Under the pieces are notes generated by a model. It searched no databases and was not told where the DNA came from. It saw nothing but the letters and a program-made list of their open reading frames with translations. The position numbers and the translations under genes are program-made. Shown piece by piece: positions 1-64,000 of a stretch of DNA of 64,000 nt (positions within the stretch are counted from its first letter, which is position 1; each line of letters opens with the position of its first letter). Source of the stretch: a virus; the IMG/VR virus record IMGVR_UViG_3300028844_003737, positions 10,388-74,387 of that record. One strand, written 5' to 3'.

Positions 1-39
1 ATAAAATTATTTTTATTTATTTCTTGAATTTAGCATGCT

Positions 40-56
40 TTGGTATGGTTATTGTA
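40..56 (+). promoter_or_regulatory. sigma54 (-24/-12)-like promoter upstream of pilin genes
   Basis: TTGGTATGGTTATTGTA resembles YTGGCACG-N4-TTGCW; GG at 42-43 and TTG(T) at 52-55 are correctly spaced; 60 bp upstream of the pilin ATG. Confidence 0.5.
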
Positions 57-116
57 GTATATAAGTAGAATGAGTCATTAGGACAAATTCAAATTGAATA
101 AATAGGGAGGACTGAA

Positions 117-776
117 ATGTTCGATATGATAAAAAGATTTTTCAAAAAACTAAATAAAAAGCTTAGAAAGAATACAGGAAACTCACTTGCTGAATTTGCT
201 GTTACTACCGCTATGATGGCAACACTTGCTACTACAGCTGCTCCTAAGTTTGGTAATGTTGGTGCTGCTGCTAAAGAGAAGAAGTCAATTGCTAACATTG
301 ATAAGATATTAACAGTAGCCAACAACTACTACAACCAAGCAGTATCTGAAGAAGGAAAGGGAAGATTTCCTGGACAATCAAAGTATGACCAACCTGTAGG
401 TGGGATTGACTTGTCAGATGGAGCATATACTGATGAAACTCTTGAAGCATACATTGAAACTATACTTGAACAAAAACAATCATATGAATCTGAATTAGGT
501 GAGTTTGTTTATGTATTTTCAGCATCTTCTGATGACGATGACGCTTTACAAGATGATTGGATGAACTTAGAAACATCTGTTGGATTCAATTCAGGTGGAG
601 CACTTGACTTCAAAAAAGACTTTGGTAACAAAGGAATCAAGTCACCATTTCAGGATGGTTCGTATGCTTACTTAGTAATACCAGGAAGTGGTAGTGGAAC
701 AGATGCTCAAGCACCTGCTCTTGTCGTAATAGACACAGAGAATCCAGGAATGCTATTTAAAACTTTAGTACCTTAA
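117..776 (+). CDS. type IV pilin/pseudopilin-like protein
   Basis: Basic leader, then G|NSLAEF (Glu at +5) and a hydrophobic helix ending APKF; RBS GGGAGG. Confidence 0.75.
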   Translation: MFDMIKRFFKKLNKKLRKNTGNSLAEFAVTTAMMATLATTAAPKFGNVGAAAKEKKSIANIDKILTVANNYYNQAVSEEGKGRFPGQSKYDQPVGGIDLSDGAYTDETLEAYIETILEQKQSYESELGEFVYVFSASSDDDDALQDDWMNLETSVGFNSGGALDFKKDFGNKGIKSPFQDGSYAYLVIPGSGSGTDAQAPALVVIDTENPGMLFKTLVP

Positions 777-811
777 TTTAATAATAGAAACAATAACCGA
801 AAGGAAAGAAA

Positions 812-1255
812 ATGAAGAACATACTCAAAAACACAAGTAAGGGTTTTACCTTGATTGAATTAGTAATGGTTACAATCATATTGGGAATCTTAGCGGCTGT
901 AGCAATACCTCGTTATCAACAGACTGTAGATAATGCGGAAGAAGCTGCAGAAAAGACATTTGTCGATATGGTATGGGCTGGATGTGAACAAGAAGCTTCT
1001 GAAAGAATAACTGAGACTGGACTTGAGGCATGGCCTTATAATCCACTAACAGTTATTGGTAGAAGTCGTAACATATCAGTTACATTGTTTGAAGGTGTAC
1101 CCGATGAAGATAACGAATGGCAGTTTAGTGTAGATGCGGCTGGTGAACCAGCAATATTTCATCACAGACGAAACGATGAAATCTATTACTACAAGTACGA
1201 TTCATTGACATTTGAGTTGGACGAACTACCTACGCTTTATACAAACGAAGGATAA
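812..1255 (+). CDS. type IV pilin (prepilin N-terminal cleavage/methylation domain)
   Basis: Canonical class III signal KG|FTLIELVMVTIILGILAAVAIPRY. Confidence 0.9.
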   Translation: MKNILKNTSKGFTLIELVMVTIILGILAAVAIPRYQQTVDNAEEAAEKTFVDMVWAGCEQEASERITETGLEAWPYNPLTVIGRSRNISVTLFEGVPDEDNEWQFSVDAAGEPAIFHHRRNDEIYYYKYDSLTFELDELPTLYTNEG

Positions 1256-1261
1256 TTAATG

Positions 1262-1290
1262 GGGGAATTTATAACGATTTCCCCTATTTA
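1262..1290 (+). terminator. hairpin, possible terminator after pilin pair
   Basis: GGGGAA...TTCCCC stem followed by TATTT. Confidence 0.4.
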
Positions 1291-1305
1291 TTATAAAGAG
1301 GTATT

Positions 1306-1749
1306 ATGAGATTAAATCTTACAGATGATATTTTAGAACTTGTATTAGGTGGATTAATAATGGTTACTTTAGGGTTCGTATTCTTTAGAAGTGACGAATC
1401 CATTAAAGTACAAAAAGAACCTACTATTGATGACTTTTATGAGTTCCCACTACAAGCGTGGCAGACCACAGACTTACAAGGTGGAGATTGTATAAAGATT
1501 AGATATATGGTTACTAAACCAAAGACTCGTTTGATTATGAAAAGCGCTGATGGAATAAGGGTACATATGCAACCAATATCTTTGAGTCCGAGAAAAGGTG
1601 AAGATAGAATAGAAACTTATGTATGGAAACTATATCGTACAGAATGGACAGATAAAATATCACCAGGTGAATATCTTATAATAGTAGGAACCGACCACGA
1701 TAGGAGACCATCCAAAACAAACTTATCAATAAAGGTAGATGTATTATGA
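1306..1749 (+). CDS. membrane-anchored hypothetical protein (N-terminal TM, beta-rich C-terminus)
   Basis: Hydrophobic LELVLGGLIMVTLGFVFF; RBS GAGG; overlaps next gene (ATGA). Confidence 0.7.
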   Translation: MRLNLTDDILELVLGGLIMVTLGFVFFRSDESIKVQKEPTIDDFYEFPLQAWQTTDLQGGDCIKIRYMVTKPKTRLIMKSADGIRVHMQPISLSPRKGEDRIETYVWKLYRTEWTDKISPGEYLIIVGTDHDRRPSKTNLSIKVDVL

Positions 1750-2360
1750 AAAAAACCTTGACTTCTATATTTTTGATGATAGTGATAGTGAACAATCCAA
1801 TATTTTCACAAGAAATCAAACGGACATCAGAGTTCAAAAGAGATGTTGCATATGGAATAGAATGTGATGATACAGAATACAGAGATTACAAAGGCTCGCC
1901 TGCTTGGAAAGGATATGGTGGATGGATATCCGAATGCGATTCAATTCGTACAACACGATTAAATGCTGAGTTTGCTCTTAGGTCAAAAGAAAGACAAAGA
2001 CAAAAAGCAATTCAAGATAGCATAGATATTGCAACAGCATCTTTTGATGATATAGACTTAGATGTTATGTGGGAAAATACAGTGTGGGAAGAGATTGACG
2101 AAATTACAGAAGTATACGGCGAAGTAGAACAAATAACTGCTGTTGCTGGAGTTCGTGGTGCTGAAGCAGAAGATGAAGCATTGAATCATTTATACTATAG
2201 AAGAAGTATGAAAGGCTTAGCTCTAATAGATTTACAAAAAGCTTATGGCAAGTTATCAATCAAAAGGGAAAATCTTATAAAGATAAATCCAAACCATCCT
2301 AAATTGGAGAAGATAGACAATCTTTTATCTCAATTAAAAATAAAAATGAAAAAAGTATAA
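1746..2360 (+). CDS. secreted hypothetical protein
   Basis: Signal-peptide-like N-terminus MKKTLTSIFLMIVIV; contains TAVAGVRG motif. Confidence 0.65.
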   Translation: MKKTLTSIFLMIVIVNNPIFSQEIKRTSEFKRDVAYGIECDDTEYRDYKGSPAWKGYGGWISECDSIRTTRLNAEFALRSKERQRQKAIQDSIDIATASFDDIDLDVMWENTVWEEIDEITEVYGEVEQITAVAGVRGAEAEDEALNHLYYRRSMKGLALIDLQKAYGKLSIKRENLIKINPNHPKLEKIDNLLSQLKIKMKKV

Positions 2361-2415
2361 AAAAAATGCGTTTTGAGAATTTTACTATATACATATATAT
2401 ATAAAGTTTTTTGAC

Positions 2416-2840
2416 AATTTGAAAATTTGAAAAGTGCAGAGAGTAATTAACTCTGTATGGGATTGGTCGAATAATGAGTATACTTGAAGCTCATAAGACA
2501 ATCTAATGTGAGTTGTGGTGACTTGGAACTCTGCTGAATGTAGTAGAGGTGTAACGGTCCTCATAGACATATGACACATAATGTACTTTCAGAAATAACA
2601 AGATGATTCTTGGACTTTGTTGTGGGTAAGGATAAAACTGAAATCCCACCTTGTGGCTGAATAATTTAGTCTCAGAAGAGATAAGGCAATAGCACAGACA
2701 TTGTAGTCGCTCTAACGTAGAACTAACCATCTATTAGGAGAACCAAAGTAACTTTTGGGTGTTAGGTACAAAGTTATAATAAATTCTGAGCTGAAAGTTG
2801 TAGGTAATCATTAATCCTACATCCCCCTAATTTTCAATTT
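2416..2840 (+). ncRNA. candidate large structured non-coding RNA (~420 nt)
   Basis: No plus-strand ORF; many local hairpins; long-range helices ACTTTCAG 2585-2592/CTGAAAGT 2791-2798, CTCAGAA 2671-2677/TTCTGAG 2784-2790, TTGAAAATT 2419-2427/AATTTTCAA 2829-2837. Confidence 0.7.
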
Positions 2841-2843
2841 TAT

Positions 2844-2915
2844 AAAAAAGGGTTCGATCTGATTTTTAGTTTCCACTATATTACAAACTTAAAAACTTTT
2901 ATGAACCCTTTTTTT
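2844..2915 (+). terminator. long hairpin/intrinsic terminator
   Basis: AAAAAAGGGTTC...GAACCCTTTTTTT with an inner imperfect stem. Confidence 0.65.
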
Positions 2916-2918
2916 GCC

Positions 2919-2948
2919 TTGACTTATATGCGATTTCTTTTGTAAGAT
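2919..2948 (+). promoter_or_regulatory. sigma70-type early promoter, probably giving a leaderless mRNA
   Basis: TTGACT-N18-TAAGAT; ATG at 2954 only 5 nt after the -10 box; no RBS. Confidence 0.55.
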
Positions 2949-2953
2949 CTTAT

Positions 2954-3481
2954 ATGAATAAATGTAAAAAATGTAATGAAACAATGGATAATCACAGAGC
3001 TCATCTTGGTTACTCCGAATGTGTTGAGTGTTCGACAGTAAAGAAATATTCATCGCATACTATATATCCACATAAAACTGGTGGGTATATCCAACCTGTA
3101 TCAGAAGAACAATCAGAAAATCTAAATAGGTTAGATAGAAGAGGTACATCTGGTAATAAACCAGCTAAAGGTATTGTAAAAGATAATAGTTGGGATAGGT
3201 GGTTGAAAGAATACTATGCTCCTAAACCAGAGAAGAAGAAGTTTGTACCTAAGCCTACGACACTACCTATTTATATACCTGTAAAGGAAGCTATGACTAA
3301 GGTGATGGATATGTATGAAAATAGGGGATATGATTCAGCATACGAACTAACACAATCATTGTATACCGATGATAAAATTTCACTTATGACTAAATCAAAG
3401 ATTACTAATGAGATAACTGAGTGGCAATATATGAGTGCTAAACAAAGAAGATGGCAAAAAAAACTGGAAATAAATGCATAA
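2954..3481 (+). CDS. hypothetical protein with N-terminal zinc finger
   Basis: CxxC...CxxC (CKKC/CVEC). Confidence 0.75.
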   Translation: MNKCKKCNETMDNHRAHLGYSECVECSTVKKYSSHTIYPHKTGGYIQPVSEEQSENLNRLDRRGTSGNKPAKGIVKDNSWDRWLKEYYAPKPEKKKFVPKPTTLPIYIPVKEAMTKVMDMYENRGYDSAYELTQSLYTDDKISLMTKSKITNEITEWQYMSAKQRRWQKKLEINA

Positions 3482-3520
3482 AGTCCTTGTTTATTAGCAA
3501 ATTTATTCGTAGCTTTATAT
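3464..3520 (+). promoter_or_regulatory. repeated early promoter
   Basis: CTGGAAATAAATGCATAAAGTCC-TTGTTT-N17-TAGCTT; near-identical copy at 5801, partial copies at 13473 and 17453. Confidence 0.8.
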
Positions 3521-3538
3521 ATAAAGAAAAGGGAAAAG

Positions 3539-5620
3539 ATGAGTAATTCAATAAAACATAATTTCAATCCGATGGCTCTCAGAGAGAAACATTCTGCTGA
3601 AAGTCGTACTAACAGCTATTCTTCTTTTTGGTTAGATAATGGTTGGGACAACAATACTTCTATATTTGACGATGAAGAAACTAAAAAGGGTGTAGATTTA
3701 GTCGCACTGGCTTCTTATCGTAGGGCTATCAGTAATTTCGTTTCTATCGTTACTGGTGAATCAGACATCAAAGTTACTTTCAATACTTCAGGCGATAGTT
3801 ATACTAATGGTAAAGAAGTTACTATCTCTTCTAAATTAGATGACAAACTATTTGACTCAACTGTTGGTCTGGCTTTGCATGAGGGTTCTCATATCAAACT
3901 TTCAGATTTTGATTTTCTAAAACAACTTGATACTAATATTCCAGCTGAGTATTTCAATAGAGGTGAAGCACTTGGAATGGAGAGATATGAAGTAATTGGT
4001 AAACTAAAAAATTTACTAAACTATGTAGAAGATAGAAGAATTGATTATTTTGTCTTTTCAAATTCACCGGGCTACAAAGGTTATTATCATAAGATGTATG
4101 AAAAATACTTTCATGCTAAGGTTATTGATAAGGCTTTAGGTTCTAATGAGTATACTTCAGTTGATTGGGATTCTTATGAATTTCGTATTATCAATCTCAC
4201 TAACAAAAATACTCTTTTGGATGTTCTGCCTGGTTTGAAAGATATCAGAAAAGCTATTTTCAGTAATGTAAAGAATTTAGATTCTACTGCTGAGGCTTTC
4301 GCTGTTGCTCTAAATGTCTTTGATATTATTCTTTCTAACTTAGAAGCCCAACCAAAAGTTGATGGTGGAAAAGGTGATGGCGAAGAGGGTGCTGATGGTT
4401 CTGAAAGTGGTGGTGATGAAAATGATATGGGTTCTAAAGGTGATGGTAATTCTGATGGTGAAGGCGAGTCAATGAGTGGTAAATCTTCAGAAAATCAGCC
4501 TGAGAATTCAAATTCTGATTTATCAGAATTATCAGACAGGCAGAAAAAACAACTTAGTAATGCTGTAAAGAAGCAGAAGAAATTTATGGATGGCGACATC
4601 ACTAAAAAGAAGCTAACTAAAAAAGATAAAGCTTCTATGGATGCTGTTGAATCTGCTGGAATGAAATATGTAGATGTTGCTAGTGGTGTTACAGATAATT
4701 ACTATGGTAAAAAAACTCCTACTAAAGTTTTATTGGTAAAGAAATTTACTAAAGCTCTAGCTGAGTCTGATACCATTCGTATGATTCAAACACCAAACTA
4801 CAGATGGGCTGGTGAAGAAACTAAAGAAGCTATTACTAAAGGTTTGGTAATGGGAACTATGTTAGGTCGTAAACTTCAAGTACGTGGAGAGTCTCGTGAG
4901 ACTAAGTGGTCTAGAAAAGATTCAGGCCGTATCGATAAGAGATTGATTGCTGAGTTAGGTTTTGGTAACCAGAGAGTTTTTCATACTTCATTTGTAGAAC
5001 AATATTCAGATGCTTTTCTTCACATCTCAGTTGATGCTAGTGGTTCGATGGGTGGAAAGAAGTGGGTAAATACTCAGACTTGTGTTGCTGCCATCGCTAA
5101 AGCTTGTTCAATGATTTCAAATGTTGATTGTGTAATTTCTTACAGAAGTACGCAGGATACTGGAAACTACAGACGTGGTGGTAAGAATTTCCCACTAATG
5201 ATGATTGCTTATGATTCTCGTGTTGATAAAATCAATAAAATCAAAAATCTATTTCCATTACTTCGTCCGAGTGGAACTACTCCTGAAGGATTGTGTTTTG
5301 AAGCGATTATGAAGGAAATTGAACCGGCATCTAAGGATAAGGATTCATACTTCCTAAACTTATCAGATGGAATGCCTATGTTTTCTAATGATGATATTGA
5401 CTATAACTATGATACGGCAATCAATCACACTAAGAGTATGGTAAATGAGATTCGTAATCGTGGTGTAAAAGTTCTTAGTTACTTCATTGGAGATAGTTAT
5501 GATAGGGATAGAAGTACTTCTACTTTCAAAAAGATGTATGGCTCAGATGCTGAGTTCATCAATGTGACTTCAGTACTTCCGGTTGCTAAAACAATGAATA
5601 AAAAGTTCTTACAAAAATAA
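3539..5620 (+). CDS. CobT-like metallopeptidase + VWA domain protein (MoxR partner)
   Basis: ALHEGSH (HExxH), NYVEDRRI, acidic Gly-rich linker, MIDAS DASGSM, GTTP, SDGMP. Confidence 0.85.
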   Translation: MSNSIKHNFNPMALREKHSAESRTNSYSSFWLDNGWDNNTSIFDDEETKKGVDLVALASYRRAISNFVSIVTGESDIKVTFNTSGDSYTNGKEVTISSKLDDKLFDSTVGLALHEGSHIKLSDFDFLKQLDTNIPAEYFNRGEALGMERYEVIGKLKNLLNYVEDRRIDYFVFSNSPGYKGYYHKMYEKYFHAKVIDKALGSNEYTSVDWDSYEFRIINLTNKNTLLDVLPGLKDIRKAIFSNVKNLDSTAEAFAVALNVFDIILSNLEAQPKVDGGKGDGEEGADGSESGGDENDMGSKGDGNSDGEGESMSGKSSENQPENSNSDLSELSDRQKKQLSNAVKKQKKFMDGDITKKKLTKKDKASMDAVESAGMKYVDVASGVTDNYYGKKTPTKVLLVKKFTKALAESDTIRMIQTPNYRWAGEETKEAITKGLVMGTMLGRKLQVRGESRETKWSRKDSGRIDKRLIAELGFGNQRVFHTSFVEQYSDAFLHISVDASGSMGGKKWVNTQTCVAAIAKACSMISNVDCVISYRSTQDTGNYRRGGKNFPLMMIAYDSRVDKINKIKNLFPLLRPSGTTPEGLCFEAIMKEIEPASKDKDSYFLNLSDGMPMFSNDDIDYNYDTAINHTKSMVNEIRNRGVKVLSYFIGDSYDRDRSTSTFKKMYGSDAEFINVTSVLPVAKTMNKKFLQK

Positions 5621-5633
5621 AGGAGAGATTGAG

Positions 5634-5786
5634 TTGAGTTTATTAGCATACAATAAAGAAGTACGAGATGAGATTGAAAAGCTGATTGAAGAGCATGTAA
5701 AGAAATCTAGAAGAGGTTATCCTTGGTCTGGTGAACATAAAGAAGTTACTAAAAAGATTATGAATATTTTTAGGAGAACTACTTAG
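5634..5786 (+). CDS. small hypothetical protein (50 aa, TTG start)
   Basis: RBS AGGAG at 5621; open frame MSLLAYNKEVRDEIEK...RRTT*. Confidence 0.5.
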   Translation: MSLLAYNKEVRDEIEKLIEEHVKKSRRGYPWSGEHKEVTKKIMNIFRRTT

Positions 5787-5800
5787 TGTACAAGAAAAAA

Positions 5801-5857
5801 CTGGAAATAATTGCAGAAAGTCCTTGTATATTAGCAAATTTATTCGTAGCTTTATAT
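5801..5857 (+). promoter_or_regulatory. repeated early promoter
   Basis: TTGTAT(5824)-ATTAGCAAATTTATTCG-TAGCTT(5847). Confidence 0.8.
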
Positions 5858-5897
5858 GTAAACAATGAGAGAAATACTAACAAAAGGAAAAAATAAT

Positions 5898-7049
5898 ATG
5901 GATAAAAACATAATCGTAAAAATTGAAAAGTCCGGCAATAGATATAATGCTTGGGACAAAGATGGTGTAAAATTTACATCACAGATTGGTACTTCTACCC
6001 GAAAGAAGGCTTTTCTAAGTAATATGGCTTTGGAACGTAGAACTGGTAAAGAAGGTAGAATTTACTGGTGGAAAGTTCCTATGGAGATGTTTGAATCTTC
6101 AATGGCTCCTGTAATCGATGTTTCATCTGTAGATGTTCCATCAGATCATGCTGAGGTTCTAAACTTCATTCACACTTCTTATAATCTCAAACCACAAGGT
6201 TTGGTTATGAAAGAACTGAAGTGGAAGTACTTAGTTCGTTCCGCTGTTCGTGGTAAGAATATTTTGATGACTGGTCCTGCTGGTTGTGGAAAAACTATGG
6301 CTGCTAAGTCATTAGTCAACTCACTTGATAGGGCTGACTTCTACTTCAACTTAGGAGCGACACAGGACCCAAGAGCTACTTTGATTGGTAATGTCCACTT
6401 CGATAAAAAGAAGGGTACTTTCTTTTCCGAATCAGTTTTTGTAAAGGCTATTCAAACTCCTAACGCTGTTATTTTGTTAGATGAGTTGAGTAGGGCTCAT
6501 CCTGATGCTTGGAATATTTTGATGACTGTCTTAGATAGTGGTCAGAGATATTTGAGACTTGATGAGGCTGATGGACAACAAACTATCAATGTGGCTGAAG
6601 GTGTTACTTTTGTTGCTACCGCTAATGTTGGTAATGAGTATACTTCTACCAGAGTTATGGATAAGGCTTTGATGGATAGATTCATTATCGTAGAAATGGA
6701 TGTTCTAAACTCTGATGAAGAGCATGGACTACTGAACTATATGTTTCCAAATGTAGATTCAGATTTACTGAAGTCTGTTGCTGAGATTGCTTCTTCAACG
6801 CGAAGTGAGTCAAAGTCTGAGGCTGGTAGGTTGTCTGCTGGAATCTCTACCAGAACTTCTGTTGAGATAGCTGGACTACTTTATGATGGCTTTGGATTAG
6901 ATGAGGCTGCTGAAGTAACTGTCTATCCTCAGTTTTCTGATGATGGTGGGCTTGAGTCTGAAAGAACTTATGTGAAACAACTTGTTCAAAAGTTTGTCTC
7001 TGATGGTTCTTCTGAGGACTTGTTCAATGAGGAAGAGATGAACAGCTAA
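5898..7049 (+). CDS. MoxR/CbbQ/CobS-family AAA+ ATPase
   Basis: Walker A GPAGCGKT, Walker B ILLDELSRA, ATAN, arginine finger MDRF; start taken after RBS AAAGGA. Confidence 0.9.
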   Translation: MDKNIIVKIEKSGNRYNAWDKDGVKFTSQIGTSTRKKAFLSNMALERRTGKEGRIYWWKVPMEMFESSMAPVIDVSSVDVPSDHAEVLNFIHTSYNLKPQGLVMKELKWKYLVRSAVRGKNILMTGPAGCGKTMAAKSLVNSLDRADFYFNLGATQDPRATLIGNVHFDKKKGTFFSESVFVKAIQTPNAVILLDELSRAHPDAWNILMTVLDSGQRYLRLDEADGQQTINVAEGVTFVATANVGNEYTSTRVMDKALMDRFIIVEMDVLNSDEEHGLLNYMFPNVDSDLLKSVAEIASSTRSESKSEAGRLSAGISTRTSVEIAGLLYDGFGLDEAAEVTVYPQFSDDGGLESERTYVKQLVQKFVSDGSSEDLFNEEEMNS

Positions 7050-7062
7050 ACAAATTCTCTCT

Positions 7063-7137
7063 GTGATGGTGGCAACTCATTCCACCATCACTATGGGCCT
7101 TGAGTTTTAATTTTCCTTTTTTCTCAGGGCCCATTTT
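7063..7137 (+). terminator. tandem GC-rich hairpins ending the MoxR unit
   Basis: GTGATGGTGG/CCACCATCAC (7063-7091) and ATGGGCCTTGAG/CTCAGGGCCCAT (7093-7134) followed by TTT. Confidence 0.65.
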
Positions 7138-7166
7138 CATAATCAAAAGGATGAAGGATATAACAT

Positions 7167-7397
7167 ATGAAAAAAATAATAGAAATGGTTTTAGAAAGAC
7201 ACAAAGACAGGCAAACAAATTTAGCATCGGAAGGTGCTAGAAAAGCAATAGCTGCTGAAATAGAAGCTGCTATTCTTAGTAATGAAGGGGATAAATATCC
7301 TACAGATAAAGATATAGATAATTATTTAGTAGAACAGTACAATAGAAATAGACCTACTGATGAACACATAACAAATTATTCGGAGATTCAAAAATGA
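7167..7397 (+). CDS. hypothetical protein
   Basis: ORF with RBS AAGGA. Confidence 0.65.
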   Translation: MKKIIEMVLERHKDRQTNLASEGARKAIAAEIEAAILSNEGDKYPTDKDIDNYLVEQYNRNRPTDEHITNYSEIQK

Positions 7398-7660
7398 CAT
7401 ACGAAGATTTTTTAGTAATGGCTCATAGAAGTACAGGACTTGAACCAAAATATAATGTTTATTTAGAATATGTAGAAGTTTTAGAATTTGTAAAAGCTTA
7501 CGCTAATAATAATTCTGATGTATTTTCTTATAAGAATACTATTTATAATAAGAAGATAACAATTGGCGAAGCTCAATCAATTCTAAAGAGAACTGAAAAA
7601 AAGAAGTTCGATAAAAATATTAGAATTTGTGCTCTCCAATTAGGCCTCAAATTACGATAG
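7394..7660 (+). CDS. hypothetical protein
   Basis: ORF overlapping previous stop; RBS GGAG. Confidence 0.65.
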   Translation: MTYEDFLVMAHRSTGLEPKYNVYLEYVEVLEFVKAYANNNSDVFSYKNTIYNKKITIGEAQSILKRTEKKKFDKNIRICALQLGLKLR

Positions 7661-7671
7661 GAGAAAAAGTT

Positions 7672-8175
7672 ATGGCTAAGAAACCAGCATCATTTGAGTA
7701 CAATGGTACTCTAGTAAAAGTTTTAGATGGAGATACAATCGATTGTTTTATCGATTTAGGTTTTGATTTGAAAATCAAAAAGCGAATTAGATATATGGGT
7801 ATTGATACTTGGGAATCAAGAACAAGAGACTTGGATGAAAAGGCAAAAGGTTTATTAGCTAAAGCTCGTAACAAAGAATTATTAGAGGCTGGAGTTTTCA
7901 AAATAGTATCTTACGGAACAGGTAAGTTCGGCAGGGTATTAGGTGAAATCTTTGTAGATCCATCAGCAGTTGGTCATGAAATATCAGAAAATGTTGATAG
8001 AAATAAAGATGGTTTGGTAAGTATAAATGACATTCTAATTGAAGAAGGTCATGCTTATGATTATCACGGTGGGAAGAAAAAAGATTTCAAAGCAGAAGCT
8101 AAGAAAGAGATTGACGCGGAAAAGAAAGGTAAGTCTAAAGATTTAGTTGACAAGCCATCGGAAGAAAATCAATAA
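7672..8175 (+). CDS. thermonuclease (SNase-like)
   Basis: VKVLDGDTID, IRYMGIDTWE, GKFGRVLG, INDILIEEGHA; start moved to ATG after AGGAG. Confidence 0.9.
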   Translation: MAKKPASFEYNGTLVKVLDGDTIDCFIDLGFDLKIKKRIRYMGIDTWESRTRDLDEKAKGLLAKARNKELLEAGVFKIVSYGTGKFGRVLGEIFVDPSAVGHEISENVDRNKDGLVSINDILIEEGHAYDYHGGKKKDFKAEAKKEIDAEKKGKSKDLVDKPSEENQ

Positions 8176-8178
8176 ATT

Positions 8179-9290
8179 ATGAAAAATAAAGTAAAGGGAA
8201 AAAGGTCACATGCCAACGAAGGAGAAAAAACAGAAGTGTTTGATTCCTGATTTAGAAATAATTCCTAAATTAGATCATATACTAACTGAAGAAGATGTAA
8301 AAGTATCATTATTAGAATTGAAGCGGAGAGTGGGTGCTCCAAAAATAAGTTTTAGGAAAAAGAGATGAGTGAATTAGAAGAGTCTGTATTGCGGAGCCAG
8401 ACAATTCTTATGATGGCTCGTAACGATAAAAATAGTAAGATGGTAAAAAGAATTCTAAAAAGATTTATGAAATTTGTAACTAGCAAATGAGGTTGTAATG
8501 TCAAAGAAAAACAAGAGTCAATGGAAAGACTATAAAACATACACACTTAGTGATGGTACTAAATTTTTAGCACGTGATGATAGTGATGCTAAATTGTATC
8601 GTTCAAAGGTCGGAGATGAAGGATAAATGTGTAGTCTGTAAAAAAGATTCTCATCACAATAAAGACGAACACATAAAAGTTCGTATCGGATACATCGAAG
8701 GTTCAGGACAATTATGCTTGAATTGTTATGATGATATTTATAATATAAAAAAAAGCAGAGGTAAAAATGATAATAAAAATAATAGTACCATACGCTACTG
8801 AAAGTTCATCTCAGACTTGTAGATATATGAGGTTTGACAGTGAATAAAAGTAAGTGTGAAGTTTTACAGACAGTAACTACTGTAGACGGAACTCTTTATG
8901 AGGGTGAAGTTGTTACTGTTCAAGACAAAGAAAAAAATGGCGATATAAGAGTCAAGGATACTATGGGAAAAATATGGTACATAAAAGATGATATTTTAAA
9001 GTCGATGGAAGGAAAATAAAATGACTAAATTTGAAGAAGTAATTCATAATCTTACCAACTTTATAGTTGGCGAACAGAAAGAAGAAGTAGAAGTGTCTGC
9101 TAAAATACAAGTAGGATTTACTGCTCCTAAAAAGAAACGAAAGTATACAAGAAGGAAGAAAGTCAATGCCAGCAAAAAGAAGTAGTGATAGAACACCTAA
9201 GATCATATCCTTACTAAAAAAAATGGAAAAACGATATGATATAATAGCTGAGTCTTTAGAAAAAATTGAGAAGAAATTGGAGAAAATAAA
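8179..9290 (+). other. cluster of short overlapping ORFs (about 40-62 aa), including 8616-8801 (Cys-rich) and 8834-9019 (SH3-like beta pattern)
   Basis: Consecutive small plus-strand ORFs with RBS-like motifs and stop/start overlaps. Confidence 0.5.
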
Positions 9291-9535
9291 TGAAAACAGC
9301 TAAATACTTTAGTGCTGTTTGGTGTGGGCCTTGTAAACAATTCAAGCCTATAATGGAAGAGTTATCTAATGAAGGATATAATATAGAGTTTATAGATGGT
9401 GATGAGAACAAACAAATGGCTATTGATGCTAATATTCGTTCAGTACCAACAACGCTTATTATGGATGGTGATAAAGAAGTAAATCGTATTGTCGGTGTGA
9501 GGAGTAAAGAAGAAATGATCAAGGAACTTTCATAA
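9290..9535 (+). CDS. trxA: thioredoxin
   Basis: FSAVWCGPCK active site; IRSVPT cis-Pro motif. Confidence 0.9.
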   Translation: MKTAKYFSAVWCGPCKQFKPIMEELSNEGYNIEFIDGDENKQMAIDANIRSVPTTLIMDGDKEVNRIVGVRSKEEMIKELS

Positions 9536-10128
9536 TGGTATTAGATAGTTTATTGGCTGGTGTAATGCTGTTCAGTTCTTTTGCTGCTCGTACGCCAAAT
9601 GTACAGCCCAATCCTGATGATTATGAAGTTAGTGTTGGAATAAGTAATGATAATTTTTATGCTAACAGACAATGGGAAAGAGAACTTGGCGAGTTCTATA
9701 TAGATGATTTGTTTTGGTATAAGTTTGACAATGGTATTTATTTCAAACCTGAGTATATGGATAAACAAAGTCAAGATGTAAGGTATCTCAAAATTGATGC
9801 AAGACGAAGTTTTAAAGATTGGTCTTTTGGTTTTACAAGTCGTAACACAAATAAAGATGTATTCAGTAGAAACTTCGTAACATTCGTATCCTTTGGTATG
9901 TCTAAAAAGAAAAAGTATTACAATGATAAAATAGAAGTTGAGGCTACATTTGATGGGTATTTTCCACCAAACGAAGAAGATGGTAGAGATGTATTTGAAT
10001 TTGAAGATAAATTCAAAGTATCATATAAAATAACAGAGAAACTTAGGTTGTATAACGTAGGTGAAATATCCAAACTTCAAGGTAACGAATTTTATAAGGC
10101 TAAGATAGGTTTTGAATATTCTTTGTAA
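9535..10128 (+). CDS. putative outer-membrane beta-barrel protein
   Basis: Signal-like N-terminus, alternating aromatic beta pattern, C-terminal KAKIGFEYSL resembling an OMP beta-signal. Confidence 0.5.
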   Translation: MVLDSLLAGVMLFSSFAARTPNVQPNPDDYEVSVGISNDNFYANRQWERELGEFYIDDLFWYKFDNGIYFKPEYMDKQSQDVRYLKIDARRSFKDWSFGFTSRNTNKDVFSRNFVTFVSFGMSKKKKYYNDKIEVEATFDGYFPPNEEDGRDVFEFEDKFKVSYKITEKLRLYNVGEISKLQGNEFYKAKIGFEYSL

Positions 10129-10164
10129 TTGATTATATTTATTAGTATCTAATGGAGAACTCAT

Positions 10165-10479
10165 GTGGGTGAAAAAGATTTGGTAACTAAAGATGCTAGA
10201 CAAAATCAAAAACATTTTATAAATGTAAAATTAGTAGATCTAATTGAATACAGACAATCACGAAAGTGGTATGTTAGTATTGCTGTTGTAGGTATGTTTG
10301 CTGTAATACTCATACTTATGATTTATTTTATGAGCCAAGGTAAAGATGTTACCGATGGATGGAAGGAAATTCTCTTACTAATGTTAGGTGGATTTGTTGG
10401 TTCATTTGCTAAGGTAATAGACTTCTGGTTCAATAATCAAGAGAATGATAATAAACTCTTAGAACACGCAGACGACTAA
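10165..10479 (+). CDS. two-TM membrane protein, holin candidate
   Basis: Two hydrophobic helices, LLLMLGGFVGSFAKVIDFWF; GTG start after GGAG; upstream of endolysin. Confidence 0.6.
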   Translation: MGEKDLVTKDARQNQKHFINVKLVDLIEYRQSRKWYVSIAVVGMFAVILILMIYFMSQGKDVTDGWKEILLLMLGGFVGSFAKVIDFWFNNQENDNKLLEHADD

Positions 10480-11132
10480 TGAATATTGCTACGTTAGCTG
10501 GTCATCTAGCATTTGGACTCATTGGTTTTTCATTCTTAGTCAAAGATATATTTTGGCTTAGAATGGTATCTATAGCTGCGAGTTTATTCTCAGTATTTTA
10601 TAACTACACCATTCCAACTGAACCAATGTGGTTAGCTATCAATTGGAACTTTATTTTTATCGCAGTAAATGCTTATCATATAGGAGTTATTTTATATGAG
10701 AAGCGAGCGGTAAAGATGGACTCTAAAAACGAAGAGTTATACCAAACCTTATTTAGTGAGATGACTCCAGTAGAATATCTAAAAGTTAGTAGAGCAGCTA
10801 AATGGGAGACAGTAAAATCAGGAGAACGGCTCATAACACAAGGTATGCCAGTTCCTGATTTGTATCTTATATATAATGGTACAGTAGATGTATTGGTTGA
10901 TAACAGCACAATAGCTCAACTAAAAGATGGAGAGTTTGTTGGTGAGATGTCTTTCCTCACAGAAAAAGTAGCTACAGCAACCTGTAAAGTAAAATACGAT
11001 GCAATATGTTTGGTTTGGAAACAAAGAGAATTTAAGGAATTACTAAAGCGTAATCCGTCACTATACTTTACTATACAATCTGTATTATCAGCGCAGGTAT
11101 CAGATAAGTTAGTAAGTAGTACAAAGAAATAG
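10479..11132 (+). CDS. Popeye-domain-like membrane protein with cyclic-nucleotide-binding domain
   Basis: Three N-terminal TMs (DIFWLR...WNFIFIAVN) then cNMP fold LITQG...LYLIYNGTVDV...GEFVGEMSFL...ATATC. Confidence 0.85.
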   Translation: MNIATLAGHLAFGLIGFSFLVKDIFWLRMVSIAASLFSVFYNYTIPTEPMWLAINWNFIFIAVNAYHIGVILYEKRAVKMDSKNEELYQTLFSEMTPVEYLKVSRAAKWETVKSGERLITQGMPVPDLYLIYNGTVDVLVDNSTIAQLKDGEFVGEMSFLTEKVATATCKVKYDAICLVWKQREFKELLKRNPSLYFTIQSVLSAQVSDKLVSSTKK

Positions 11133-11141
11133 GAGATAATA

Positions 11142-11618
11142 ATGTTGACTAAATTTGACGATATAATAGAAGTAGTATTACACCACGAAGGTGGTTATGT
11201 AAATGACCCAAAAGATCCTGGCGGAGAGACTAATTTTGGTATAGCTAAAAGAAGTCATCCTGATGTGGATATAAAAAATCTAACCAAAGAAGGTGCTAAA
11301 GAAATTTATTATGAAACATATTGGTGTGATAATAAAGTACCTCATATGCCAGAAAACCTAAAGCATATTTACTTTGATATGTGTGTTAACCAAGGTAGAG
11401 GGCGAGCAGTAAAGATATTACAGATAGCAGCTAACGCTAAAGGAGCAGATTTGAAAGTAGATGGTGGTATGGGTCCTAAAACTATCGCTGCTATGAGTGG
11501 AGTTGAGTTGGATAGAGTGAGAGCATATCGTGTTAAGTACTATGCTGATTTAGTTACCCGTAAACCAGATTTAGAAAAATTTTACTTTGGGTGGTTCAGA
11601 AGAGCACTGGAAGTTTAA
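11142..11618 (+). CDS. endolysin, glycoside hydrolase family 108
   Basis: HEGGYVNDPKDPGGETNFGI, YFDMCVNQG, VDGGMGPKT, FYFGWFRR. Confidence 0.92.
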   Translation: MLTKFDDIIEVVLHHEGGYVNDPKDPGGETNFGIAKRSHPDVDIKNLTKEGAKEIYYETYWCDNKVPHMPENLKHIYFDMCVNQGRGRAVKILQIAANAKGADLKVDGGMGPKTIAAMSGVELDRVRAYRVKYYADLVTRKPDLEKFYFGWFRRALEV

Positions 11619-11668
11619 TAAAAAAATAATTGTATATAAATAAAGTTTATGATATTTATATATAAGTT

Positions 11669-11862
11669 TCATACATACCAAAAGGATGGGGAGCATAGAT
11701 AGATAACAGGGGACAACAATTGTTTCAGACAGTGATGAGATACCCGCTCTACTTTTGGGAAGTATGACAAAAGAATTATGTTGCTCTATAAGAGAACATA
11801 TGTAAAACGAATATCAAGGTTCAAATGAAATTGATATTCATAGTTGACTAATGTAACTAAAA
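11669..11862 (+). promoter_or_regulatory. multi-hairpin structured leader or small RNA upstream of Hsp20
   Basis: TCATAC/GTATGA, CCAAAAG/CTTTTGG and GAGC/GCTC form a rod; further hairpins include GAATATCAA/TTGATATTC. Confidence 0.5.
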
Positions 11863-11875
11863 TAGGAGAAATAAA

Positions 11876-12349
11876 ATGACTAAAGTTACTTTACACGGAA
11901 TACCCGTAATCGATAGAGATTCCTTTCTAACACCCTTTGACAAAATGTTTGATGACATCATAGGAAAATCATTTCCTGAAATCAACAAGCAAGTCGGAGT
12001 AAATCCTTTTCAAGGTACAGCATACCCAAAAGTAAATGTATATGAATTTGATGAAAAGGTAGCCGTAATTGCTGAAATACCTGGTCTTGATAAGAAAGAC
12101 CTAAATGTTGAAGTTGAGGATGGCGTACTTACTATAGCTGGTGAAAAGCATAACGGATTGATTGATGAAGCTAAAGCTAAAGTTCTCAGAAGAGAATTGA
12201 AGCAATCATCTTTCAAACGATCTTTTACCTTGGGTGATCTATTAGATGGGGAAAGTATTACAGCAGACTTCAAAGATGGCATTCTATCCGTAGATATACC
12301 AAAGATAGAGCCCGAACTCCCAAAGAAGAATATTGTCAAAATTAGGTAA
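11876..12349 (+). CDS. small heat shock protein Hsp20/alpha-crystallin
   Basis: PKVNVYE, AEIPGLDKKDL, LTIAGEK, FKRSFTL, ADFKDGILSVDIPK. Confidence 0.95.
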   Translation: MTKVTLHGIPVIDRDSFLTPFDKMFDDIIGKSFPEINKQVGVNPFQGTAYPKVNVYEFDEKVAVIAEIPGLDKKDLNVEVEDGVLTIAGEKHNGLIDEAKAKVLRRELKQSSFKRSFTLGDLLDGESITADFKDGILSVDIPKIEPELPKKNIVKIR

Positions 12350-12539
12350 TAAACTTATTACCTTAGGCAATGACCTGTATATCGTTCTTGGAACGGTATC
12401 GGCATCTTCTGGTTTTACTGGTGAAAAAATTAAAAGTATGTGGAGATTAGCTGATACCGTTCTAAAGAACGGCTCAAATCACGATGAATTATATGTTTGT
12501 CAAAAAATACAAGAAGCTGAATATTTGGACATTAATTAG
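12333..12539 (+). CDS. hypothetical protein
   Basis: ORF overlapping Hsp20 end. Confidence 0.6.
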   Translation: MSKLGNKLITLGNDLYIVLGTVSASSGFTGEKIKSMWRLADTVLKNGSNHDELYVCQKIQEAEYLDIN

Positions 12540-12578
12540 GTTTTACATATTTATTACTAATAAATAGGAGATTACCCG

Positions 12579-13466
12579 ATGTTTGAATCATCAAAATCAT
12601 TTCATAAGTTAGTAGGATTTTCAGCATTAGCAATAGCTGGGAGCGCTGCTTTCTTTTCGGTTTTTGGGTTATCAAAATTATTTGCTGGTGCTCAATTTGC
12701 TGTAGTTATAATGGCTGGTTCATTAGAATTTGGTAAGTTAGTAGCAGCATCGTTTTTATATAGATATTGGGAAAGAATCAATATCATGCATAAAACTTAT
12801 ATGACAATAGCAACCATCATACTCGTACTGATAACATCTGCTGGCATATTTGGATTTTTATCCAATGCTTATCAAGGTGCTACAGTAGGATTTGAAAAGG
12901 AATCTACTGCATTGATATATAAGGAAGATAGGTTAGACCAATTACAAGATGACAAAAAATTTCTGAAAGAGGAATTAGAAGCAGCTGTAAGTGAACTACC
13001 TGAAAACTATCGTACTGCTAAAAGAAAACTAAGAGAAGAGTATCAACCAAAAATAAATCAAATCAATACTGATATGATGAATTTGAAGTCTGATATTGGA
13101 GATTTAAAAATAGCACTAGTAGAAACAGGAGTAGAAGTAGGACCAGCTATTTATTTAGCTAGGGTATTCGACACCGATGTAGATACAGTAGTGAAATTTT
13201 TTATCTTTGTTCTTATCTTTGTTTTTGATCCAATGGCAGTTCTTTTTGTTATTAGTTACAATGTTATTTTAGAAAAAGATAATATTACACCTACACCAAA
13301 AAAGAAAAATAAAAAAAGATGGTGGGAAGTATATGGTGAAAGTGCTAAACAAAAAAAGAAAGAATGGAAAGATAACATAAAATCTACAGTTAGTAACGAT
13401 GAACGATTCGATACAAAACCTAAAGAAGACCCTGTCCAATCAAGACAAGGAAGAAAAATAATATAA
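12579..13466 (+). CDS. membrane protein with coiled coil (phage hypothetical)
   Basis: Three N-terminal TMs, coiled coil, C-terminal TM with IFVFDPMA; RBS AGGAG. Confidence 0.8.
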   Translation: MFESSKSFHKLVGFSALAIAGSAAFFSVFGLSKLFAGAQFAVVIMAGSLEFGKLVAASFLYRYWERINIMHKTYMTIATIILVLITSAGIFGFLSNAYQGATVGFEKESTALIYKEDRLDQLQDDKKFLKEELEAAVSELPENYRTAKRKLREEYQPKINQINTDMMNLKSDIGDLKIALVETGVEVGPAIYLARVFDTDVDTVVKFFIFVLIFVFDPMAVLFVISYNVILEKDNITPTPKKKNKKRWWEVYGESAKQKKKEWKDNIKSTVSNDERFDTKPKEDPVQSRQGRKII

Positions 13467-13472
13467 AAAAAA

Positions 13473-13525
13473 CTGGAAATAAATGCATAAAGTCCTTGAC
13501 TTGCATTGCATTTTAATGTTAGCTT
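13473..13525 (+). promoter_or_regulatory. repeated early promoter
   Basis: Same CTGGAAATAAATGCATAAAGTCC upstream block; TTGACT(13496)-N18-TAGCTT(13520). Confidence 0.75.
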
Positions 13526-13548
13526 TAGACATAATGCGGAGACAATAT

Positions 13549-14079
13549 ATGATAAAAACAAAAACAGCAATTACTGCTGTAGTAGCAGTAACTTTAGTAA
13601 ACGGAATTTTTTCGACTAATATGTTTGAGTCTTACAAAAATATGTACTCAGGTAAGATAGAACATTTAGAGAAAGAAAATCAGATTCTAAAAGATGAACT
13701 ATCTCATTATGATGAATATGGTATTGTAGTAGATGTAACTATGTATCAACCAAATACTATTCAATGTGATGATACGCCAGACGTTACTGCTGATGGAACT
13801 AAGATTCGTATCAGTAAAGCATCAGATTATAAGTTTGTTGCTTTATCCCGTAACTTACTAAAACGATGGGGTGGGCCTTTTGATTATGGTGATTTTATAT
13901 TACTCAAAGGTGCTGACAAAAAAAGTGGTGTATACCAAGTAAGAGATACTATGAATCCTAAATGGGTAAATGTAGTAGATATTTTAGAATCAGAGCATGT
14001 AGAACCTTACAAATATACAGATGCTCATATATTTAAATTGAACTGGATAACAAACAAAAAGGAAACAACGAATGGCTAA
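13549..14079 (+). CDS. 3D-domain (MltA-like) peptidoglycan hydrolase with N-terminal anchor
   Basis: VTMY...TADG...VALSR...VRDTM...VDIL; start moved to ATG after GGAG. Confidence 0.75.
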   Translation: MIKTKTAITAVVAVTLVNGIFSTNMFESYKNMYSGKIEHLEKENQILKDELSHYDEYGIVVDVTMYQPNTIQCDDTPDVTADGTKIRISKASDYKFVALSRNLLKRWGGPFDYGDFILLKGADKKSGVYQVRDTMNPKWVNVVDILESEHVEPYKYTDAHIFKLNWITNKKETTNG

Positions 14080-14503
14080 AAGTACATTTGAAAAGAACGG
14101 TGGTTACTTCATTGATGGAGTAGCGTATATGGATTGCAAAGTAACAGGTGAGCCTGTTGCTAATGTGAGTACAGAAGCAGCATCTGTAATAGGTAGTAGG
14201 GCTGTGATGGGTATGGTAGGAATGCCAGACGAACCTAAACAAAAAGTATCAACCGGCAGACCTGCTGGCTGGCATTTTATGAATGAGTTCGTAGATAAAG
14301 ATGGTAATGTGTTTCATAAAGGTAAAGAACAAAAAAAGTTGAAAGGTACTTTACCACCTACTAAGGTGAAACCGGCTAAGAAAAAAACAAAACGTAGGAC
14401 TAAACAAGAAATACTTGTTGCTAGACAGGCTGAAAAGAAAGCTGCTTTGAAGAAAGCTGTACAACAACAGAAGGACTTTATCAATCATAAACTTGGTAAG
14501 TAA
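14072..14503 (+). CDS. basic hypothetical protein
   Basis: GRPAGWHFMNEFVDKDGNVFHKG, Lys-rich tail; RBS AAGGA. Confidence 0.75.
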   Translation: MAKSTFEKNGGYFIDGVAYMDCKVTGEPVANVSTEAASVIGSRAVMGMVGMPDEPKQKVSTGRPAGWHFMNEFVDKDGNVFHKGKEQKKLKGTLPPTKVKPAKKKTKRRTKQEILVARQAEKKAALKKAVQQQKDFINHKLGK

Positions 14504-15141
14504 TGTTATCAGAGGACTTTCTGTTGGAAAGAGGGTATTGTTGTGGGCACGGATGTTTGATGTGCCCATACATCCCAAAACATAAAAAGGATAATACAGT
14601 AGTTATGAAAAAAGTTATAGATTGTTATCAAAATGAAAATCCAATAATAAATAAAGAACTCAGAGAAGTATCAGTAAACGAAGGCTTAGAAATTGCTACT
14701 GAACTATTTCAGATACTAAATAAAAGAGGAGATGGTATAGGACTGGCAGCTAATCAAGTTGGTATTGATGCTCAAGTAGCTGTAGTAAATGTTATTGAAC
14801 CATTGATTCTAATCAATCCAAAAATAATTATAAAAGAAAATGAGATACCTTATTACGAAGGATGTTTATCTTTTCCTAAACAAGGTATTCATACTAAAAG
14901 ATATAGAGATATAGTTGTAACCTCCACGCAAACAGACGCTAAGTTAGTATTTGGTGGCTCTGATGATGAGAAGGTAATATTAGAGTCTGTGTGTGTCCAA
15001 CACGAAATAGACCATCTTATGGGTAAAACAATTCATGATAGACAAGTAGATACTACTTATGTTGCTGAAAAGAAACCAGGACGTAACGAACCTTGTCATT
15101 GTGGTTCAGGAAAAAAATATAAAAAATGTTGTATCAGTTAG
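14503..15141 (+). CDS. def: peptide deformylase with N-terminal Cys-rich (DUF5522-like) segment and C-terminal SEC-C motif
   Basis: GIGLAANQVG, EGCLS, QHEIDHL; RGYCCGHGCLMCPY; GRNEPCHCGSGKKYKKCC. Confidence 0.9.
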   Translation: MLSEDFLLERGYCCGHGCLMCPYIPKHKKDNTVVMKKVIDCYQNENPIINKELREVSVNEGLEIATELFQILNKRGDGIGLAANQVGIDAQVAVVNVIEPLILINPKIIIKENEIPYYEGCLSFPKQGIHTKRYRDIVVTSTQTDAKLVFGGSDDEKVILESVCVQHEIDHLMGKTIHDRQVDTTYVAEKKPGRNEPCHCGSGKKYKKCCIS

Positions 15142-15680
15142 AATTATTTGATATAGATAAAAGTGATTTACAAGTAAAGGATGAAGTAAATGTCTATTTA
15201 GATTATTTACAAACGCCAAACGAAGCATTTAGTGGAATGCCAGTATGTCCTTTTCTAAAAGCTGAATTACAAAGTTATAAACTTATGATAGAGGTTTGGA
15301 GACCTGGTGAAAAACCACTAAACGAATTATGGAGAAAGTTCTTCGATTCAGATTTTACTTCAGCAGTATTTATATGTATGGATACAGAAGAACTAAAATG
15401 GAAAGATGTACCAAGAGATTCTTATCAGAAAAGTATACAAGGATTTCTAAAGAATTGGTCTGATGAAAGTAGAAAATATAAAGCAATATTATTTTCACCT
15501 TTTGAAGAAAGAACAGCAGCTGGTGAGTCTACTAGAAAAAAGTCGCCATACTTTCTTATAAATGTAGCTACAAGAGAAGAGTTACATTTATCACATACAA
15601 AATTATTAGACAGTAAATATTTCGATAACTTCTCAGAAGAGGAATTGAAAAAACTAAAAGTCAAAAAGGATAAAAAATGA
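15126..15680 (+). CDS. hypothetical protein (CPF motif, DUF1415-like)
   Basis: PVCPFLKAE...SPYFLINV. Confidence 0.6.
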   Translation: MLYQLELFDIDKSDLQVKDEVNVYLDYLQTPNEAFSGMPVCPFLKAELQSYKLMIEVWRPGEKPLNELWRKFFDSDFTSAVFICMDTEELKWKDVPRDSYQKSIQGFLKNWSDESRKYKAILFSPFEERTAAGESTRKKSPYFLINVATREELHLSHTKLLDSKYFDNFSEEELKKLKVKKDKK

Positions 15681-16033
15681 AAAGAATAAATCTAACAGTA
15701 ATTCATATAATAATTGCTTTAGTAGCAGTAATGTTTGGTAGTCTAAAGGGACAGCAAAATCCTATATTACTATCAGAGAAGCCTGAAATAATAGCGTACA
15801 GATTAGTTCCGTCTTGGGACGTTCATTGTCAAATAAAAATAGAAATTGTAGAGGGGTTAGGTTGGGACAATCTACATAAACCTCAAATGGAAGAGACTAT
15901 GGAAGTTATTATGGATAGAATAGTATTTGAAGAAACCAATAGATATGCTATGAGAGAAATGTTTTATGTAGACAATAAACCTTATTATTTAGTTAGATTA
16001 CCTTTTACGGATGGACAACAATGGGCAGACTAG
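15677..16033 (+). CDS. secreted/membrane hypothetical protein
   Basis: Hydrophobic N-terminus; RBS AAGGA. Confidence 0.65.
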   Translation: MKRINLTVIHIIIALVAVMFGSLKGQQNPILLSEKPEIIAYRLVPSWDVHCQIKIEIVEGLGWDNLHKPQMEETMEVIMDRIVFEETNRYAMREMFYVDNKPYYLVRLPFTDGQQWAD

Positions 16034-16326
16034 GAAAGTGGGATACGGTTGAACGTAAAAAAAGAATAAAAACTTATTCAAAACAAGACGAATTTTTTGA
16101 TTATTTGAAAATAGCATTATACTTATTATTGACATATCTATATTTTCATTTTATAATAATGGGATGGCATTTATGATTACAAAAAGATACATAGAAAGTA
16201 TCATAAAAGATTTAGATATAGGGATGTATCTTCTAAAGATACAGTTCTATTTAGCATTAGTATTTAGTTATATTGCTAAATCTATATACTCTATATTTTT
16301 TTATAAACAAAAGAAAAAGAAAGATT

Positions 16327-16650
16327 ATGAAGAAGAATTATTTATCTAATAAATACTTTATTTTAGCAAAGTCATTTCTGTATGGCATGGGTACATTTGT
16401 ATTAGTTGGATTTTTACTTAGCTTACCTATGATGCTTTTATGGAATTGGCTAATGCCATTTATATTTGGATTACCAGAACTCACTATACTACAGACATTT
16501 GGATTTTCTATGTTGGTAAATATGTTTACAACAAAGTTAGACATAAATACTGATGTAACGGGTGGGGTATCTAATTTATCAAACATACCATCTCTTGCAA
16601 AAAAATATTTTGATTTACGAAATGATTTAGAAGAAAAATTGACTAAGTAA
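16327..16650 (+). CDS. membrane hypothetical protein
   Basis: PMMLLWNWLMPFIFGLPELTILQTFG; two TMs. Confidence 0.7.
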   Translation: MKKNYLSNKYFILAKSFLYGMGTFVLVGFLLSLPMMLLWNWLMPFIFGLPELTILQTFGFSMLVNMFTTKLDINTDVTGGVSNLSNIPSLAKKYFDLRNDLEEKLTK

Positions 16651-16684
16651 CATATTTATATCCATCAAGTCGGAGAAATGTAAT

Positions 16685-16816
16685 ATGGATATGGATTGGA
16701 TACTAAACACATTGAAAGAAGCTAGAGATGACGAAGATTGGGATTTAGTAAGAGAAGTGATTTCTTATATTGAACAATATTCAGAAATGGCTGATGAATC
16801 TTGGATGGGCGAGTAG
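16685..16816 (+). CDS. small, very acidic protein (43 aa)
   Basis: MDMDWILNTLKEARDDEDWDLVREVISYIEQYSEMADESWMGE*; RBS GGAGA; ATATTTATA upstream at 16652. Confidence 0.6.
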   Translation: MDMDWILNTLKEARDDEDWDLVREVISYIEQYSEMADESWMGE

Positions 16817-16831
16817 AAATATAATTACCAC

Positions 16832-16938
16832 TTTAGCCAGAGGGAAGTTAGTGGATAAAGAAACTGCCAGTTAGTCTATCTGAACAAATAGGCCTATGGT
16901 TGGTTACTGGTGACTACCGAACGTGGAACCAGGCTAAA
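16832..16938 (+). ncRNA. candidate small structured RNA
   Basis: Closing helix TTTAGCC/GGCTAAA; inner CCAGT/ACTGG and GTCTAT/ATAGGC; more GC-rich than flanks. Confidence 0.35.
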
Positions 16939-17031
16939 ATTACAGGAGATATAAATGGGAACAATGCTACTAATATTCGTAATATTTCATTGTGTTTTTA
17001 TGTCATTACTTTTTATTTATATGGATGACTA

Positions 17032-17439
17032 ATGGCTAGTATATTATTACCACCAGCAATAGCAGCTAAAGGATTTATTGATGCGGCTATACCAATCAAT
17101 GTTACTGCTACAGCTGCTTTGGCTGGATATGGAGCTGCTATCGTACCAGCAGTTACAGCTATAACATCCGCTGGTACATCAATTGGAATTATACAGACTA
17201 CTCTTTTACCAAGCGGAGCAATACAACCACCAGCTAAAATTGGACTAAATACTACAGCAACTATTTTAGCTCAGATAGCTACTATACAAGGAACCATAGT
17301 CGCTACTATACCACAATCTGTTGCTGTTGCGGGAGCACCATCACCATCATTTCCAGCATCAGCCGCTTTAGTCGGAACACAATTAGCAACATTATCGGCT
17401 GCTATATTCACTACTCTAATAACACCACAAACAGTATAA
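17032..17439 (+). CDS. Ala/Thr/Ile/Pro-rich, nearly uncharged protein
   Basis: 135 aa ORF with only 2 Lys and 1 Asp; TATTTATA upstream at 17014. Confidence 0.7.
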   Translation: MASILLPPAIAAKGFIDAAIPINVTATAALAGYGAAIVPAVTAITSAGTSIGIIQTTLLPSGAIQPPAKIGLNTTATILAQIATIQGTIVATIPQSVAVAGAPSPSFPASAALVGTQLATLSAAIFTTLITPQTV

Positions 17440-17452
17440 AAAATAAAAAAAT

Positions 17453-17494
17453 CTGGACTTTTTGCTTGTATCTTAGCAAATTTATTCGTAGCTT
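17453..17494 (+). promoter_or_regulatory. repeated early promoter
   Basis: TTGTAT(17466)-CTTAGCAAATTTATTCG-TAGCTT(17489). Confidence 0.8.
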
Positions 17495-17517
17495 TATATG
17501 TTATGAAAGGGATAAAT

Positions 17518-18030
17518 ATGAAAGATAAAAAAACAATAATATTTGATTTGGATGGGACTCTTGCTGATATCGATATTCGTAGGGATAAATCTCTCAAACC
17601 TAATGGTAAATTAGATTGGAAGATATTTGCTTCACCTACTTCTATTATGGATTGGGATAAACCAAATTTACCAGTAATCAAAATGGCTCAAATGTTCAAA
17701 GCTGATGGATTCAAAATTGTAATCTTCTCAGGTAGAAATGATAGGGCTTTCTATGCTACTAAAGATTGGTTGAAAATTCACAATGTACCATTTGATTTGT
17801 TAGTGATGAGGCCTGATAAGTTCAAAGCTGATTCATGGCCAATTGCTATTGGAAATCCAGCTACTAAAGCTATGAGATTTATGCCTGATGAAATCCTAAA
17901 GAAATCTATGTTAGATACCTTTGTTGATATCAATGATGTTTTTCTTGTCGTTGATGATAGAGATAAGGTTGTGAAGATGTGGAGAGATTTGGGATTGAAT
18001 ACATTTCAAGTTGCTCCTGGTGATTTTTGA
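17518..18030 (+). CDS. HAD phosphatase (stand-alone PNKP/PseT 3'-phosphatase-like domain)
   Basis: FDLDGTLA, FSGR, LVMRP, VDDRDKVVKMWR. Confidence 0.88.
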   Translation: MKDKKTIIFDLDGTLADIDIRRDKSLKPNGKLDWKIFASPTSIMDWDKPNLPVIKMAQMFKADGFKIVIFSGRNDRAFYATKDWLKIHNVPFDLLVMRPDKFKADSWPIAIGNPATKAMRFMPDEILKKSMLDTFVDINDVFLVVDDRDKVVKMWRDLGLNTFQVAPGDF

Positions 18031-18166
18031 TGCCGTACTTTTTACTAAAAATTTTTTGGTGGTTTGATGGCATCATCTCACTATTTAAAAATGTAATCTT
18101 TATGATGATGTATAAGAGACATCTAAAAAAGCGAATAGAAAAAAATAACTTTGGAAGAAGAGAGGA

Positions 18167-19117
18167 ATGGTAATGAATATAGGATATGCTTGTATCAACA
18201 TGCAATTGTCGTACCCACAAAAATATGGTGGTCAACCTAAAGGTGTAAAGCCGATAACTACTGGTAGGAGTATGATAAAACGAACATTTCTATCTAAGGG
18301 TGTAGACTATGCTAGTGAACTTACACTAGCCAATGCTATGGACTTAGATAAGATTATGGATTGGAATATACTGAATGGGTACAATTTCTTTCGTATCACA
18401 TCAGGCCTCGCACCTTGGAAGTCTGAGTATGAATGGGATGACTTGAAAGATATTGAAAAGATTAGACAATACTTACACTCTGCTGGCGTGAAAGCTAAAA
18501 CTCATAATATTCGTATCACATCTCATCCAGGTCCTTTCAATGTACTTACATCGCCACATCCGCATGTAGTTGAAAATTGTATTGGTGATTTGACTGACCA
18601 TGCTGCTACATTTGATATGATGGGACTAAGTGAGACGCCATACAACAAAATCAATATTCATATTGGCGGTGCTTATGGAGATAAAGAATCAGCTATGAAG
18701 AGATTCTGTGAAAACTTCAAAATGTTACCAAAATCTGTACAGAGTAGACTAACAGTAGAAAACGATGACAAAGCTAGTATGTATTCAGTTAGGGATTTGT
18801 ATGATGGTGTTTACAAAGTAATTGGTATTCCTATCGTATTTGATTACCACCACCATCAGTTTTGTACAGGCGATTTATCAGAACAACAAGCTTTGGAGTT
18901 GGCTATATCAACTTGGCCTGATGGTATCACACCAGCTACTCACTATTCAGAGAGTAGACGAGATGAACAGAAAGATGAGACTATCAGAGTTCAAGCTCAT
19001 TCAGATTATGTTTTACAAAAAATCAATACTTATGGTAATGAGATTGATGTTATGGTAGAAGCTAAACACAAAGAACTAGCAGTAGAAAAATATAAGGAAT
19101 TACATATGGGGCTGTAG
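18167..19117 (+). CDS. uvsE: UV DNA damage endonuclease
   Basis: IGYACIN, FFRITS, SHPGPF, NIHIGG, RLTVENDD, FDYHHH, HYSES, AHSD, MVEAKHKE. Confidence 0.95.
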   Translation: MVMNIGYACINMQLSYPQKYGGQPKGVKPITTGRSMIKRTFLSKGVDYASELTLANAMDLDKIMDWNILNGYNFFRITSGLAPWKSEYEWDDLKDIEKIRQYLHSAGVKAKTHNIRITSHPGPFNVLTSPHPHVVENCIGDLTDHAATFDMMGLSETPYNKINIHIGGAYGDKESAMKRFCENFKMLPKSVQSRLTVENDDKASMYSVRDLYDGVYKVIGIPIVFDYHHHQFCTGDLSEQQALELAISTWPDGITPATHYSESRRDEQKDETIRVQAHSDYVLQKINTYGNEIDVMVEAKHKELAVEKYKELHMGL

Positions 19118-19180
19118 CTCAGTTGGGAGAGCGCTTCCCTTGCACGGAAGAAGTCGCAGGTTCGATCCCTGTCAGCTCCA
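19108..19180 (+). tRNA. tRNA-Ala(TGC)
   Basis: Full cloverleaf, G3:U70 identity pair, anticodon loop CT-TGC-AC, TTCGATC T-loop; CCA not encoded. Confidence 0.95.
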
Positions 19181-19186
19181 CATATT

Positions 19187-19450
19187 ATGTGGTATAAAAT
19201 AAAAGCAAAAGATATGTCGTTAGGTAAACCAAATGGAATAGTTGTTACATTTTCTATTTGGGCTGATGATGAAAAGAAACTCAGTAAGATATTAGCTGAT
19301 AAAAATTGTGTTGATATTAGTATATTAGATAGTACAGAAGAAGAGTGGACTCCTGAATGGGCTGATTCAGTAGATGAAAATTCGGTTATTGAGATGATAC
19401 CAGACCCAAAAGATATACCTAATATTGAAAGTGAAAATCCCTTTTGGTAA
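19187..19450 (+). CDS. hypothetical protein with acidic C-terminus
   Basis: ORF directly after the tRNA. Confidence 0.6.
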   Translation: MWYKIKAKDMSLGKPNGIVVTFSIWADDEKKLSKILADKNCVDISILDSTEEEWTPEWADSVDENSVIEMIPDPKDIPNIESENPFW

Positions 19451-19552
19451 ATAAATGAGCTTTTCTGGAATAAAAGTATGCCGATACTGCAATTTCTCAC
19501 TCCATGGATCATGTAAACACAAATGAGTGAGTATAAAAAAAGATCAATAAAT

Positions 19553-19594
19553 CTGGACTTTTTACTTGTATATATGCTCAAAAATGTGTAGCTT
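19553..19594 (+). promoter_or_regulatory. repeated early promoter
   Basis: CTGGACTTTTT shared with the 17453 copy; TTGTAT(19566)-N17-TAGCTT(19589). Confidence 0.75.
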
Positions 19595-19620
19595 TATATA
19601 TAATGAAAGAGGAAAATAAA

Positions 19621-20214
19621 ATGAATAAGAATCAAATCGAAACAGACATCAATTATCATATTTCTATGGTATATGAATTGGCTTCAAATATGGGAGTAAG
19701 TAACCCATTTGATAAATATAAATTTAGAGAACTTCAGGTTGGTTCTATTTTAGGACATGAGGTTTTCGAAGGTGCTTCTAATGGTGGAGACAATGATGAG
19801 ACATTTGGTGCTGATGCTCATGAAGCAGATGGTTCTAAAGCTGAGTATAAGTCTGTAACTTTGGATAAGAAAGAGTTAGATAAGTTCTTAGGTAACAATG
19901 TTCGTGGAACTACTTTGAAAGCAGCTGGTGTCTATAATGGTGCTTACTCTGCTGAAAGTATCAATAGGTATAGAGAATGTAACCACTACTTCTCACTTCA
20001 TTATGGTGGTGATGTTGTCGCTATTGTAAAAGTAGACACAACTTATGTATGTGATACTTTGATGGCTAATAACAATAAGAGAGAAGAAAAGACTATGAAG
20101 TTGATTGCTGAAGGTGCTAAGAAACTTCCAACTACTAATTGTAACTCTGTATCAGTTGAGGTTGTTGATTCAAACCCAATTATAGAGTTTGTCTATGTAA
20201 ATGAGAAATACTAA
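19621..20214 (+). CDS. PvuII-like PD-(D/E)xK restriction endonuclease
   Basis: HI..YELA..MGV.NPF...ELQV..ILG...GADA.EADG...EYKS, then YFSLH-GG-VVAI, parallels R.PvuII as recalled (GNDAVDNAGQEYELKS); catalytic D...ExK present. Confidence 0.65.
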   Translation: MNKNQIETDINYHISMVYELASNMGVSNPFDKYKFRELQVGSILGHEVFEGASNGGDNDETFGADAHEADGSKAEYKSVTLDKKELDKFLGNNVRGTTLKAAGVYNGAYSAESINRYRECNHYFSLHYGGDVVAIVKVDTTYVCDTLMANNNKREEKTMKLIAEGAKKLPTTNCNSVSVEVVDSNPIIEFVYVNEKY

Positions 20215-20256
20215 AAATAAAATTGTATTTCAGGTATTATATAGATATATATTATT

Positions 20257-20328
20257 GCGGGTGAAGTGTTATAGGAAACACACTTCGATACCATCGAAGA
20301 GATGTAGGTTCGACTCCCACCACCCGCT
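20257..20328 (+). tRNA. tRNA-Gly with ACC anticodon
   Basis: Acceptor GCGGGTG/CACCCGC with U73; D stem GTGT/ACAC; anticodon stem CTTCG/CGAAG, loop AT-ACC-AT; 4-nt variable loop; TTCGACT T-loop; one T-stem mismatch. Confidence 0.85.
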
Positions 20329-20390
20329 CAAACTTTCGGCCATCAAAGGCTATTTACTAATTACTAATTGAATATTTATAGGAAAATGTT

Positions 20391-21584
20391 ATGAGTTTCA
20401 CCGACTTTTTTGACGAACCCAAGTTTGACTTCGAAGCTGAACGTAAGAAGTTTATCGATAATTTAGACTATCTAAAGTCTATGTCTGTTCAAGAACAAAC
20501 GCTTTATAAAAAATGGTTAGAGTTCAATGCTGATGTCTATTCTATGACTCAGAAAGCTCCACACTTTTCTAAGATAGAGAAATCTATTTGGACACCAAAA
20601 GATATAAATAATAAAGAACAAACTATCAAAGAGATAGAAGCCTTAGAACCTTATGTTGAGATGACAGAACAAGGTAACACTAAACATAATGAAGAGTGGA
20701 CATTGGTTCGTAGGTTGATTCATACTATGGAATTTACTGCTAATCCTGGCAGAAATGTAAAGTTCTATGTAAAAGATAAAGTAACTAAAAAGATTTTAGG
20801 TATTATATGTTTAGGCTCTGATGTAACATCATTGGGAGCTAGAGATAATTTTATTGGTTGGACAAAAGATAATAAGTTCAAAGATGGTAAATTGAAATAT
20901 ACTTCCATCGGTACTACTATTTGTTGTGCTCAACCATTAGGTTTTAATTTTTTGGGGGGTAAGTTAGTAGCCGCTTTAGTAACTTCATCGGTTGTAAGAG
21001 ACGCTTGGAAGAAACTATACGGGCAGACACTTGTTGGACTATCAACTACATCGCTATACGGAATACATTCTATGTATAACTCTATACCACTTTGGAGAAC
21101 TATGGGTTCTTCTAAAGGTAGGATTGCGCTAAAGCCTGACGATGAGACTTATGATATATGGCACCAGTGGTTGAAGGAAAATAAAGAAGAAGAGTACTTA
21201 GCGGCTACTACACAAAAAGAGGGCGTTGCTGGTCCTCCAACTGGAGTAAAACAAAAGACAATCAATTTGATTTTCAAAGCAGTTGGAATCAAAGCATCTG
21301 AATATCAACACGGATTCAAACGTGGTATTTACTTTGCTGATATCTATGAAAATGGTAAAGAGTTTTTGCGTGGTGAGATAGAAGAAAAAGATTTGAAGAT
21401 GAAGAAAAAGTATGTCGAAGATTCTGATTATATTATGAAGTGGTGGAAACCAAAGGCTATCAAGAGATATAGTAAGTTATTTGATGAAGGTAGACTAAAG
21501 CCAGAAAAACTTTTCTATGGTGATATCGTAGGAACTGAATGGGAAGAAACAAAGAAAAAGTATTTAGGAGAAGTAGGTAGATGA
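20391..21584 (+). CDS. DUF4338 (DruA-like) protein
   Basis: PGRNVKFYV, LGARDNFIGW, QPLGFNFLGGKLVAAL, TTSLYG..SMYN. Confidence 0.8.
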   Translation: MSFTDFFDEPKFDFEAERKKFIDNLDYLKSMSVQEQTLYKKWLEFNADVYSMTQKAPHFSKIEKSIWTPKDINNKEQTIKEIEALEPYVEMTEQGNTKHNEEWTLVRRLIHTMEFTANPGRNVKFYVKDKVTKKILGIICLGSDVTSLGARDNFIGWTKDNKFKDGKLKYTSIGTTICCAQPLGFNFLGGKLVAALVTSSVVRDAWKKLYGQTLVGLSTTSLYGIHSMYNSIPLWRTMGSSKGRIALKPDDETYDIWHQWLKENKEEEYLAATTQKEGVAGPPTGVKQKTINLIFKAVGIKASEYQHGFKRGIYFADIYENGKEFLRGEIEEKDLKMKKKYVEDSDYIMKWWKPKAIKRYSKLFDEGRLKPEKLFYGDIVGTEWEETKKKYLGEVGR

Positions 21585-22372
21585 TATTAGAAAATAAAGA
21601 TTGTTTAGAATTTTTATCAGAGTTAGATACAGAATCAGTAGATTTAGTTCTAACAGACCCACCTTACTTTATAGGTTATGATGGTGGTAAGGGCTGGGAT
21701 TCTGCTTGGGACAGTGAAGAAGAATATTTAGACTGGTGCATGAAGTGGAGTGAAGAATGTGTAAGAGTCTTGAAACCTAGTGGGTGTATGTATGTTTGGG
21801 GTACTACTAAAACCGATACATTTTTGAAATATAAATTAGATATTCTAAACTCTTTTGAAGATATGGTTTACCAAAGTTGGATAATATGGTCTTATGATTG
21901 GGGTGGTAGAACGAAGAAAAACTTTGCTAGAAAGCATGAGGACTTACTTATGTATTCTAAAGGTAAAGAGTTTATGTTCAATAGAGACGATATTAGAATT
22001 CCTTATATTATGAAAAAAAGTGTTCGTAAAGGAACAGAACTAAATCCACTTGGTAAGATACCAACTGATGTTTGGCCTAAAAATAATCATACAACATCAA
22101 AAGAATATGCTGGATGGCATCCAACTCAAAAGCCAGTTGAGTTATTGGAAAGAATTATAAAAGCTCATACAAATCCTCATGATGTAGTATTAGATATATT
22201 CAATGGAAGTGGAAGTACTACTATAGCTTGTGCTAATACTCAAAGAGATTTCTTAGGGTGCGAGTTAGATAAAGAATATTATGATAAGTCTCTGAAGAGA
22301 ATTGATGAGTTGACTGGTATTGGTAAGTTTACAAGTAATAAACTAATTGATATTTTAGGAAAAAGTACTTGA
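21581..22372 (+). CDS. amino (N6-A/N4-C) DNA methyltransferase, beta class
   Basis: Motif IV TDPPY near the N-terminus, HPTQKP, motif I LDIFNGSGST near the C-terminus. Confidence 0.93.
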   Translation: MILENKDCLEFLSELDTESVDLVLTDPPYFIGYDGGKGWDSAWDSEEEYLDWCMKWSEECVRVLKPSGCMYVWGTTKTDTFLKYKLDILNSFEDMVYQSWIIWSYDWGGRTKKNFARKHEDLLMYSKGKEFMFNRDDIRIPYIMKKSVRKGTELNPLGKIPTDVWPKNNHTTSKEYAGWHPTQKPVELLERIIKAHTNPHDVVLDIFNGSGSTTIACANTQRDFLGCELDKEYYDKSLKRIDELTGIGKFTSNKLIDILGKST

Positions 22373-22397
22373 CTTTTAGCATAATTATTTGTAGCTT
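22369..22397 (+). promoter_or_regulatory. repeated early promoter
   Basis: TTGACT-N17-TAGCTT. Confidence 0.75.
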
Positions 22398-22424
22398 TAG
22401 ATATAATAAAATGGAAAATAAAAA

Positions 22425-24317
22425 ATGAATAACAGAAAACCATTCAATAAACTTTTCAACAATGTTCTATCATCTGCTAAACCACCTGAAGAAAAGGGTT
22501 TGGGTGTAAGAGTAGAAGGTAAGGGTAGAACTGAGGCTAGAGAAGTTTCACTCACACCTCAGATAATTGAGGATATATTCAACGAACAAGATGGAAAGTG
22601 TGCTTTATCAGGAGCTGATTTAGACTTAGATGCTTTGTACATACCTAACAGTCCATTAGCACCATCTATCGATAGGATATCTAATAACTATGGATACCAT
22701 CGTGATAATGTTCATATCGTTCTAAGATTTGTAAATATGGGTCGTGGAAAAAGTGAAGTAAATGAAGCTGTAGCAGCTATAAATTCTATAAAAGCTGCAG
22801 ACTATGAAATTGGGCCTTGGTACTTTCCACCTATACCATACGATGAACTATTCTATAAACCTATAGCTAATTCTCTTGAAGCAGCTCAGTTGGGTTTGAT
22901 AAATATCTTACAAGCACCGATGGGTGCTGGTAAAACTTACACAGCATTCATGCATCTTATTCCTGAACTGATTACTAAAAAGGATGTTGATGTAATATGG
23001 TTCTTTGCTCCAAATTGTGACAACATACCTAAGGATGAGTTCAATGATTATTTGGATGAGTGGTATGGGGATGAACGATTTGAGGGTATGAATCTTAGAA
23101 AGATAAAGATAATAAAAGTTGGTGGTCTTAATGCAAGACCTTGGAGAGAAGCAAAGAAAAAAATTAGAGATGGTTATACAACTATATTTATTTCTACCGA
23201 TGCCACTATAGGTAAAGTGCTCTTAGAAAAAGATACATATGAACCAACTGAAGATTATAAATACTTGAAGTCTTTAGGGCAAAGGTTTGCTTTACTGAGA
23301 GATGAAATACACTATGGTTCTGTATCGGATAAGAAACTATTGAAAAAGGTTATGGGTGGTTCTGAGAACGAAAAGTATAAAGCCAGAATGTACAATGTTA
23401 TGTCTGAGTTTACGGAAGTTACTCCTTGGGTATTTGGGTTTTCAGCAACACCAACATCAGAACAAATAGAAGAAGAAGTTGGAACAAGTAAGTATCAAAT
23501 AATAAATGGTTGGGTTTCTCCAAAAGATTGTATAGCAAATAGTGCTTGGATAGGTAATATCTATCAAACATTAGATTTGAAAAAGTATTGTGATGATAAT
23601 TATATGATGAAGTCTTTGAGGAGACTAATGTCTCGTGTAGAAAGTAGAAGTCTGATTATGGATAAGATGGTAGAATCAAACTCAAAGGACTTTCCAATAC
23701 TAAATAAACTGATAACTAAAACTACTGGTATGATAAAGGTTGATGTTGGAAGTGATAAAGAACATAAAGCATGTTTGTATAGAGTAAAAAAACTTTTAGT
23801 AAAAGCTGGTATTCCAAGTGATTGGACATTCATTGAAACTACTGCAGATGGATGGGTAGAGTATAATTCAAAAGGTAGAGTTGAACAAAAGAATACAGGT
23901 CTTGGATGGTTGAGTGAAATAAATGATCCAAATAGTTCTGCTAGATTACTTGTTGTTGTGAATAAAGGTGATAAAGGTATAAATGTACCTACACTAACAG
24001 ATGGATTGATTTTTAGAAATCCAACACCAAGAGACAAAGAGTTAGGTATTTGGATTGTTAGAAATCCATTACAATTATTAGGTAGATGGGTTCGTAAGAA
24101 TTGGGGTGGTTTATCTTTAGAGGAAATAAATTCTCTATCAAGAGAAATAAGCTATCAAATTTTTTCTCAACTAAACACTTTTGATATTGAGGTACCAGAT
24201 ACACCACAATGGAAACAGACTATCGAAGAGTTTACACATCCAGTAAATGGTTATGCTGTAAGTGCTATAGATATATTAGGTTATGAATTTCAATGGCAAA
24301 GAAAAAAGACTGCATGA
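22425..24317 (+). CDS. HNH-like nuclease domain fused to SF2 (restriction-type) helicase/ATPase
   Basis: N-terminal CALSG...SIDRISNNYGY..DNVHIV...N; helicase motifs QAPMGAGKT, FFAPN, DEIH, SATP, GINVP, QLLGRWVR. Confidence 0.8.
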   Translation: MNNRKPFNKLFNNVLSSAKPPEEKGLGVRVEGKGRTEAREVSLTPQIIEDIFNEQDGKCALSGADLDLDALYIPNSPLAPSIDRISNNYGYHRDNVHIVLRFVNMGRGKSEVNEAVAAINSIKAADYEIGPWYFPPIPYDELFYKPIANSLEAAQLGLINILQAPMGAGKTYTAFMHLIPELITKKDVDVIWFFAPNCDNIPKDEFNDYLDEWYGDERFEGMNLRKIKIIKVGGLNARPWREAKKKIRDGYTTIFISTDATIGKVLLEKDTYEPTEDYKYLKSLGQRFALLRDEIHYGSVSDKKLLKKVMGGSENEKYKARMYNVMSEFTEVTPWVFGFSATPTSEQIEEEVGTSKYQIINGWVSPKDCIANSAWIGNIYQTLDLKKYCDDNYMMKSLRRLMSRVESRSLIMDKMVESNSKDFPILNKLITKTTGMIKVDVGSDKEHKACLYRVKKLLVKAGIPSDWTFIETTADGWVEYNSKGRVEQKNTGLGWLSEINDPNSSARLLVVVNKGDKGINVPTLTDGLIFRNPTPRDKELGIWIVRNPLQLLGRWVRKNWGGLSLEEINSLSREISYQIFSQLNTFDIEVPDTPQWKQTIEEFTHPVNGYAVSAIDILGYEFQWQRKKTA

Positions 24318-25570
24318 TGAGAAAATTTTTTGAAGAATCAGACGAAAGTAGAGAATATAAATATAGGTGTTTGGTATATCCTAATATAACCTTTCAGAAG
24401 GACTTTACTAAGGATAGTTATTATATTATAATGTCTAACATACTAAAGTATTTGACAGCGCTGAGAGAGGATATACACTTTACAGTGCTTACTCCAGAAA
24501 TAATGCCTGGCTTTCAATATGAGAATACTGAACAAGTTCTTTACAAACAACCAACTTATCCAAATGAGATGAGACAACATTTCGATACTTATCAACTGAA
24601 AAAGATTACCGACTATAAAACTAAAGATTGGGATTTTGTATATTGTTATTTACCTGAACATGCGCTACAATTAGAAAATCATTTCAACAATATGACTAAT
24701 TGTAGACCTATTATATTTGGTTATGATGCTTATATAGAAATACCAAAGACGACTGGTTATGAGTCAAGTTTACTTAGACAGCATTATGCTGGCTTGATGT
24801 CTATGAATAGTGTTGGTGTAAATTCACAGGCAGTAAAAGATACTATTATAGAACACGCACCAAGTTGTTTACCTGATAAAGATGTAGAGGTACTAAAAGA
24901 TAAGATAAAACCTTTACCTCGTGGTTGGGATAATGTAGAAGGCCCAAGAAAAAAACCAAACTCAGAGTCTAAAGTAATTGTTTGGAATCATAGGGCTAAT
25001 AGTTACAAAAGCTATCCTTGGTTCTTACAACAGATGGATAAGTTATGGGAACAAAGAAAAGATTTTACAGTATGGGTGCCGCTAGCTGATTCAATAGATA
25101 GAGAATATATCTATAATGATAAATTTGATAGACAAGGATACTTTACAGAACTATCTAAGTGTTGGGTAGGTGCTTGTGGACAATCACATCATACAGGATG
25201 GGCTAACTCTGCTTCCGATGGTATGGCTGTTGGTGTACCTTATATCTTTTATGATGCTGATTACTACTCACAATATGCTGAGGATGCTGGTATCTACTTC
25301 AAAAAAGATGAAGAGTTCATAAAAGAAATGAATAATATATTAGATGACGAAGATTATAGAAATTTATATTCTGAGAAATCAGAGACATTGGGAAAGCAAA
25401 ACTCTTGGGAAGTTGTGGATTATATCCACAAAATTGGCTCAGTAACAAAAAAGCAGCTGTTAGAATATATTGGATGGGGTAGAGGAATACCTTTCAATAT
25501 CTACAGAAATAGACTTAGAACTGAACCTACAATAATATTAACTAAATATGGATATGAGGTAAGAAAATGA
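24314..25570 (+). CDS. GT-B glycosyltransferase, possibly DNA-modifying
   Basis: VIVWNHR...KSY, GW..SASDGMAVGVPYI (GT4-like); short basic C-terminal extension; ATGA overlap with helicase. Confidence 0.75.
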   Translation: MMRKFFEESDESREYKYRCLVYPNITFQKDFTKDSYYIIMSNILKYLTALREDIHFTVLTPEIMPGFQYENTEQVLYKQPTYPNEMRQHFDTYQLKKITDYKTKDWDFVYCYLPEHALQLENHFNNMTNCRPIIFGYDAYIEIPKTTGYESSLLRQHYAGLMSMNSVGVNSQAVKDTIIEHAPSCLPDKDVEVLKDKIKPLPRGWDNVEGPRKKPNSESKVIVWNHRANSYKSYPWFLQQMDKLWEQRKDFTVWVPLADSIDREYIYNDKFDRQGYFTELSKCWVGACGQSHHTGWANSASDGMAVGVPYIFYDADYYSQYAEDAGIYFKKDEEFIKEMNNILDDEDYRNLYSEKSETLGKQNSWEVVDYIHKIGSVTKKQLLEYIGWGRGIPFNIYRNRLRTEPTIILTKYGYEVRK

Positions 25571-26334
25571 AACAGCTAACAGAAAAACAGATAGTAGAAA
25601 ATTGGGAAAGCCTAATGAAACTTATCGAAGATACATTTGAAGGAGAACGTAAAGAGAAACTCTTAGGAATGTATAAGTATTTCGAAGATAGAATGTCAGT
25701 AGCGCCTGCTAGTGGAAAAGCACATTACCATAATGCTATGGTGGGTGGATATGTAGAGCATGTATTGCATGTTACAAATTGCGCTTTGAAGATAAAAAAG
25801 TTATGGGTTGAAGATGGTGCTACAATAAACTTTACAGACGAAGAACTTATCTTCGCTGCTATGCATCATGACTTGGGTAAGGTTGGTGACTTAGAAGAGG
25901 ATTACTATATACCACAAGATTCGGAATGGCATAGAAAGAATCAAGGTTCTATATTCAAACACAATCCGAAACTACAGTATATGTCTGTTACTGATAGAGC
26001 ATTATTTATTTTACAGCACTTCGGAATACCAATGTCGGAATGGGAATATATTGGATTGAGACTTACGGATGGAATGTATGAAGAAGCTAATAAGACATAT
26101 TATATGAATTATAATCCTGATTGGTCTTTAAAGTCTAATATAGCTTACATACTTCATCAGGCTGATATGATGGCTACTCATATTGAGGGTGACGAATGGA
26201 ATAGATTAGACGAAGAATCAAATGTAAAGGTTGCTACTAATATGAAAAAAGCAGTAGAAACAAAAACTGATGATAGTGATAGATTGAAAACTAAATCAGC
26301 TGATTTATTTGAAGAACTATTTGGAGAAAAATAA
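25567..26334 (+). CDS. HD-domain phosphohydrolase (YhaM-like)
   Basis: APAS...HNA..GGYVEH, HHDLGK, LHQAD. Confidence 0.88.
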   Translation: MKQLTEKQIVENWESLMKLIEDTFEGERKEKLLGMYKYFEDRMSVAPASGKAHYHNAMVGGYVEHVLHVTNCALKIKKLWVEDGATINFTDEELIFAAMHHDLGKVGDLEEDYYIPQDSEWHRKNQGSIFKHNPKLQYMSVTDRALFILQHFGIPMSEWEYIGLRLTDGMYEEANKTYYMNYNPDWSLKSNIAYILHQADMMATHIEGDEWNRLDEESNVKVATNMKKAVETKTDDSDRLKTKSADLFEELFGEK

Positions 26335-26600
26335 TGATGATTCTGGAAATAATCCTTGTATTATTGGCACTTTTATGTGTAGCTTCTTGTTATGGATTAT
26401 GGAACACTATGAAAAAGATGGAAATGATGGAAGATTGGATAGATGAATATAGTACGAGAATGTTGAATGTAAACAAAACCATAAAACAACTTGACTATAA
26501 AGATTACTTTGCTGAAGATGATGAGGTAGGAATTATATTCAAAGAAATAGAAAAAGCAGTTAATGAACTAGAAATAGAAAAGGAGCCTGTAAGTGGGTAG
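26334..26600 (+). CDS. membrane-anchored hypothetical protein
   Basis: N-terminal TM, coiled coil, DDEVG. Confidence 0.7.
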   Translation: MMILEIILVLLALLCVASCYGLWNTMKKMEMMEDWIDEYSTRMLNVNKTIKQLDYKDYFAEDDEVGIIFKEIEKAVNELEIEKEPVSG

Positions 26601-27354
26601 AAAAGCAAAAAAAGGAAGTAGTAGATATTACTTCACAATGGATACTGAAAAAGCAATTATCAGATACAATAATGCACCAGACAAACCTAGATTGAGAAAT
26701 ACGATATACAATGAGCATATCAGAAAGTCTTTTGAAAAGTTAGTTGAGAACATTATTCATACATTTAAGTTCTACTACTTTGATGTATCGTCTGAAGAAG
26801 TAAAGCATGAAGTCGTTTCTTTCTTAGTAATGAACATGCATAAATTCAAAGAGGGTAAAGGTAGGGCATTCTCTTATTTTAGCATTGTTGCTAAAAATTA
26901 CCTTATCCTAAATAATAATAAAAACTATAAGATGGGTAAGATTCATTCACAAATGGATGTATTAGATTATAAGAGAAATACACAAAGTGAAAGGTCTGCT
27001 GAGGCTGCTAGTGAAAGTGCTTCTTTATTTATAGATGAGTTACATAGGTTTTGGGATACCAACCTTACTAATGTTTTCAAACGACAAAAAGACATTAGGG
27101 TAGCTGATTCTGTATTACATATTTTTCGTATAAAAGAAAATATTGAGAACTTCAATAAGAAGGCTCTTTATATTCTTATTCGTGAAATGACAGGCTCTAA
27201 TACACAGCACATTACTCGTATTATCAATGTTATGAAAAAGTTCAATGATAGGTTATATCATGAGTTTGATAACTATGGTACAGTTGATATTTCATATACA
27301 GGCTCTTTAGTAAGAGAAAAAGATAATCCATTGGATATACAAGCTACTTACTAA
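26593..27354 (+). CDS. phage sigma factor (sigma70 region 2, gp55-like late sigma)
   Basis: KLVENIIHTFKF...EVVSFL..MHKF..GKGRAFSYFSIVAKNY resembles sigma region 2.1-2.4; GTG start after AGGAG. Confidence 0.7.
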   Translation: MGRKAKKGSSRYYFTMDTEKAIIRYNNAPDKPRLRNTIYNEHIRKSFEKLVENIIHTFKFYYFDVSSEEVKHEVVSFLVMNMHKFKEGKGRAFSYFSIVAKNYLILNNNKNYKMGKIHSQMDVLDYKRNTQSERSAEAASESASLFIDELHRFWDTNLTNVFKRQKDIRVADSVLHIFRIKENIENFNKKALYILIREMTGSNTQHITRIINVMKKFNDRLYHEFDNYGTVDISYTGSLVREKDNPLDIQATY

Positions 27355-27373
27355 CTTTTCAACTCACATCACT

Positions 27374-27399
27374 AAAGGGAAGTAATACTTCCCTTTTTT
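27374..27399 (+). terminator. intrinsic terminator
   Basis: AAAGGGAAGT-AAT-ACTTCCCTTT plus T run. Confidence 0.85.
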
Positions 27400-27439
27400 G
27401 TGCCTTGTTATATTTTTTTATCAAAAGTTATAAAATTGG

Positions 27440-27448
27440 ATATTTATA
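27440..27448 (+). promoter_or_regulatory. putative late promoter ATATTTATA at start of structural region
   Basis: Same motif precedes genes at 10135, 11652, 12547, 16652, 20372, 29726, 40970, 49539, 62781. Confidence 0.65.
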
Positions 27449-27487
27449 TATAACCAACATTTTATTATATATCCATGGAGTCTAATT

Positions 27488-27871
27488 ATGGCTAATGATT
27501 ACGAAATATTCAAAGGTAAATCTTTGTCTGATTTATTTGAAGATATTTACAAAAATACAGAACGGAATAAAACACAATTAGAGGTTCTTATGAAAGAAGT
27601 GACCTCATTCATAAAAGATGGTGATACTGCCGTTCAAATAATTCCTATGCTCAAAGAGTATTTGGAAATAAATGTTAAAAATGATGACCAACTTGTAAAG
27701 ATGGCAGCTATCGTACAGAGAATCATATCTACTGAAAATAAAGGTAGCTCTGAAGATGAGTTTGGTTTATCGGATGCTGAAAAAGAACAACTTCTAAATG
27801 CTGTAGAAGAAGTTGCTAGTGATGTTCAAAGACATTCTGATGATTTGGAGAGTAAAATTGTCAATAGCTGA
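27488..27871 (+). CDS. helical hypothetical protein
   Basis: RBS GGAG; IPMLKEYLEINVKNDDQLVK. Confidence 0.8.
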   Translation: MANDYEIFKGKSLSDLFEDIYKNTERNKTQLEVLMKEVTSFIKDGDTAVQIIPMLKEYLEINVKNDDQLVKMAAIVQRIISTENKGSSEDEFGLSDAEKEQLLNAVEEVASDVQRHSDDLESKIVNS

Positions 27872-28982
27872 AACTAGAATTGCGAGTACATCCCCTCAAC
27901 AAAAAAGAGCTGGTTTATTATCACATAATGAGGCAATCGAATTATTTAAATCGATGCAAGGAGAAGTTGAACACAAACAATATGTGAGTGGGAGAGTACT
28001 AAAGGTTTATTCAACTCAAGAAGATTTACCTACAAGAACTAGAAAGGATGGCGTATCAACATATGCTTGGGAATTTCACGGTAACTTAGATGTAAAACTA
28101 AATTATAATCAGAAAGTTGTAACAAATGTAGGGCCTTTGTGCTCACATTTCAATTGTATGCCGTTAGTTGATGAAGAAGTGGTTTTAGTAGAACATGACG
28201 GACAAGTGTTTTACGACTTTCCGTTGAATCGAATGGGAAAGGTAAATCACAATAGGTCTGATAAGGTGATTGGTGAAGAGAGAGTAGTTGAATCAACTAC
28301 TTATATGGCTAGACCAGTAATGTCAAATCACGGAGATACTACTATTCAAGGAAGATTTGGTAACTATATGATGTTTACTTCTGAACCTGAGGTGAATGGT
28401 TATAGGTCTTACCCAAAAATTGTAATTGGAAATAATCAAGATAAAGATACTTTACAAGTAGGTCATAAAAACTACGATAAACATTTTCCACACTTTCACG
28501 AACCAAATTCTATGGGTTCGGTTATTGAAATGACAAGCAATCCTCAACAAGCAGATTTAGAACCATCAGCTCTTGAAGAAGAACAAGAAGAGTTTTTCGA
28601 TACTACAGGAGATACAATTACAATTTCATCCGATACTATACATATAAATTCTAATAGTCCTGGTTCTATGTATGTAACATCAGGTGATAGTATAAGTATG
28701 ACAGCAATGGATGAAATAAATTTAGCAACTATTGGTGGTAGGGTAAATTTAGGATCAAGTGACACTCAAAGTCCAATAGTAAAAGGTACTGCTATGAGAA
28801 ATTTTGTAAATGATTTGCTAATAAATATAGAAGGATTTTGTAATACTTTAGCAGCATTTGAAGGAGATGGTTCTGCTCAAATACAGTCTGCTGCTGATAG
28901 TCTAAGGGCTGGAATTACTTCTATGAGTAAAAAGTATATACAAGAAGAAAATCTTTTTAGTAAAAAAGTATATTCTGAATAA
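27858..28982 (+). CDS. baseplate hub/spike protein (gp5/VgrG-like)
   Basis: OB-fold-like MPLVDEEVVLV, GDTTIQGRFGN, C-terminal beta-helix-type repeats; TTG start after GGAG; upstream of gp25. Confidence 0.6.
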   Translation: MSIAETRIASTSPQQKRAGLLSHNEAIELFKSMQGEVEHKQYVSGRVLKVYSTQEDLPTRTRKDGVSTYAWEFHGNLDVKLNYNQKVVTNVGPLCSHFNCMPLVDEEVVLVEHDGQVFYDFPLNRMGKVNHNRSDKVIGEERVVESTTYMARPVMSNHGDTTIQGRFGNYMMFTSEPEVNGYRSYPKIVIGNNQDKDTLQVGHKNYDKHFPHFHEPNSMGSVIEMTSNPQQADLEPSALEEEQEEFFDTTGDTITISSDTIHINSNSPGSMYVTSGDSISMTAMDEINLATIGGRVNLGSSDTQSPIVKGTAMRNFVNDLLINIEGFCNTLAAFEGDGSAQIQSAADSLRAGITSMSKKYIQEENLFSKKVYSE

Positions 28983-28994
28983 TGGGGGAGATAT

Positions 28995-29705
28995 ATGCCA
29001 CACGCTGATTGGCACAAAAAGCCTGTTTTAGCAACGATACTAAAAGAAGCAATAAGAAAGGAAAGTGCTGAAGAAGTAGTTCGTCTAAATGAGATTACCG
29101 ATGACCTAATTCAACAAATTGAATCGAATGAAGAAACTGCTGATAAGTATTGGCAATCATTGATGAAAATAAAAGAAGGCATTGAGGATATAAAGAAGTT
29201 TTGGGCAGATACTGTTGAAACAAGAAAAAAAGTTAAATCAGCAATAAAAGTTGCTACAACAGCAAAAAAGGCTGGTGAGACTACTGATAAGGCTAGTACA
29301 ATATCTATGTCGTTGAATCCAGTAGTAGCTGCTGTACAATATGCTACAAAACTGCTGATTGAATTATTACAATCTGAAATTACAGCATTGAGTGATGTTG
29401 TATCGATAATGGAGCCAACGCAAGATGAGTTCATATCATTTTCAGGCGGTCGTACCTCTTCTAATGTCGTGGTAAAAGGAACTTTCAATGAAAAAATAGA
29501 ACAGCTAGAAAAGAGATTGGCTGATAAGAGAGCGATTAGAAAGGTAAGGAGAGAAAAATTACGACAAAAGAGACTTGCGAGAATAAATAATGCTGCAAAA
29601 AACTTAGCTGATGCAGGAAAAGAATTAACTGAAAATCTTAAAGATAGTCTTGGTGGAACAGGAGAAGATCCACCAAAGGCAGAATTAGTGAGTCATCAAA
29701 AATAA
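28995..29705 (+). CDS. coiled-coil hypothetical protein (structural region)
   Basis: RBS GGGAG; heptad pattern. Confidence 0.7.
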   Translation: MPHADWHKKPVLATILKEAIRKESAEEVVRLNEITDDLIQQIESNEETADKYWQSLMKIKEGIEDIKKFWADTVETRKKVKSAIKVATTAKKAGETTDKASTISMSLNPVVAAVQYATKLLIELLQSEITALSDVVSIMEPTQDEFISFSGGRTSSNVVVKGTFNEKIEQLEKRLADKRAIRKVRREKLRQKRLARINNAAKNLADAGKELTENLKDSLGGTGEDPPKAELVSHQK

Positions 29706-29759
29706 GTGGATTTTCCCTTATGTTTATATTTATATAATAACAGGAGTTAGGAGTCTTAA

Positions 29760-30230
29760 ATGTCTACAAAGAAAAATAAATTGGTAAAAATGTTGAGAGA
29801 AATCATCAAACGTGAGGTACAAAAAGAGGTAAAGAAGATATTTATTAGTGAAGGTATGAAAGTACCATCTAATAAAATTGTCAATGATGTGCCCGAAGTT
29901 TTACCTAAACCAAAAAATAGAGAAGAAGTTAGTTATACTAAAAACCCTATGTTGAATAAAGTACTCAATGAAACAGCACAACAAAATGAAATGGAAGAAT
30001 ATCCAACGATGGGTGGTGGGACATTTGATAGTACAAAGATGGCACAGGCTATGGGATATGGAAATATGATGGGTAATCCTGAAGATAAGAGAAAGCTAGG
30101 TGCTATACAAACTGCACAAGCAGCTGGTGCTGATACATCAAATAAAGCAGTTCAAGATGTAATGAGTAATCTTACCAAAGACTATAGTGGTGTTATGAAA
30201 GCATTAGATAAAAAGGATGGCAAGATTTAG
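29760..30230 (+). CDS. hypothetical protein (late)
   Basis: AGGAG RBS; late motif at 29726. Confidence 0.75.
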   Translation: MSTKKNKLVKMLREIIKREVQKEVKKIFISEGMKVPSNKIVNDVPEVLPKPKNREEVSYTKNPMLNKVLNETAQQNEMEEYPTMGGGTFDSTKMAQAMGYGNMMGNPEDKRKLGAIQTAQAAGADTSNKAVQDVMSNLTKDYSGVMKALDKKDGKI

Positions 30231-30243
30231 GAGATAATAAATA

Positions 30244-30699
30244 ATGAGTGTAATACAAAATGATTTAGATCCAGATGTACTGATAGGACTACAATTACCA
30301 TTAGGAGTTCATCAAGATGGAGTGTTCAAGCAAACACAGACTTTGCTAGAGCAAACTAAATCAAATATCAGAAATTTATTATTGACAAGAAGAGGAGAAA
30401 GATTAGGTAATCCTACATTTGGTTCGGATTTATTATCGGTAGTATTTGAACCAATAAATGATGATACCCAAAATTCTATAGAAGAAAAAATAAGAGCATC
30501 TATTAGTGAATTTTTACCTCATGTAAAAGTTGTTCGTGTACTATTTGAAGATTCTGAAAATGTGTTATCTCCAAGAATAATTTTTTCAATAAATACGGAT
30601 ACTACTACATTAGATGATATAACTTTAGAGTTGGGTAGTTTAAAAGATTCGGAAACAGGCGAAGTTGGACAACCTTTTAGTAGACAATTAGGTGGATAA
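30244..30699 (+). CDS. baseplate wedge subunit, gp25-like
   Basis: NIRNLLLTRRGERLGNPTFGSDL...FEP. Confidence 0.9.
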   Translation: MSVIQNDLDPDVLIGLQLPLGVHQDGVFKQTQTLLEQTKSNIRNLLLTRRGERLGNPTFGSDLLSVVFEPINDDTQNSIEEKIRASISEFLPHVKVVRVLFEDSENVLSPRIIFSINTDTTTLDDITLELGSLKDSETGEVGQPFSRQLGG

Positions 30700-30712
30700 C
30701 TGGAGAAAATAA

Positions 30713-32668
30713 ATGCCATATACAGCACCAAAAAATAATTCAATAAAAGAAGTAAAGTATCTAAATAAAGATTTTAGTTCTCTAAAATCAAATTTGATAG
30801 AATTTGCTAAGGTTTATTTTCCAAATAGTTATAATGATTTTAATGAATCTTCACCAGGAATGATGTTTATAGAAATGGCTTCATATGTGGGAGATGTTCT
30901 ATCCTATTATGTAGATAACCAATTCAAAGAAAGTTTACTAGCATATGCAGAAGAAAAAAAGACAGTATACAATATGGCTCAAGCATTGGGATACAAACCC
31001 AAACAAGCTTCACCAGCTTCTGTAGTATTAGATATATTCCAAACAGTGCCAGCAAAGTCAAGTGGTACAGGTGCTAACTTTACTACTTCTCCTGATTTAT
31101 CATATGCTCTAAATATAAAAAGTAATATGAAAGTTCAGTCAGCATCTGGTATTTCATTTTCATCTACTGAAGATTGTAACTTCAAATTTTCTTCTTCATA
31201 CGACCCAATGAGTATTAGTATTTTTGAAACTGCTGGTAATGTACCAGTAAATTATTTATTGAGAAAATCTGTTAGAGCAAAGAGTGGTCAGGTAACTACA
31301 GAATATATTACTGTAGGGAGTGCTGAAAAGTATAAAAGAATTGCTTTAGCTAATGCTGATGTTACTGAGATTATTTCTTGTGTAGACAGCGATAATAATA
31401 GTTGGTATGAAGTTCCATTTTTAGCACAAGATACAGTATTTACAGATGCTGAAAATACAACAGCATCAGATCCTGATTTAGCATCCCAATCAGACCAATC
31501 TCCGTATTTACTAAAATTATTAAAAACATCAAGAAGATTTACAACATATATAATGGAAAATGGTAGAACTGAAATCAGATTTGGTGCTGGTATATCAGAT
31601 AGTCCTGATGAAGAGATTATACCTAATCCTGATTCGGTTGGCTCTTCGTTGCCAGGCTCACCATCACAATTAGGAAATGCTTTTGATCCATCAAACTTTT
31701 TAAAGACTAAAGCATATGGTCAAGCACCATCAAATACTACTTTACAAATTACTTATAGATATGGTGGTGGTATAAGTAGTAATGTTGCTTCAAATACAAT
31801 AACCACTGTACAAAAAATAGATGTAGCTATTGACACAAATGGATTATCAGCTCCCTTATTGTCACAAACAAGAAACTCTGTGGGGATTACAAATCCTCAA
31901 CCTGCTACAGGAGGTAGGTCTGCTGAAAGCGTAACTGAAGTTAAAAATAACGCACTAGCATACTTTCAGGCACAATCAAGAGCTGTAACTAAAGAAGATT
32001 ATATAACAAGAGTATATGCTATACCACCTAAATATGGTAATATAGCTAAAGCATATATCGTACAAGACAGTCAATTAGATACTGTAGATACAGGTGCTAA
32101 TTCTGATAGTAGAATTATAAATCCATTGGCACTAAATTTATATGTATTAGGATATAATTCTATAAAAAAACTAACTAATCTGAATCAGGCAGTAAAGGAA
32201 AATATACAAACTTACCTAACTCAGTTTAGGATGGTAACGGATGCTGTAAATATAAAAGATGCTTTTGTAATCAATATAGCAGTAAAATTTAATATTATAA
32301 CTAAAGTCGGATATAATGGAGAAGAAGTATTGCTAAGAGCAATACAGGTAGTAAGAAGTTTTTTCAATATTGATAACTGGCAAATCGGACAACCTATAAT
32401 TTTATCTGATTTAGCTTATAAAATCTCACTTACGGATGGAGTATCAGCAGTCGTTCCTCCTGAAGAAAATAATCCTAACGGATTACCAATATTACTTACT
32501 AATAAATTTTTGAGTTCTGATGGGTATTCAGGAAATATGTATGATATAGCATCTGCTACTAAAGACGGAGTTGTCTATCCATCTATGGATCCAAGTTGTT
32601 TTGAATTGAAGTTTCCAGCAACAGATGTAGAAGGAAGAGTAGTCGGTTCTTCATCAGGAGATAACTAA
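30713..32668 (+). CDS. baseplate wedge subunit, gp6/J-like
   Basis: DFSSLKSNLIEF..Y.DFNESS..MFIEM..YVGD; IRFG.G; ATGGRSAES; QSRAVTKEDY. Confidence 0.9.
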   Translation: MPYTAPKNNSIKEVKYLNKDFSSLKSNLIEFAKVYFPNSYNDFNESSPGMMFIEMASYVGDVLSYYVDNQFKESLLAYAEEKKTVYNMAQALGYKPKQASPASVVLDIFQTVPAKSSGTGANFTTSPDLSYALNIKSNMKVQSASGISFSSTEDCNFKFSSSYDPMSISIFETAGNVPVNYLLRKSVRAKSGQVTTEYITVGSAEKYKRIALANADVTEIISCVDSDNNSWYEVPFLAQDTVFTDAENTTASDPDLASQSDQSPYLLKLLKTSRRFTTYIMENGRTEIRFGAGISDSPDEEIIPNPDSVGSSLPGSPSQLGNAFDPSNFLKTKAYGQAPSNTTLQITYRYGGGISSNVASNTITTVQKIDVAIDTNGLSAPLLSQTRNSVGITNPQPATGGRSAESVTEVKNNALAYFQAQSRAVTKEDYITRVYAIPPKYGNIAKAYIVQDSQLDTVDTGANSDSRIINPLALNLYVLGYNSIKKLTNLNQAVKENIQTYLTQFRMVTDAVNIKDAFVINIAVKFNIITKVGYNGEEVLLRAIQVVRSFFNIDNWQIGQPIILSDLAYKISLTDGVSAVVPPEENNPNGLPILLTNKFLSSDGYSGNMYDIASATKDGVVYPSMDPSCFELKFPATDVEGRVVGSSSGDN

Positions 32669-33789
32669 TGCACTATTTTATTTTTCCAGACAAAGATACA
32701 ACCTTATATCAAGAAAGCGGTAGCCAGAATACTGGGCTTGATGAAATTTTAGAAGTTCAGAAAGAGCTAAGTGCTGCTGGAACTAATCCAAAAGTATCAA
32801 GAGCTCTACTAAAGTTTGACTTGGCTGAAATATCACAATCAATTGTAAGAGGACAGATATCTACTGATGCTAAATACTATCTAAATTTATATGATGCTAA
32901 TCCAAGAGAATTATCAGTAAGTCAGTCACTATGGGCTTATCCTATAAGTCAAAGTTGGGCTGAAGGTGAAGGATTCAAAGCTGACAGTCCAGCAACACAA
33001 GCTGGTGCTAGTTGGAATTACTTAGATGATGCTGATACTAAAACTCAATGGTATGGTCCTCTAACTGGTTCTGGTGGTACTTGGTTTACAGATGTATACG
33101 CTTCCCAATCACTTCAGTATGAGACAAGAGACATAAGAATGGATGTTACGCCAATCGTAACTTCTTGGTTGAATGGTACATATACTAACGAAGGATTCAT
33201 AGTAAAGAGAAGTGGTAGTTTTGGTAATGGTGATACCAATACCGATGAGGGTAGTACAAAAAGACTTGGTAGTTTATCTTTCTTTTCAAGACAAACTAAT
33301 ACCATATATCCGCCAAAGTTAGAGGTTGAGTGGTATGATACAAAATGGACAACTGGTTCATTATCAGCATTACCTAAATCAGAATTAGAAGATTTACAAA
33401 TTTATATGAAAAATATAAGACCTGAATATAAAGAAAAATCAAAAGCTAAGTTTAGATTAGTTGGTAGAGGAAGATATCCAACAAAATCTTATTCGAATAC
33501 ATCGTCTCCTTATCTAACTTCTAAATATTTACCAAGTGGAAGTAAGTTAGTAAATGATGGTGCTTATTATTCAGTTGTTGATGCTGATACTAAGGATGTA
33601 ATAATTCCATTTAGCACTGGTTCATTGATAAGTTGCGATTCAGATGGCAATTATTTTAATCTTTGGATGAACGGATTGCAGTCGGAAAGATATTATAAAT
33701 TTGAATTCAAAGTAGTTAGTGGTAGTAATACTACTGAAGAGATGGTAAACTATTTTGATGATGATTTTACATTCAAAGTTGTGAGGTAA
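32668..33789 (+). CDS. virion structural protein (DNRLRE-like domain)
   Basis: DTTLY..SGSQNTG.DEIL, SRALLKFDL, NEGFIVK, F.SR.T...PKLEV. Confidence 0.7.
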   Translation: MHYFIFPDKDTTLYQESGSQNTGLDEILEVQKELSAAGTNPKVSRALLKFDLAEISQSIVRGQISTDAKYYLNLYDANPRELSVSQSLWAYPISQSWAEGEGFKADSPATQAGASWNYLDDADTKTQWYGPLTGSGGTWFTDVYASQSLQYETRDIRMDVTPIVTSWLNGTYTNEGFIVKRSGSFGNGDTNTDEGSTKRLGSLSFFSRQTNTIYPPKLEVEWYDTKWTTGSLSALPKSELEDLQIYMKNIRPEYKEKSKAKFRLVGRGRYPTKSYSNTSSPYLTSKYLPSGSKLVNDGAYYSVVDADTKDVIIPFSTGSLISCDSDGNYFNLWMNGLQSERYYKFEFKVVSGSNTTEEMVNYFDDDFTFKVVR

Positions 33790-33791
33790 AA

Positions 33792-34106
33792 ATGCCATAT
33801 ACAAAAGAGCAGCTTCAGAAAAATGAGTATTACCAAAATCTCAAAGATGCTGATGAACAAGCGTATTTAGCACAAAGAGAATATTATAAAACTCAATTTT
33901 ATGATAGTCCAGAATTTGGTTCTAACGATGGAAGTTTAGTTGTAAGAGATACAAATGGAACTATGTTATTATTTGAAGATCCTTATAGTGGTGTATTATA
34001 TGATGACGAAACTACAGTAATAGTAAAAAATCTCAGTACACCACAATATAGAATAAATGATGAAATATTAGATGAAGTAATAGATAGAGATATAACGGAA
34101 TTATAA
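33792..34106 (+). CDS. hypothetical structural protein
   Basis: ORF coupled to both neighbours. Confidence 0.7.
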   Translation: MPYTKEQLQKNEYYQNLKDADEQAYLAQREYYKTQFYDSPEFGSNDGSLVVRDTNGTMLLFEDPYSGVLYDDETTVIVKNLSTPQYRINDEILDEVIDRDITEL

Positions 34107-37100
34107 TGTCAAGTAAACTAACAAATATAGATAAGCAATTACTAGATGCTGGTAATGAAATTCGTATAGGTAATAAGCCTTATGAAAATGGAATTTTTGG
34201 ATCAAATCCAAATAGAGATACTATTGAACTTACTATATTCAATACAAGCGGAGGACTTATAGATTCTATCACTAAATCTTTTAGTGATATACAATTTGAT
34301 AACGATGATAAATTATTACTAAGGCCGGTTGCTGATTTAACTTTAGCTGGATTAGAATCTGGAACATATGATTTACAATATAGATTTCTTAGAAAGTTAG
34401 CAGGTAGTGAAGATGATGTGCTAGTTCGTACTGTTCCTAATGAACAAGGAAAATTTGATATTTTTGAAGATGTTGAATCAATAGATATAACAGATGATGG
34501 TAAAATATTTGAAAAAATAGGTAGTGACAGAGGACAAGAACTACAGCTAAAGAAGATGACTCTATTAGTGGATGCTGTCTCACCATCAAGAACAGAAATA
34601 CGGATAAAGGCTTCAGATGTAAATGGAAGAGGTAATTTTGAAGATTTTTCTAGATTAGGAGAATCTGTACGGAGAACAGAAGTTCCAACTGGCATAGTTC
34701 AATTTGGTACTGGTGGTGATGAAAATTTCATTACAAATACAAATGTTATGACTCTTACTCCTGAAGATGGTGGGTTTATATTTACACCTCGTATGGTAGG
34801 TGGTACTCTTTATGTAAAAGATGTATACCATACTTCGACTATAACTACTACTCCAACTACTGAAAATAATATAGTAACAGATCAAGAACAACTAAGAAAA
34901 GATGATTACGGCGAAGTTATAAAATATGGAGAATCTTTACCTTGGGATAGCAACTTACACGCAAACGCAGTAAGACCATTAGGCGATTGGAGTGCAGGAT
35001 ATTTACAATGGTATGCTAACAGTGAATTATGGGGCAACTCAACTCATTTAGGGTATTGGGGACATTGGGTTCAAGGAGAAGGTCGTGATGGTGGTGTATG
35101 TTTTAAATTTCCTGATATAAATCAATCTTTTGCTGAGGACTTTACTGCGTGGCCATTAGAAAATCCACATAGAGGTTTGATGTTATCTCATACCTTTAAA
35201 GATAAAAGTTTAGAGGTATTGGGTGTAACAGGCGAAGATAGTATTTTGATATCAGGATACATAAAGTCTAATGTCAATAATAAACAAATAAGAATTACAA
35301 CTAAGTTCCCACAAGATTTATTATCTGAAGCGGAACCTGATAGCCCGCCAGAAGGATTTTTTGTAGAGGGTAGTCCTTTATTAGAAGAAAAGCCATCATC
35401 TCCTCCTGATAATTACAATCCCCTAACAATTGAAGCAGCTCAGTCAATAGAAAATGTTCCAGCTATAGCTATAATGGAAAATGGATATTCGACTGGAATG
35501 AATATTACAGCGTTTTTAAATGCGAGGGAAGGTTACGGGTGGAGTGTTGGACAGACGCCTAATGTTGCTACTGGTAATGACAGTACCCAACTAAATCGTA
35601 AGTCTCCACCAAGACCAGCCACTTATGGAACAGGAGTTTGGAAACTTCATATAGAAACAGACCAATCAGAAGCCGTAATTAGTTTAGAACTCAATCACTC
35701 TTGGGGTGATGCAAACGGATACAGTAACGGTGCTGGTACACTTAGTGAAGGTGGAGATTGGAAATGGGACGGAGAACAATGGACTGGATACCCAATAGCT
35801 ACTGAAGTAGAACCTATAGTTGGTCATGATTCTAATGGTGGGGTATATAGAACTGTAAATCCAAACCAATTTCCTACGGCTGTAAATGCACACCCTTACA
35901 GACAAAGCGAAGAATTAGTTCAGACTAGAAGGCCGTTATTTGAAAGGTCTTTACCATCATCTACTGGATTTGAGTATGGGTGTACGATAGGAAAGGCATT
36001 TTATGCGTGGTTATTAGATGGACGTTGGGAAGTAAATAGTACCATTATTAACAGAGGAGATATTTCTGTTAAATATGTTATGCTTGGTAAACAAGACTTA
36101 ATTTGGATAACAAAAGTTAATCAATCAAGCTCAGATAAAGTATTACTTCGTACGTGGGATGAAGTATTTCCTCAATTGAGAACAAGCTATATAGATAGAG
36201 AAGTCGATGGTGAAACTAAACAAGTAAGTATTTATGAAGATATATTTGAATTTGGATTTGTACAAAGTATAGTACCGGCACAGCATAGAAATAAAAATGT
36301 TACTGTAATGGGCAGTTTTCATATATTCTATAATGATGGAAATGGAAATAATAAATCTTTTAGAGTTGATACGTTTAGATCTGGTACGAATACAATTAGC
36401 TCAACACTTTCTAATAATACTATTTATCCAAACATAGGAAGTGATAGAGTATATAATATACGCGATTTAGATGAACCATTTGATAATACTATAAATGATA
36501 ATGATTCTAAGGTAAAGTGGACTGTAAATAGGGACGATGGAGATTTTAGATTTTATGCTTTCGTAGGAAACCAATATTACAGAGTCGATGATGGAGATGG
36601 AGATCTTTACGAAATAAATGAGAGTGATTCTAATTGGTTTAAAGATGACTATCCAAGAACAATAAATGAAGATGGCTTTGAAGATTTTATTCAAAATCCT
36701 GATGTTGTATTTGAAAGAGATTTAACACCAAATGAAAGCGATTGGACAAAATGGGGTATTATAAAAGGTAGCCAATACTATAAACAAGAAGATGATAAGC
36801 ATGTACTGATATCTACCTTTGATGAAGCCTTTATAGGAGCTGGTACAGTACAGAGTGGTGGTGAAGAACTTGTAGTTGGTACTAGAAATCCTGGAAAAGA
36901 TAATTGGTTATTAGATGATGAAGGTAATACTTTACCTAATGTACCATATATTGATAATGGAAGTGGAAATTTAATAATCGGAATGACATCCGATAGAATT
37001 GGTACGGTAAGTCCTGAAGAACAATGGATTTGGACAGGACCAGATGATGCTAGTTCCGTACACTATTGGAAATATTCAGGTCCTATGCCACCACAATATA

Positions 37101-40100
37101 GTTTTGCCAGACCAACAAGCGGTGATTATGCTAAATTCATAGAAAATGTAACAGCAAATGAATGGGAAAGGTTTGAAGTTGCTGTACCTGTTCATCCTAA
37201 TTGGAGATTGGGTGTTCCTGGATGGCAAGTTGTCTTTGAAGGAAATATAGGATCTAAACCTGGCATAGTATGGATGGATGATATTGATGTTAGATTTAGG
37301 TTGGATAGTCAATCTGTTGATCAATTAGTAAAAAAGCCATTTGTTGCTCAAATAAGTTCTGTAAATGAAACTGGAACACTGGTGGAATTAGATAAAACTT
37401 TTGAGGATGGAGCAATTGAAGTTAGCGATGATGATGATCCAGCAAATGCTTATTATCAAGATGGTGCTCAAGCAGGATCTTATACTGGATTTGAAGTAAC
37501 ATATACTATATTCAATCCAAGAGAACTTAGAACTTATTTGAAATTTGGAAACAATCATTATCTAACAACAAACTTTAGACAAGATAGAGCATCAGTTATA
37601 AAATGGCCACATTCTATAAATTTTAAAACTTACGAACCTTTACCACCAAGTATACAAAAGTTTTCCGAAGTTACAGTTGTAAAGGAAATGATTGAGCCAC
37701 TATCCGAAACCGTTAGAATTGTAAATTTTACAGACAGTCCTCTTGGAGATAGACTACTAAAGAGTCCTGATTTGAACAATGTAGACAGTCCTTTACAAAG
37801 AAGAACTACACAATTCAAAAATGAATCAGAAATTCTAACATCGGATTCAATAGTTTCAGCTGAACTTAAAAACAAAATAGTTTCTGCTAGTACAGATAGT
37901 GCTGAAATAAATGTTGACTACAGCAGATATGAAAATTTTAATAATTTTGGTTCCGTTGAGAGAAGAATTGAAAACTTCAAATATAAATTAGAACTAATTG
38001 AAAGTTATAACGCATCAAGTGCGTCTTTAGTTTCTATTTCAGGTTCTGGCGATAATAGAGATTTGTGGTTACAAAGAACAAATGAACTAAAAAATGACTT
38101 TGATGGATTTGAAAATTATATGTATCATATTAGTTCATCATATGTTAGCAGTTCATTGGGGCAATTTTATGATAATGCGTGGCCGAAAGTTAGTGGTGCT
38201 GGAACTTTAACAAGTCCATATGTATTAGCACACACTACTTCTTCACAAGCAACTACTTGGTTTGAAAAAAATGTAGTTTCGGCATCTTTATTCGATGAAG
38301 AGAATGGTAATAAATTAAGTGGGTTGTTACCACAGCATATAATTGACGATAACAGCAACACAGATTATCTAAAATTTACTGATATGATAGCACATCATTT
38401 TGATAATATATGGATTTACATAAAAGGATTGAGTGACACTTTTGATAGAAGAGATAAATTAGATGAAGGACTTTCTAAAGATTTATTATATAGTGTAGGT
38501 AGGTCTTTGGGATGGAATTTAAATGATAGTTCGGATACAGTTGAGTTATCCAGATTTCATTCAGGACACGAAGTATCAGGTTCAAGTTTATCTGTTTACT
38601 CTGAGGTTTCTCAGAAAGATATAACAAGAGAAATTTGGGGTCGTATAATAAACAACATGCCTTTCTTTCTAAAAAATAAAGGTACTGTAAAAGCATTGAA
38701 AGGACTCATAAATATTTATGGTATACCATCAACAATATTGAGAGTAAAGGAATATGGGGGTCCCGCTATATCAGATGATGAAGCACCACAATTTGAGATA
38801 ACAAGAAAATTTACAAAAGCATTAGATTTTAGGTCAAGTCAATTTGTAAAAGTAGCTTGGGCAAATGATACTGATTCGGAAAGAAAGCCTGATACTATAG
38901 AGTTTAGATTTAGAGCAGTCAGTAGTTCTAATCAAGTATTGGTAGAAAAGATAGGTAGTGACTTTACATCTAGCTTCAACATTAGTTTAAAAGATAATAA
39001 TTCCGCTGACAATTATGGTTATGTCGCATTTACCCTATCAGGCTCAGATGGTCAAAAACAGGTTCAAAGTGGTGAACTTCCTATATATGATGGAGATTTT
39101 TATTCTGTGATGTTGAGGAGAACTTCAGGCTCAGATTCAGCTGAGGTAACTCAATCATTTCAATTATCTGTTGGTAAATATGATTCTAGTAGAAGTAAGA
39201 TACATCTGTTTTCTGCAGCTACTATGTCTACAGATATTGCTGATTCAGGATCTTATAATCTTGCTTATGCTAATAATGGTACAATATTTATCGGTGGTGC
39301 TTCAAACACTACAAGAGGAGCTGCTTCTCAGACTGGCTCTTTTGGTGGTCAACTATCAGGTTCTATGATGGAGTATAGACATTGGACTGAAACATTGGGT
39401 GTAAAACAATTCAAAAATCATGTGGCTAATCCACAAGCATATAATGGAAATACTATATCATCATCATATGATAATTTAGTTTTGAGATACTCAATGAATG
39501 ATAACAAAGATTTGAGTTCTGATACTGGTGGGATTAGAGATGTAAGTTCAAATCAAACAGCAACATTGTCAGGATCACATAGTGGATTTACTGGTAACTT
39601 TTTCAGTAATGTTGTTGATGAATTACAATCTCATATACCAAGTATAGGTGCTTTGAGAAGAACTACTAAGAAAATACGAATAGAATCAAATAATATAAAA
39701 GATGGTCAGATTTTACAGAGAACTAAAAGAGTTACTAATAGTCAATATGATACAGCAGCTAATGACTCTAATAAATTAGGTATATTTTTTGCTCCTACTG
39801 ATGTTATAAATAATGATATTATACAATCTGTGGGTGATTTGAATTTTGAAAATTACTTAGGAGACCCAAGAGATAGGTTAGAAAATAGCTACAGAGGTCT
39901 AAAAGGTGTTGCTGATAATTACTGGCAAAAATACACCGAACCAAATAATTTTTGGGACTATATTAGATTACTGAAATACTACGATTCTTCTTTATTTCCA
40001 CAACTTAGAAAACTAATTCCTGCTAGAGCAAAAGCTGATATTGGAATATTAATTGAGCCAAATATATTTGAAAGGTCTAAGGTTGTAGCAGGAAAAGAAC

Positions 40101-40945
40101 CTGTAGTCACACAAGAAAATTATAGAGGTACGATAGATGTCAGTACAGACTTTATAGCTATAACATCATCTTATAATGCGGGTGTTAGTGTTAGTACATT
40201 TGATGCTTATTCAGATACTATCAGTATATCAAGAACAACTGAGTCAGGATCTATAATAACTGCTACTGGTTCATATGATACATACAATGGTACAATCGAT
40301 GAACTAAAAGCGAGAAATTTTGATATAAGTATTTTTCAAAAATTAGGTAATGTTGGATTATATTCTAATGTAACTATGTCTCTTGAATCCGACACTTTGA
40401 ATGGAGTAGTAGAAGTTCATCAGCCTGTTATTTCAGGATCAAGAATATATGGAAGAAATCAAAAGCAAATGAAATTCTATACCACCGAAGCTAGTCATTC
40501 ACTAAACTTGTTTAACTCTTCTTCTTTCTATAATGTAGACTTAGATAATTTAGCAGACCATTCACAAGCCAAACTAAATTCTTTTTATTCTGGCGTAAAG
40601 AATACTTCAAAGACTACAATCGATGGTGGAAGACCAGTTGAAATTACAATAACATCTCCAACTAAACTTGTCACACAAGAAAGTGGAGAATCTACTTTGG
40701 AAACTGGTGATGGTAAGGTATCTAACTTCAAATTCAAAGATAAGAAAAAGAAGAAAAAAATCAAGAAAGTAAGTAAGAAAGGATTCCTTGCTAGTGGTAT
40801 GCCTGATGTAAAGGAAATTGAAAAACAGAGAAAAATGTTTTCAAAGCCTAAGGATAGATTTGTTGAGGTGAAAGGCGAATCATCAAAGAATATATCTAAG
40901 AAAAAAGATGATGAAATACAGAGAGATGAGGAAAATGAGAAATAA
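34106..40945 (+). CDS. large baseplate/tail structural protein (2279 aa; gp7-like core, LamG-like domain)
   Basis: FFLKNKGTVKALKGLINIYG wedge-type motif; TIEFRFR...EYRHW LamG-like pattern; context. Confidence 0.75.
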   Translation: MSSKLTNIDKQLLDAGNEIRIGNKPYENGIFGSNPNRDTIELTIFNTSGGLIDSITKSFSDIQFDNDDKLLLRPVADLTLAGLESGTYDLQYRFLRKLAGSEDDVLVRTVPNEQGKFDIFEDVESIDITDDGKIFEKIGSDRGQELQLKKMTLLVDAVSPSRTEIRIKASDVNGRGNFEDFSRLGESVRRTEVPTGIVQFGTGGDENFITNTNVMTLTPEDGGFIFTPRMVGGTLYVKDVYHTSTITTTPTTENNIVTDQEQLRKDDYGEVIKYGESLPWDSNLHANAVRPLGDWSAGYLQWYANSELWGNSTHLGYWGHWVQGEGRDGGVCFKFPDINQSFAEDFTAWPLENPHRGLMLSHTFKDKSLEVLGVTGEDSILISGYIKSNVNNKQIRITTKFPQDLLSEAEPDSPPEGFFVEGSPLLEEKPSSPPDNYNPLTIEAAQSIENVPAIAIMENGYSTGMNITAFLNAREGYGWSVGQTPNVATGNDSTQLNRKSPPRPATYGTGVWKLHIETDQSEAVISLELNHSWGDANGYSNGAGTLSEGGDWKWDGEQWTGYPIATEVEPIVGHDSNGGVYRTVNPNQFPTAVNAHPYRQSEELVQTRRPLFERSLPSSTGFEYGCTIGKAFYAWLLDGRWEVNSTIINRGDISVKYVMLGKQDLIWITKVNQSSSDKVLLRTWDEVFPQLRTSYIDREVDGETKQVSIYEDIFEFGFVQSIVPAQHRNKNVTVMGSFHIFYNDGNGNNKSFRVDTFRSGTNTISSTLSNNTIYPNIGSDRVYNIRDLDEPFDNTINDNDSKVKWTVNRDDGDFRFYAFVGNQYYRVDDGDGDLYEINESDSNWFKDDYPRTINEDGFEDFIQNPDVVFERDLTPNESDWTKWGIIKGSQYYKQEDDKHVLISTFDEAFIGAGTVQSGGEELVVGTRNPGKDNWLLDDEGNTLPNVPYIDNGSGNLIIGMTSDRIGTVSPEEQWIWTGPDDASSVHYWKYSGPMPPQYSFARPTSGDYAKFIENVTANEWERFEVAVPVHPNWRLGVPGWQVVFEGNIGSKPGIVWMDDIDVRFRLDSQSVDQLVKKPFVAQISSVNETGTLVELDKTFEDGAIEVSDDDDPANAYYQDGAQAGSYTGFEVTYTIFNPRELRTYLKFGNNHYLTTNFRQDRASVIKWPHSINFKTYEPLPPSIQKFSEVTVVKEMIEPLSETVRIVNFTDSPLGDRLLKSPDLNNVDSPLQRRTTQFKNESEILTSDSIVSAELKNKIVSASTDSAEINVDYSRYENFNNFGSVERRIENFKYKLELIESYNASSASLVSISGSGDNRDLWLQRTNELKNDFDGFENYMYHISSSYVSSSLGQFYDNAWPKVSGAGTLTSPYVLAHTTSSQATTWFEKNVVSASLFDEENGNKLSGLLPQHIIDDNSNTDYLKFTDMIAHHFDNIWIYIKGLSDTFDRRDKLDEGLSKDLLYSVGRSLGWNLNDSSDTVELSRFHSGHEVSGSSLSVYSEVSQKDITREIWGRIINNMPFFLKNKGTVKALKGLINIYGIPSTILRVKEYGGPAISDDEAPQFEITRKFTKALDFRSSQFVKVAWANDTDSERKPDTIEFRFRAVSSSNQVLVEKIGSDFTSSFNISLKDNNSADNYGYVAFTLSGSDGQKQVQSGELPIYDGDFYSVMLRRTSGSDSAEVTQSFQLSVGKYDSSRSKIHLFSAATMSTDIADSGSYNLAYANNGTIFIGGASNTTRGAASQTGSFGGQLSGSMMEYRHWTETLGVKQFKNHVANPQAYNGNTISSSYDNLVLRYSMNDNKDLSSDTGGIRDVSSNQTATLSGSHSGFTGNFFSNVVDELQSHIPSIGALRRTTKKIRIESNNIKDGQILQRTKRVTNSQYDTAANDSNKLGIFFAPTDVINNDIIQSVGDLNFENYLGDPRDRLENSYRGLKGVADNYWQKYTEPNNFWDYIRLLKYYDSSLFPQLRKLIPARAKADIGILIEPNIFERSKVVAGKEPVVTQENYRGTIDVSTDFIAITSSYNAGVSVSTFDAYSDTISISRTTESGSIITATGSYDTYNGTIDELKARNFDISIFQKLGNVGLYSNVTMSLESDTLNGVVEVHQPVISGSRIYGRNQKQMKFYTTEASHSLNLFNSSSFYNVDLDNLADHSQAKLNSFYSGVKNTSKTTIDGGRPVEITITSPTKLVTQESGESTLETGDGKVSNFKFKDKKKKKKIKKVSKKGFLASGMPDVKEIEKQRKMFSKPKDRFVEVKGESSKNISKKKDDEIQRDEENEK

Positions 40946-41023
40946 AAAAATGAAAAATTTAATATTGTGATATTTATATATGATACCACAATCCAAACAT
41001 ACAAAAAATATTAGGAGTAAGAT

Positions 41024-41701
41024 ATGGGATTCTTAAACAACGCTACCATAACCGTAGACGCTATACTCACTAAAAAAGGTAGGGAGTTGCTAGCTCAGGG
41101 AACTGATGCTTTCAATATTACAAAATTTGCTCTATCTGATGATGAGGTGGACTACAGACTTTGGGATGTAACGCATCCTAACGGAAGTGACTTTTATGGT
41201 AAAACAATTGAAAATATGCCACTATTAGAAGCTTTTTCTGATGAGAATCATGTAATGAGGTATAAATTGGTAACACTACCAAAGAATACAGCTAGAATGC
41301 CGGTTCTCAATGTAAATCCAAACTCAGTAACATTTACTGCAGCTGGTGGATTGAATCAGTCAGCTATTGTGGTACAAGCTACAACAACAAATGTAAACGA
41401 CACAAGTTATACATTCATACTACATGATCAATCTGTAGTAACTATGAATGTGGCTACAGGAGGTGGTGCTGGAGCACCAGGTGCTACTACACCTTTCTTT
41501 TTAGGAGAAGATGATGCACCAAATAGTAAAACTGTAGTTGCTAATTCTGTTAGATTAAGTTTACTACCTTTACCTCAGTCAACTCCTGTAGGTGGTAAGT
41601 CAACACAACTAACAGTTATTGGAAATGATACTGGTGCTACGAGTTCGATAACAATTACTAACGCGGTCAGATTGACTGGTACGTTGACAGCCGCAGGTTA
41701 A
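41024..41701 (+). CDS. virion structural protein
   Basis: DAILTKKGRELLA...ITKFALSDDEVDY, similar to tail-collar/fibre N-termini. Confidence 0.75.
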   Translation: MGFLNNATITVDAILTKKGRELLAQGTDAFNITKFALSDDEVDYRLWDVTHPNGSDFYGKTIENMPLLEAFSDENHVMRYKLVTLPKNTARMPVLNVNPNSVTFTAAGGLNQSAIVVQATTTNVNDTSYTFILHDQSVVTMNVATGGGAGAPGATTPFFLGEDDAPNSKTVVANSVRLSLLPLPQSTPVGGKSTQLTVIGNDTGATSSITITNAVRLTGTLTAAG

Positions 41702-41711
41702 GGAGTAGATA

Positions 41712-42734
41712 ATGGCAATTTATAAATTATTCAATTCCGATAGTGATGTAATAAGTAACGTAAAAGATACTGTTTCCTCAGGAATGTGGGAAAATGGTTC
41801 AGGAACATTAACTGCTTTTTACACATCATCAGTTCAATCAGGTAGTTCTGGCGAACATTATTTAGATGTTTTCGGATCTCCATCAACTACAACAGCTAGA
41901 AAAACTCAATTTTCAGTAGCCTTTGGTCACTTCAATGGAAGTGGTTCTTTAGGTGCTAAAGGAGTCGATGGTAATAGAGCATCTGCTGTTATATATCGTC
42001 AATTATCAAATACTTTATTAGGTCCTAACGAAAACCAATTTACTTTTGCTGGTAGTGGAGACCATACAACACCAAAGTATGTGTATGCTTTATCTGTTAG
42101 CAGAGAGTTTTTGAGAGAAAAAATGGATCCAGGCAATTGGGAGCTAAGATTAGGTAATGCTGGTGGTAAAACTTTACGATTTATTGACGATAGTGGTGCT
42201 ACTACTAATCCAACTGTAAATCAAGGTGGTAGAGTATTCAATATTGTTAGTGGTTCTATTGCTAGTGGTGTTGCTGTAACTAAGACAACAGCAGCTAATC
42301 AACAGGGTGGTGCTTATGGACTATTTTATCCTGATTTGGGAATATTGATATTCAATGGACCTGTACTAAATACAAGTGCTTCCTTGGCTACTAATATTAC
42401 TTCCAATACAAACGGAGACAATTCATTCAAATTATTTTCAAAGATTGCATCTGGTTCTCACTTTCAGGCTCGTAGAGAAGAAGTGATTACTTCACAGCAT
42501 TATTTCGTGAGAGTACCTAATCAGGAATTTAATTTTAGTTCTAATCCAACTTTTGCTACAGCATCAGATGGTTCGTTTTCTGTTCCAAGCTATTATAAAA
42601 ATCCAAAGTCTTTTGTAACGCAAGTGGGATTGTATAATGACTCTAATGAATTGTTAGCAGTTGCTAAATTAAGTAAACCACTATTGAAATCGTTTTCGAG
42701 AGAAGCTCTTATAAAAGTCAAATTAGATTTCTAA
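41712..42734 (+). CDS. virion structural protein
   Basis: C-terminal VTQVGLYNDSNELLAVAKLSKPL. Confidence 0.75.
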   Translation: MAIYKLFNSDSDVISNVKDTVSSGMWENGSGTLTAFYTSSVQSGSSGEHYLDVFGSPSTTTARKTQFSVAFGHFNGSGSLGAKGVDGNRASAVIYRQLSNTLLGPNENQFTFAGSGDHTTPKYVYALSVSREFLREKMDPGNWELRLGNAGGKTLRFIDDSGATTNPTVNQGGRVFNIVSGSIASGVAVTKTTAANQQGGAYGLFYPDLGILIFNGPVLNTSASLATNITSNTNGDNSFKLFSKIASGSHFQARREEVITSQHYFVRVPNQEFNFSSNPTFATASDGSFSVPSYYKNPKSFVTQVGLYNDSNELLAVAKLSKPLLKSFSREALIKVKLDF

Positions 42735-42752
42735 ACTGGGAGATATTAGGTC

Positions 42753-43775
42753 ATGTTTAAGACACTAGACCCAGGCGATATAAGAATAACACCATTCAAA
42801 GTTGGTAAGGAATTTACTGTTTCCAATACTGATAGTGGGAGTGGTGTATATTCATTTAGAGCAATTAGTGGCAGTTTACATAACTTTCTAACAGGTTCTG
42901 CTAATGTAAAAGTTTATCCAAATAGTGCTTCATTCTATTCAGGTCCTTCTTGGGCTATGATAAATAAAATGTATTATAATCAGATAAATGCGTCTACACC
43001 AAAGGACTGGACGGAACTGAATCCATACGATAACTTTGGTGCTAATAATGATAAACAATATAGACACTTACATAAATCAGCATCAATAATTTCTGTTCCT
43101 CAAAATTTATTTGGTGAGAGAATAAAACCAAAATCTATTACGTTGTCAGATGACAGCGGAGAGACTACGCTAACTATAAAAGACGATGGTGATGGTAATT
43201 TATATGATAATAATTATTCAGCTTCATATGCTAAATTTAGAAGTGGTAGTTTAGCTAATGGGAAATTTGATTTTACTCAAATAACAGCTACTACAGGATC
43301 TGTAGTTGGTAATGTTTTTTACGAACACGGCATAATTGTTATGACAGATACTGGAAGTAAGTATATCGATGTTGGTCAGAAAGAAGGTACTGATGGATTT
43401 TCTTTGAGATATAAAGCTCAACAAACTATTAGAGAGTATGAATATACTTGTGTAGTTGGTGAAAATGAATTCAATGGTACGATGAACATAACTGCTACTA
43501 AAGAACGAAGTGGTAGTATAAGTGTTACAGGTGCTGATGCGTGGAAATTGTTTCCACCAGGACATGCAACTGCTAAATCAGGCTCATTTAATAATTCATA
43601 TACAGCTGCTGATTCATATGAAAATTTCGTCACACATTCCGAATTTAGACCATATGTAACTAAAGTTGGGTTGTATAACGACTTCAACCAACTTATAGCG
43701 ATAGGACAACTATCAGCACCCATAAAGAACGAAAAGGATCTGTCTTTGGGAATTGTTGTTAGGTTCGATTTATAG
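42753..43775 (+). CDS. virion structural protein (paralogue of previous gene)
   Basis: C-terminal VTKVGLYNDFNQLIAIGQLSAPI; shared DDSG motif. Confidence 0.75.
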   Translation: MFKTLDPGDIRITPFKVGKEFTVSNTDSGSGVYSFRAISGSLHNFLTGSANVKVYPNSASFYSGPSWAMINKMYYNQINASTPKDWTELNPYDNFGANNDKQYRHLHKSASIISVPQNLFGERIKPKSITLSDDSGETTLTIKDDGDGNLYDNNYSASYAKFRSGSLANGKFDFTQITATTGSVVGNVFYEHGIIVMTDTGSKYIDVGQKEGTDGFSLRYKAQQTIREYEYTCVVGENEFNGTMNITATKERSGSISVTGADAWKLFPPGHATAKSGSFNNSYTAADSYENFVTHSEFRPYVTKVGLYNDFNQLIAIGQLSAPIKNEKDLSLGIVVRFDL

Positions 43776-44494
43776 TGGGTAAATTTAAGAAACTGTGGGA
43801 AGTATCTAATGTTCCAGGCTATTCTGCTGATTCAGGTGAACCTGATACTGGATTTATAAAAGGTAAAGAGAAAAGAACTTTAGGTATATTACAAGGAAGA
43901 CCTGAACCTTGGTATGAAAGGGGTGGTTACACTCAAACTTCTTTTCCAGAAGCTGATTTCATTTATGGTGAAGATGGAGAGGAACAATTTAGTGTAACTA
44001 AAACAGCATTCGTCAATGATATCAATGATGATTTTGAAGCACATTTTGAAAGTTGGGAAGATTGGATTGCTGATGAAGATTTTGAGACACAAAATACTGA
44101 TAAAATTGAAGAGTCAAATTACAGTAAAGCTATGAAGTTTAGTTTATTGGAAAGAATAGATTATTTAGATGTAGCTACAAACTTAGTAAAGCAGTATGGG
44201 CTGAAGTCTAAAGTAAAGTTTGGAAGCGGAAAAGATTTTGGAGAGTATGTACCTGAAATAGATACTGTAACTCTAAGAAGGTCATACCCATCTGTAAAAG
44301 AGTTCCTATTGACAATACTGCATGAAATAGGTCATGCACTTGATGCTAAAAGATTAGGAGTCAAAAAGTATATAAAAAAATATACTCAGGCTGGAACAAT
44401 GGCTACCTACAAAGGATTAGACCCACATGACGATAATAAGTGGGAAGAGAAGGCTGAAAGATTTGCAAGAAAAGAATTATCTAAGTGGTTGTAA
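43775..44494 (+). CDS. zincin metallopeptidase-domain protein
   Basis: TILHEIGHALD...WEEKAERFA. Confidence 0.75.
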   Translation: MGKFKKLWEVSNVPGYSADSGEPDTGFIKGKEKRTLGILQGRPEPWYERGGYTQTSFPEADFIYGEDGEEQFSVTKTAFVNDINDDFEAHFESWEDWIADEDFETQNTDKIEESNYSKAMKFSLLERIDYLDVATNLVKQYGLKSKVKFGSGKDFGEYVPEIDTVTLRRSYPSVKEFLLTILHEIGHALDAKRLGVKKYIKKYTQAGTMATYKGLDPHDDNKWEEKAERFARKELSKWL

Positions 44495-44700
44495 AATATT
44501 TTTGATTAACAAATAATTCTGTAATATATATTACTAATAATATTATTAATTTCTGGTTATATAAAAAATCACAGAAAGTTTTTTATACAAGAACCGTTTG
44601 ACCTTTTTGACAAATAATGGCTTAAGTACTTAACCAGGTAGCAAGCAAGATAAGCAAGGCAAGCAAGACAAGTATTAACAAGTACCAGGAAGAAATAATA
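44495..44700. other. candidate replication origin/regulatory region
   Basis: AT-rich; perfect palindrome TTAAGTACTTAA 44622-44633; tandem (G)CAAG repeats 44641-44682; upstream of resolvase and primase. Confidence 0.4.
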
Positions 44701-44709
44701 GAGATAAAT

Positions 44710-45063
44710 ATGAAAACAAGAAGCGCAAAGAACAAAGGTAAGAGATTACAAAATAATGTAAGAGACTTACTATTAGAAACATTTTCAGACTTAGAACCAG
44801 ATGACATTGGTTCACAAATAATGGGAGTGAGTGGTGAGGATATCGTCCTTTCTCCTGCAGCTCGTAGACTAATACCATATTCATTTGAGTGTAAGAATCA
44901 AGAAAAACTAAATATTTGGGATTCTTTACAACAAGCAGAAAAAAATTGTGGTGTTTACGATCCTGTATTGATATTTAAAAGAAACAGAAGTAAGACATAT
45001 GCTGTCATAAACATTGAGAAATTTATAGAACTAATAAATGAAAATAACAAATCTACTAAATAG
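44710..45063 (+). CDS. Holliday junction resolvase-like PD-(D/E)xK nuclease
   Basis: SAKNKGKRLQN, GEDI, FECKNQE, PVLIFKRNR. Confidence 0.8.
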   Translation: MKTRSAKNKGKRLQNNVRDLLLETFSDLEPDDIGSQIMGVSGEDIVLSPAARRLIPYSFECKNQEKLNIWDSLQQAEKNCGVYDPVLIFKRNRSKTYAVINIEKFIELINENNKSTK

Positions 45064-45985
45064 AGTAATAGGTAACAATGGTAGGCCTGTAAAGAAACTA
45101 AATGAATATGTTTGGTGGTCTCCATTTGTACATCATCATAAACCAAAACTACAGATAAATGTAAAAACTGGCAAATGGCATTGTTGGGTTTCTAATCAAG
45201 GTGGACATAACCTATTTCAGTTACTCAAAAAACTAAAAGCTAGTAGAGAACACTTTGAAGAACTATCAGAATTAGTTGGCTCCCCAAAAAAATCACTATC
45301 ACTATCATCAAATCGTGATGATGTCAAGCAAAAAGTTCTAAGATTACCTGATGAGTACAAGCCACTTTGGGAAAGTGATAATAGTATTGTCAAAAAACAC
45401 GCATTAGTACATTTGAAAAAAAGAAAGATAGAGATGTGTGATATTATTAGATACAATATTGGTTATTGTGAAAGTGGCTTATATGGAAATAGAATAATCG
45501 TACCATCTTATGATGATACTGGAGAACTAAACTATTTTATAGCCAGAAGTATTTTTGATGGCGGGATGAAATACAAAAATCCACCAGTATCTAAAGATGT
45601 TGTTGGTTTGGATTTATTTATAAATTGGGACGAGCCTATTGTATTATGTGAGGGTATATTTGATGCTATAGCCATAAAAAGAAATGCTATTCCATTATTT
45701 GGTAAAACTCTACCAAATTCGCTAATGAAAAAAATATACGAAAAAAAGGTCAATGAGATATATATATTATTAGACAACGATGCCGTAAAAGACTCAATAA
45801 GAATTACAGACAAACTTATGAGAAATGGTATAAATGTTTATTATGTTAAACTAACAGATAAAGATCCATCAGATATGGGATTTGAATCAGTTACAAATCT
45901 TATAAAAGGTGTAGGCAAAACAACTTTTTCTGATTTTATTAGGATGAGGCTAAATGGTAAGAAAAAACGATATATGGAAATTTAA
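45038..45985 (+). CDS. DNA primase (TOPRIM)
   Basis: SPF.HHHKPKL..WHCWV, RIIVP, LCEGIFDA, LDND, KDPSD. Confidence 0.88.
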   Translation: MKITNLLNRVIGNNGRPVKKLNEYVWWSPFVHHHKPKLQINVKTGKWHCWVSNQGGHNLFQLLKKLKASREHFEELSELVGSPKKSLSLSSNRDDVKQKVLRLPDEYKPLWESDNSIVKKHALVHLKKRKIEMCDIIRYNIGYCESGLYGNRIIVPSYDDTGELNYFIARSIFDGGMKYKNPPVSKDVVGLDLFINWDEPIVLCEGIFDAIAIKRNAIPLFGKTLPNSLMKKIYEKKVNEIYILLDNDAVKDSIRITDKLMRNGINVYYVKLTDKDPSDMGFESVTNLIKGVGKTTFSDFIRMRLNGKKKRYMEI

Positions 45986-46175
45986 CGATGGTGAGTGGAA
46001 AGTACACTTTACAGATAAAGAACTTTGTAAAAAAGTAAAAATAAATTTTGATTTGGGAAAATCTGTGACTATTTATTATGAGAGTGGTTCTTTTAAGAAA
46101 GAAACTGCTTGGGATATTATAGTACCAGACAATAAAATAACAAAAGTGAAAAAATTCATAAAGGATAATTCTTGA
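45954..46175 (+). CDS. hypothetical protein
   Basis: ORF coupled between primase and nuclease. Confidence 0.6.
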   Translation: MVRKNDIWKFNDGEWKVHFTDKELCKKVKINFDLGKSVTIYYESGSFKKETAWDIIVPDNKITKVKKFIKDNS

Positions 46176-49100
46176 AAAAAGAAACTGTTGTAAAAGTTCC
46201 TTTTCGTAAACTAAAACACATCCACCATATTTCAGATATACAGATTCGTAATCTAAAGCGACACAAAGAGTATGAACAAGTATTTGAAAGAACATACGAA
46301 GAAGTAAGAAAAAATAAAGATAATGCCGTAGTCTATATCGGTGGTGATATAGCTCATTCAAAAACCGAAATGTCACCTGAATTAGTCGACCAGTTATCTA
46401 GATTATTTAAAAATCTCGCAGACATCTGCCCTACAATATTGATTGCTGGTAATCACGATTGTAATTTAAATAATATGTCTAGAATGGATGTCCTTTCTCC
46501 AATCGTAAATAATTTACGCCATCCCAATTTACATTACCTCAAACGTAGTGGAATCTACAAATGTGCTGATGTAAAATTTGTCGTATGGGATGTATGGGAA
46601 AAGGAAGATGACTATATTGAGGCTAAAGATGTTGAAGGTGAAACAAAAATAGTTCTCTTTCACGGAACAGTGGATAAGTCAGAAACAGACTTGGGTTTTC
46701 ATTTACCATCTGATGTGAAAATATCTAAGTTCAAAGGTTATGATTTGGGGCTGCTTGGAGATATCCACAAAAGACAGCACCTAGATAAAAAAGAAACTAT
46801 ATCCTATTGTGGTAGTTTGGTTCAACAGAACCACGGAGAAGGACTTTCGCATGGTTATTTATTATGGGATGTAGCAAAGAGAACATCTGAGTACATAGAA
46901 ATACCGAATGACTACGGCTATTATACAATTGATATTGAAGATGGTAAGGTGCCTGATTGTCACGATATACCTAAGAAGGCTCGATTGAGAGTTAGGGTAT
47001 CTAACACCACACCATCACAGCTAAAGAAAGCTATGACTTTGATTCATAGTACTTATGGTGTAAAGGAAGTATCTATTACAAAAACAGATTCTCTAACATC
47101 ACAAGACAAAGTCAGAGGACAACATATAGCAGTAGGTAATGTGAGAGATGCTGACTATCAGTATGGATTGATAGAAGAGTATTTGAAAACAAATCATTAT
47201 GTAGATGATAATACTTTACTTGATATCAAAAAAATAAATAAAGAACTAAACACGATACTTCCAGCAGACAATGTTCAGAGAGGTGTGACTTGGGAAGTAA
47301 AAAAGTTTGAATTTTCAAATATGTTTTCATACGGAGAAGATAATGTAGTTGACTTCACCAAACTAAATGGTATCGTAGGTATATTTGCTCCAAATGCTAG
47401 TGGTAAATCTTCTTTATTAGATGCTCTTTCGTTTTGTTTATTTGACACATCATCTAGAGCTTATAAAGCTCTCAATGTTTTGAATAGTAAAAAGAGTACT
47501 TTCTATTGTAAAGCTACAATTGAAGTTGATGGTTGTGAATATTATATTGAAAGAAAAGCTAAAAAGTTAAGAAGTGGTCACGTAAAAGTTGATGTAGACT
47601 TTTGGACAACTGATGATGCTGGTGATAAACTTTCTATGAACGGAGACCAAAGACGAACTACTGATGTAAACATTCGTAAGGTTATTGGAACTTATGATGA
47701 CTTTATAATGACAGCACTTTCTCTACAAACAAACTCAACTGTATTTATTGACAAGACACAAAAAGAAAGAAAAGACTTGCTTGCACAATTTATGGGTATT
47801 GGTGTATTTGACCAACTTTATAATTTAGCTGCTGACGAAATATCTGATGTGAGTTCTCTACTAAAATCTTTTAAGAATAATAACTATGATAGAGAATTAG
47901 CAGATATAAAAGAATCTTTAGTTGATTTTAGAGCTAATTCAAGATCTTTATCTAAAGAAAAAAATGAAAACATTATTGATAAAAAAGAAGTAGATAAGTC
48001 AATAATATCATTGACAAAGAAACTAAAGAAAGTAGACACATCAGCTTTAAATATTTCTGAGTTAGAAGAAGAAAAGGCTAAATTATCATCTGAGTTAGAT
48101 AACGCTAATGATAAAGTTGGGAAGTTGAAAACTCTATCAGAACAATACAAGGTAGAAGAGACAGAACTAAACGAAAAGATAAGCATCTATAAAGAAAATG
48201 AGATTGATAAAAAGTTTGCCCAATTGGAACAGTATACTTTAGAAAAGGGTAACAATCAAATTGAAATAGATAAACTAAAAATAGAAGTACATAACAAACT
48301 TGACAAAATAAATAAATTAGGTAATTTAGAATATGATCCTGATTGTTCTTATTGTATGAGTAATCCATTTACGTTGGATGCTATGGAAACTGAAAAGAAA
48401 TTGAATCAAGATAAAAAATTAGCTGATAAATTTATCAAAGAATCAGATAAATTAGAAACTATAATAAATGGTCTTTCTCATATAACATCACATAAACAGC
48501 AAATGGATGAGTGTATACAGCAATTTAGTTTACTAACTTCTAATATCAGTAAAGTAGATAGTGACGAAAAGTTGACTATTGAAAGAAAGAAAAATCTAAT
48601 TAGCCAATTAGCAATTACAGAAGATAAAATAAACTTATATCACGAACAAGAAAAAGATATACAATATAATATTGGTTTACAAAAAGAAATAGAAGCTATA
48701 GAATTGGAATCGGAAGAGTTAGAACATACTATAGAAGAGTTGGATAAAAAATTACAATCTGTAAATGGTGAGATAAAGGTATTAGAAACTAATCGTAAAA
48801 ATATATTATCTAATATCAAAAAGGTAGAGGAATTAGAAGATAAGTATGCTGCTTATCAATATTATATGGATGCTGTAAAAAGAGATGGTATTCCATATGA
48901 GTTGATATCAAAAGCACTTCCAACAATTGAGGGTGCTGTAAATGATATCCTATCTCAAATTGTAGACTTTTCTATGATATTAGAAATGGATGGTAAAAAT
49001 ATAAATTGCTATATAGTATATGATGATGATAATGTATGGCCTTTAGAACTATCTAGCGGTATGGAACGATTTATATCATCTTTAGCTATGCGTGTGGGAT

Positions 49101-49327
49101 TGATAAATGTATCTAACCTACCAGCACCTAACTTCTTAGCAATCGATGAAGGTTGGGGAACTATGGATTCGGATAATCTAAATTCTGTTTATAATCTATT
49201 TCAGTATCTAAAGTCGCAATTTCAATTTACAATGATTGTATCTCATATAGATTCTATGAGAGATGCTGTAGATACCTTATTAGAAATAAAAAAAGAAAAT
49301 ACCTTTTCTAACGTGCATTTCGACTAG
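46172..49327 (+). CDS. Mre11/SbcD-Rad50/SbcC fusion (gp47-gp46-like recombination nuclease/ATPase)
   Basis: ISDIQ, GGDIAH, GNHD, GDIH phosphoesterase motifs; APNASGKS Walker A; CSYC zinc hook; SSGME signature; IDEGWG; VSH. Confidence 0.93.
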   Translation: MKKETVVKVPFRKLKHIHHISDIQIRNLKRHKEYEQVFERTYEEVRKNKDNAVVYIGGDIAHSKTEMSPELVDQLSRLFKNLADICPTILIAGNHDCNLNNMSRMDVLSPIVNNLRHPNLHYLKRSGIYKCADVKFVVWDVWEKEDDYIEAKDVEGETKIVLFHGTVDKSETDLGFHLPSDVKISKFKGYDLGLLGDIHKRQHLDKKETISYCGSLVQQNHGEGLSHGYLLWDVAKRTSEYIEIPNDYGYYTIDIEDGKVPDCHDIPKKARLRVRVSNTTPSQLKKAMTLIHSTYGVKEVSITKTDSLTSQDKVRGQHIAVGNVRDADYQYGLIEEYLKTNHYVDDNTLLDIKKINKELNTILPADNVQRGVTWEVKKFEFSNMFSYGEDNVVDFTKLNGIVGIFAPNASGKSSLLDALSFCLFDTSSRAYKALNVLNSKKSTFYCKATIEVDGCEYYIERKAKKLRSGHVKVDVDFWTTDDAGDKLSMNGDQRRTTDVNIRKVIGTYDDFIMTALSLQTNSTVFIDKTQKERKDLLAQFMGIGVFDQLYNLAADEISDVSSLLKSFKNNNYDRELADIKESLVDFRANSRSLSKEKNENIIDKKEVDKSIISLTKKLKKVDTSALNISELEEEKAKLSSELDNANDKVGKLKTLSEQYKVEETELNEKISIYKENEIDKKFAQLEQYTLEKGNNQIEIDKLKIEVHNKLDKINKLGNLEYDPDCSYCMSNPFTLDAMETEKKLNQDKKLADKFIKESDKLETIINGLSHITSHKQQMDECIQQFSLLTSNISKVDSDEKLTIERKKNLISQLAITEDKINLYHEQEKDIQYNIGLQKEIEAIELESEELEHTIEELDKKLQSVNGEIKVLETNRKNILSNIKKVEELEDKYAAYQYYMDAVKRDGIPYELISKALPTIEGAVNDILSQIVDFSMILEMDGKNINCYIVYDDDNVWPLELSSGMERFISSLAMRVGLINVSNLPAPNFLAIDEGWGTMDSDNLNSVYNLFQYLKSQFQFTMIVSHIDSMRDAVDTLLEIKKENTFSNVHFD

Positions 49328-49484
49328 ACGAATACATTATATTTTTTGGTTTAGTTTCACCACGCTTTAGACTTAGTATATACTGATTCAAAATAGCACT
49401 CATACTAGTACTTTCTCCTTTAGCATAGACTCTAAGCCATTCCATTAGTGATTCTTCTATAGTAAAAGAATATTTCTTTTTCAT
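49308..49484 (-). CDS. ribbon-helix-helix (CopG/Arc-like) DNA-binding protein, 58 aa, not in ORF track
   Basis: MKKKYSFTIEESLMEWLRVYAKGESTSMSAILNQYILSL...; RBS AAGGAG; TATTTATT upstream on minus strand. Confidence 0.75.
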   Translation of the reverse strand: MKKKYSFTIEESLMEWLRVYAKGESTSMSAILNQYILSLKRGETKPKNIMYSSSRNAR

Positions 49485-49565
49485 ACCGATAATCTCCTTA
49501 GTTTGTATATATAATAAATACTATTTTTTTAAGATTTTATATTTATTACTATATCGGAAAACTGA

Positions 49566-52500
49566 ATGAGCATTACTAAAAAATACAACAAACCCCACGA
49601 ATTAGATGAATTAGATGTATTGATTGATGATAGAGATAAATCTCAACACATCATCATTACTGATATGCCTGAGAGTCTCCCACAAGGAAAGAGTTCTTTT
49701 CTTATAGAGACAGGTCCTTATATGAAGGATGGTGTAGAAATTCTTATAGACTTCATTGATTCAGAAGGAAACTCAATTTATTCAGAACCTATATCAGAAT
49801 ATCTTGAAGGAACTTCTAGAAGAATAACAGTAGAAATATACGATGATACTGCTCCTGGCGTTGCTAATCTGATAATTGTAGGTGAGTTAGATTCTGTACC
49901 TACTGATCTTGGATTATTTAGTGATGTCGAAGAAGTACCTGATGAGTTCAAAGGTGCTTATAATGTTAGATTGACTCGTGAGGTCATAATAAATTCAGCT
50001 GCTGTAAATACACAGCCTATTAGATTTTGGAATGCTCCTAAAATATCAATAGCTGAAAAAAGATTTGGTACATTAGTTAGAACCGAAACTACTAGCTCTA
50101 TATCAACACCATCGTTTACAATAGAAGGTAGACCAACCGATGGATTTGAATTCAAAGAGATATCACAAAACGAGCCAGCACAAGGTTCAATTGCTGAACA
50201 AGATAAAATATTAGAAGATTTTAAACCAGTAGATAAAACAAGAGAAATTACAAAGCAAAGAAAAAAACTAAAATCAAAAAAAGGAAAACGAAAGTCAAAA
50301 TTTGGTAGACGAATTGGTCAGATTTCTAAAAGAAGCTCTCCTGAAGAATTTCCATATAGCTATAAAAGTGATGGTAAATTTCTAAGTAAACATATAGGCG
50401 GTAAGCTGGTATTTGATAGTATAGATACTAGTATTTATAGTGATGAACAACTAAAAGAATATGGGATTGAAGTTCCATCTCTAACCAACAAGCATACAAG
50501 TTCTTTAGACGAAGTAATAAATTCAAGTACATCACTTGTCTCAAAACCATTTTCAGTACCTGCTGTTGGTAGAGAAAGTAGTGAAATAATCTTACCATTC
50601 AAAGGTACTGCTCATATAGAATTTGAGGCCGAACCAACACAATCTTATAATGTTGCGAACATCATATCTTATGCTGATGTAACATTGAGCAACCTCAGAG
50701 TATTTTCAGGCGATGTATATAAAGCAAAGGTTATGGTTAGAAGTGAGGGTTCTTTTGATGATTTCAAAACTTTAGCAGAAATGCCAGTAGAATCATCTGA
50801 GTTGTTAGTGGATAAAACTTCAATCGGTGAGGGAATAAGAACTGGATATTTTGAGAATATAGCAGACATCACTAATTATTGGGAAAAGTTCGGTGGTACG
50901 AATGGTACACAATCAAGCACATCTGAAGTATTTACATATGATAATGATGTATTATTAGACGCAGTTTATCTTTCAGGAAGCTTAGATACCTTTGGTAATC
51001 AATTAAGGTTTCAACAAAAAAGTGATTATAAATTTAACTTGGTTGCTGGTTTAGATTATACTATATCATTTATTGCTTGTGGTAAAAAGGGTATAAGTAA
51101 TACAGCAACATTGCTTCCCTACATTTCAGGTTCATCATCATACCAAAAGACAAATCAACAATTCATTGATGAGACATCTCAGACTGTATTAGAAGAACCT
51201 GCTCAATATGGTAGAAGGTTGGGAAGCTTGGAAATGAATAGTAGTGATGATACTGAAAAAGATTTTGGTTTAGTAAAACATCAATTTACTGCTGATAAAG
51301 ATGGTGATGCTATTTTACAATTTAGAGTTCTTGATGGTTCTTGGTACATATCTGATGTGTCTATAAAACCATCTCAAGATACTGGATTCTCCCCGTCTCT
51401 ATTTCAGTTCTTACAAGAAATGCCAAAAGAGTATCAACATAAAAGACCCGAAACTTTTGAATTTTTAGTAGAGTTTTATGATGCTAATAATAATATTGCT
51501 GATTCTATTGCATTCAATACCGGCTCTGTATTCGATGGAAGTAATATAGTAATAAGCGGTAACGATAATATTCAAAGTGGTGATATGTTTTTAGGTGGGG
51601 ATACTACTGGAAGTGGTATACATTTTGGAGGAGTGGATTCAAAGCTACCTGAAACAGGCGGAGATGGAGCAGAAGGCTCAGGCTTTATTCGTTCTATAGG
51701 ATATCAAGGATTTACAAGTGCTTCAAATGATTCACTTGGTGGAACTGCTGGATTTATGATTTACAGTGGTTCTGTTTTACCAGATAGTGGAGAAAACTAT
51801 GCTGGTGTTGGTTTAGAATTAGTTGCTAAAAGTGGTTCTTTAAAATTCAGAACGAATCCATCAGTATTTGATGTTAGGGCTGACTCATTTTTCGTAGGAA
51901 AAACTACCACACAATTCCTAAGTGGTTCAGGTGGAAATGTGGAAATAAGTTCGAGTAACTTTCACCTAACGCCTGAAGGTAATGTTACTATGAGTGGTAC
52001 AATTACTGCTGAGGCTGGATTTTTAGGAAACTTTTCAATAGACGATGGCAGAATTAGTGGTAGTAATATTACTATGGATGCTAATAACTCGACTATATTC
52101 AAATCAGACCAAGGTCCAGGTAGTGATTCTTCAGCTGCTTTTCCTGAGTTACGAAACGAATATTATTTAGATTTCTCTCCTACAGTAGAAAATCCTGATA
52201 ACTTTTTTGTAAAATTTGGTCCTAACTTTATGGTTGATAAAGATGGAATTCTTATTGCTAGTGGCGCTCAATTTGAGGGAAGTATAACTGCTAGTAGTGG
52301 AATGATAGGTGGATTTCAAATAAGTAGTGCTTCTTTATTTTCTGATAATTTTTTTATAAGTGGTTCTGCTACTGGTAATGACAAATTTATATCTACAAGT
52401 AATTTTAATGTAAAGGCGAGTGGGGATATTACAGGCTCTAAAGTTCTCTTTACTGGTGGTAAGATTGCTGGATTTGATATTAGTGGAACTAAGTTACAAC

Positions 52501-55500
52501 AAGGAACATCATTCAATTTAGATGGTGCTTCTAGTGCTACATACTTTATATCATCTTCTAATTTTCAAGTTACTCCAAGCGGAGAAGTAAGTGGTTCAGA
52601 GGTTCTTTTTACTGGTGGTAAAATAGGTGGATTTGTAGTAGGCTCCGGCTCACTAAAAAATATTGAAAATTCAATAGAATTAGATAGTGCTTTGCCTGGA
52701 TTTAGAGTAAGAGATGGTGGTGGTACAAGTAGAGTAGAAGTAAAATCTGGTTCATTATCAACTGTTGGTGGTGGCGCACAATATATAGGTAATAAAAGTT
52801 TTGAGGATGATTCCATATCTGCTGGTAGAAATGTAGTAGCAACTGCCACAAGTTGGTCTTTTGCTCTTACTGGAAAGGTTAGTGCTAGTCTAACTGATAG
52901 AAGTGGATTTGCTGATGATGATAAAGCAGTAAGTGGTGACAATACTCTTGATATGGTTGTACCTGCTGGAGCTGCTAGTTATGCTTCGAACAACCAATAT
53001 GAAATAACACAGGTTATAACTTCATCTTTTACAGCTGGCGATGTACTTTCATTTAGTTCTGTTGCTCGTTTTAGTTCATCATTTGGTGGTAGAGGAAAGG
53101 ACAGAGCATTAGGTCCTCAGTATTTTAGATTAGAATATTATAATGGTTCTACATATGTTCCGTTTTTACCACAAGCAAACTTTACTTCTTCAAATGGATT
53201 TGGAGAATACTTTTTAGGTAGTGGACAATACAATAGTTTTGGTGCTAGTGCTGAGTTACCAGCAGATGCCACCTTTGTAAAAGTTAGATTGAGTGGTTCT
53301 ATAAATGATGATACTGGATTTACTATTGAAAAGCCATTGTTTGTCGGTGCTAAAGGAACTGTAGATTCTTCACTTAGTGGGAAAAAATTTAAAAAGACAG
53401 TAAAGGGAAGTGCTACAGCAGAGTTTCCTGAAACAGAACTTACTTGGGATAACTTTTCGGTTCGTAGTAATAGAAGAAGAGTAGAACTTACAGACCAAGG
53501 TTTATTAATTTATAATTCAGAAGATAGTTTCTTCAAAATGGATTCTACTGGTATTGAGTATAGAGGTGGAAGTGGCTTGGCTAGTTTCGGGCAATCTATA
53601 AACAGAGAATCATTTACAAACGATAGTCAAGTTGCGGGTACTCTTGGTGCTCCAGCAATACAGGCATATAACGCAGATCCTGAAGATATAGGAACAGTTG
53701 CTTCAGATGGTAATGTTGGTGACTTCGCTAAGGGAAATCACGTACATAGAATTACTGGAGCAACAATAAATAGTGCTCTAAATGGAACAACACTAAATAA
53801 TTCAATATTTGGTGGAACTTTCAGTAGTACTGTTAGTGGATATATAACTGGTTCTTGGTCATCACAATATTTCAATACATTATCTGCAGCTAGAATTACA
53901 GGCTCATTTACTTCTTTGTCACAATCATTAGCTGCTCGTATTACAACCGAAGAAGCTGAAACAGGAGACATAACGGCGGTTACTGCTGGTGATGGACTTA
54001 CTGGTGGTGGTAGTTCTGGTGATGTTACATTGAATGTCGTTGGTGGAACTGGAATAACTGCTAATGCTAATGAAATAACAACCACAGATAGTGAGATTGT
54101 TCACGATAATCTAAGTGGATTTGTTCCTAACGAACATGTAGATCACTCTTCAGTTTCAATAACTGCTGGTACTGGATTGACTGGTGGTGGAACAATTGCT
54201 TCTACAAGAACATTAGCAGTAGACTTTACAGACTCTACATTGAAATCAAATATTAGTGGTTCACTATCAGCTGAAGCTATAAGAGCATTAGGTGCGGGTA
54301 TCTTATCAGGTTCTGCTGGATCGATGAGTAGTTTCAATATTACAGATGGTTCAACTTCACAAACAATTGCTGATGGTAATAATTTAACATTTGCTGCTGG
54401 AGAAGGAATAGATGTAGCAGTAAGTGCTACGGATACAGTTACATTTTCTGGTGAAGATGCTACTACAAGTAACAAAGGTGTTGCTTCATTTAGTTCTGAT
54501 AACTTTAGTGTATCCAGTGGTGCTGTTACAATAAAAAATGGTGGAGTAGCAAATGTAGAATTAGCAAACGATTCTGTTACTGTTACTGCTGGTGACGGAT
54601 TAAAAACAGGCGGAGAGGTAGATTTAGGAAGTTCGGTAACATTAGATATTGATGTAAGTGATTTTGCTGGAACAGGACTAAAGGATGAAGGTTCTGAAAA
54701 TTTAGGAATAGATTTTTCAGATTCTACATTCAGAACAAATATTAGTGGTTCTTTTACAGCACCAAGTGCTTCATTTAGTACTAGAGTAACTGCTAATAAA
54801 ACAAAATTAGATACTATTGAAACAAATGCTACTGCTGACCAAACTAATGCTGAGATTAGAACTGCTGTTGAAGCTGCTAGTGATTCTAATGTCTTTACTG
54901 ATGCTGACCACACAAAACTAAACGCCATAGAGGCGAGTGCCGATGTTACAGATACAGCAAATGTTACAGCTGCTGGTGCTCTAATGGACTCTGAGCTAAG
55001 TTCTATTGCTGATGTAAAGGCTTTAGACCAATCGGTAGTTAGTGGTGCTTCACCAACATTCGGTACTGCTAATTTTACAGACGCATCAAATAAGAGATTA
55101 ATGACAGATGCTCAAGAAACTAAATTAGACTCAGTTGAAAGTAGTGCTGATGTAACTGATACTGCTAACGTAACTTCAGCTGGTGCTTTAATGGATTCTG
55201 AATTGAGTTCTATTGCTGATGTAAAGGCTTTAGACCAATCAGTAATTAGTGGCGCTTCTCCTACATTTGGTACTGCTAATTTTACAGACGCATCAAACAA
55301 AAGGCTTATGACAGATGCTCAAGAAACCAAATTGGACTCAGTTGAAAGTAATGCTGATGTAACCGATACATCAAATGTTACAAGTGCTGGTGCTCTAATG
55401 GATTCAGAAGTTACAAATTTATCTTTTGTAAAAGGGCTAGCTTCTGGTATTTCTAACGGAAATGTTTTAGTTGCTAATTCTGTAGTAGCTGATAATGATT

Positions 55501-58500
55501 TCTTAAAAATTGATGGAACATCTGTTGAGGGTAGAACAGCTGCCGAAGTAAGAAGTGACTTAGGTATAGAAGCTGGTGCTACTGCTGACCAAAGTAATGC
55601 AGAAATTAGAGCTGCAGTTGAAGCGGCTACTGATTCCAATGTTTTTACGGATGATGACCATACAAAATTAAATGCGATAGAAGCTAGTGCTGATGTAACT
55701 GATACTGCTAATGTAACATCTGCTGGTGCTCTGATGGATTCTGAACTAACATCTATTACTGATGTAAAAGCATTAGACCAATCAGTTGTTAGTGGAGCAA
55801 CACCATCATTTACCACTACTAATTTTACAGACGCTACTAACAAAAGACTGATGACAGACGCTCAAGAAACAAAATTAGATTCAGTTGAGAGTAGTGCTGA
55901 TGTAACAGATACAGCAAACGTAACAGCAGCTGGCGCTCTAATGGATTCTGAAGTTGATGCAGATATAAAAACTTTATCATTACCAGCAAGTACAACAATA
56001 TCAGCTTTTGGTAGAACTCTAATTGACGATGCTGCTGCGAGTAATGCTAGGACTACTTTAGGACTAGGAAGTATATCAACATTGAGTAGCATTGATATTT
56101 CAGCAAATACAAATTTAGCAGCTAGTACAGGTATCACACTTACAGGTGATACACTAACTACAAATGATGGAGAAATAGTTCATGATGATTTAAGTGGCTT
56201 TGTAGCAAATGAACATATAGACCACACAAGCGTAACACTAACTGCTGGTGATGGTTTGACTGGTGGTGGGACAATAGCCTCAAATAGAACTTTTGCCGTT
56301 GGTGCTGGAACTGGTGTTACTGTAAATGCTAATGATATAGCAATCGGTCAGGCAGTTGGAACAGGAAACTCACCGACATTTGCTGGTGGTACATTAGGAA
56401 ATATTAAAGTAGGTGTTACTGGCGATAATGAAATTGATACATCTTCTGGTAACCTTACAATAGATTCTGCTGGTGGAACAATCACAATGGATGATAATGT
56501 TGTTATTTCAGGTAATCTAACTGTATCTGGTACAGAGACAATTATTGATTCTACAACATTAAATGTTGCAGATAGAATTATAGAACTAAATGCTGGTGCT
56601 AACGATGGCGGACTTTTTGTAAAAGAAACAAGTGGTGGCAACGCTACAGGTTCATTACTATACGATGTTAGTGAAAACCGATGGGTTGCTGGTACAGTAG
56701 GAAGTACTACAAATATAGTGGGAACTTCAACAACTGATACACTTACAAACAAAACAATTAATGCGAGTAATAATACTTTATCAAATATAGCAAACTCATC
56801 ACTTTCAAATTCGACTGTAAATTTTGGTGGAATCACTGTAGCATTAGGTGCTTCAGACACAACTCCCGCATTTGATTTACAAGATGCAACAGGACTTCCG
56901 ATAGTTGATGGAACATCTGGTACACTTAGTGTTGCGAGGGGTGGTACAGGTGCTACATCGCTAGATAACTTAATTACCTTATCATCACATACTACTGGAA
57001 ACTATGTAGCAACAATTACTGGTGGTACTGGAATTGATTCCAATGGTGCTACTTCAGGAGAAGGTATAACACATAGCTTATCTTTAGACTTAAATGAATT
57101 AGGTACAGAAACAACTATAGCTCAAGCAGACTTTGTGGCTATGGTAGATGCAACAGACAATGGCTCACAAAAAATAACATTCAGTAATTTTGAAGATGAG
57201 ATATTTGGTAATGTTAGTGGTGATATTTTAATAGCTGCTGGTGGAGCAGCAACCATACAAGCAAATTCTGTTGCTTTAGGTACTGATACAACTGGTAATT
57301 ATGTGGGAACTCTAACTGGTGGAACTGGTATAACATCTACTGGTGCTACTTCAGGAGAAGGTATTGCACATTCAATATCTGTTGATTATGGCTCATCTTC
57401 AGGTACAGCAGTTCAAGGTAATGCTACTGCTACATTTACTGGAACTTCAAATGAAATTACAGTTTCAAATTCTTCTGCTCAAGCATTAGGTGGTAATATT
57501 GCTGTAACAATTGGATTGCCAGATAGCGTCACAATTACAGATAACCTAACAGTAAATGATGATATAACATTTGGTGACGGCGATACTTTAGGTACTAGTA
57601 CTTTCGTATCAGGTATAACTGGTGATGGATTTAGGGTACAAGATAATGGTTCAAATGGAACGCTTTTAGAAGTAGATAATATAGTAGTAAGAAATACACT
57701 AAGAACACATATATTCCAAAAAGATGTTGTCAAAGCAACTAATGGTATACTATTCGTATCAGACAGTGGTGTCGTATCAGGATCTTCTCAAAGTGGTGGT
57801 ACTGTTACATTTGATAATACTAAATCTGCTACTTTTTCTGATGATGATATATTGCTTTTCAAAGATGCGAATGATGCTGGAAATATAAATGCTGTACAAT
57901 TTCAAATAAATGGAAGTAAATCTACAAGTGGAGATTTTGATACATATAATGTTAATAATGTAGTAGGAGATTTAGATAATATAAATGTCGGTGGAACGGT
58001 TGCTAGAATAAATGGTGGTACAGTAACAATTGATGCTTCTTCACCAAACAGCCCTTTTATAGATGTAAACTCCTCAAGTGGTTCTGCTGTAGTGAGAACT
58101 GGTAATCTTGCTGGTGTAAGTTCTACTAGATTTGGTACGCTAAGTGGATTTGGGCTATGGGCTTCAGGTTCTGCTTATTTAGAGGGTGCTATAAATGCTA
58201 CAACTGGTAATATTGGTGGTTGGGGAATCAGTAATACTGCTATTAGTAGTTCAGATAATGGTGCTGGTGGTGTTTCTAATTTTATAATAGATGCTAGTAC
58301 GAAAAGACTTACAATAAATGACGATACTAATGATAGAATCTATATCGGTGAAGTTGATGGTGGAACAACTTACGGAATAAAAATATTTGATAATACTGGC
58401 GGAACATCTCCAGCCGATAGTGATATACTTGTAGAATTAGGCGAGGGTGGAAATACAATTGCTGGATGGACAATATCAACAGCTGCTATAACAAGTCCAT

Positions 58501-60362
58501 CTGATATAATAACTATAAGTTCAGCTGCTAAAAGAATTACAATAAATGATGGTACTAGAGATAGAATTTTACTAGGAGAGGTTACTGGAAGTTCAACGTA
58601 TGGACTAAAAATATTTGATGGTACTGGAACGCTCGATGATGATTTATTAGTAGAATTAGGTTCTGTTAGAAATAGAATAGTTGGATGGGACTTAGTTCCT
58701 GGTAAATTACAATATAATGATGCTGATGGTTCTATTGCTTTAGATGCTACAAACCAAAGATTAGCAATCTATACTGGTTCTATAAATGTTGCTAAACCAA
58801 AAGTGGTAGTTGGTAACTTACCTACTACTGGAACTGCTAAATATGGATTTGGTGTATTTGCTGGCTCAGGAAATGCTGACATTAGTGATGACACCACATA
58901 CTCAGTATTGATTACAAAAGATGAAGCTAGAATAGCTGGTTGGGATTTAGTACCTGGTCAGTTAAAAAGTGGAACTGTTGCTAAAATAGATGGAAATACT
59001 GCTACGATAGCTCTTGGTACTAATGCTGTTTCACATACAAGTGCCACACCACAACCATCTCTATTTTTTGTAAGTGCTTCATCAGACCCAATCTTTTTTG
59101 TCGGAGAAAACTTTAGTTATGTAAATGATGTCCTTACTGCTGGTGGTTGGAAGATTGGTAATAATGTAATATCAAGCTCAACATCTGCTGATACAGATGG
59201 TGTAATAATAGATTCTGAAGCAAAGGTTATTACTGTTCACGGTGCTGTTGGTAAAGATTCATTTTCACCTGGCACAGCTACGAGAAATAATGTAAAAGTT
59301 GCTTTTGGTCAAATATCAAGTGGTATATATGGAATAAAAGGCTTCAAAGACAATGGTAATACATTATTTGAAATATCAGAAACACAAAATATTATAGCTG
59401 GATGGACAATAAATCAAGGTTCAATATCAAAAAATAATGTTAAGTTAGATTCAACGACAAATGCTGAAGGTTTATATGTTAAGAAAAGTGGCTTTAGTGA
59501 TAATTCTACGGCTGGTGCTTTTATAGGTTTAGATAGTGGTACAGCAAAATTTAATGTAGGTAATGCAGATGATTCTAAGTTTATAAAATTTGATGGAGCT
59601 AATTTTACTGTAGACGCAGGAAACTTCTCATTAGACTCAAGCGGTAATGTGACTGCTACAAGCGTAGATTTGACAGGTGATATTACAGCAACTGCTGGTA
59701 ATATCGGTGGGTTTACAATAACTTCAGGCTCAATAGCAGCAACCAACTTTTCATTAAATCCAGCTAATAAACGTATATCTTTAGGTACTGGTGATGATAT
59801 ATTTATAGCCGATGGGGATGAGGGTATCCAATTAGGAGATCCTGTATTTGCTGATGCTCCATTTAGTGTTACAAAAGCTGGGTTTCTAAAAGCTGAAAGT
59901 GCAAGAATAGGTGGTACTGCTGGTTGGCAGGTAGGTTCGAATAAATTAACATCAAACGCTGGTAATATAGCACTTGATGCAAACGCAGGTGATATAATTG
60001 TTGGTACTGGTTCTGATATAGTAAGGCTATCTGGCACTGGTGATGTTAGAATTTCTGCTGGTCATCTTACACCAGCAAGTGCTCCATTTCAAGTTAGTAA
60101 AGAAGGAGCAATTACTGCTACTGCTGGAACTATCGGTGGATTTGGTATTACAAATAACGCAATATCAAGTTCAGCAACATTTAAAAGAGGTTTGGAACTA
60201 AAACCAGGCGAAGCTATAAGGGGTTATGGAAATACAGCACACAAAACAACAGGTGCTGTAGGAAAATTTACATTTGGTTTAGGAGCTATAGCACCAGCAG
60301 CTGGCGCAGATGTACCATTCAATCCACTTACGGCTCCAGCACCTGGTAATATATCAGACTAA
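49566..60362 (+). CDS. giant tail fibre/tail protein (3598 aa)
   Basis: Gly/Ser/Thr-rich; GxIGG[FW]xI repeats; AGxGLTGGG fibre motifs; internal tandem repeats. Confidence 0.85.
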   Translation: MSITKKYNKPHELDELDVLIDDRDKSQHIIITDMPESLPQGKSSFLIETGPYMKDGVEILIDFIDSEGNSIYSEPISEYLEGTSRRITVEIYDDTAPGVANLIIVGELDSVPTDLGLFSDVEEVPDEFKGAYNVRLTREVIINSAAVNTQPIRFWNAPKISIAEKRFGTLVRTETTSSISTPSFTIEGRPTDGFEFKEISQNEPAQGSIAEQDKILEDFKPVDKTREITKQRKKLKSKKGKRKSKFGRRIGQISKRSSPEEFPYSYKSDGKFLSKHIGGKLVFDSIDTSIYSDEQLKEYGIEVPSLTNKHTSSLDEVINSSTSLVSKPFSVPAVGRESSEIILPFKGTAHIEFEAEPTQSYNVANIISYADVTLSNLRVFSGDVYKAKVMVRSEGSFDDFKTLAEMPVESSELLVDKTSIGEGIRTGYFENIADITNYWEKFGGTNGTQSSTSEVFTYDNDVLLDAVYLSGSLDTFGNQLRFQQKSDYKFNLVAGLDYTISFIACGKKGISNTATLLPYISGSSSYQKTNQQFIDETSQTVLEEPAQYGRRLGSLEMNSSDDTEKDFGLVKHQFTADKDGDAILQFRVLDGSWYISDVSIKPSQDTGFSPSLFQFLQEMPKEYQHKRPETFEFLVEFYDANNNIADSIAFNTGSVFDGSNIVISGNDNIQSGDMFLGGDTTGSGIHFGGVDSKLPETGGDGAEGSGFIRSIGYQGFTSASNDSLGGTAGFMIYSGSVLPDSGENYAGVGLELVAKSGSLKFRTNPSVFDVRADSFFVGKTTTQFLSGSGGNVEISSSNFHLTPEGNVTMSGTITAEAGFLGNFSIDDGRISGSNITMDANNSTIFKSDQGPGSDSSAAFPELRNEYYLDFSPTVENPDNFFVKFGPNFMVDKDGILIASGAQFEGSITASSGMIGGFQISSASLFSDNFFISGSATGNDKFISTSNFNVKASGDITGSKVLFTGGKIAGFDISGTKLQQGTSFNLDGASSATYFISSSNFQVTPSGEVSGSEVLFTGGKIGGFVVGSGSLKNIENSIELDSALPGFRVRDGGGTSRVEVKSGSLSTVGGGAQYIGNKSFEDDSISAGRNVVATATSWSFALTGKVSASLTDRSGFADDDKAVSGDNTLDMVVPAGAASYASNNQYEITQVITSSFTAGDVLSFSSVARFSSSFGGRGKDRALGPQYFRLEYYNGSTYVPFLPQANFTSSNGFGEYFLGSGQYNSFGASAELPADATFVKVRLSGSINDDTGFTIEKPLFVGAKGTVDSSLSGKKFKKTVKGSATAEFPETELTWDNFSVRSNRRRVELTDQGLLIYNSEDSFFKMDSTGIEYRGGSGLASFGQSINRESFTNDSQVAGTLGAPAIQAYNADPEDIGTVASDGNVGDFAKGNHVHRITGATINSALNGTTLNNSIFGGTFSSTVSGYITGSWSSQYFNTLSAARITGSFTSLSQSLAARITTEEAETGDITAVTAGDGLTGGGSSGDVTLNVVGGTGITANANEITTTDSEIVHDNLSGFVPNEHVDHSSVSITAGTGLTGGGTIASTRTLAVDFTDSTLKSNISGSLSAEAIRALGAGILSGSAGSMSSFNITDGSTSQTIADGNNLTFAAGEGIDVAVSATDTVTFSGEDATTSNKGVASFSSDNFSVSSGAVTIKNGGVANVELANDSVTVTAGDGLKTGGEVDLGSSVTLDIDVSDFAGTGLKDEGSENLGIDFSDSTFRTNISGSFTAPSASFSTRVTANKTKLDTIETNATADQTNAEIRTAVEAASDSNVFTDADHTKLNAIEASADVTDTANVTAAGALMDSELSSIADVKALDQSVVSGASPTFGTANFTDASNKRLMTDAQETKLDSVESSADVTDTANVTSAGALMDSELSSIADVKALDQSVISGASPTFGTANFTDASNKRLMTDAQETKLDSVESNADVTDTSNVTSAGALMDSEVTNLSFVKGLASGISNGNVLVANSVVADNDFLKIDGTSVEGRTAAEVRSDLGIEAGATADQSNAEIRAAVEAATDSNVFTDDDHTKLNAIEASADVTDTANVTSAGALMDSELTSITDVKALDQSVVSGATPSFTTTNFTDATNKRLMTDAQETKLDSVESSADVTDTANVTAAGALMDSEVDADIKTLSLPASTTISAFGRTLIDDAAASNARTTLGLGSISTLSSIDISANTNLAASTGITLTGDTLTTNDGEIVHDDLSGFVANEHIDHTSVTLTAGDGLTGGGTIASNRTFAVGAGTGVTVNANDIAIGQAVGTGNSPTFAGGTLGNIKVGVTGDNEIDTSSGNLTIDSAGGTITMDDNVVISGNLTVSGTETIIDSTTLNVADRIIELNAGANDGGLFVKETSGGNATGSLLYDVSENRWVAGTVGSTTNIVGTSTTDTLTNKTINASNNTLSNIANSSLSNSTVNFGGITVALGASDTTPAFDLQDATGLPIVDGTSGTLSVARGGTGATSLDNLITLSSHTTGNYVATITGGTGIDSNGATSGEGITHSLSLDLNELGTETTIAQADFVAMVDATDNGSQKITFSNFEDEIFGNVSGDILIAAGGAATIQANSVALGTDTTGNYVGTLTGGTGITSTGATSGEGIAHSISVDYGSSSGTAVQGNATATFTGTSNEITVSNSSAQALGGNIAVTIGLPDSVTITDNLTVNDDITFGDGDTLGTSTFVSGITGDGFRVQDNGSNGTLLEVDNIVVRNTLRTHIFQKDVVKATNGILFVSDSGVVSGSSQSGGTVTFDNTKSATFSDDDILLFKDANDAGNINAVQFQINGSKSTSGDFDTYNVNNVVGDLDNINVGGTVARINGGTVTIDASSPNSPFIDVNSSSGSAVVRTGNLAGVSSTRFGTLSGFGLWASGSAYLEGAINATTGNIGGWGISNTAISSSDNGAGGVSNFIIDASTKRLTINDDTNDRIYIGEVDGGTTYGIKIFDNTGGTSPADSDILVELGEGGNTIAGWTISTAAITSPSDIITISSAAKRITINDGTRDRILLGEVTGSSTYGLKIFDGTGTLDDDLLVELGSVRNRIVGWDLVPGKLQYNDADGSIALDATNQRLAIYTGSINVAKPKVVVGNLPTTGTAKYGFGVFAGSGNADISDDTTYSVLITKDEARIAGWDLVPGQLKSGTVAKIDGNTATIALGTNAVSHTSATPQPSLFFVSASSDPIFFVGENFSYVNDVLTAGGWKIGNNVISSSTSADTDGVIIDSEAKVITVHGAVGKDSFSPGTATRNNVKVAFGQISSGIYGIKGFKDNGNTLFEISETQNIIAGWTINQGSISKNNVKLDSTTNAEGLYVKKSGFSDNSTAGAFIGLDSGTAKFNVGNADDSKFIKFDGANFTVDAGNFSLDSSGNVTATSVDLTGDITATAGNIGGFTITSGSIAATNFSLNPANKRISLGTGDDIFIADGDEGIQLGDPVFADAPFSVTKAGFLKAESARIGGTAGWQVGSNKLTSNAGNIALDANAGDIIVGTGSDIVRLSGTGDVRISAGHLTPASAPFQVSKEGAITATAGTIGGFGITNNAISSSATFKRGLELKPGEAIRGYGNTAHKTTGAVGKFTFGLGAIAPAAGADVPFNPLTAPAPGNISD
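54828..55960 (+). repeat. nested coding repeats in tail fibre (207 nt and 750 nt periods)
   Basis: ADVTDT.NVT.AGALMDSE starts at 54939, 55146, 55353, 55689, 55896; ATADQ block at 54828 and 55578. Confidence 0.9.
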
Positions 60363-60379
60363 TAAAGTAGGGGGAAATA

Positions 60380-62458
60380 ATGGCAAATTATCCATTTAGA
60401 ATAAATATGAAATCAAAGCTAGGAACGAAAGACTTGGCATGGTATACAGCATCACTAGCAACCGATGCCGATACTCAGATTAGTGCTAGCGTAATGGTAG
60501 ATAGAATCAATAACATACCTAGTGCATCATACGAAGATGGGGTGGCTGCTCCAAGTGGAACTTCAGTTCATCTATTTGGAGGTGCTAAAAATCTTTTTAT
60601 GTCTTGTTCACACACAGATCCAAATATAGGAGCAATAGAATTTCACGATGAAGAAAATACAGTTGGTGGTGGATTAGAGTATTACACATTTTGGGGTGCT
60701 AAGGTATGTTCTGTTTTAGGATTACCTGAGGGAATACCTATATACACAGAAAATTTCAAACTATCAGACGACTCCAACGATCCAGATAACTACATTTCAG
60801 GTGACATAATTGCTGGTGGATTGTCTGTAAAAGATTCTCTTAAATTATCGCCACAAGCAAGGGTAAGAAGTAACTTGGTTTGGGATGAAGAGTTTGGTGA
60901 GGGACTGGTACAGTGGGTTAGCGGTAGTACGGGTAAATTGCTGATGGGTTATGATAATGTTACCGATAAGTATAAGATAAGTGCTGCCGGTGCTTCAACT
61001 TTTGAAATATCTGGTGTTGATAATATGACAGCAACCGAAGTCGATAGTAACATTAATACGGGAACAGATGGATACGTTAGAGGGGGAACATTAAATCTTC
61101 TTTCAAATAATAGAACCAGCTTTGATATAACAGATGCTGAAGCTCAAATATCAATGACAAGCAGTAATAGAAGCGCTATGAGAGGACATTTACATCTAAG
61201 ACATAATGACTCTAGTACTTGGTCTAACAGTCTATATACGACAGACTATACATTAGCACTTGTGAATCGACATGGTGATAGTACAGGTGATTTTGCTGGA
61301 ATAGCATTTGATGTTGGATCTACAGATGGAGCTAATGCTGGAGAGGATGTTATATTTAGTCAAGCTATTAGTGCTGGTATAATTGTCGAAAGAGATTCTT
61401 CGGCAAATAGTAGCACTTCAAATTATGATGCTAACATGAGTTTTGCAACAAATAATGCGGGTGTTTCTGGTCTTACAAAAAGAATGACCATAACTCACGA
61501 TGGTAAAGTTGGAATTGGTGAAGAAGATCCAGATTCTACATTAGAAGTCAATGGTACTGTACAAATTAATGGAGACGCTCAAATAAGAGCAACAGATAAA
61601 TTTTATCTAGATGGCGGATCAAATACATATTTAACAGAAGATTCTGGAGACAGCATATCAGTTGTTGTAGGAGGCACAACACAAGCAATAATTGATTCAG
61701 TGCAACAAAGGAGTGTCTTTAGACAGAACATCTATATTCAAGGTGCAACTCCAACTGCTAATAGCATAGATGATGATTATCTAAGATTCCACAACAATGG
61801 TTCAAATTCGTATATAGACTACGGAGGAGGTACTCTATACATAAGAGACGACGGCACTACTGCAATTACAGTTGACACAAGCAGAAATGTGACTATTGCT
61901 AATGATTTATTTGTAAATGATTATGCTAGAATTGATGCTCTTAGAGTTGGTACAACATCAACAGATCCTGGTGATGGAAATCTACATGTTGAAGGTACTA
62001 TACAATCAGAGGATGGTATAAGATTCGGTTCTGATTCAGCAGCTGCAAATACACTACATGATTATGAAGAGGGTAGTTGGACACCTGTCTTATATAATAG
62101 TGGTACAGTCACTACAAGTACTGGAAATCTTTATGTAAAAGTTGGTAGTTTAGTAACATGTTGGATGAAGCTTGTTAATATTCAAGAATCTGGAACTCAA
62201 TCAGCAGATTTTGCAATAGGTGGATTGCCATTTGCAGTAGAGTTTGATTGTGTTGGTGGAACTGTAATGTGTAATGGCTTTGATTTCGCAGATGATCCTG
62301 ACAATGTAAACAACCTTACAATATGGGTAAGAGCAGATGAAACTTTAAGAGTATATGAAACTAAAGACGGTGGATCTAGTTGGGATCCGATTACTTGGGG
62401 CGACATTACAGATAATGATGATATGTACGGACAATTTACATACAGAACAACAGCATAA
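60380..62458 (+). CDS. tail fibre/receptor-binding protein
   Basis: RMTITHDGKVGIG..PDSTLEVNG fibre motif; C-terminal DYEEGSWTP...YVKVGSLV...GLPF domain. Confidence 0.8.
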   Translation: MANYPFRINMKSKLGTKDLAWYTASLATDADTQISASVMVDRINNIPSASYEDGVAAPSGTSVHLFGGAKNLFMSCSHTDPNIGAIEFHDEENTVGGGLEYYTFWGAKVCSVLGLPEGIPIYTENFKLSDDSNDPDNYISGDIIAGGLSVKDSLKLSPQARVRSNLVWDEEFGEGLVQWVSGSTGKLLMGYDNVTDKYKISAAGASTFEISGVDNMTATEVDSNINTGTDGYVRGGTLNLLSNNRTSFDITDAEAQISMTSSNRSAMRGHLHLRHNDSSTWSNSLYTTDYTLALVNRHGDSTGDFAGIAFDVGSTDGANAGEDVIFSQAISAGIIVERDSSANSSTSNYDANMSFATNNAGVSGLTKRMTITHDGKVGIGEEDPDSTLEVNGTVQINGDAQIRATDKFYLDGGSNTYLTEDSGDSISVVVGGTTQAIIDSVQQRSVFRQNIYIQGATPTANSIDDDYLRFHNNGSNSYIDYGGGTLYIRDDGTTAITVDTSRNVTIANDLFVNDYARIDALRVGTTSTDPGDGNLHVEGTIQSEDGIRFGSDSAAANTLHDYEEGSWTPVLYNSGTVTTSTGNLYVKVGSLVTCWMKLVNIQESGTQSADFAIGGLPFAVEFDCVGGTVMCNGFDFADDPDNVNNLTIWVRADETLRVYETKDGGSSWDPITWGDITDNDDMYGQFTYRTTA

Positions 62459-62473
62459 TAAGGAGTTAATAAA

Positions 62474-62749
62474 ATGGCTATAACAAAAAAAATAATAGTA
62501 GATAAATTAGAAATACTCGGAGAGTATAAAAAAATACATCTTCGAGAAGCTACAATAATATCTGAAGATGGCGTAGAGATAGCTAGAAATTTTCACAGAA
62601 GAACAATATCTCCTAGTGGAAGTAATACAGTAATTTCAGCTAGTCTTGCTACAGAAGCTTTGGAAACTAAATCAGTAGCAAATATAGTGTGGACAGATAC
62701 TGTAAAGGGCAATTACAATGCATTTCTATCCGGTTCATCTAACCCATAA
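62474..62749 (+). CDS. small fibre-associated protein (chaperone-like)
   Basis: DKLEI...IHLREATIISEDGVEIARNFHRR directly after the fibre gene; RBS AGGAG. Confidence 0.7.
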   Translation: MAITKKIIVDKLEILGEYKKIHLREATIISEDGVEIARNFHRRTISPSGSNTVISASLATEALETKSVANIVWTDTVKGNYNAFLSGSSNP

Positions 62750-62812
62750 AACAATTCATTGTGGATAATTAACAAACTTTATATTTATATATGAATAGAA
62801 ACACAGGAAATT

Positions 62813-64000
62813 ATGGATAAACTCACACAATACTTAGTAGAACCATTTATAGACAAAGAAGTGATAGAAGAAGGGGTAAATGATCCTGGCATCTTCAAAG
62901 GTATATTTTTAGCTGGTGGTCCAGGTAGTGGTAAGTCTTATGTGGCTTCCCAATTATTTGGTATACCTGAAAAGGTAAATATATCTGCTTCAGGACTAAA
63001 AATGGTAAATCAAGATAGAGAACTTGAGATATTATTGAAAAAATATTATGGCACTGTAGATTTAGCTAATATGCCAGTAGATTTATTCAGACAGTTAGCT
63101 GATCCTAGTTACAAAGATTACAGTGGATTGAGAAGTTTTGCTAAATCTCTAAGTATGGAAAGACTAAGAATATATACTGAAGGTAGATTAGGTGTTATTA
63201 TTGATGGGACTGGTCATAGATTCAAATCTATAAAAGATAACAGACAAAAACTAATGAGTATGGGTTATGATACCTTTATGGTTTTTGTAAATACAAGCTT
63301 AGAAGCAGCATTAGAAAGAAATGAACGACGACCTAGATCTGTACCTGAAGCTATTGTAGAAAAAAGTTGGAAAGATGTTCAAAAAAATATGGGATATTTA
63401 CAAGGCTTATTTGGAATGGATAAATTTATGGTTGTACAGAATGACAGCTACGAATCATATGCACAATCTCAAAAGCGATTTAATATGTTAGCTAAAAAAG
63501 GTGTTGGTAAATTTATAAAAGCACCATTGGGTAAGACTGCTAGAGATTGGGTTAAAAAACAAAAAGAAATAAATAAGATAGGTATAAAGAATTTAGCAAA
63601 AAAAGCTAAAATGGCTGAAAGTATAAAACTACCAGTAGAGATAGGTGATACTATTTTGATGGGTAAGTTCAAAAATAAAAAAGTTGTAGTAAAGTCTGTT
63701 GATTACAATGACAAAGGAGACTTACTAATAAATGGTAGACCAGCACTAAAGTTTAGAATGGTAAAGGAAACAACATTACCATCACCAAGCCGTAAAGGTG
63801 TAAAGAAGATGAAGAAGAAAGGTGTCACTTCAGTTCCTTATGGTAGTGGTTATAAGAAAGTAAGTGAAGCACAAGCCGTAAAGGGCAGTAAAGTAGCAAA
63901 GTTTATTACAGGTCACAATCTTACTATGAAGGGTAAGAAATATAAAGAAATAGAATTTGAGACATTGAGTGTTGATAATAGTTCAAAGATGATTAAGTTA
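62813..64000 (+). CDS. P-loop kinase (zeta-toxin/AAA_33-like) multidomain protein, truncated at window end, not in ORF track
   Basis: Frame open to 64000; IFLAGGPGSGKS, IIDGTG, MVFVNTSLEAALERNERRPRSVP. Confidence 0.85.
   Translation, partial: MDKLTQYLVEPFIDKEVIEEGVNDPGIFKGIFLAGGPGSGKSYVASQLFGIPEKVNISASGLKMVNQDRELEILLKKYYGTVDLANMPVDLFRQLADPSYKDYSGLRSFAKSLSMERLRIYTEGRLGVIIDGTGHRFKSIKDNRQKLMSMGYDTFMVFVNTSLEAALERNERRPRSVPEAIVEKSWKDVQKNMGYLQGLFGMDKFMVVQNDSYESYAQSQKRFNMLAKKGVGKFIKAPLGKTARDWVKKQKEINKIGIKNLAKKAKMAESIKLPVEIGDTILMGKFKNKKVVVKSVDYNDKGDLLINGRPALKFRMVKETTLPSPSRKGVKKMKKKGVTSVPYGSGYKKVSEAQAVKGSKVAKFITGHNLTMKGKKYKEIEFETLSVDNSSKMIKL

What the first reader, a model, noticed from the sequence alone, without database searches (positions are those of the whole stretch)
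10135..11618. cNMP-binding Popeye-like membrane protein between a holin candidate and the endolysin
Seen: late motif, then a 2-TM holin-like gene, a TAATG overlap into a 3-TM plus cyclic-nucleotide-binding protein, and 9 bp later a GH108 endolysin. Known: Popeye-domain proteins are membrane cAMP effectors; cAMP reports carbon status and cCMP/cUMP are Pycsar defence signals. Inference: lysis timing may be gated by host cyclic nucleotide through an antiholin-like sensor, or the protein is a membrane-tethered sink for defence messengers. I know of no described lysis module with this layout.
Basis: partly seen in the sequence, partly recalled or inferred. Interest (0 to 1): 0.8.

Follow-up and report, generated by a model that had tools for sequence, protein, structure and literature searches.

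The report
Popeye-like sensor protein beside phage lysis genes
An uncultured marine phage carries a bacterial-type membrane protein with a cyclic-nucleotide-binding-like domain between a holin-like gene and its endolysin; the gene is real, conserved and late-expressed, but it is an optional, mobile gene and a role in timing lysis remains an inference.

Summary
An upstream ATATTTAT motif is followed by a 2-TM gene (10165-10479), then by a TAATG overlap into a 217-aa protein with three TM helices and a cNMP-binding fold (10479-11132). Nine bases later comes a GH108 endolysin (11142-11618).

The middle protein belongs to a widespread bacterial family that Pfam's POPDC1-3 and cNMP_binding models both recognise. 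Phage copies form one clade under strong purifying selection.

Two caveats apply:
- **Missing motifs.** The whole family lacks the canonical phosphate-binding Arg (Ala165 here) and the animal DSPE/FQVT motifs. The binding cassette is nevertheless its most conserved stretch.
- **Rare exact layout.** The three-gene layout occurs in only 7 of 60 related loci. The gene sits in a variable slot that can be empty or hold another gene.

It still keeps turning up beside lysis-type genes. These are a TM-anchored SLT transglycosylase (19 loci) and a PHROG holin or the 2-TM protein (19 more). It always lies behind the same late-type motif.

A ligand-responsive modulator of lysis or envelope proteins is my best guess (about 0.35). 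A defence-messenger sink is less likely. Other first readers of this scan noted the same architecture on other genomes.

The parts
10135..10142 (+). ATATTTAT upstream motif (putative late-class promoter element), 30 nt before the 2-TM gene
   Evidence: 16 + strand copies in the window. 9-10 lie 19-54 nt upstream of + strand gene starts, including structural genes, and the motif is 13.6-fold enriched in upstream gaps. The same motif heads the POP-containing operon in other arrangements.
10165..10479 (+). 2-TM holin-like protein (104 aa; N-in/C-in by charge distribution; virus-only family)
   Evidence: Hydrophobic segments 33-60 and 69-87. Only unknown-function PHROGs 1544/9990 match, and no Pfam family. 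Nearest Atlas clusters are all viral. In 46 of 80 loci a PHROG-3427 holin lies within the ±4-kb flank. In L173 a distant relative (27% identity) lies 2 nt upstream of GH108.
10479..11132 (+). POP: membrane protein with three TM helices and a CNB-fold domain (Popeye-like architecture); binding cassette GEMSFLTEKVATAT has Ala165 in place of the canonical Arg
   Evidence: PF00027 and PF04831 hits. AF2 model with pLDDT 90. Foldseek hits to CNB domains. PDB alignment shows the Arg-to-Ala change. Family alignment A1. dN/dS 0.08-0.12.
11142..11618 (+). GH108 endolysin with PG_binding_3 domain; no signal peptide or TM segment, so it needs a holin-type exit
   Evidence: PF05838 7e-25, PF09374 5.9e-11, PHROG 315 endolysin 3e-48. 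No hydrophobic segment.
9535..10128 (+). Upstream backbone gene (197 aa, hydrophobic N-terminus that reads like a signal peptide, no family hit); marks the left edge of the variable slot
   Evidence: No Pfam or PHROG hit. The 19-residue hydropathy scan found no TM segment, so the signal peptide is read by eye. In L154, L169 and L181 its homologue abuts GH108 directly, with no 2-TM gene and no POP.

Best explanation
POP is an accessory, late-expressed inner-membrane sensor that this group of uncultured marine myoviruses acquired once from bacteria. Its three TM helices sit in the cytoplasmic membrane with the N-terminus outside. Its CNB-fold domain faces the cytoplasm and binds a small ligand, probably nucleotide-derived, through a non-canonical cassette without the Arg. 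POP has no enzymatic or DNA-binding output. Ligand binding can therefore only act through the TM bundle on neighbouring membrane proteins. The most likely targets are the lysis and envelope proteins it is co-transcribed with: the 2-TM holin-like protein, the 3-TM PHROG holin, or TM-anchored transglycosylases. In that way it would tune when or whether the membrane is permeabilised for the GH108 endolysin.

Shown: architecture, family membership, conservation, late-type operon context, repeated adjacency to lysis-type genes, and dispensability.

Inferred: the ligand, the membrane partners, and any effect on lysis timing.
For: - Operon structure: the TAATG overlap with the 2-TM gene, a 9-nt gap to GH108 and no terminator-like site, behind the motif that also precedes structural genes.
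- Neighbours: 45 of 60 related loci have a lysis-type gene within three genes of POP. The split is 7 2TM-POP-GH108, 19 SLT-POP (ATGA overlap, gap -4 in 15 of the 19) and 19 near the PHROG-3427 holin and/or the 2-TM gene.
- Phylogeny: on the POP tree the 2TM-POP-GH108 block appears in at least three separate places. 2TM-POP adjacency reaches the basal branch.
- Partner gene: a holin-family gene (PHROG 3427) lies near the 2-TM gene in 46 of 80 loci. A distant relative abuts GH108 in L173.
- Selection: dN/dS is 0.08-0.12. The binding cassette is the most conserved 12-residue stretch of the family, entropy 1.32 against a mean of 2.21. This argues for a maintained ligand site.
- Cellular relatives: some lie next to a CHASE2-class III nucleotide cyclase (2 loci), a 2H phosphoesterase (4 loci) or MltG/YceG lytic transglycosylase (5 of 20 loci).
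- Charge distribution puts the CNB domain in the cytoplasm (read from the sequence and the helices).
Against: - The exact layout is rare (7/60 loci; 6/80 GH108 loci). GH108 usually lies in unrelated neighbourhoods.
- In a 126-kb relative POP is 50 kb from GH108 and 19 kb from SLT.
- 15 of 60 loci show no lysis-type neighbour. The commonest upstream neighbour is a secreted Trx-fold protein of an envelope/pilin island.
- The slot between the 2-TM gene and GH108 can be empty or hold an unrelated gene. Adjacency may therefore reflect an insertion hotspot.
- The POP TM region shows no homology to the 2-TM protein or the holin (hhalign probability <1%).
- Most cellular homologues sit in non-lysis contexts.
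- The canonical Arg is absent.
- No binding, interaction or lysis experiment exists.
Confidence: 0.35

Rival explanations
1. POP is an envelope or host-physiology accessory gene unrelated to lysis. It is the last gene of a late envelope-remodelling operon: a beta-barrel-like protein, a lipoprotein, an MshEN-motif protein and a Trx-fold protein, followed by pilin-like genes. In this reading it modulates a host membrane channel, transporter or pilus function. Its nearness to lysis genes would reflect a shared hyper-plastic region.
For: The commonest upstream neighbour is the secreted Trx-fold protein c2 (23 of 60 loci), inside the c6-c5-c3-c2-POP operon behind one late motif. Pilin-like N_methyl genes follow in some loci. 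In the window's own genome that island lies upstream and at the window start without POP, so POP moves between sites. The 2TM/GH108 slot holds alternative cargo. Cellular homologues sit in many contexts.
Against: Three non-homologous lysis-type partners recur next to POP (GH108, SLT, and the holin or 2-TM gene), often with translational coupling. The 2TM-POP-GH108 block persists across POP divergence down to 68% identity.
Confidence: 0.3
2. POP is a membrane-tethered sink or decoy for cyclic-nucleotide immune messengers, such as the cCMP/cUMP of Pycsar. It would lower free messenger and so protect the infection.
For: The CNB domain scores 3e-15 against PADLOC PycTIR/Effector models and 1.5e-7 against the PycTIR structure 8jsk. 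No cyclase or GGDEF gene was found in five large related phage contigs, so any ligand would come from the host.
Against: - The PycTIR score equals the generic PF00027 score, and no PycTM-type hit covers the TM region.
- A late-type promoter is a poor fit for a counter-defence that must act early.
- The Arg that gives canonical CNB domains high affinity is missing.
- A 1:1 sponge gains nothing from three conserved TM helices with invariant R28, W56 and N64.
- The family is common in bacteria outside defence contexts.
Confidence: 0.12
3. The CNB-like domain does not bind a cyclic nucleotide at all. It could bind another metabolite, or work ligand-free as an oligomerising scaffold as in CNB-homology domains. 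POP would then be a constitutive membrane adaptor.
For: Arg-to-Ala/Ser at the phosphate-binding position occurs in every phage and cellular member examined. The animal DSPE/FQVT motifs are also absent (PMC6562197).
Against: The cassette GxFxGEMSFLT...ASAT is the best-conserved stretch of the family and keeps the ribose-contacting Glu156. Animal POPDC proteins bind cAMP without that Arg (PMC6562197). Some cellular members are adjacent to a nucleotide cyclase or a 2H phosphoesterase.
Confidence: 0.15

Closest known systems
Animal Popeye-domain proteins (POPDC1/BVES, POPDC2, POPDC3; Pfam PF04831)
   Same: Same architecture: a short extracellular N-terminus, three TM helices, then a cytoplasmic CNB-fold domain with no catalytic or DNA-binding output. 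The Pfam POPDC1-3 model matches above its cut-off for all 53 phage and bacterial members tested. Both lack the canonical cassette Arg.
   Different: The invariant FL/IDSPEW/F and FQVT/S motifs that define cAMP binding in POPDC (PMC6562197) are replaced by F-x-GEMSF and ASAT(V). The phage protein has no long C-terminal tail. It comes from prokaryotes and phages. Its partners are unknown.
Canonical bacterial/eukaryotic CNB domains (CRP, PKA-R, PKG, HCN, MloK1/SthK)
   Same: Same beta-roll fold (Foldseek E about 1e-9). Conserved Gly134, Gly155 and Glu156 of the phosphate-binding cassette.
   Different: The Arg that pairs with the cyclic phosphate is Ala165. There is no HTH, kinase or channel output, only a three-helix membrane anchor.
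Antiholins and lysis-timing regulators (T4 RI/RIII, lambda S107, P1 LydB)
   Same: A membrane protein encoded in a lysis gene cluster that could modulate a holin. It is dispensable and variable between relatives.
   Different: There is no sequence or profile similarity to the local holin-like proteins. No known antiholin carries a cytoplasmic ligand-binding domain of this kind, to my knowledge and in the literature searched.
Pycsar effectors (PycTM, PycTIR)
   Same: A CNB domain fused to another module. The CNB domain is similar to that of PycTIR (3e-15).
   Different: No PycTM model matches. No cognate cyclase lies beside it in phages. Cellular members are mostly not in defence-like contexts.

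Membership tests
cNMP_binding (PF00027) CNB domain | HMM match above the gathering score and the eight-stranded beta-roll fold | tested here: met
   54.8 bits against a cut-off of 27.5. AF2 pLDDT 90 with beta-roll at 108-181. Foldseek matches to HCN2, CRP and PKA.
cNMP_binding (PF00027) CNB domain | Phosphate-binding cassette G-E-...-R-[ST]-A, with the Arg contacting the cyclic phosphate | tested here: not met
   Gly155 and Glu156 are present but the Arg position is Ala165 (VATAT against PRTAS). It is Ala or Ser in all family members examined.
cNMP_binding (PF00027) CNB domain | Actual binding of a cyclic nucleotide | not testable with these tools
   Indirect evidence only. The cassette is the most conserved stretch. 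Some cellular members have a cyclase or a 2H phosphoesterase as neighbour.
POPDC1-3 (PF04831, Popeye) | Pfam model above cut-off, covering the TM region plus the CNB domain | tested here: met
   50.8 bits against a cut-off of 28.1, residues 7-216. 53 of 53 family members match.
POPDC1-3 (PF04831, Popeye) | Three TM helices N-terminal to a cytoplasmic CNB-type domain | tested here: met
   AF2 helices at 3-18, 24-44 and 51-75. Positive charges in loop 19-28 and after helix 3 place the CNB domain inside (sequence).
POPDC1-3 (PF04831, Popeye) | Invariant DSPE and FQVT motifs of the cAMP pocket | tested here: not met
   The motifs are defined in PMC6562197. The phage and bacterial family has GEMS and ASAT at the corresponding places.
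Holin (for the 2-TM gene 10165-10479) | Small phage membrane protein with one or more TM segments and a charged C-terminus, encoded beside the endolysin | tested here: met
   104 aa with two TM segments and an acidic C-terminal tail. It lies one gene from GH108 here. A distant relative (27% identity) directly abuts GH108 in L173.
Holin (for the 2-TM gene 10165-10479) | Homology to a described holin family | tested here: not met
   No Pfam hit reaches its cut-off. Only unknown-function PHROGs match. hhalign against the local PHROG-3427 holin gives probability 0.1%.
Holin (for the 2-TM gene 10165-10479) | Lethal membrane permeabilisation that releases endolysin | not testable with these tools
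   Needs expression assays.
GH108 endolysin | Glyco_hydro_108 catalytic domain plus a PG-binding domain | tested here: met
   PF05838 7e-25, PF09374 5.9e-11, PHROG 315 3e-48. The EGGY motif at residues 16-19 is visible in the translation. That this motif holds the catalytic Glu is my own knowledge of GH108.
Pycsar effector (PycTM/PycTIR) | Match to an effector model over the effector (TM or TIR) module, and an adjacent PycC cyclase | tested here: not met
   PADLOC hits cover only the CNB part (residues about 105-208). No class III cyclase was found in five related phage contigs.

The most novel reading that the evidence does not exclude
POP is a ligand-gated lysis regulator. It would be a cytoplasmic cyclic-nucleotide (or related nucleotide) sensor whose TM bundle holds or releases holin-type proteins. 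The phage would then time lysis by the host's second-messenger or metabolic state. That would be a new class of antiholin-like control. It would also give the prokaryotic relatives of animal Popeye proteins a first function.
Probability: 0.25. Interest if true: 0.85.

Novelty: new variant of a known kind. Interest (0 to 1): 0.6.

Why it matters
- **Lysis timing.** It is a key life-history trait of phages. Known regulators sense superinfection or membrane energisation, not a cytoplasmic small molecule. A CNB-type sensor wired into holin/endolysin genes would be a new input.
- **Ecology.** The gene is abundant in marine viromes. There are at least 59 IMG/VR loci and many near-identical metagenome proteins, so any function would matter ecologically.
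- **Evolution of Popeye proteins.** The data show a sizeable bacterial family with the Popeye architecture. It was found in about 3.5% of sampled Pseudomonadota and about 2% of sampled Acidobacteriota genomes. It is recognised by the POPDC Pfam model but has a hybrid binding cassette. Reviews describe the Popeye domain as unique to POPDC proteins (PMC6562197). This family could show how Arg-less CNB domains bind ligand.

Tried and rejected
- **T4-type late promoter.** There is no + strand TATAAATA upstream of the cassette. The real recurrent motif is ATATTTAT.
- **T4-like pelagimyophage identity.** Only an 86-nt endolysin DNA match to HTVC008M was found. The baseplate wedge is closest to Microcystis phage Mel-JY01 (48%) and Flavobacterium phage immuto (41%). 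The host remains unknown.
- **SAR11 origin.** One 'Candidatus Pelagibacter TMED166' MAG contig carries the gene. No match was found in 150 other Pelagibacterales genomes searched, so that contig is probably a binned phage contig.
- **POP TM region as a holin derivative.** hhalign against the 2-TM and PHROG-3427 families gave probability below 1%.
- **Phage-encoded cyclase or GGDEF partner.** None was found in five contigs of 74-165 kb. These contigs are fragments, so absence is not shown.
- **Searches without a positive control.** The PF11351 search and the protein searches for the holin and the 2-TM gene in large contigs returned nothing. They are uninformative.
- **Searches that failed.** The distant viral relative P0122 was not found in IMG/VR. 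The profile-based locus search failed because the alignment was too diverse.
- Contexts of metagenome homologues could not be read that way.
- **Literature.** A search for Mel-JY01 returned no paper.
- **RNA libraries.** Contigs from two metatranscriptome runs of one study cover the 2TM/POP junction. DNA carry-over cannot be excluded, so this is not evidence of transcription.
- **Sigma-70 scan.** It found fewer promoter-like sites than in shuffled sequence.

Full report
**What is in the window.** ORF calling and the raw sequence confirm the layout.
- A 104-aa ORF runs from 10165 to 10479. It has a GTG start with GGAG 7 nt upstream.
- Its stop overlaps the start of a 217-aa ORF (10479-11132) in TAATG.
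- After a 9-nt spacer containing GGAG, a 158-aa ORF follows (11142-11618).
- No terminator-like site lies in 8800-12600.

Family searches identify the three products.
- The third protein is a GH108 endolysin: PF05838 at 7e-25, PF09374 at 5.9e-11 and PHROG 315 at 3e-48.
- The middle protein matches cNMP_binding (9.4e-15) and POPDC1-3 (2.5e-13).
- The first protein has two hydrophobic segments and matches only unknown-function PHROGs.

**The 'late motif'.** T4's TATAAATA is absent upstream of the cassette. The word ATATTTAT at 10135 is real and recurrent.
- 9-10 of its 16 + strand copies lie 19-54 nt before gene starts. Examples are 12547, 20372, 27440, 29726 (baseplate block), 40970, 49539 (3598-aa ORF) and 62781.
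- A distinct motif, GTAGCTTTATAT, precedes the CobT-like and CobS-like genes and others.
- The genome has a gp55-like late sigma homologue at about 26600-27350.
- Calling the motif 'late' rests on the genes that follow it. It is an inference.

**The phage.** The window is part of a 74-kb IMG/VR contig, estimated 40% complete, with 33.7% GC.
- Its baseplate wedge is closest to Microcystis phage Mel-JY01 (48%) and Flavobacterium phage immuto (41%). T4-like phages are not among the hits.
- No deposited phage genome encodes a relative of POP or of the 2-TM protein.
- The host is unknown. One Pelagibacter MAG carries a 72-kb contig of this phage group. No match was found in 150 other Pelagibacterales genomes searched.

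**The POP protein.**
- *Structure.* AlphaFold2 with a 53-sequence alignment gives mean pLDDT 90. It shows helices at 3-18, 24-44 and 51-75, then a CNB beta-roll and a long C-terminal helix. Foldseek finds HCN, CRP, PKA and MloK1 CNB domains.
- *Topology.* Positive charges in loop 19-28 and after helix 3 place the CNB domain in the cytoplasm, with the N-terminus outside.
- *Binding cassette.* phmmer alignments to PKG and PKA show that the cassette keeps Gly155 and Glu156. The phosphate-binding Arg is Ala165: VATAT against PRTAS. This holds for the whole family, phage and cellular, whose consensus is GxFxGEMSFLTxxxASATV.
- *Animal motifs.* The DSPE and FQVT motifs of animal POPDC proteins (PMC6562197) are also absent.
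- *Conservation.* The cassette is still the most conserved 12-residue stretch of the family. The next most conserved are the helix1-helix2 loop KDIxWLR and the start of helix 3. Invariant or nearly invariant residues in the membrane part are R28, W51, W56 and N64, so that part looks functional too.
- *Selection.* Phage copies evolve at dN/dS 0.08-0.12.

**Family range.**
- A search of 1.84 billion representative proteins finds 111 clusters at E<1e-30. Nearly all are 205-240 aa and full length.
- Named members come from Gemmatimonadota and Bdellovibrio MAGs.
- 14 of 400 sampled Pseudomonadota genomes carry a full-length homologue.
- So do 7 of 301 sampled Acidobacteriota genomes. One of those seven, G710, is unpublished and was used only in this count.
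- All 53 aligned members hit both PF00027 and PF04831.
- Phage POPs form one clade relative to five cellular outgroups.

**Cellular neighbourhoods (20 loci).**
- Five Pseudomonadota loci have MltG/YceG within two genes. Four of them share the order fabF-mltG-2H phosphoesterase-POP. One more distant genome has a different arrangement.
- Two loci have a CHASE2-class III nucleotide cyclase immediately adjacent on the same strand.
- These loci come from few lineages, so they are hints only. They point to a cyclic-phosphate ligand and, weakly, to peptidoglycan-cleaving enzymes.

**Synteny in phages.** 59 IMG/VR loci encode POP at 68-89% identity. I clustered their neighbours and annotated representatives. 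With the window that makes 60 loci:

| Arrangement | Loci |
|---|---|
| 2TM-POP-GH108 | 7 |
| POP directly after a TM-anchored SLT transglycosylase | 19 |
| POP within three genes of a PHROG-3427 holin (1.5e-25) and/or the 2-TM gene | 19 |
| No lysis-type gene within three genes | 15 |

- In 15 of the 19 SLT loci the two genes overlap in ATGA.
- In the last group POP ends an operon of exported proteins, next to pilin-like or nuclease genes.
- In most arrangements where an exact copy was found, the ATATTTAT motif heads the operon holding POP.
- In the window's own genome the exported-protein island lies just upstream and at the window start, without POP.
- In a 126-kb relative, POP, GH108 and SLT are 19-50 kb apart.

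**Views from the other two genes.**
- Among the 80 closest GH108 loci, only 6 have POP upstream. Most sit in unrelated neighbourhoods.
- On the shared GH108-Hsp20-orf295 backbone, the slot left of GH108 varies:
  - orf197-2TM-POP;
  - 2TM-POP;
  - 2TM alone (L173, 2-nt gap);
  - 2TM plus an unrelated 105-aa gene (L120);
  - nothing (L154, L169, L181).
- Among 80 loci found with the 2-TM protein, 46 have the PHROG-3427 holin nearby, 24 have POP and 5 have GH108.
- The 2-TM family is virus-only.
- On the POP tree the SLT context is one clade. The 2TM-POP-GH108 block occurs in at least three separate places, and 2TM-POP adjacency reaches the basal branch.

**Interpretation.** POP is a real, selected, late-class accessory gene of bacterial origin.
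- It has no output domain. Any signal must pass through its conserved TM bundle to other membrane proteins.
- The recurring partners are three non-homologous lysis-type genes, often translationally coupled. This makes a lysis or envelope modulator the best single guess (0.35).
- The evidence is contextual, and the slot behaves like an insertion hotspot. An unrelated envelope accessory gene is almost as likely (0.30).
- The messenger-sink idea fits poorly, for three reasons:
  - the late-type promoter;
  - the conserved membrane part;
  - similarity to PycTIR only at the generic level.
- The missing Arg means cNMP binding must be shown, not assumed. The conserved cassette, the precedent of Arg-less POPDC proteins and the cyclase and phosphoesterase neighbours keep a nucleotide ligand plausible.

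**Other evidence.**
- The stretch occurs in marine metagenomes from at least 11 studies.
- Contigs from two metatranscriptome runs of one study span the 2TM/POP junction. DNA carry-over is not excluded.
- Literature searches found no CNB-domain protein described in a phage lysis cassette.
- Other first readers of this scan noted the same architecture on other genomes, including the missing Arg. Those notes are unchecked. They agree with what I tested here.

Noticed in passing
window 3509, 5846, 17488, 19588, 22391 (+ strand): A second conserved upstream block, (AAATTTATTC)GTAGCTTTATAT(A/G)TA, lies 20-35 nt before the CobT-like gene, the CobS-like gene and three other non-structural genes. It is probably the early or middle promoter class, distinct from ATATTTAT.
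   Followed up: partly
G000 upstream of the window and window 117-1255; relatives L010, L013 and others: An island of exported proteins: a 430-aa beta-barrel-like protein, a lipoprotein, a protein with an MshEN-like RLGxxLLxxDIIxxxxLxxxLxxQ motif, a secreted thioredoxin-fold protein without CxxC, then pilin-like N_methyl proteins. In many relatives POP is the last gene of this operon.
   Followed up: partly
window 13483-14079 against G156 (L078 3731-4300): Downstream of Hsp20-orf295 the window has a 198-aa protein that I read by eye as TM-anchored with a 3D/MltA-like motif (no Pfam hit above 0.05; PHROG 21574, function unknown). A relative has a TM-anchored SLT transglycosylase at about that position, possibly an alternative cell-wall enzyme in one slot.
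   Followed up: no
L062 / G001 contig C6 (NHHP01000001.1, 71,886 bp): A contig binned in the MAG 'Candidatus Pelagibacter sp. TMED166' carries POP (88% identity) and the 2-TM gene (94%). It looks like a phage contig of this group. It is either mis-binned or a hint at the host.
   Followed up: partly
L120 3673-3990: An unrelated 105-aa soluble protein occupies the slot between the 2-TM gene and GH108 where POP sits in the window (ATGA overlap with the 2-TM gene). The slot takes alternative cargo.
   Followed up: no
L099 2552-4756 and L100 1868-4258 (cellular loci): In two Pseudomonadota genomes a CHASE2-class III nucleotide cyclase lies directly next to the POP homologue on the same strand. In four others a 2H phosphoesterase lies between mltG and the POP homologue. 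In three genomes POP paralogues sit side by side.
   Followed up: partly
window 20257-20329: ARAGORN calls a tRNA-Gly with anticodon ACC, an unusual A34 anticodon, beside a tRNA-Ala(TGC) at 19108-19181.
   Followed up: no
window 34106-40945 and 49566-60362: Two giant ORFs of 2279 and 3598 aa lie in the structural region. The second follows an ATATTTAT motif.
   Followed up: no
2-TM family, e.g. L043 4675-5001, L173 3666-3998: The 2-TM family has two subtypes sharing the motif LLxxxLGxFxxxFxKxIDFWF. One has an acidic C-terminal tail (the window type) and one a basic tail (KKKxK). Both occur immediately upstream of POP or GH108.
   Followed up: partly

Follow-up and report, generated by a model that had tools for sequence, protein, structure and literature searches.

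We analysed a stretch of 64,000 nucleotides, here called the window, from a 74,387-base IMG/VR virus record (IMGVR_UViG_3300028844_003737) that is estimated to be ~40% complete and has a GC content of 33.7%. The best cultured matches of its baseplate wedge protein are distant, at 48% amino acid identity in Microcystis phage Mel-JY01 and 41% in Flavobacterium immuto phages, and we therefore describe the source as an uncultured marine myovirus. The window contains a tRNA-Gly gene with the anticodon ACC, which stands directly upstream of a gene for a DruA-like protein. The features of this locus, in window coordinates, are as follows.

19108..19180, + strand: canonical tRNA-Ala(UGC); the 74-kb record has no tRNA besides this one and tRNA-Gly (ARAGORN, Rfam)
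20257..20328, + strand: tRNA-Gly(ACC), 72 nt (ARAGORN, Rfam RF00005, family covariation)
20264..20270, + strand: A8 (20264) and U14 (20270), replacing the near-universal U8/A14 (sequence, family alignment)
20288..20294, + strand: anticodon loop A32 U33 A34 C35 C36 A37 U38, with an A32-U38 pair (sequence, covariation)
20290..20292, + strand: anticodon ACC with A34 at 20290, the sole difference from the L066/L085-type UCC tRNA
20391..21584, + strand: 397-aa DruA-like ORF (PF14236/DUF4338, Pfam), 62 nt downstream of the tRNA-Gly gene

ARAGORN calls tRNA-Gly(acc) at 20257-20329, and the RF00005 cloverleaf of Rfam matches 20257-20328 with 49.9 bits, where the gathering score is 29 and the E value over the window 1.1e-07, which places the gene within the tRNA family. 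The acceptor stem, GCGGGTG/CACCCGC, supplies G1-C72, C2-G71 and G3-C70, and with the discriminator U73 and with C35 and C36 the set of GlyRS identity nucleotides is complete; CCA is not encoded. Much of the tertiary core is canonical, including the GG of the D loop (G18 G19), T54 T55 C56 in a TTCGACT T loop, and an R15-Y48 pair in the form of A15-U48. The variable loop has 4 nt, and the T stem contains a single A-C mismatch that is also present in the UCC tRNA of the L066 type. The reverse-Hoogsteen pair U8-A14 is absent, its positions being occupied by A8 and U14. Each anatomical detail that the preliminary description had read from the letters, namely the glycine identity, A34, the A32-U38 pair and A8/U14, was confirmed by ARAGORN, Rfam and direct reading. 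The A8/U14 core is unusual. In a small sample of phage tRNAs outside the family described below, 40 of 42 have U8/A14, and the two exceptions resemble 5′ start offsets; among nine substitutions scored at 8-14 in yeast SUP4oc, only A8-G14 retained function (PMC4117946). A scan for sigma-70 promoters and terminators around the tRNA-Gly gene gave + strand signals no better than chance.

Several other features of the surroundings deserve mention. The tRNA-Ala(UGC) gene shares its first 10 nt with an ORF for a UvdE UV-damage endonuclease (18167-19117; Pfam, 186 bits). The UvdE ORF is preceded by a 175-aa ORF with a HAD_PNKP phosphatase domain (17503-18030), which stands alone without a kinase domain and lies 2.2 kb upstream of tRNA-Gly. 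Downstream of the DruA-like ORF are a DNA methyltransferase gene (21581-22372) and an endonuclease-helicase ORF (22425-24317). Farther away, a manA RNA motif was detected at 2621-2825 (RF01745, 69.3 bits versus 55.2), in a region with no ORF of at least 150 aa.

A family of phage tRNA-Gly genes

Relatives of the tRNA were sought by two routes, using the downstream 397-aa ORF as a handle and using DNA patterns. Together these define 50 loci with a homologous tRNA, comprising 21 distinct sequences, in a clade of uncultured marine myoviruses, and at all 50 loci a gap of 49-62 nt separates the tRNA from the DruA-like ORF downstream. By blastn, 50,697 GenBank phage records yielded tRNA-Ala look-alikes only and no homologue of tRNA-Gly(ACC), and a pattern scan of genome contigs yielded a single true family member, L161. 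The DNA pattern TTYGATACCATYGAAG is a loose one; among the matches listed for it were 124 new loci, in which ARAGORN found no further Gly(ACC) gene.

Across the 21 distinct sequences, 98.8% of stem cells are paired, as compared with 40-58% in slid controls, and 14 of 24 pairs have changed on both sides, as compared with at most 3 in the controls. Compensatory covariation is strong in all four stems, and this pattern of pairing and two-sided change argues clearly for a cloverleaf maintained by selection rather than a chance match. The glycine identity nucleotides, U33 and A37 are invariant in the family, and none of its members encodes CCA. Positions 32 and 38 covary perfectly, being A-U in 12 sequences and U-A in nine, in agreement with the published view that these two positions retain the potential for a Watson-Crick pair in bacterial tRNA-Gly (PMC7293025). 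A8 is likewise invariant and U14 is found in 20 of 21 sequences, so that the alignment presents the A8/U14 core as a hallmark of the whole family and not a peculiarity of the window gene. The suggestion that this swap looks compensatory holds in part: A8/U14 is fixed as a family trait, but in one sub-group of metagenome contigs (L070, L073, L074 and L080) A8 is combined with A14, and the 8-14 swap is therefore not strictly maintained. The same sub-group has the D loop AAGAGGTA and the T loop TTCGATC.

The complement of RNA genes varies among these phages. In a 165-kb relative that is 79% complete, the family tRNA-Gly is the sole tRNA. In two relatives the family copy is accompanied by a canonical T4-like tRNA-Gly(UCC) with U8/A14 (L013:2497-2568 and L081:1501-1573, the latter in G002). 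Phage tmRNA genes are located 0.5-2 kb upstream of tRNA-Gly in many relatives (RF00023, 74-86 bits versus a cut-off of 47), as at L014:2340-2761, L066:9385-9794 and L094:11817-12225 (- strand), and also in L004, L007, L013, L019, L106, L114, L139 and L161; their tag peptides end in ...PTYAYA(A), and no tmRNA was detected in the window. L161 is a 7.5-kb contig (NHIV01000037.1) with a tmRNA, tRNA-Ala, tRNA-Cys, the family tRNA-Gly and a DruA-like gene, and it is assigned to the bacterial MAG 'bacterium TMED198'. The contig itself is probably of phage origin, and its binning with this MAG could be a weak hint of the host.

Origin and fixation of A34

UCC, the ancestral anticodon of the family, is present in 19 of the 21 distinct sequences and ACC in the remaining two. 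Eight loci (L066, its duplicate L085, L067, L068, L072, L075, L076 and L079) have a tRNA identical to that of the window except for T34, and the window tRNA is thus an L066-type sequence with a single U34-to-A transversion. The flanks of those eight loci are 79-91% identical to the window, and an unchanged tRNA body between flanks with as little as ~79% identity shows purifying selection on the body.

The preliminary description had allowed that A at 20290 could be a sequencing error or a singleton among relatives with GCC or TCC, and had named read support at this position as a check. As for relatives, 19 of 21 sequences do carry TCC, and T is the base at position 34 in each of the 15 other contigs with a match to the anticodon arm, the one observation that would favour an error. 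The remainder of that proposal is refuted by the reproducibility of the allele. A 2-kb stretch of the window recurs almost word for word in 17 public runs from about ten studies dated 2014-2025, with no RNA run among them. Contigs from four independent studies (X6, 2014; X8, 2022; X9, 2025; X10, 2017), each spanning at least 19600-20320, have A at 20290 and zero differences from the window, at word depths of 10-23; none of the four is flagged as a possible source of the record. X8 contains in addition another contig, which belongs to a relative and has T at this position, and the X6 and X10 runs include contigs of 121-128 kb. With ACC also present independently in a second phage, L094, we regard the chance of a sequencing or assembly error as negligible, and the ACC allele is fixed in a widely distributed phage population.

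L094 is a different IMG/VR contig with the same synteny, and the cloverleaf of its tRNA is intact (Rfam, 47.1 bits). The bodies of the L094 and window tRNAs differ at 7 positions, which fall on both sides of the anticodon arm. In a maximum-likelihood tree built on the neighbouring 397-aa DruA-like ORF, the window groups with TCC-bearing L069, L003 and L071 (support 100/98) and L094 with TCC-bearing L013 (100/99). A single ACC clade occurs in 0% of bootstrap trees and is rejected by the AU test with p=0.00034, the clade for this test having been named after inspection of the tree. On these two results a single origin of ACC is rejected, and U34-to-A34 appears to have arisen twice, separately, in related phages. 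The relationships of tRNA and flanks disagree, making phage mosaicism evident, and a transfer of ACC by a very short gene-conversion patch, of at most 22 nt, is conceivable. Whether by mutation or by conversion, comparison of the loci places the ACC allele on two diverged backgrounds.

Probable decoding and possible glycyl donation

The rarity that the preliminary description attributed to Gly(ACC) is borne out by the literature: A34 has never been observed for Gly in the three kingdoms (PMC7293025), A34 tRNA-Gly is said to be "banished" from nearly all organisms (PMC6720975), and we found no paper recording Gly(ACC) in phages. The causes proposed for its absence from cellular life are poor deamination, loop distortion and frameshifting. 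[quoted passage not shown] In the UCC-to-ACC mutant of tRNA-Gly1, which has an unmodified A34, third-base discrimination among GGN codons is lost, whereas unmodified UCC with U32 reads GGA and GGG only (PMC6103715). On GGU, the activity of ACC is close to that of GCC, and frameshifting is slightly more frequent (PMC6720975).

For the phage tRNA, editing of A34 seems improbable. A search for PF00383 deaminases gave nothing in five phage records, all of them fragments. Bacterial TadA is specific for tRNA-Arg(ACG), and the phage anticodon loop departs from the U33-A34-C35-G36 of a TadA substrate in having C and not G at position 36. Since no deaminase was found and TadA substrates have G36, A34 most likely stays unmodified.

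The reading that we favour, with a probability of about 0.5, is that the gene encodes a working phage tRNA that can be charged by GlyRS and, with an unmodified A34, reads GGU and probably other GGN codons. The lineage started from a UCC ancestor with the family hallmarks A8/U14, A15-U48, a 4-nt variable loop, the 32-38 pair and the lack of an encoded CCA, and one U34-to-A transversion then gave the ACC form that became fixed in a widely distributed population. Under this model, the host would add CCA, and charging by the host GlyRS is to be expected because every identity element of bacterial GlyRS is preserved and none of them is at position 34. A34, left unmodified, would pair with U3 of GGU, the commonest Gly codon of the phage, and other GGN codons would be read with little discrimination, as by the E. 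coli UCC-to-ACC mutant. The reach of the tRNA would thereby grow to most, if not all, Gly codons, as against the 39% that are GGA or GGG. Since all four GGN codons specify glycine, ACC should carry no fidelity cost, and this, together with the wider reach, would explain how the allele could become fixed, and do so twice. The invariance of U33 and A37, the conservation of U34 in the family, the canonical elbow and the purine at position 37 are our reasons for preferring a decoding function.

Codon usage agrees with this model only to a degree. GGT was described beforehand as the dominant Gly codon, and it is indeed the most frequent in the 74-kb record, at 53%, although GGA accounts for 35%. 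In a giant 3598-aa ORF (49566-60362) with 11.5% glycine, the counts are 235 GGT, 133 GGA, 36 GGC and 11 GGG, so that GGT reaches 57%. The further proposal that the tRNA is tuned to GGT is not supported as an adaptation of this lineage. GGT shares range from 44 to 75% in UCC-bearing relatives and stand at 51-53%, the low end, in the two ACC phages; the same or higher use of GGT by UCC relatives implies that the anticodon switch does not track codon demand, and it counts against the decoder model itself. Also against that model are the small number of family sequences with A34, which makes UCC clearly the favoured state, the T-stem A-C mismatch at a pair that tunes EF-Tu affinity, which together with A8/U14 could mean weaker ribosomal use, the loop distortion suggested by molecular dynamics (PMC4928997), and a gene context that offers a role in which the anticodon is irrelevant.

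That context is provided by GNAT proteins. The AF2 model of the DruA-like ORF (pLDDT 85, pTM 0.81) is predicted to adopt a GNAT fold: its strongest Foldseek matches are GNATs, with probabilities of at least 0.9, and the first is Mom of phage Mu (8bv8; E 2e-3, probability 1.00). VIA-align gave Z 11.4 over 185 residues for Mom and Z 9-10.1 for other GNATs. Mu Mom is a GNAT that uses Gly-tRNA-Gly of any isoacceptor to produce N6-carbamoylmethyl-adenine in DNA (PMC13219725). Mom leads the other GNATs by a small margin, and sequence homology is lacking, with no relation between the DruA-like and Mom paralogue alignments in hhalign (probability 0.5%), and we therefore take the modelled protein to be a GNAT of Mom-like shape but not a member of the Mom family. 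Assignment to that family (PF25680) was considered and rejected, as Pfam returns only DruA, PF14236, and hhalign gives the low probability just cited. The DruA/DUF4338 domain is otherwise familiar from Druantia defence.

True Mom genes do occur in related phages. With the Mu Mom protein and Pfam PF25680 (cut-off 27.1 bits) as queries, Mom-family genes scoring 146-156 bits were found three times in G001, three times in G002, twice in G007 and once in G013, which lacks the tRNA. The positions (PF25680) in the first three records are as follows.

G001: Mom genes at 129753-130421, 132179-132778 and 163314-163979
G002: Mom genes at 11913-12584, 15042-15641 and 49672-50337
G007: Mom genes at 85080-85679 and 87361-88032

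The same search found no Mom gene in G000, G003, G006 and G008, whose records miss the syntenic Mom region. No Mom gene falls within the record of the window. By synteny the record begins at a point equivalent to ~64 kb of G002, whose Mom genes are at 12, 15 and 50 kb, so that the Mom region is off the contig. Two to three paralogues per relative suggest several DNA modification specificities that depend on glycyl-tRNA.

The main rival to the decoder model is accordingly one in which the family tRNA supplies or buffers Gly-tRNA-Gly for Mom-type GNATs that hypermodify phage DNA, with translation secondary or lost. The neighbouring DruA-like protein, if its modelled fold is correct, may belong among these enzymes. 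Position 34 is ignored by GlyRS and by Mom alike, and with the anticodon relaxed, U34-to-A34 would be nearly neutral. The possibility of a non-translational role, raised in the preliminary description, thus gains contextual support from the Mom-like neighbour, which has Mu Mom as its top match in two aligners, and from the Mom paralogues of relatives. It gains also from the fixed spacing of tRNA and DruA-like ORF, from the acceptance by Mom of any isoacceptor (PMC13219725), and from the location of the T-stem mismatches, at pairs by which non-proteinogenic tRNA-Gly have their affinity for EF-Tu tuned (PMC6103715). Glycyl donation accounts for three things that decoding does not, namely the retention of a lone Gly tRNA, as in the 165-kb relative, its link to a Mom-like GNAT, and the changeability of position 34; and the two relatives with an extra canonical tRNA-Gly(UCC) suggest that the A8/U14 copy is not simply redundant. 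On the other hand, the window's own record has no Mom gene, its syntenic region being off the contig, DruA-like and Mom genes are also present in relatives without the tRNA, and the two proteins share no homology at the sequence level. U34 in 19 of 21 sequences, with U33 and A37 invariant, indicates a decoding constraint, and G18 G19, the TTC of the T loop and the purine at 37 are canonical, unlike those of known non-proteinogenic tRNA-Gly. We hold this alternative tentatively, as a possibility that is the less probable of the two; the readings are compatible, not mutually exclusive.

Two further accounts dispense with any benefit in translation or DNA modification. A34 might be a neutral or slightly deleterious loss-of-function variant, working no better or not at all, in a tRNA that the phage can do without, and might have become fixed by drift or hitch-hiking, in line with its rarity in the family, the unchanged codon usage, the lack of the tRNA from many relatives of the wider group, and an AT-rich genome in which mutation is biased toward A or T. 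Such a variant would not be expected to sit in a tRNA with no other change between flanks that have diverged by 9-21% from those of the nearest relatives, nor to persist in samples of about ten studies over 2014-2025, nor to appear independently as the same base change in L094 with its cloverleaf intact, and we judge drift to be rather unlikely. Alternatively, A34 could be an escape from a host anticodon nuclease, or from some other defence directed at tRNAs, for which the UCC loop is the recognition site. Changes in the anticodon loop are an established means by which phage tRNAs escape such nucleases (PMC10264068, PMC11555353), and the HAD_PNKP phosphatase-like ORF is nearby; but the published cases of evasion leave the anticodon unchanged (PMC10264068), whereas A34 alters decoding. 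Most relatives retain UCC. A search for RNA ligases (PF09511, PF09414) gave nothing in the record and in four relatives, all of them fragments, and PF09511 was silent in control genomes too. We know of no Gly-specific anticodon nuclease. The earlier proposal of nuclease evasion thus found nothing in its support, and we consider it very improbable.

The natural one-base UCC/ACC pair, set in an otherwise identical tRNA, amounts to a clean natural experiment on A34 in tRNA-Gly. To earlier reports on this anticodon the present analysis adds that pair, the proof of the allele from independent assemblies and the evidence for two origins within one family, as well as a family-wide departure from the near-universal U8-A14 and a conserved link to a Mom-like GNAT. 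The pairing of tRNA and Mom-like GNAT offers a lead on why phages keep a lone Gly tRNA and on the biochemistry of DruA. More speculatively, the whole A8/U14 tRNA-Gly family could serve Mom-type or DruA-like GNATs that hypermodify DNA as a glycyl carrier private to the phage; we think this unlikely, but if it were true, the repeated U34-to-A34 change would mark an anticodon released from translational constraint, and the DruA (DUF4338) domain would be an aminoacyl-tRNA-dependent transferase.

Comparison with known systems

The closest counterpart of the phage tRNA-Gly(ACC) is the UCC-to-ACC mutant of E. coli tRNA-Gly1 (Boren et al. 1993, as cited in PMC6103715 and PMC4928997), which has the same U34-to-A34 change. 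As summarised in the citing papers, the mutant is chargeable and active in elongation and reads GGN codons without third-base discrimination. It was made in the laboratory, whereas the phage tRNA is natural, is fixed in a wild population and appears to have arisen twice. An unmodified A34 in a four-codon box, as is probable for the phage tRNA, is also found in Mycoplasma tRNA-Thr(AGU) and yeast mitochondrial tRNA-Arg(ACG) (PMC6103715), but these serve other amino acids and belong to reduced cellular or organellar genomes, not to phages.

Among phage tRNAs, the tRNA-Gly(UCC) of T4 type, represented here by the L013 and L081 copies, has the same set of Gly identity nucleotides, the ancestral anticodon UCC, a compact length of 72-73 nt and a short variable loop. 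These canonical copies have U8/A14 and a D loop of the TAATGGT type, whereas the family has A8/U14 and the D loop TATAGGAA, its window member having A34 in addition. The non-proteinogenic tRNA-Gly(UCC) of Staphylococcus, which functions in cell-wall synthesis, is a precedent for a glycyl donor outside translation, and T-stem pairs are possibly weakened in both. The staphylococcal type has lost G18 G19 and the T-Psi-C loop and has a pyrimidine at 37, while the phage tRNA keeps G18 G19, TTC and A37 and so falls outside that class. For the neighbouring gene, Mom of phage Mu (PDB 8bv8, PMC13219725) is the nearest known system, being a phage GNAT that uses glycyl-tRNA and the best structural match of the DruA-like protein. 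Mu has no tRNA of its own, whereas the phages described here carry the tRNA directly upstream of a DUF4338/DruA-like gene whose product is a putative GNAT without detectable sequence homology to Mom.
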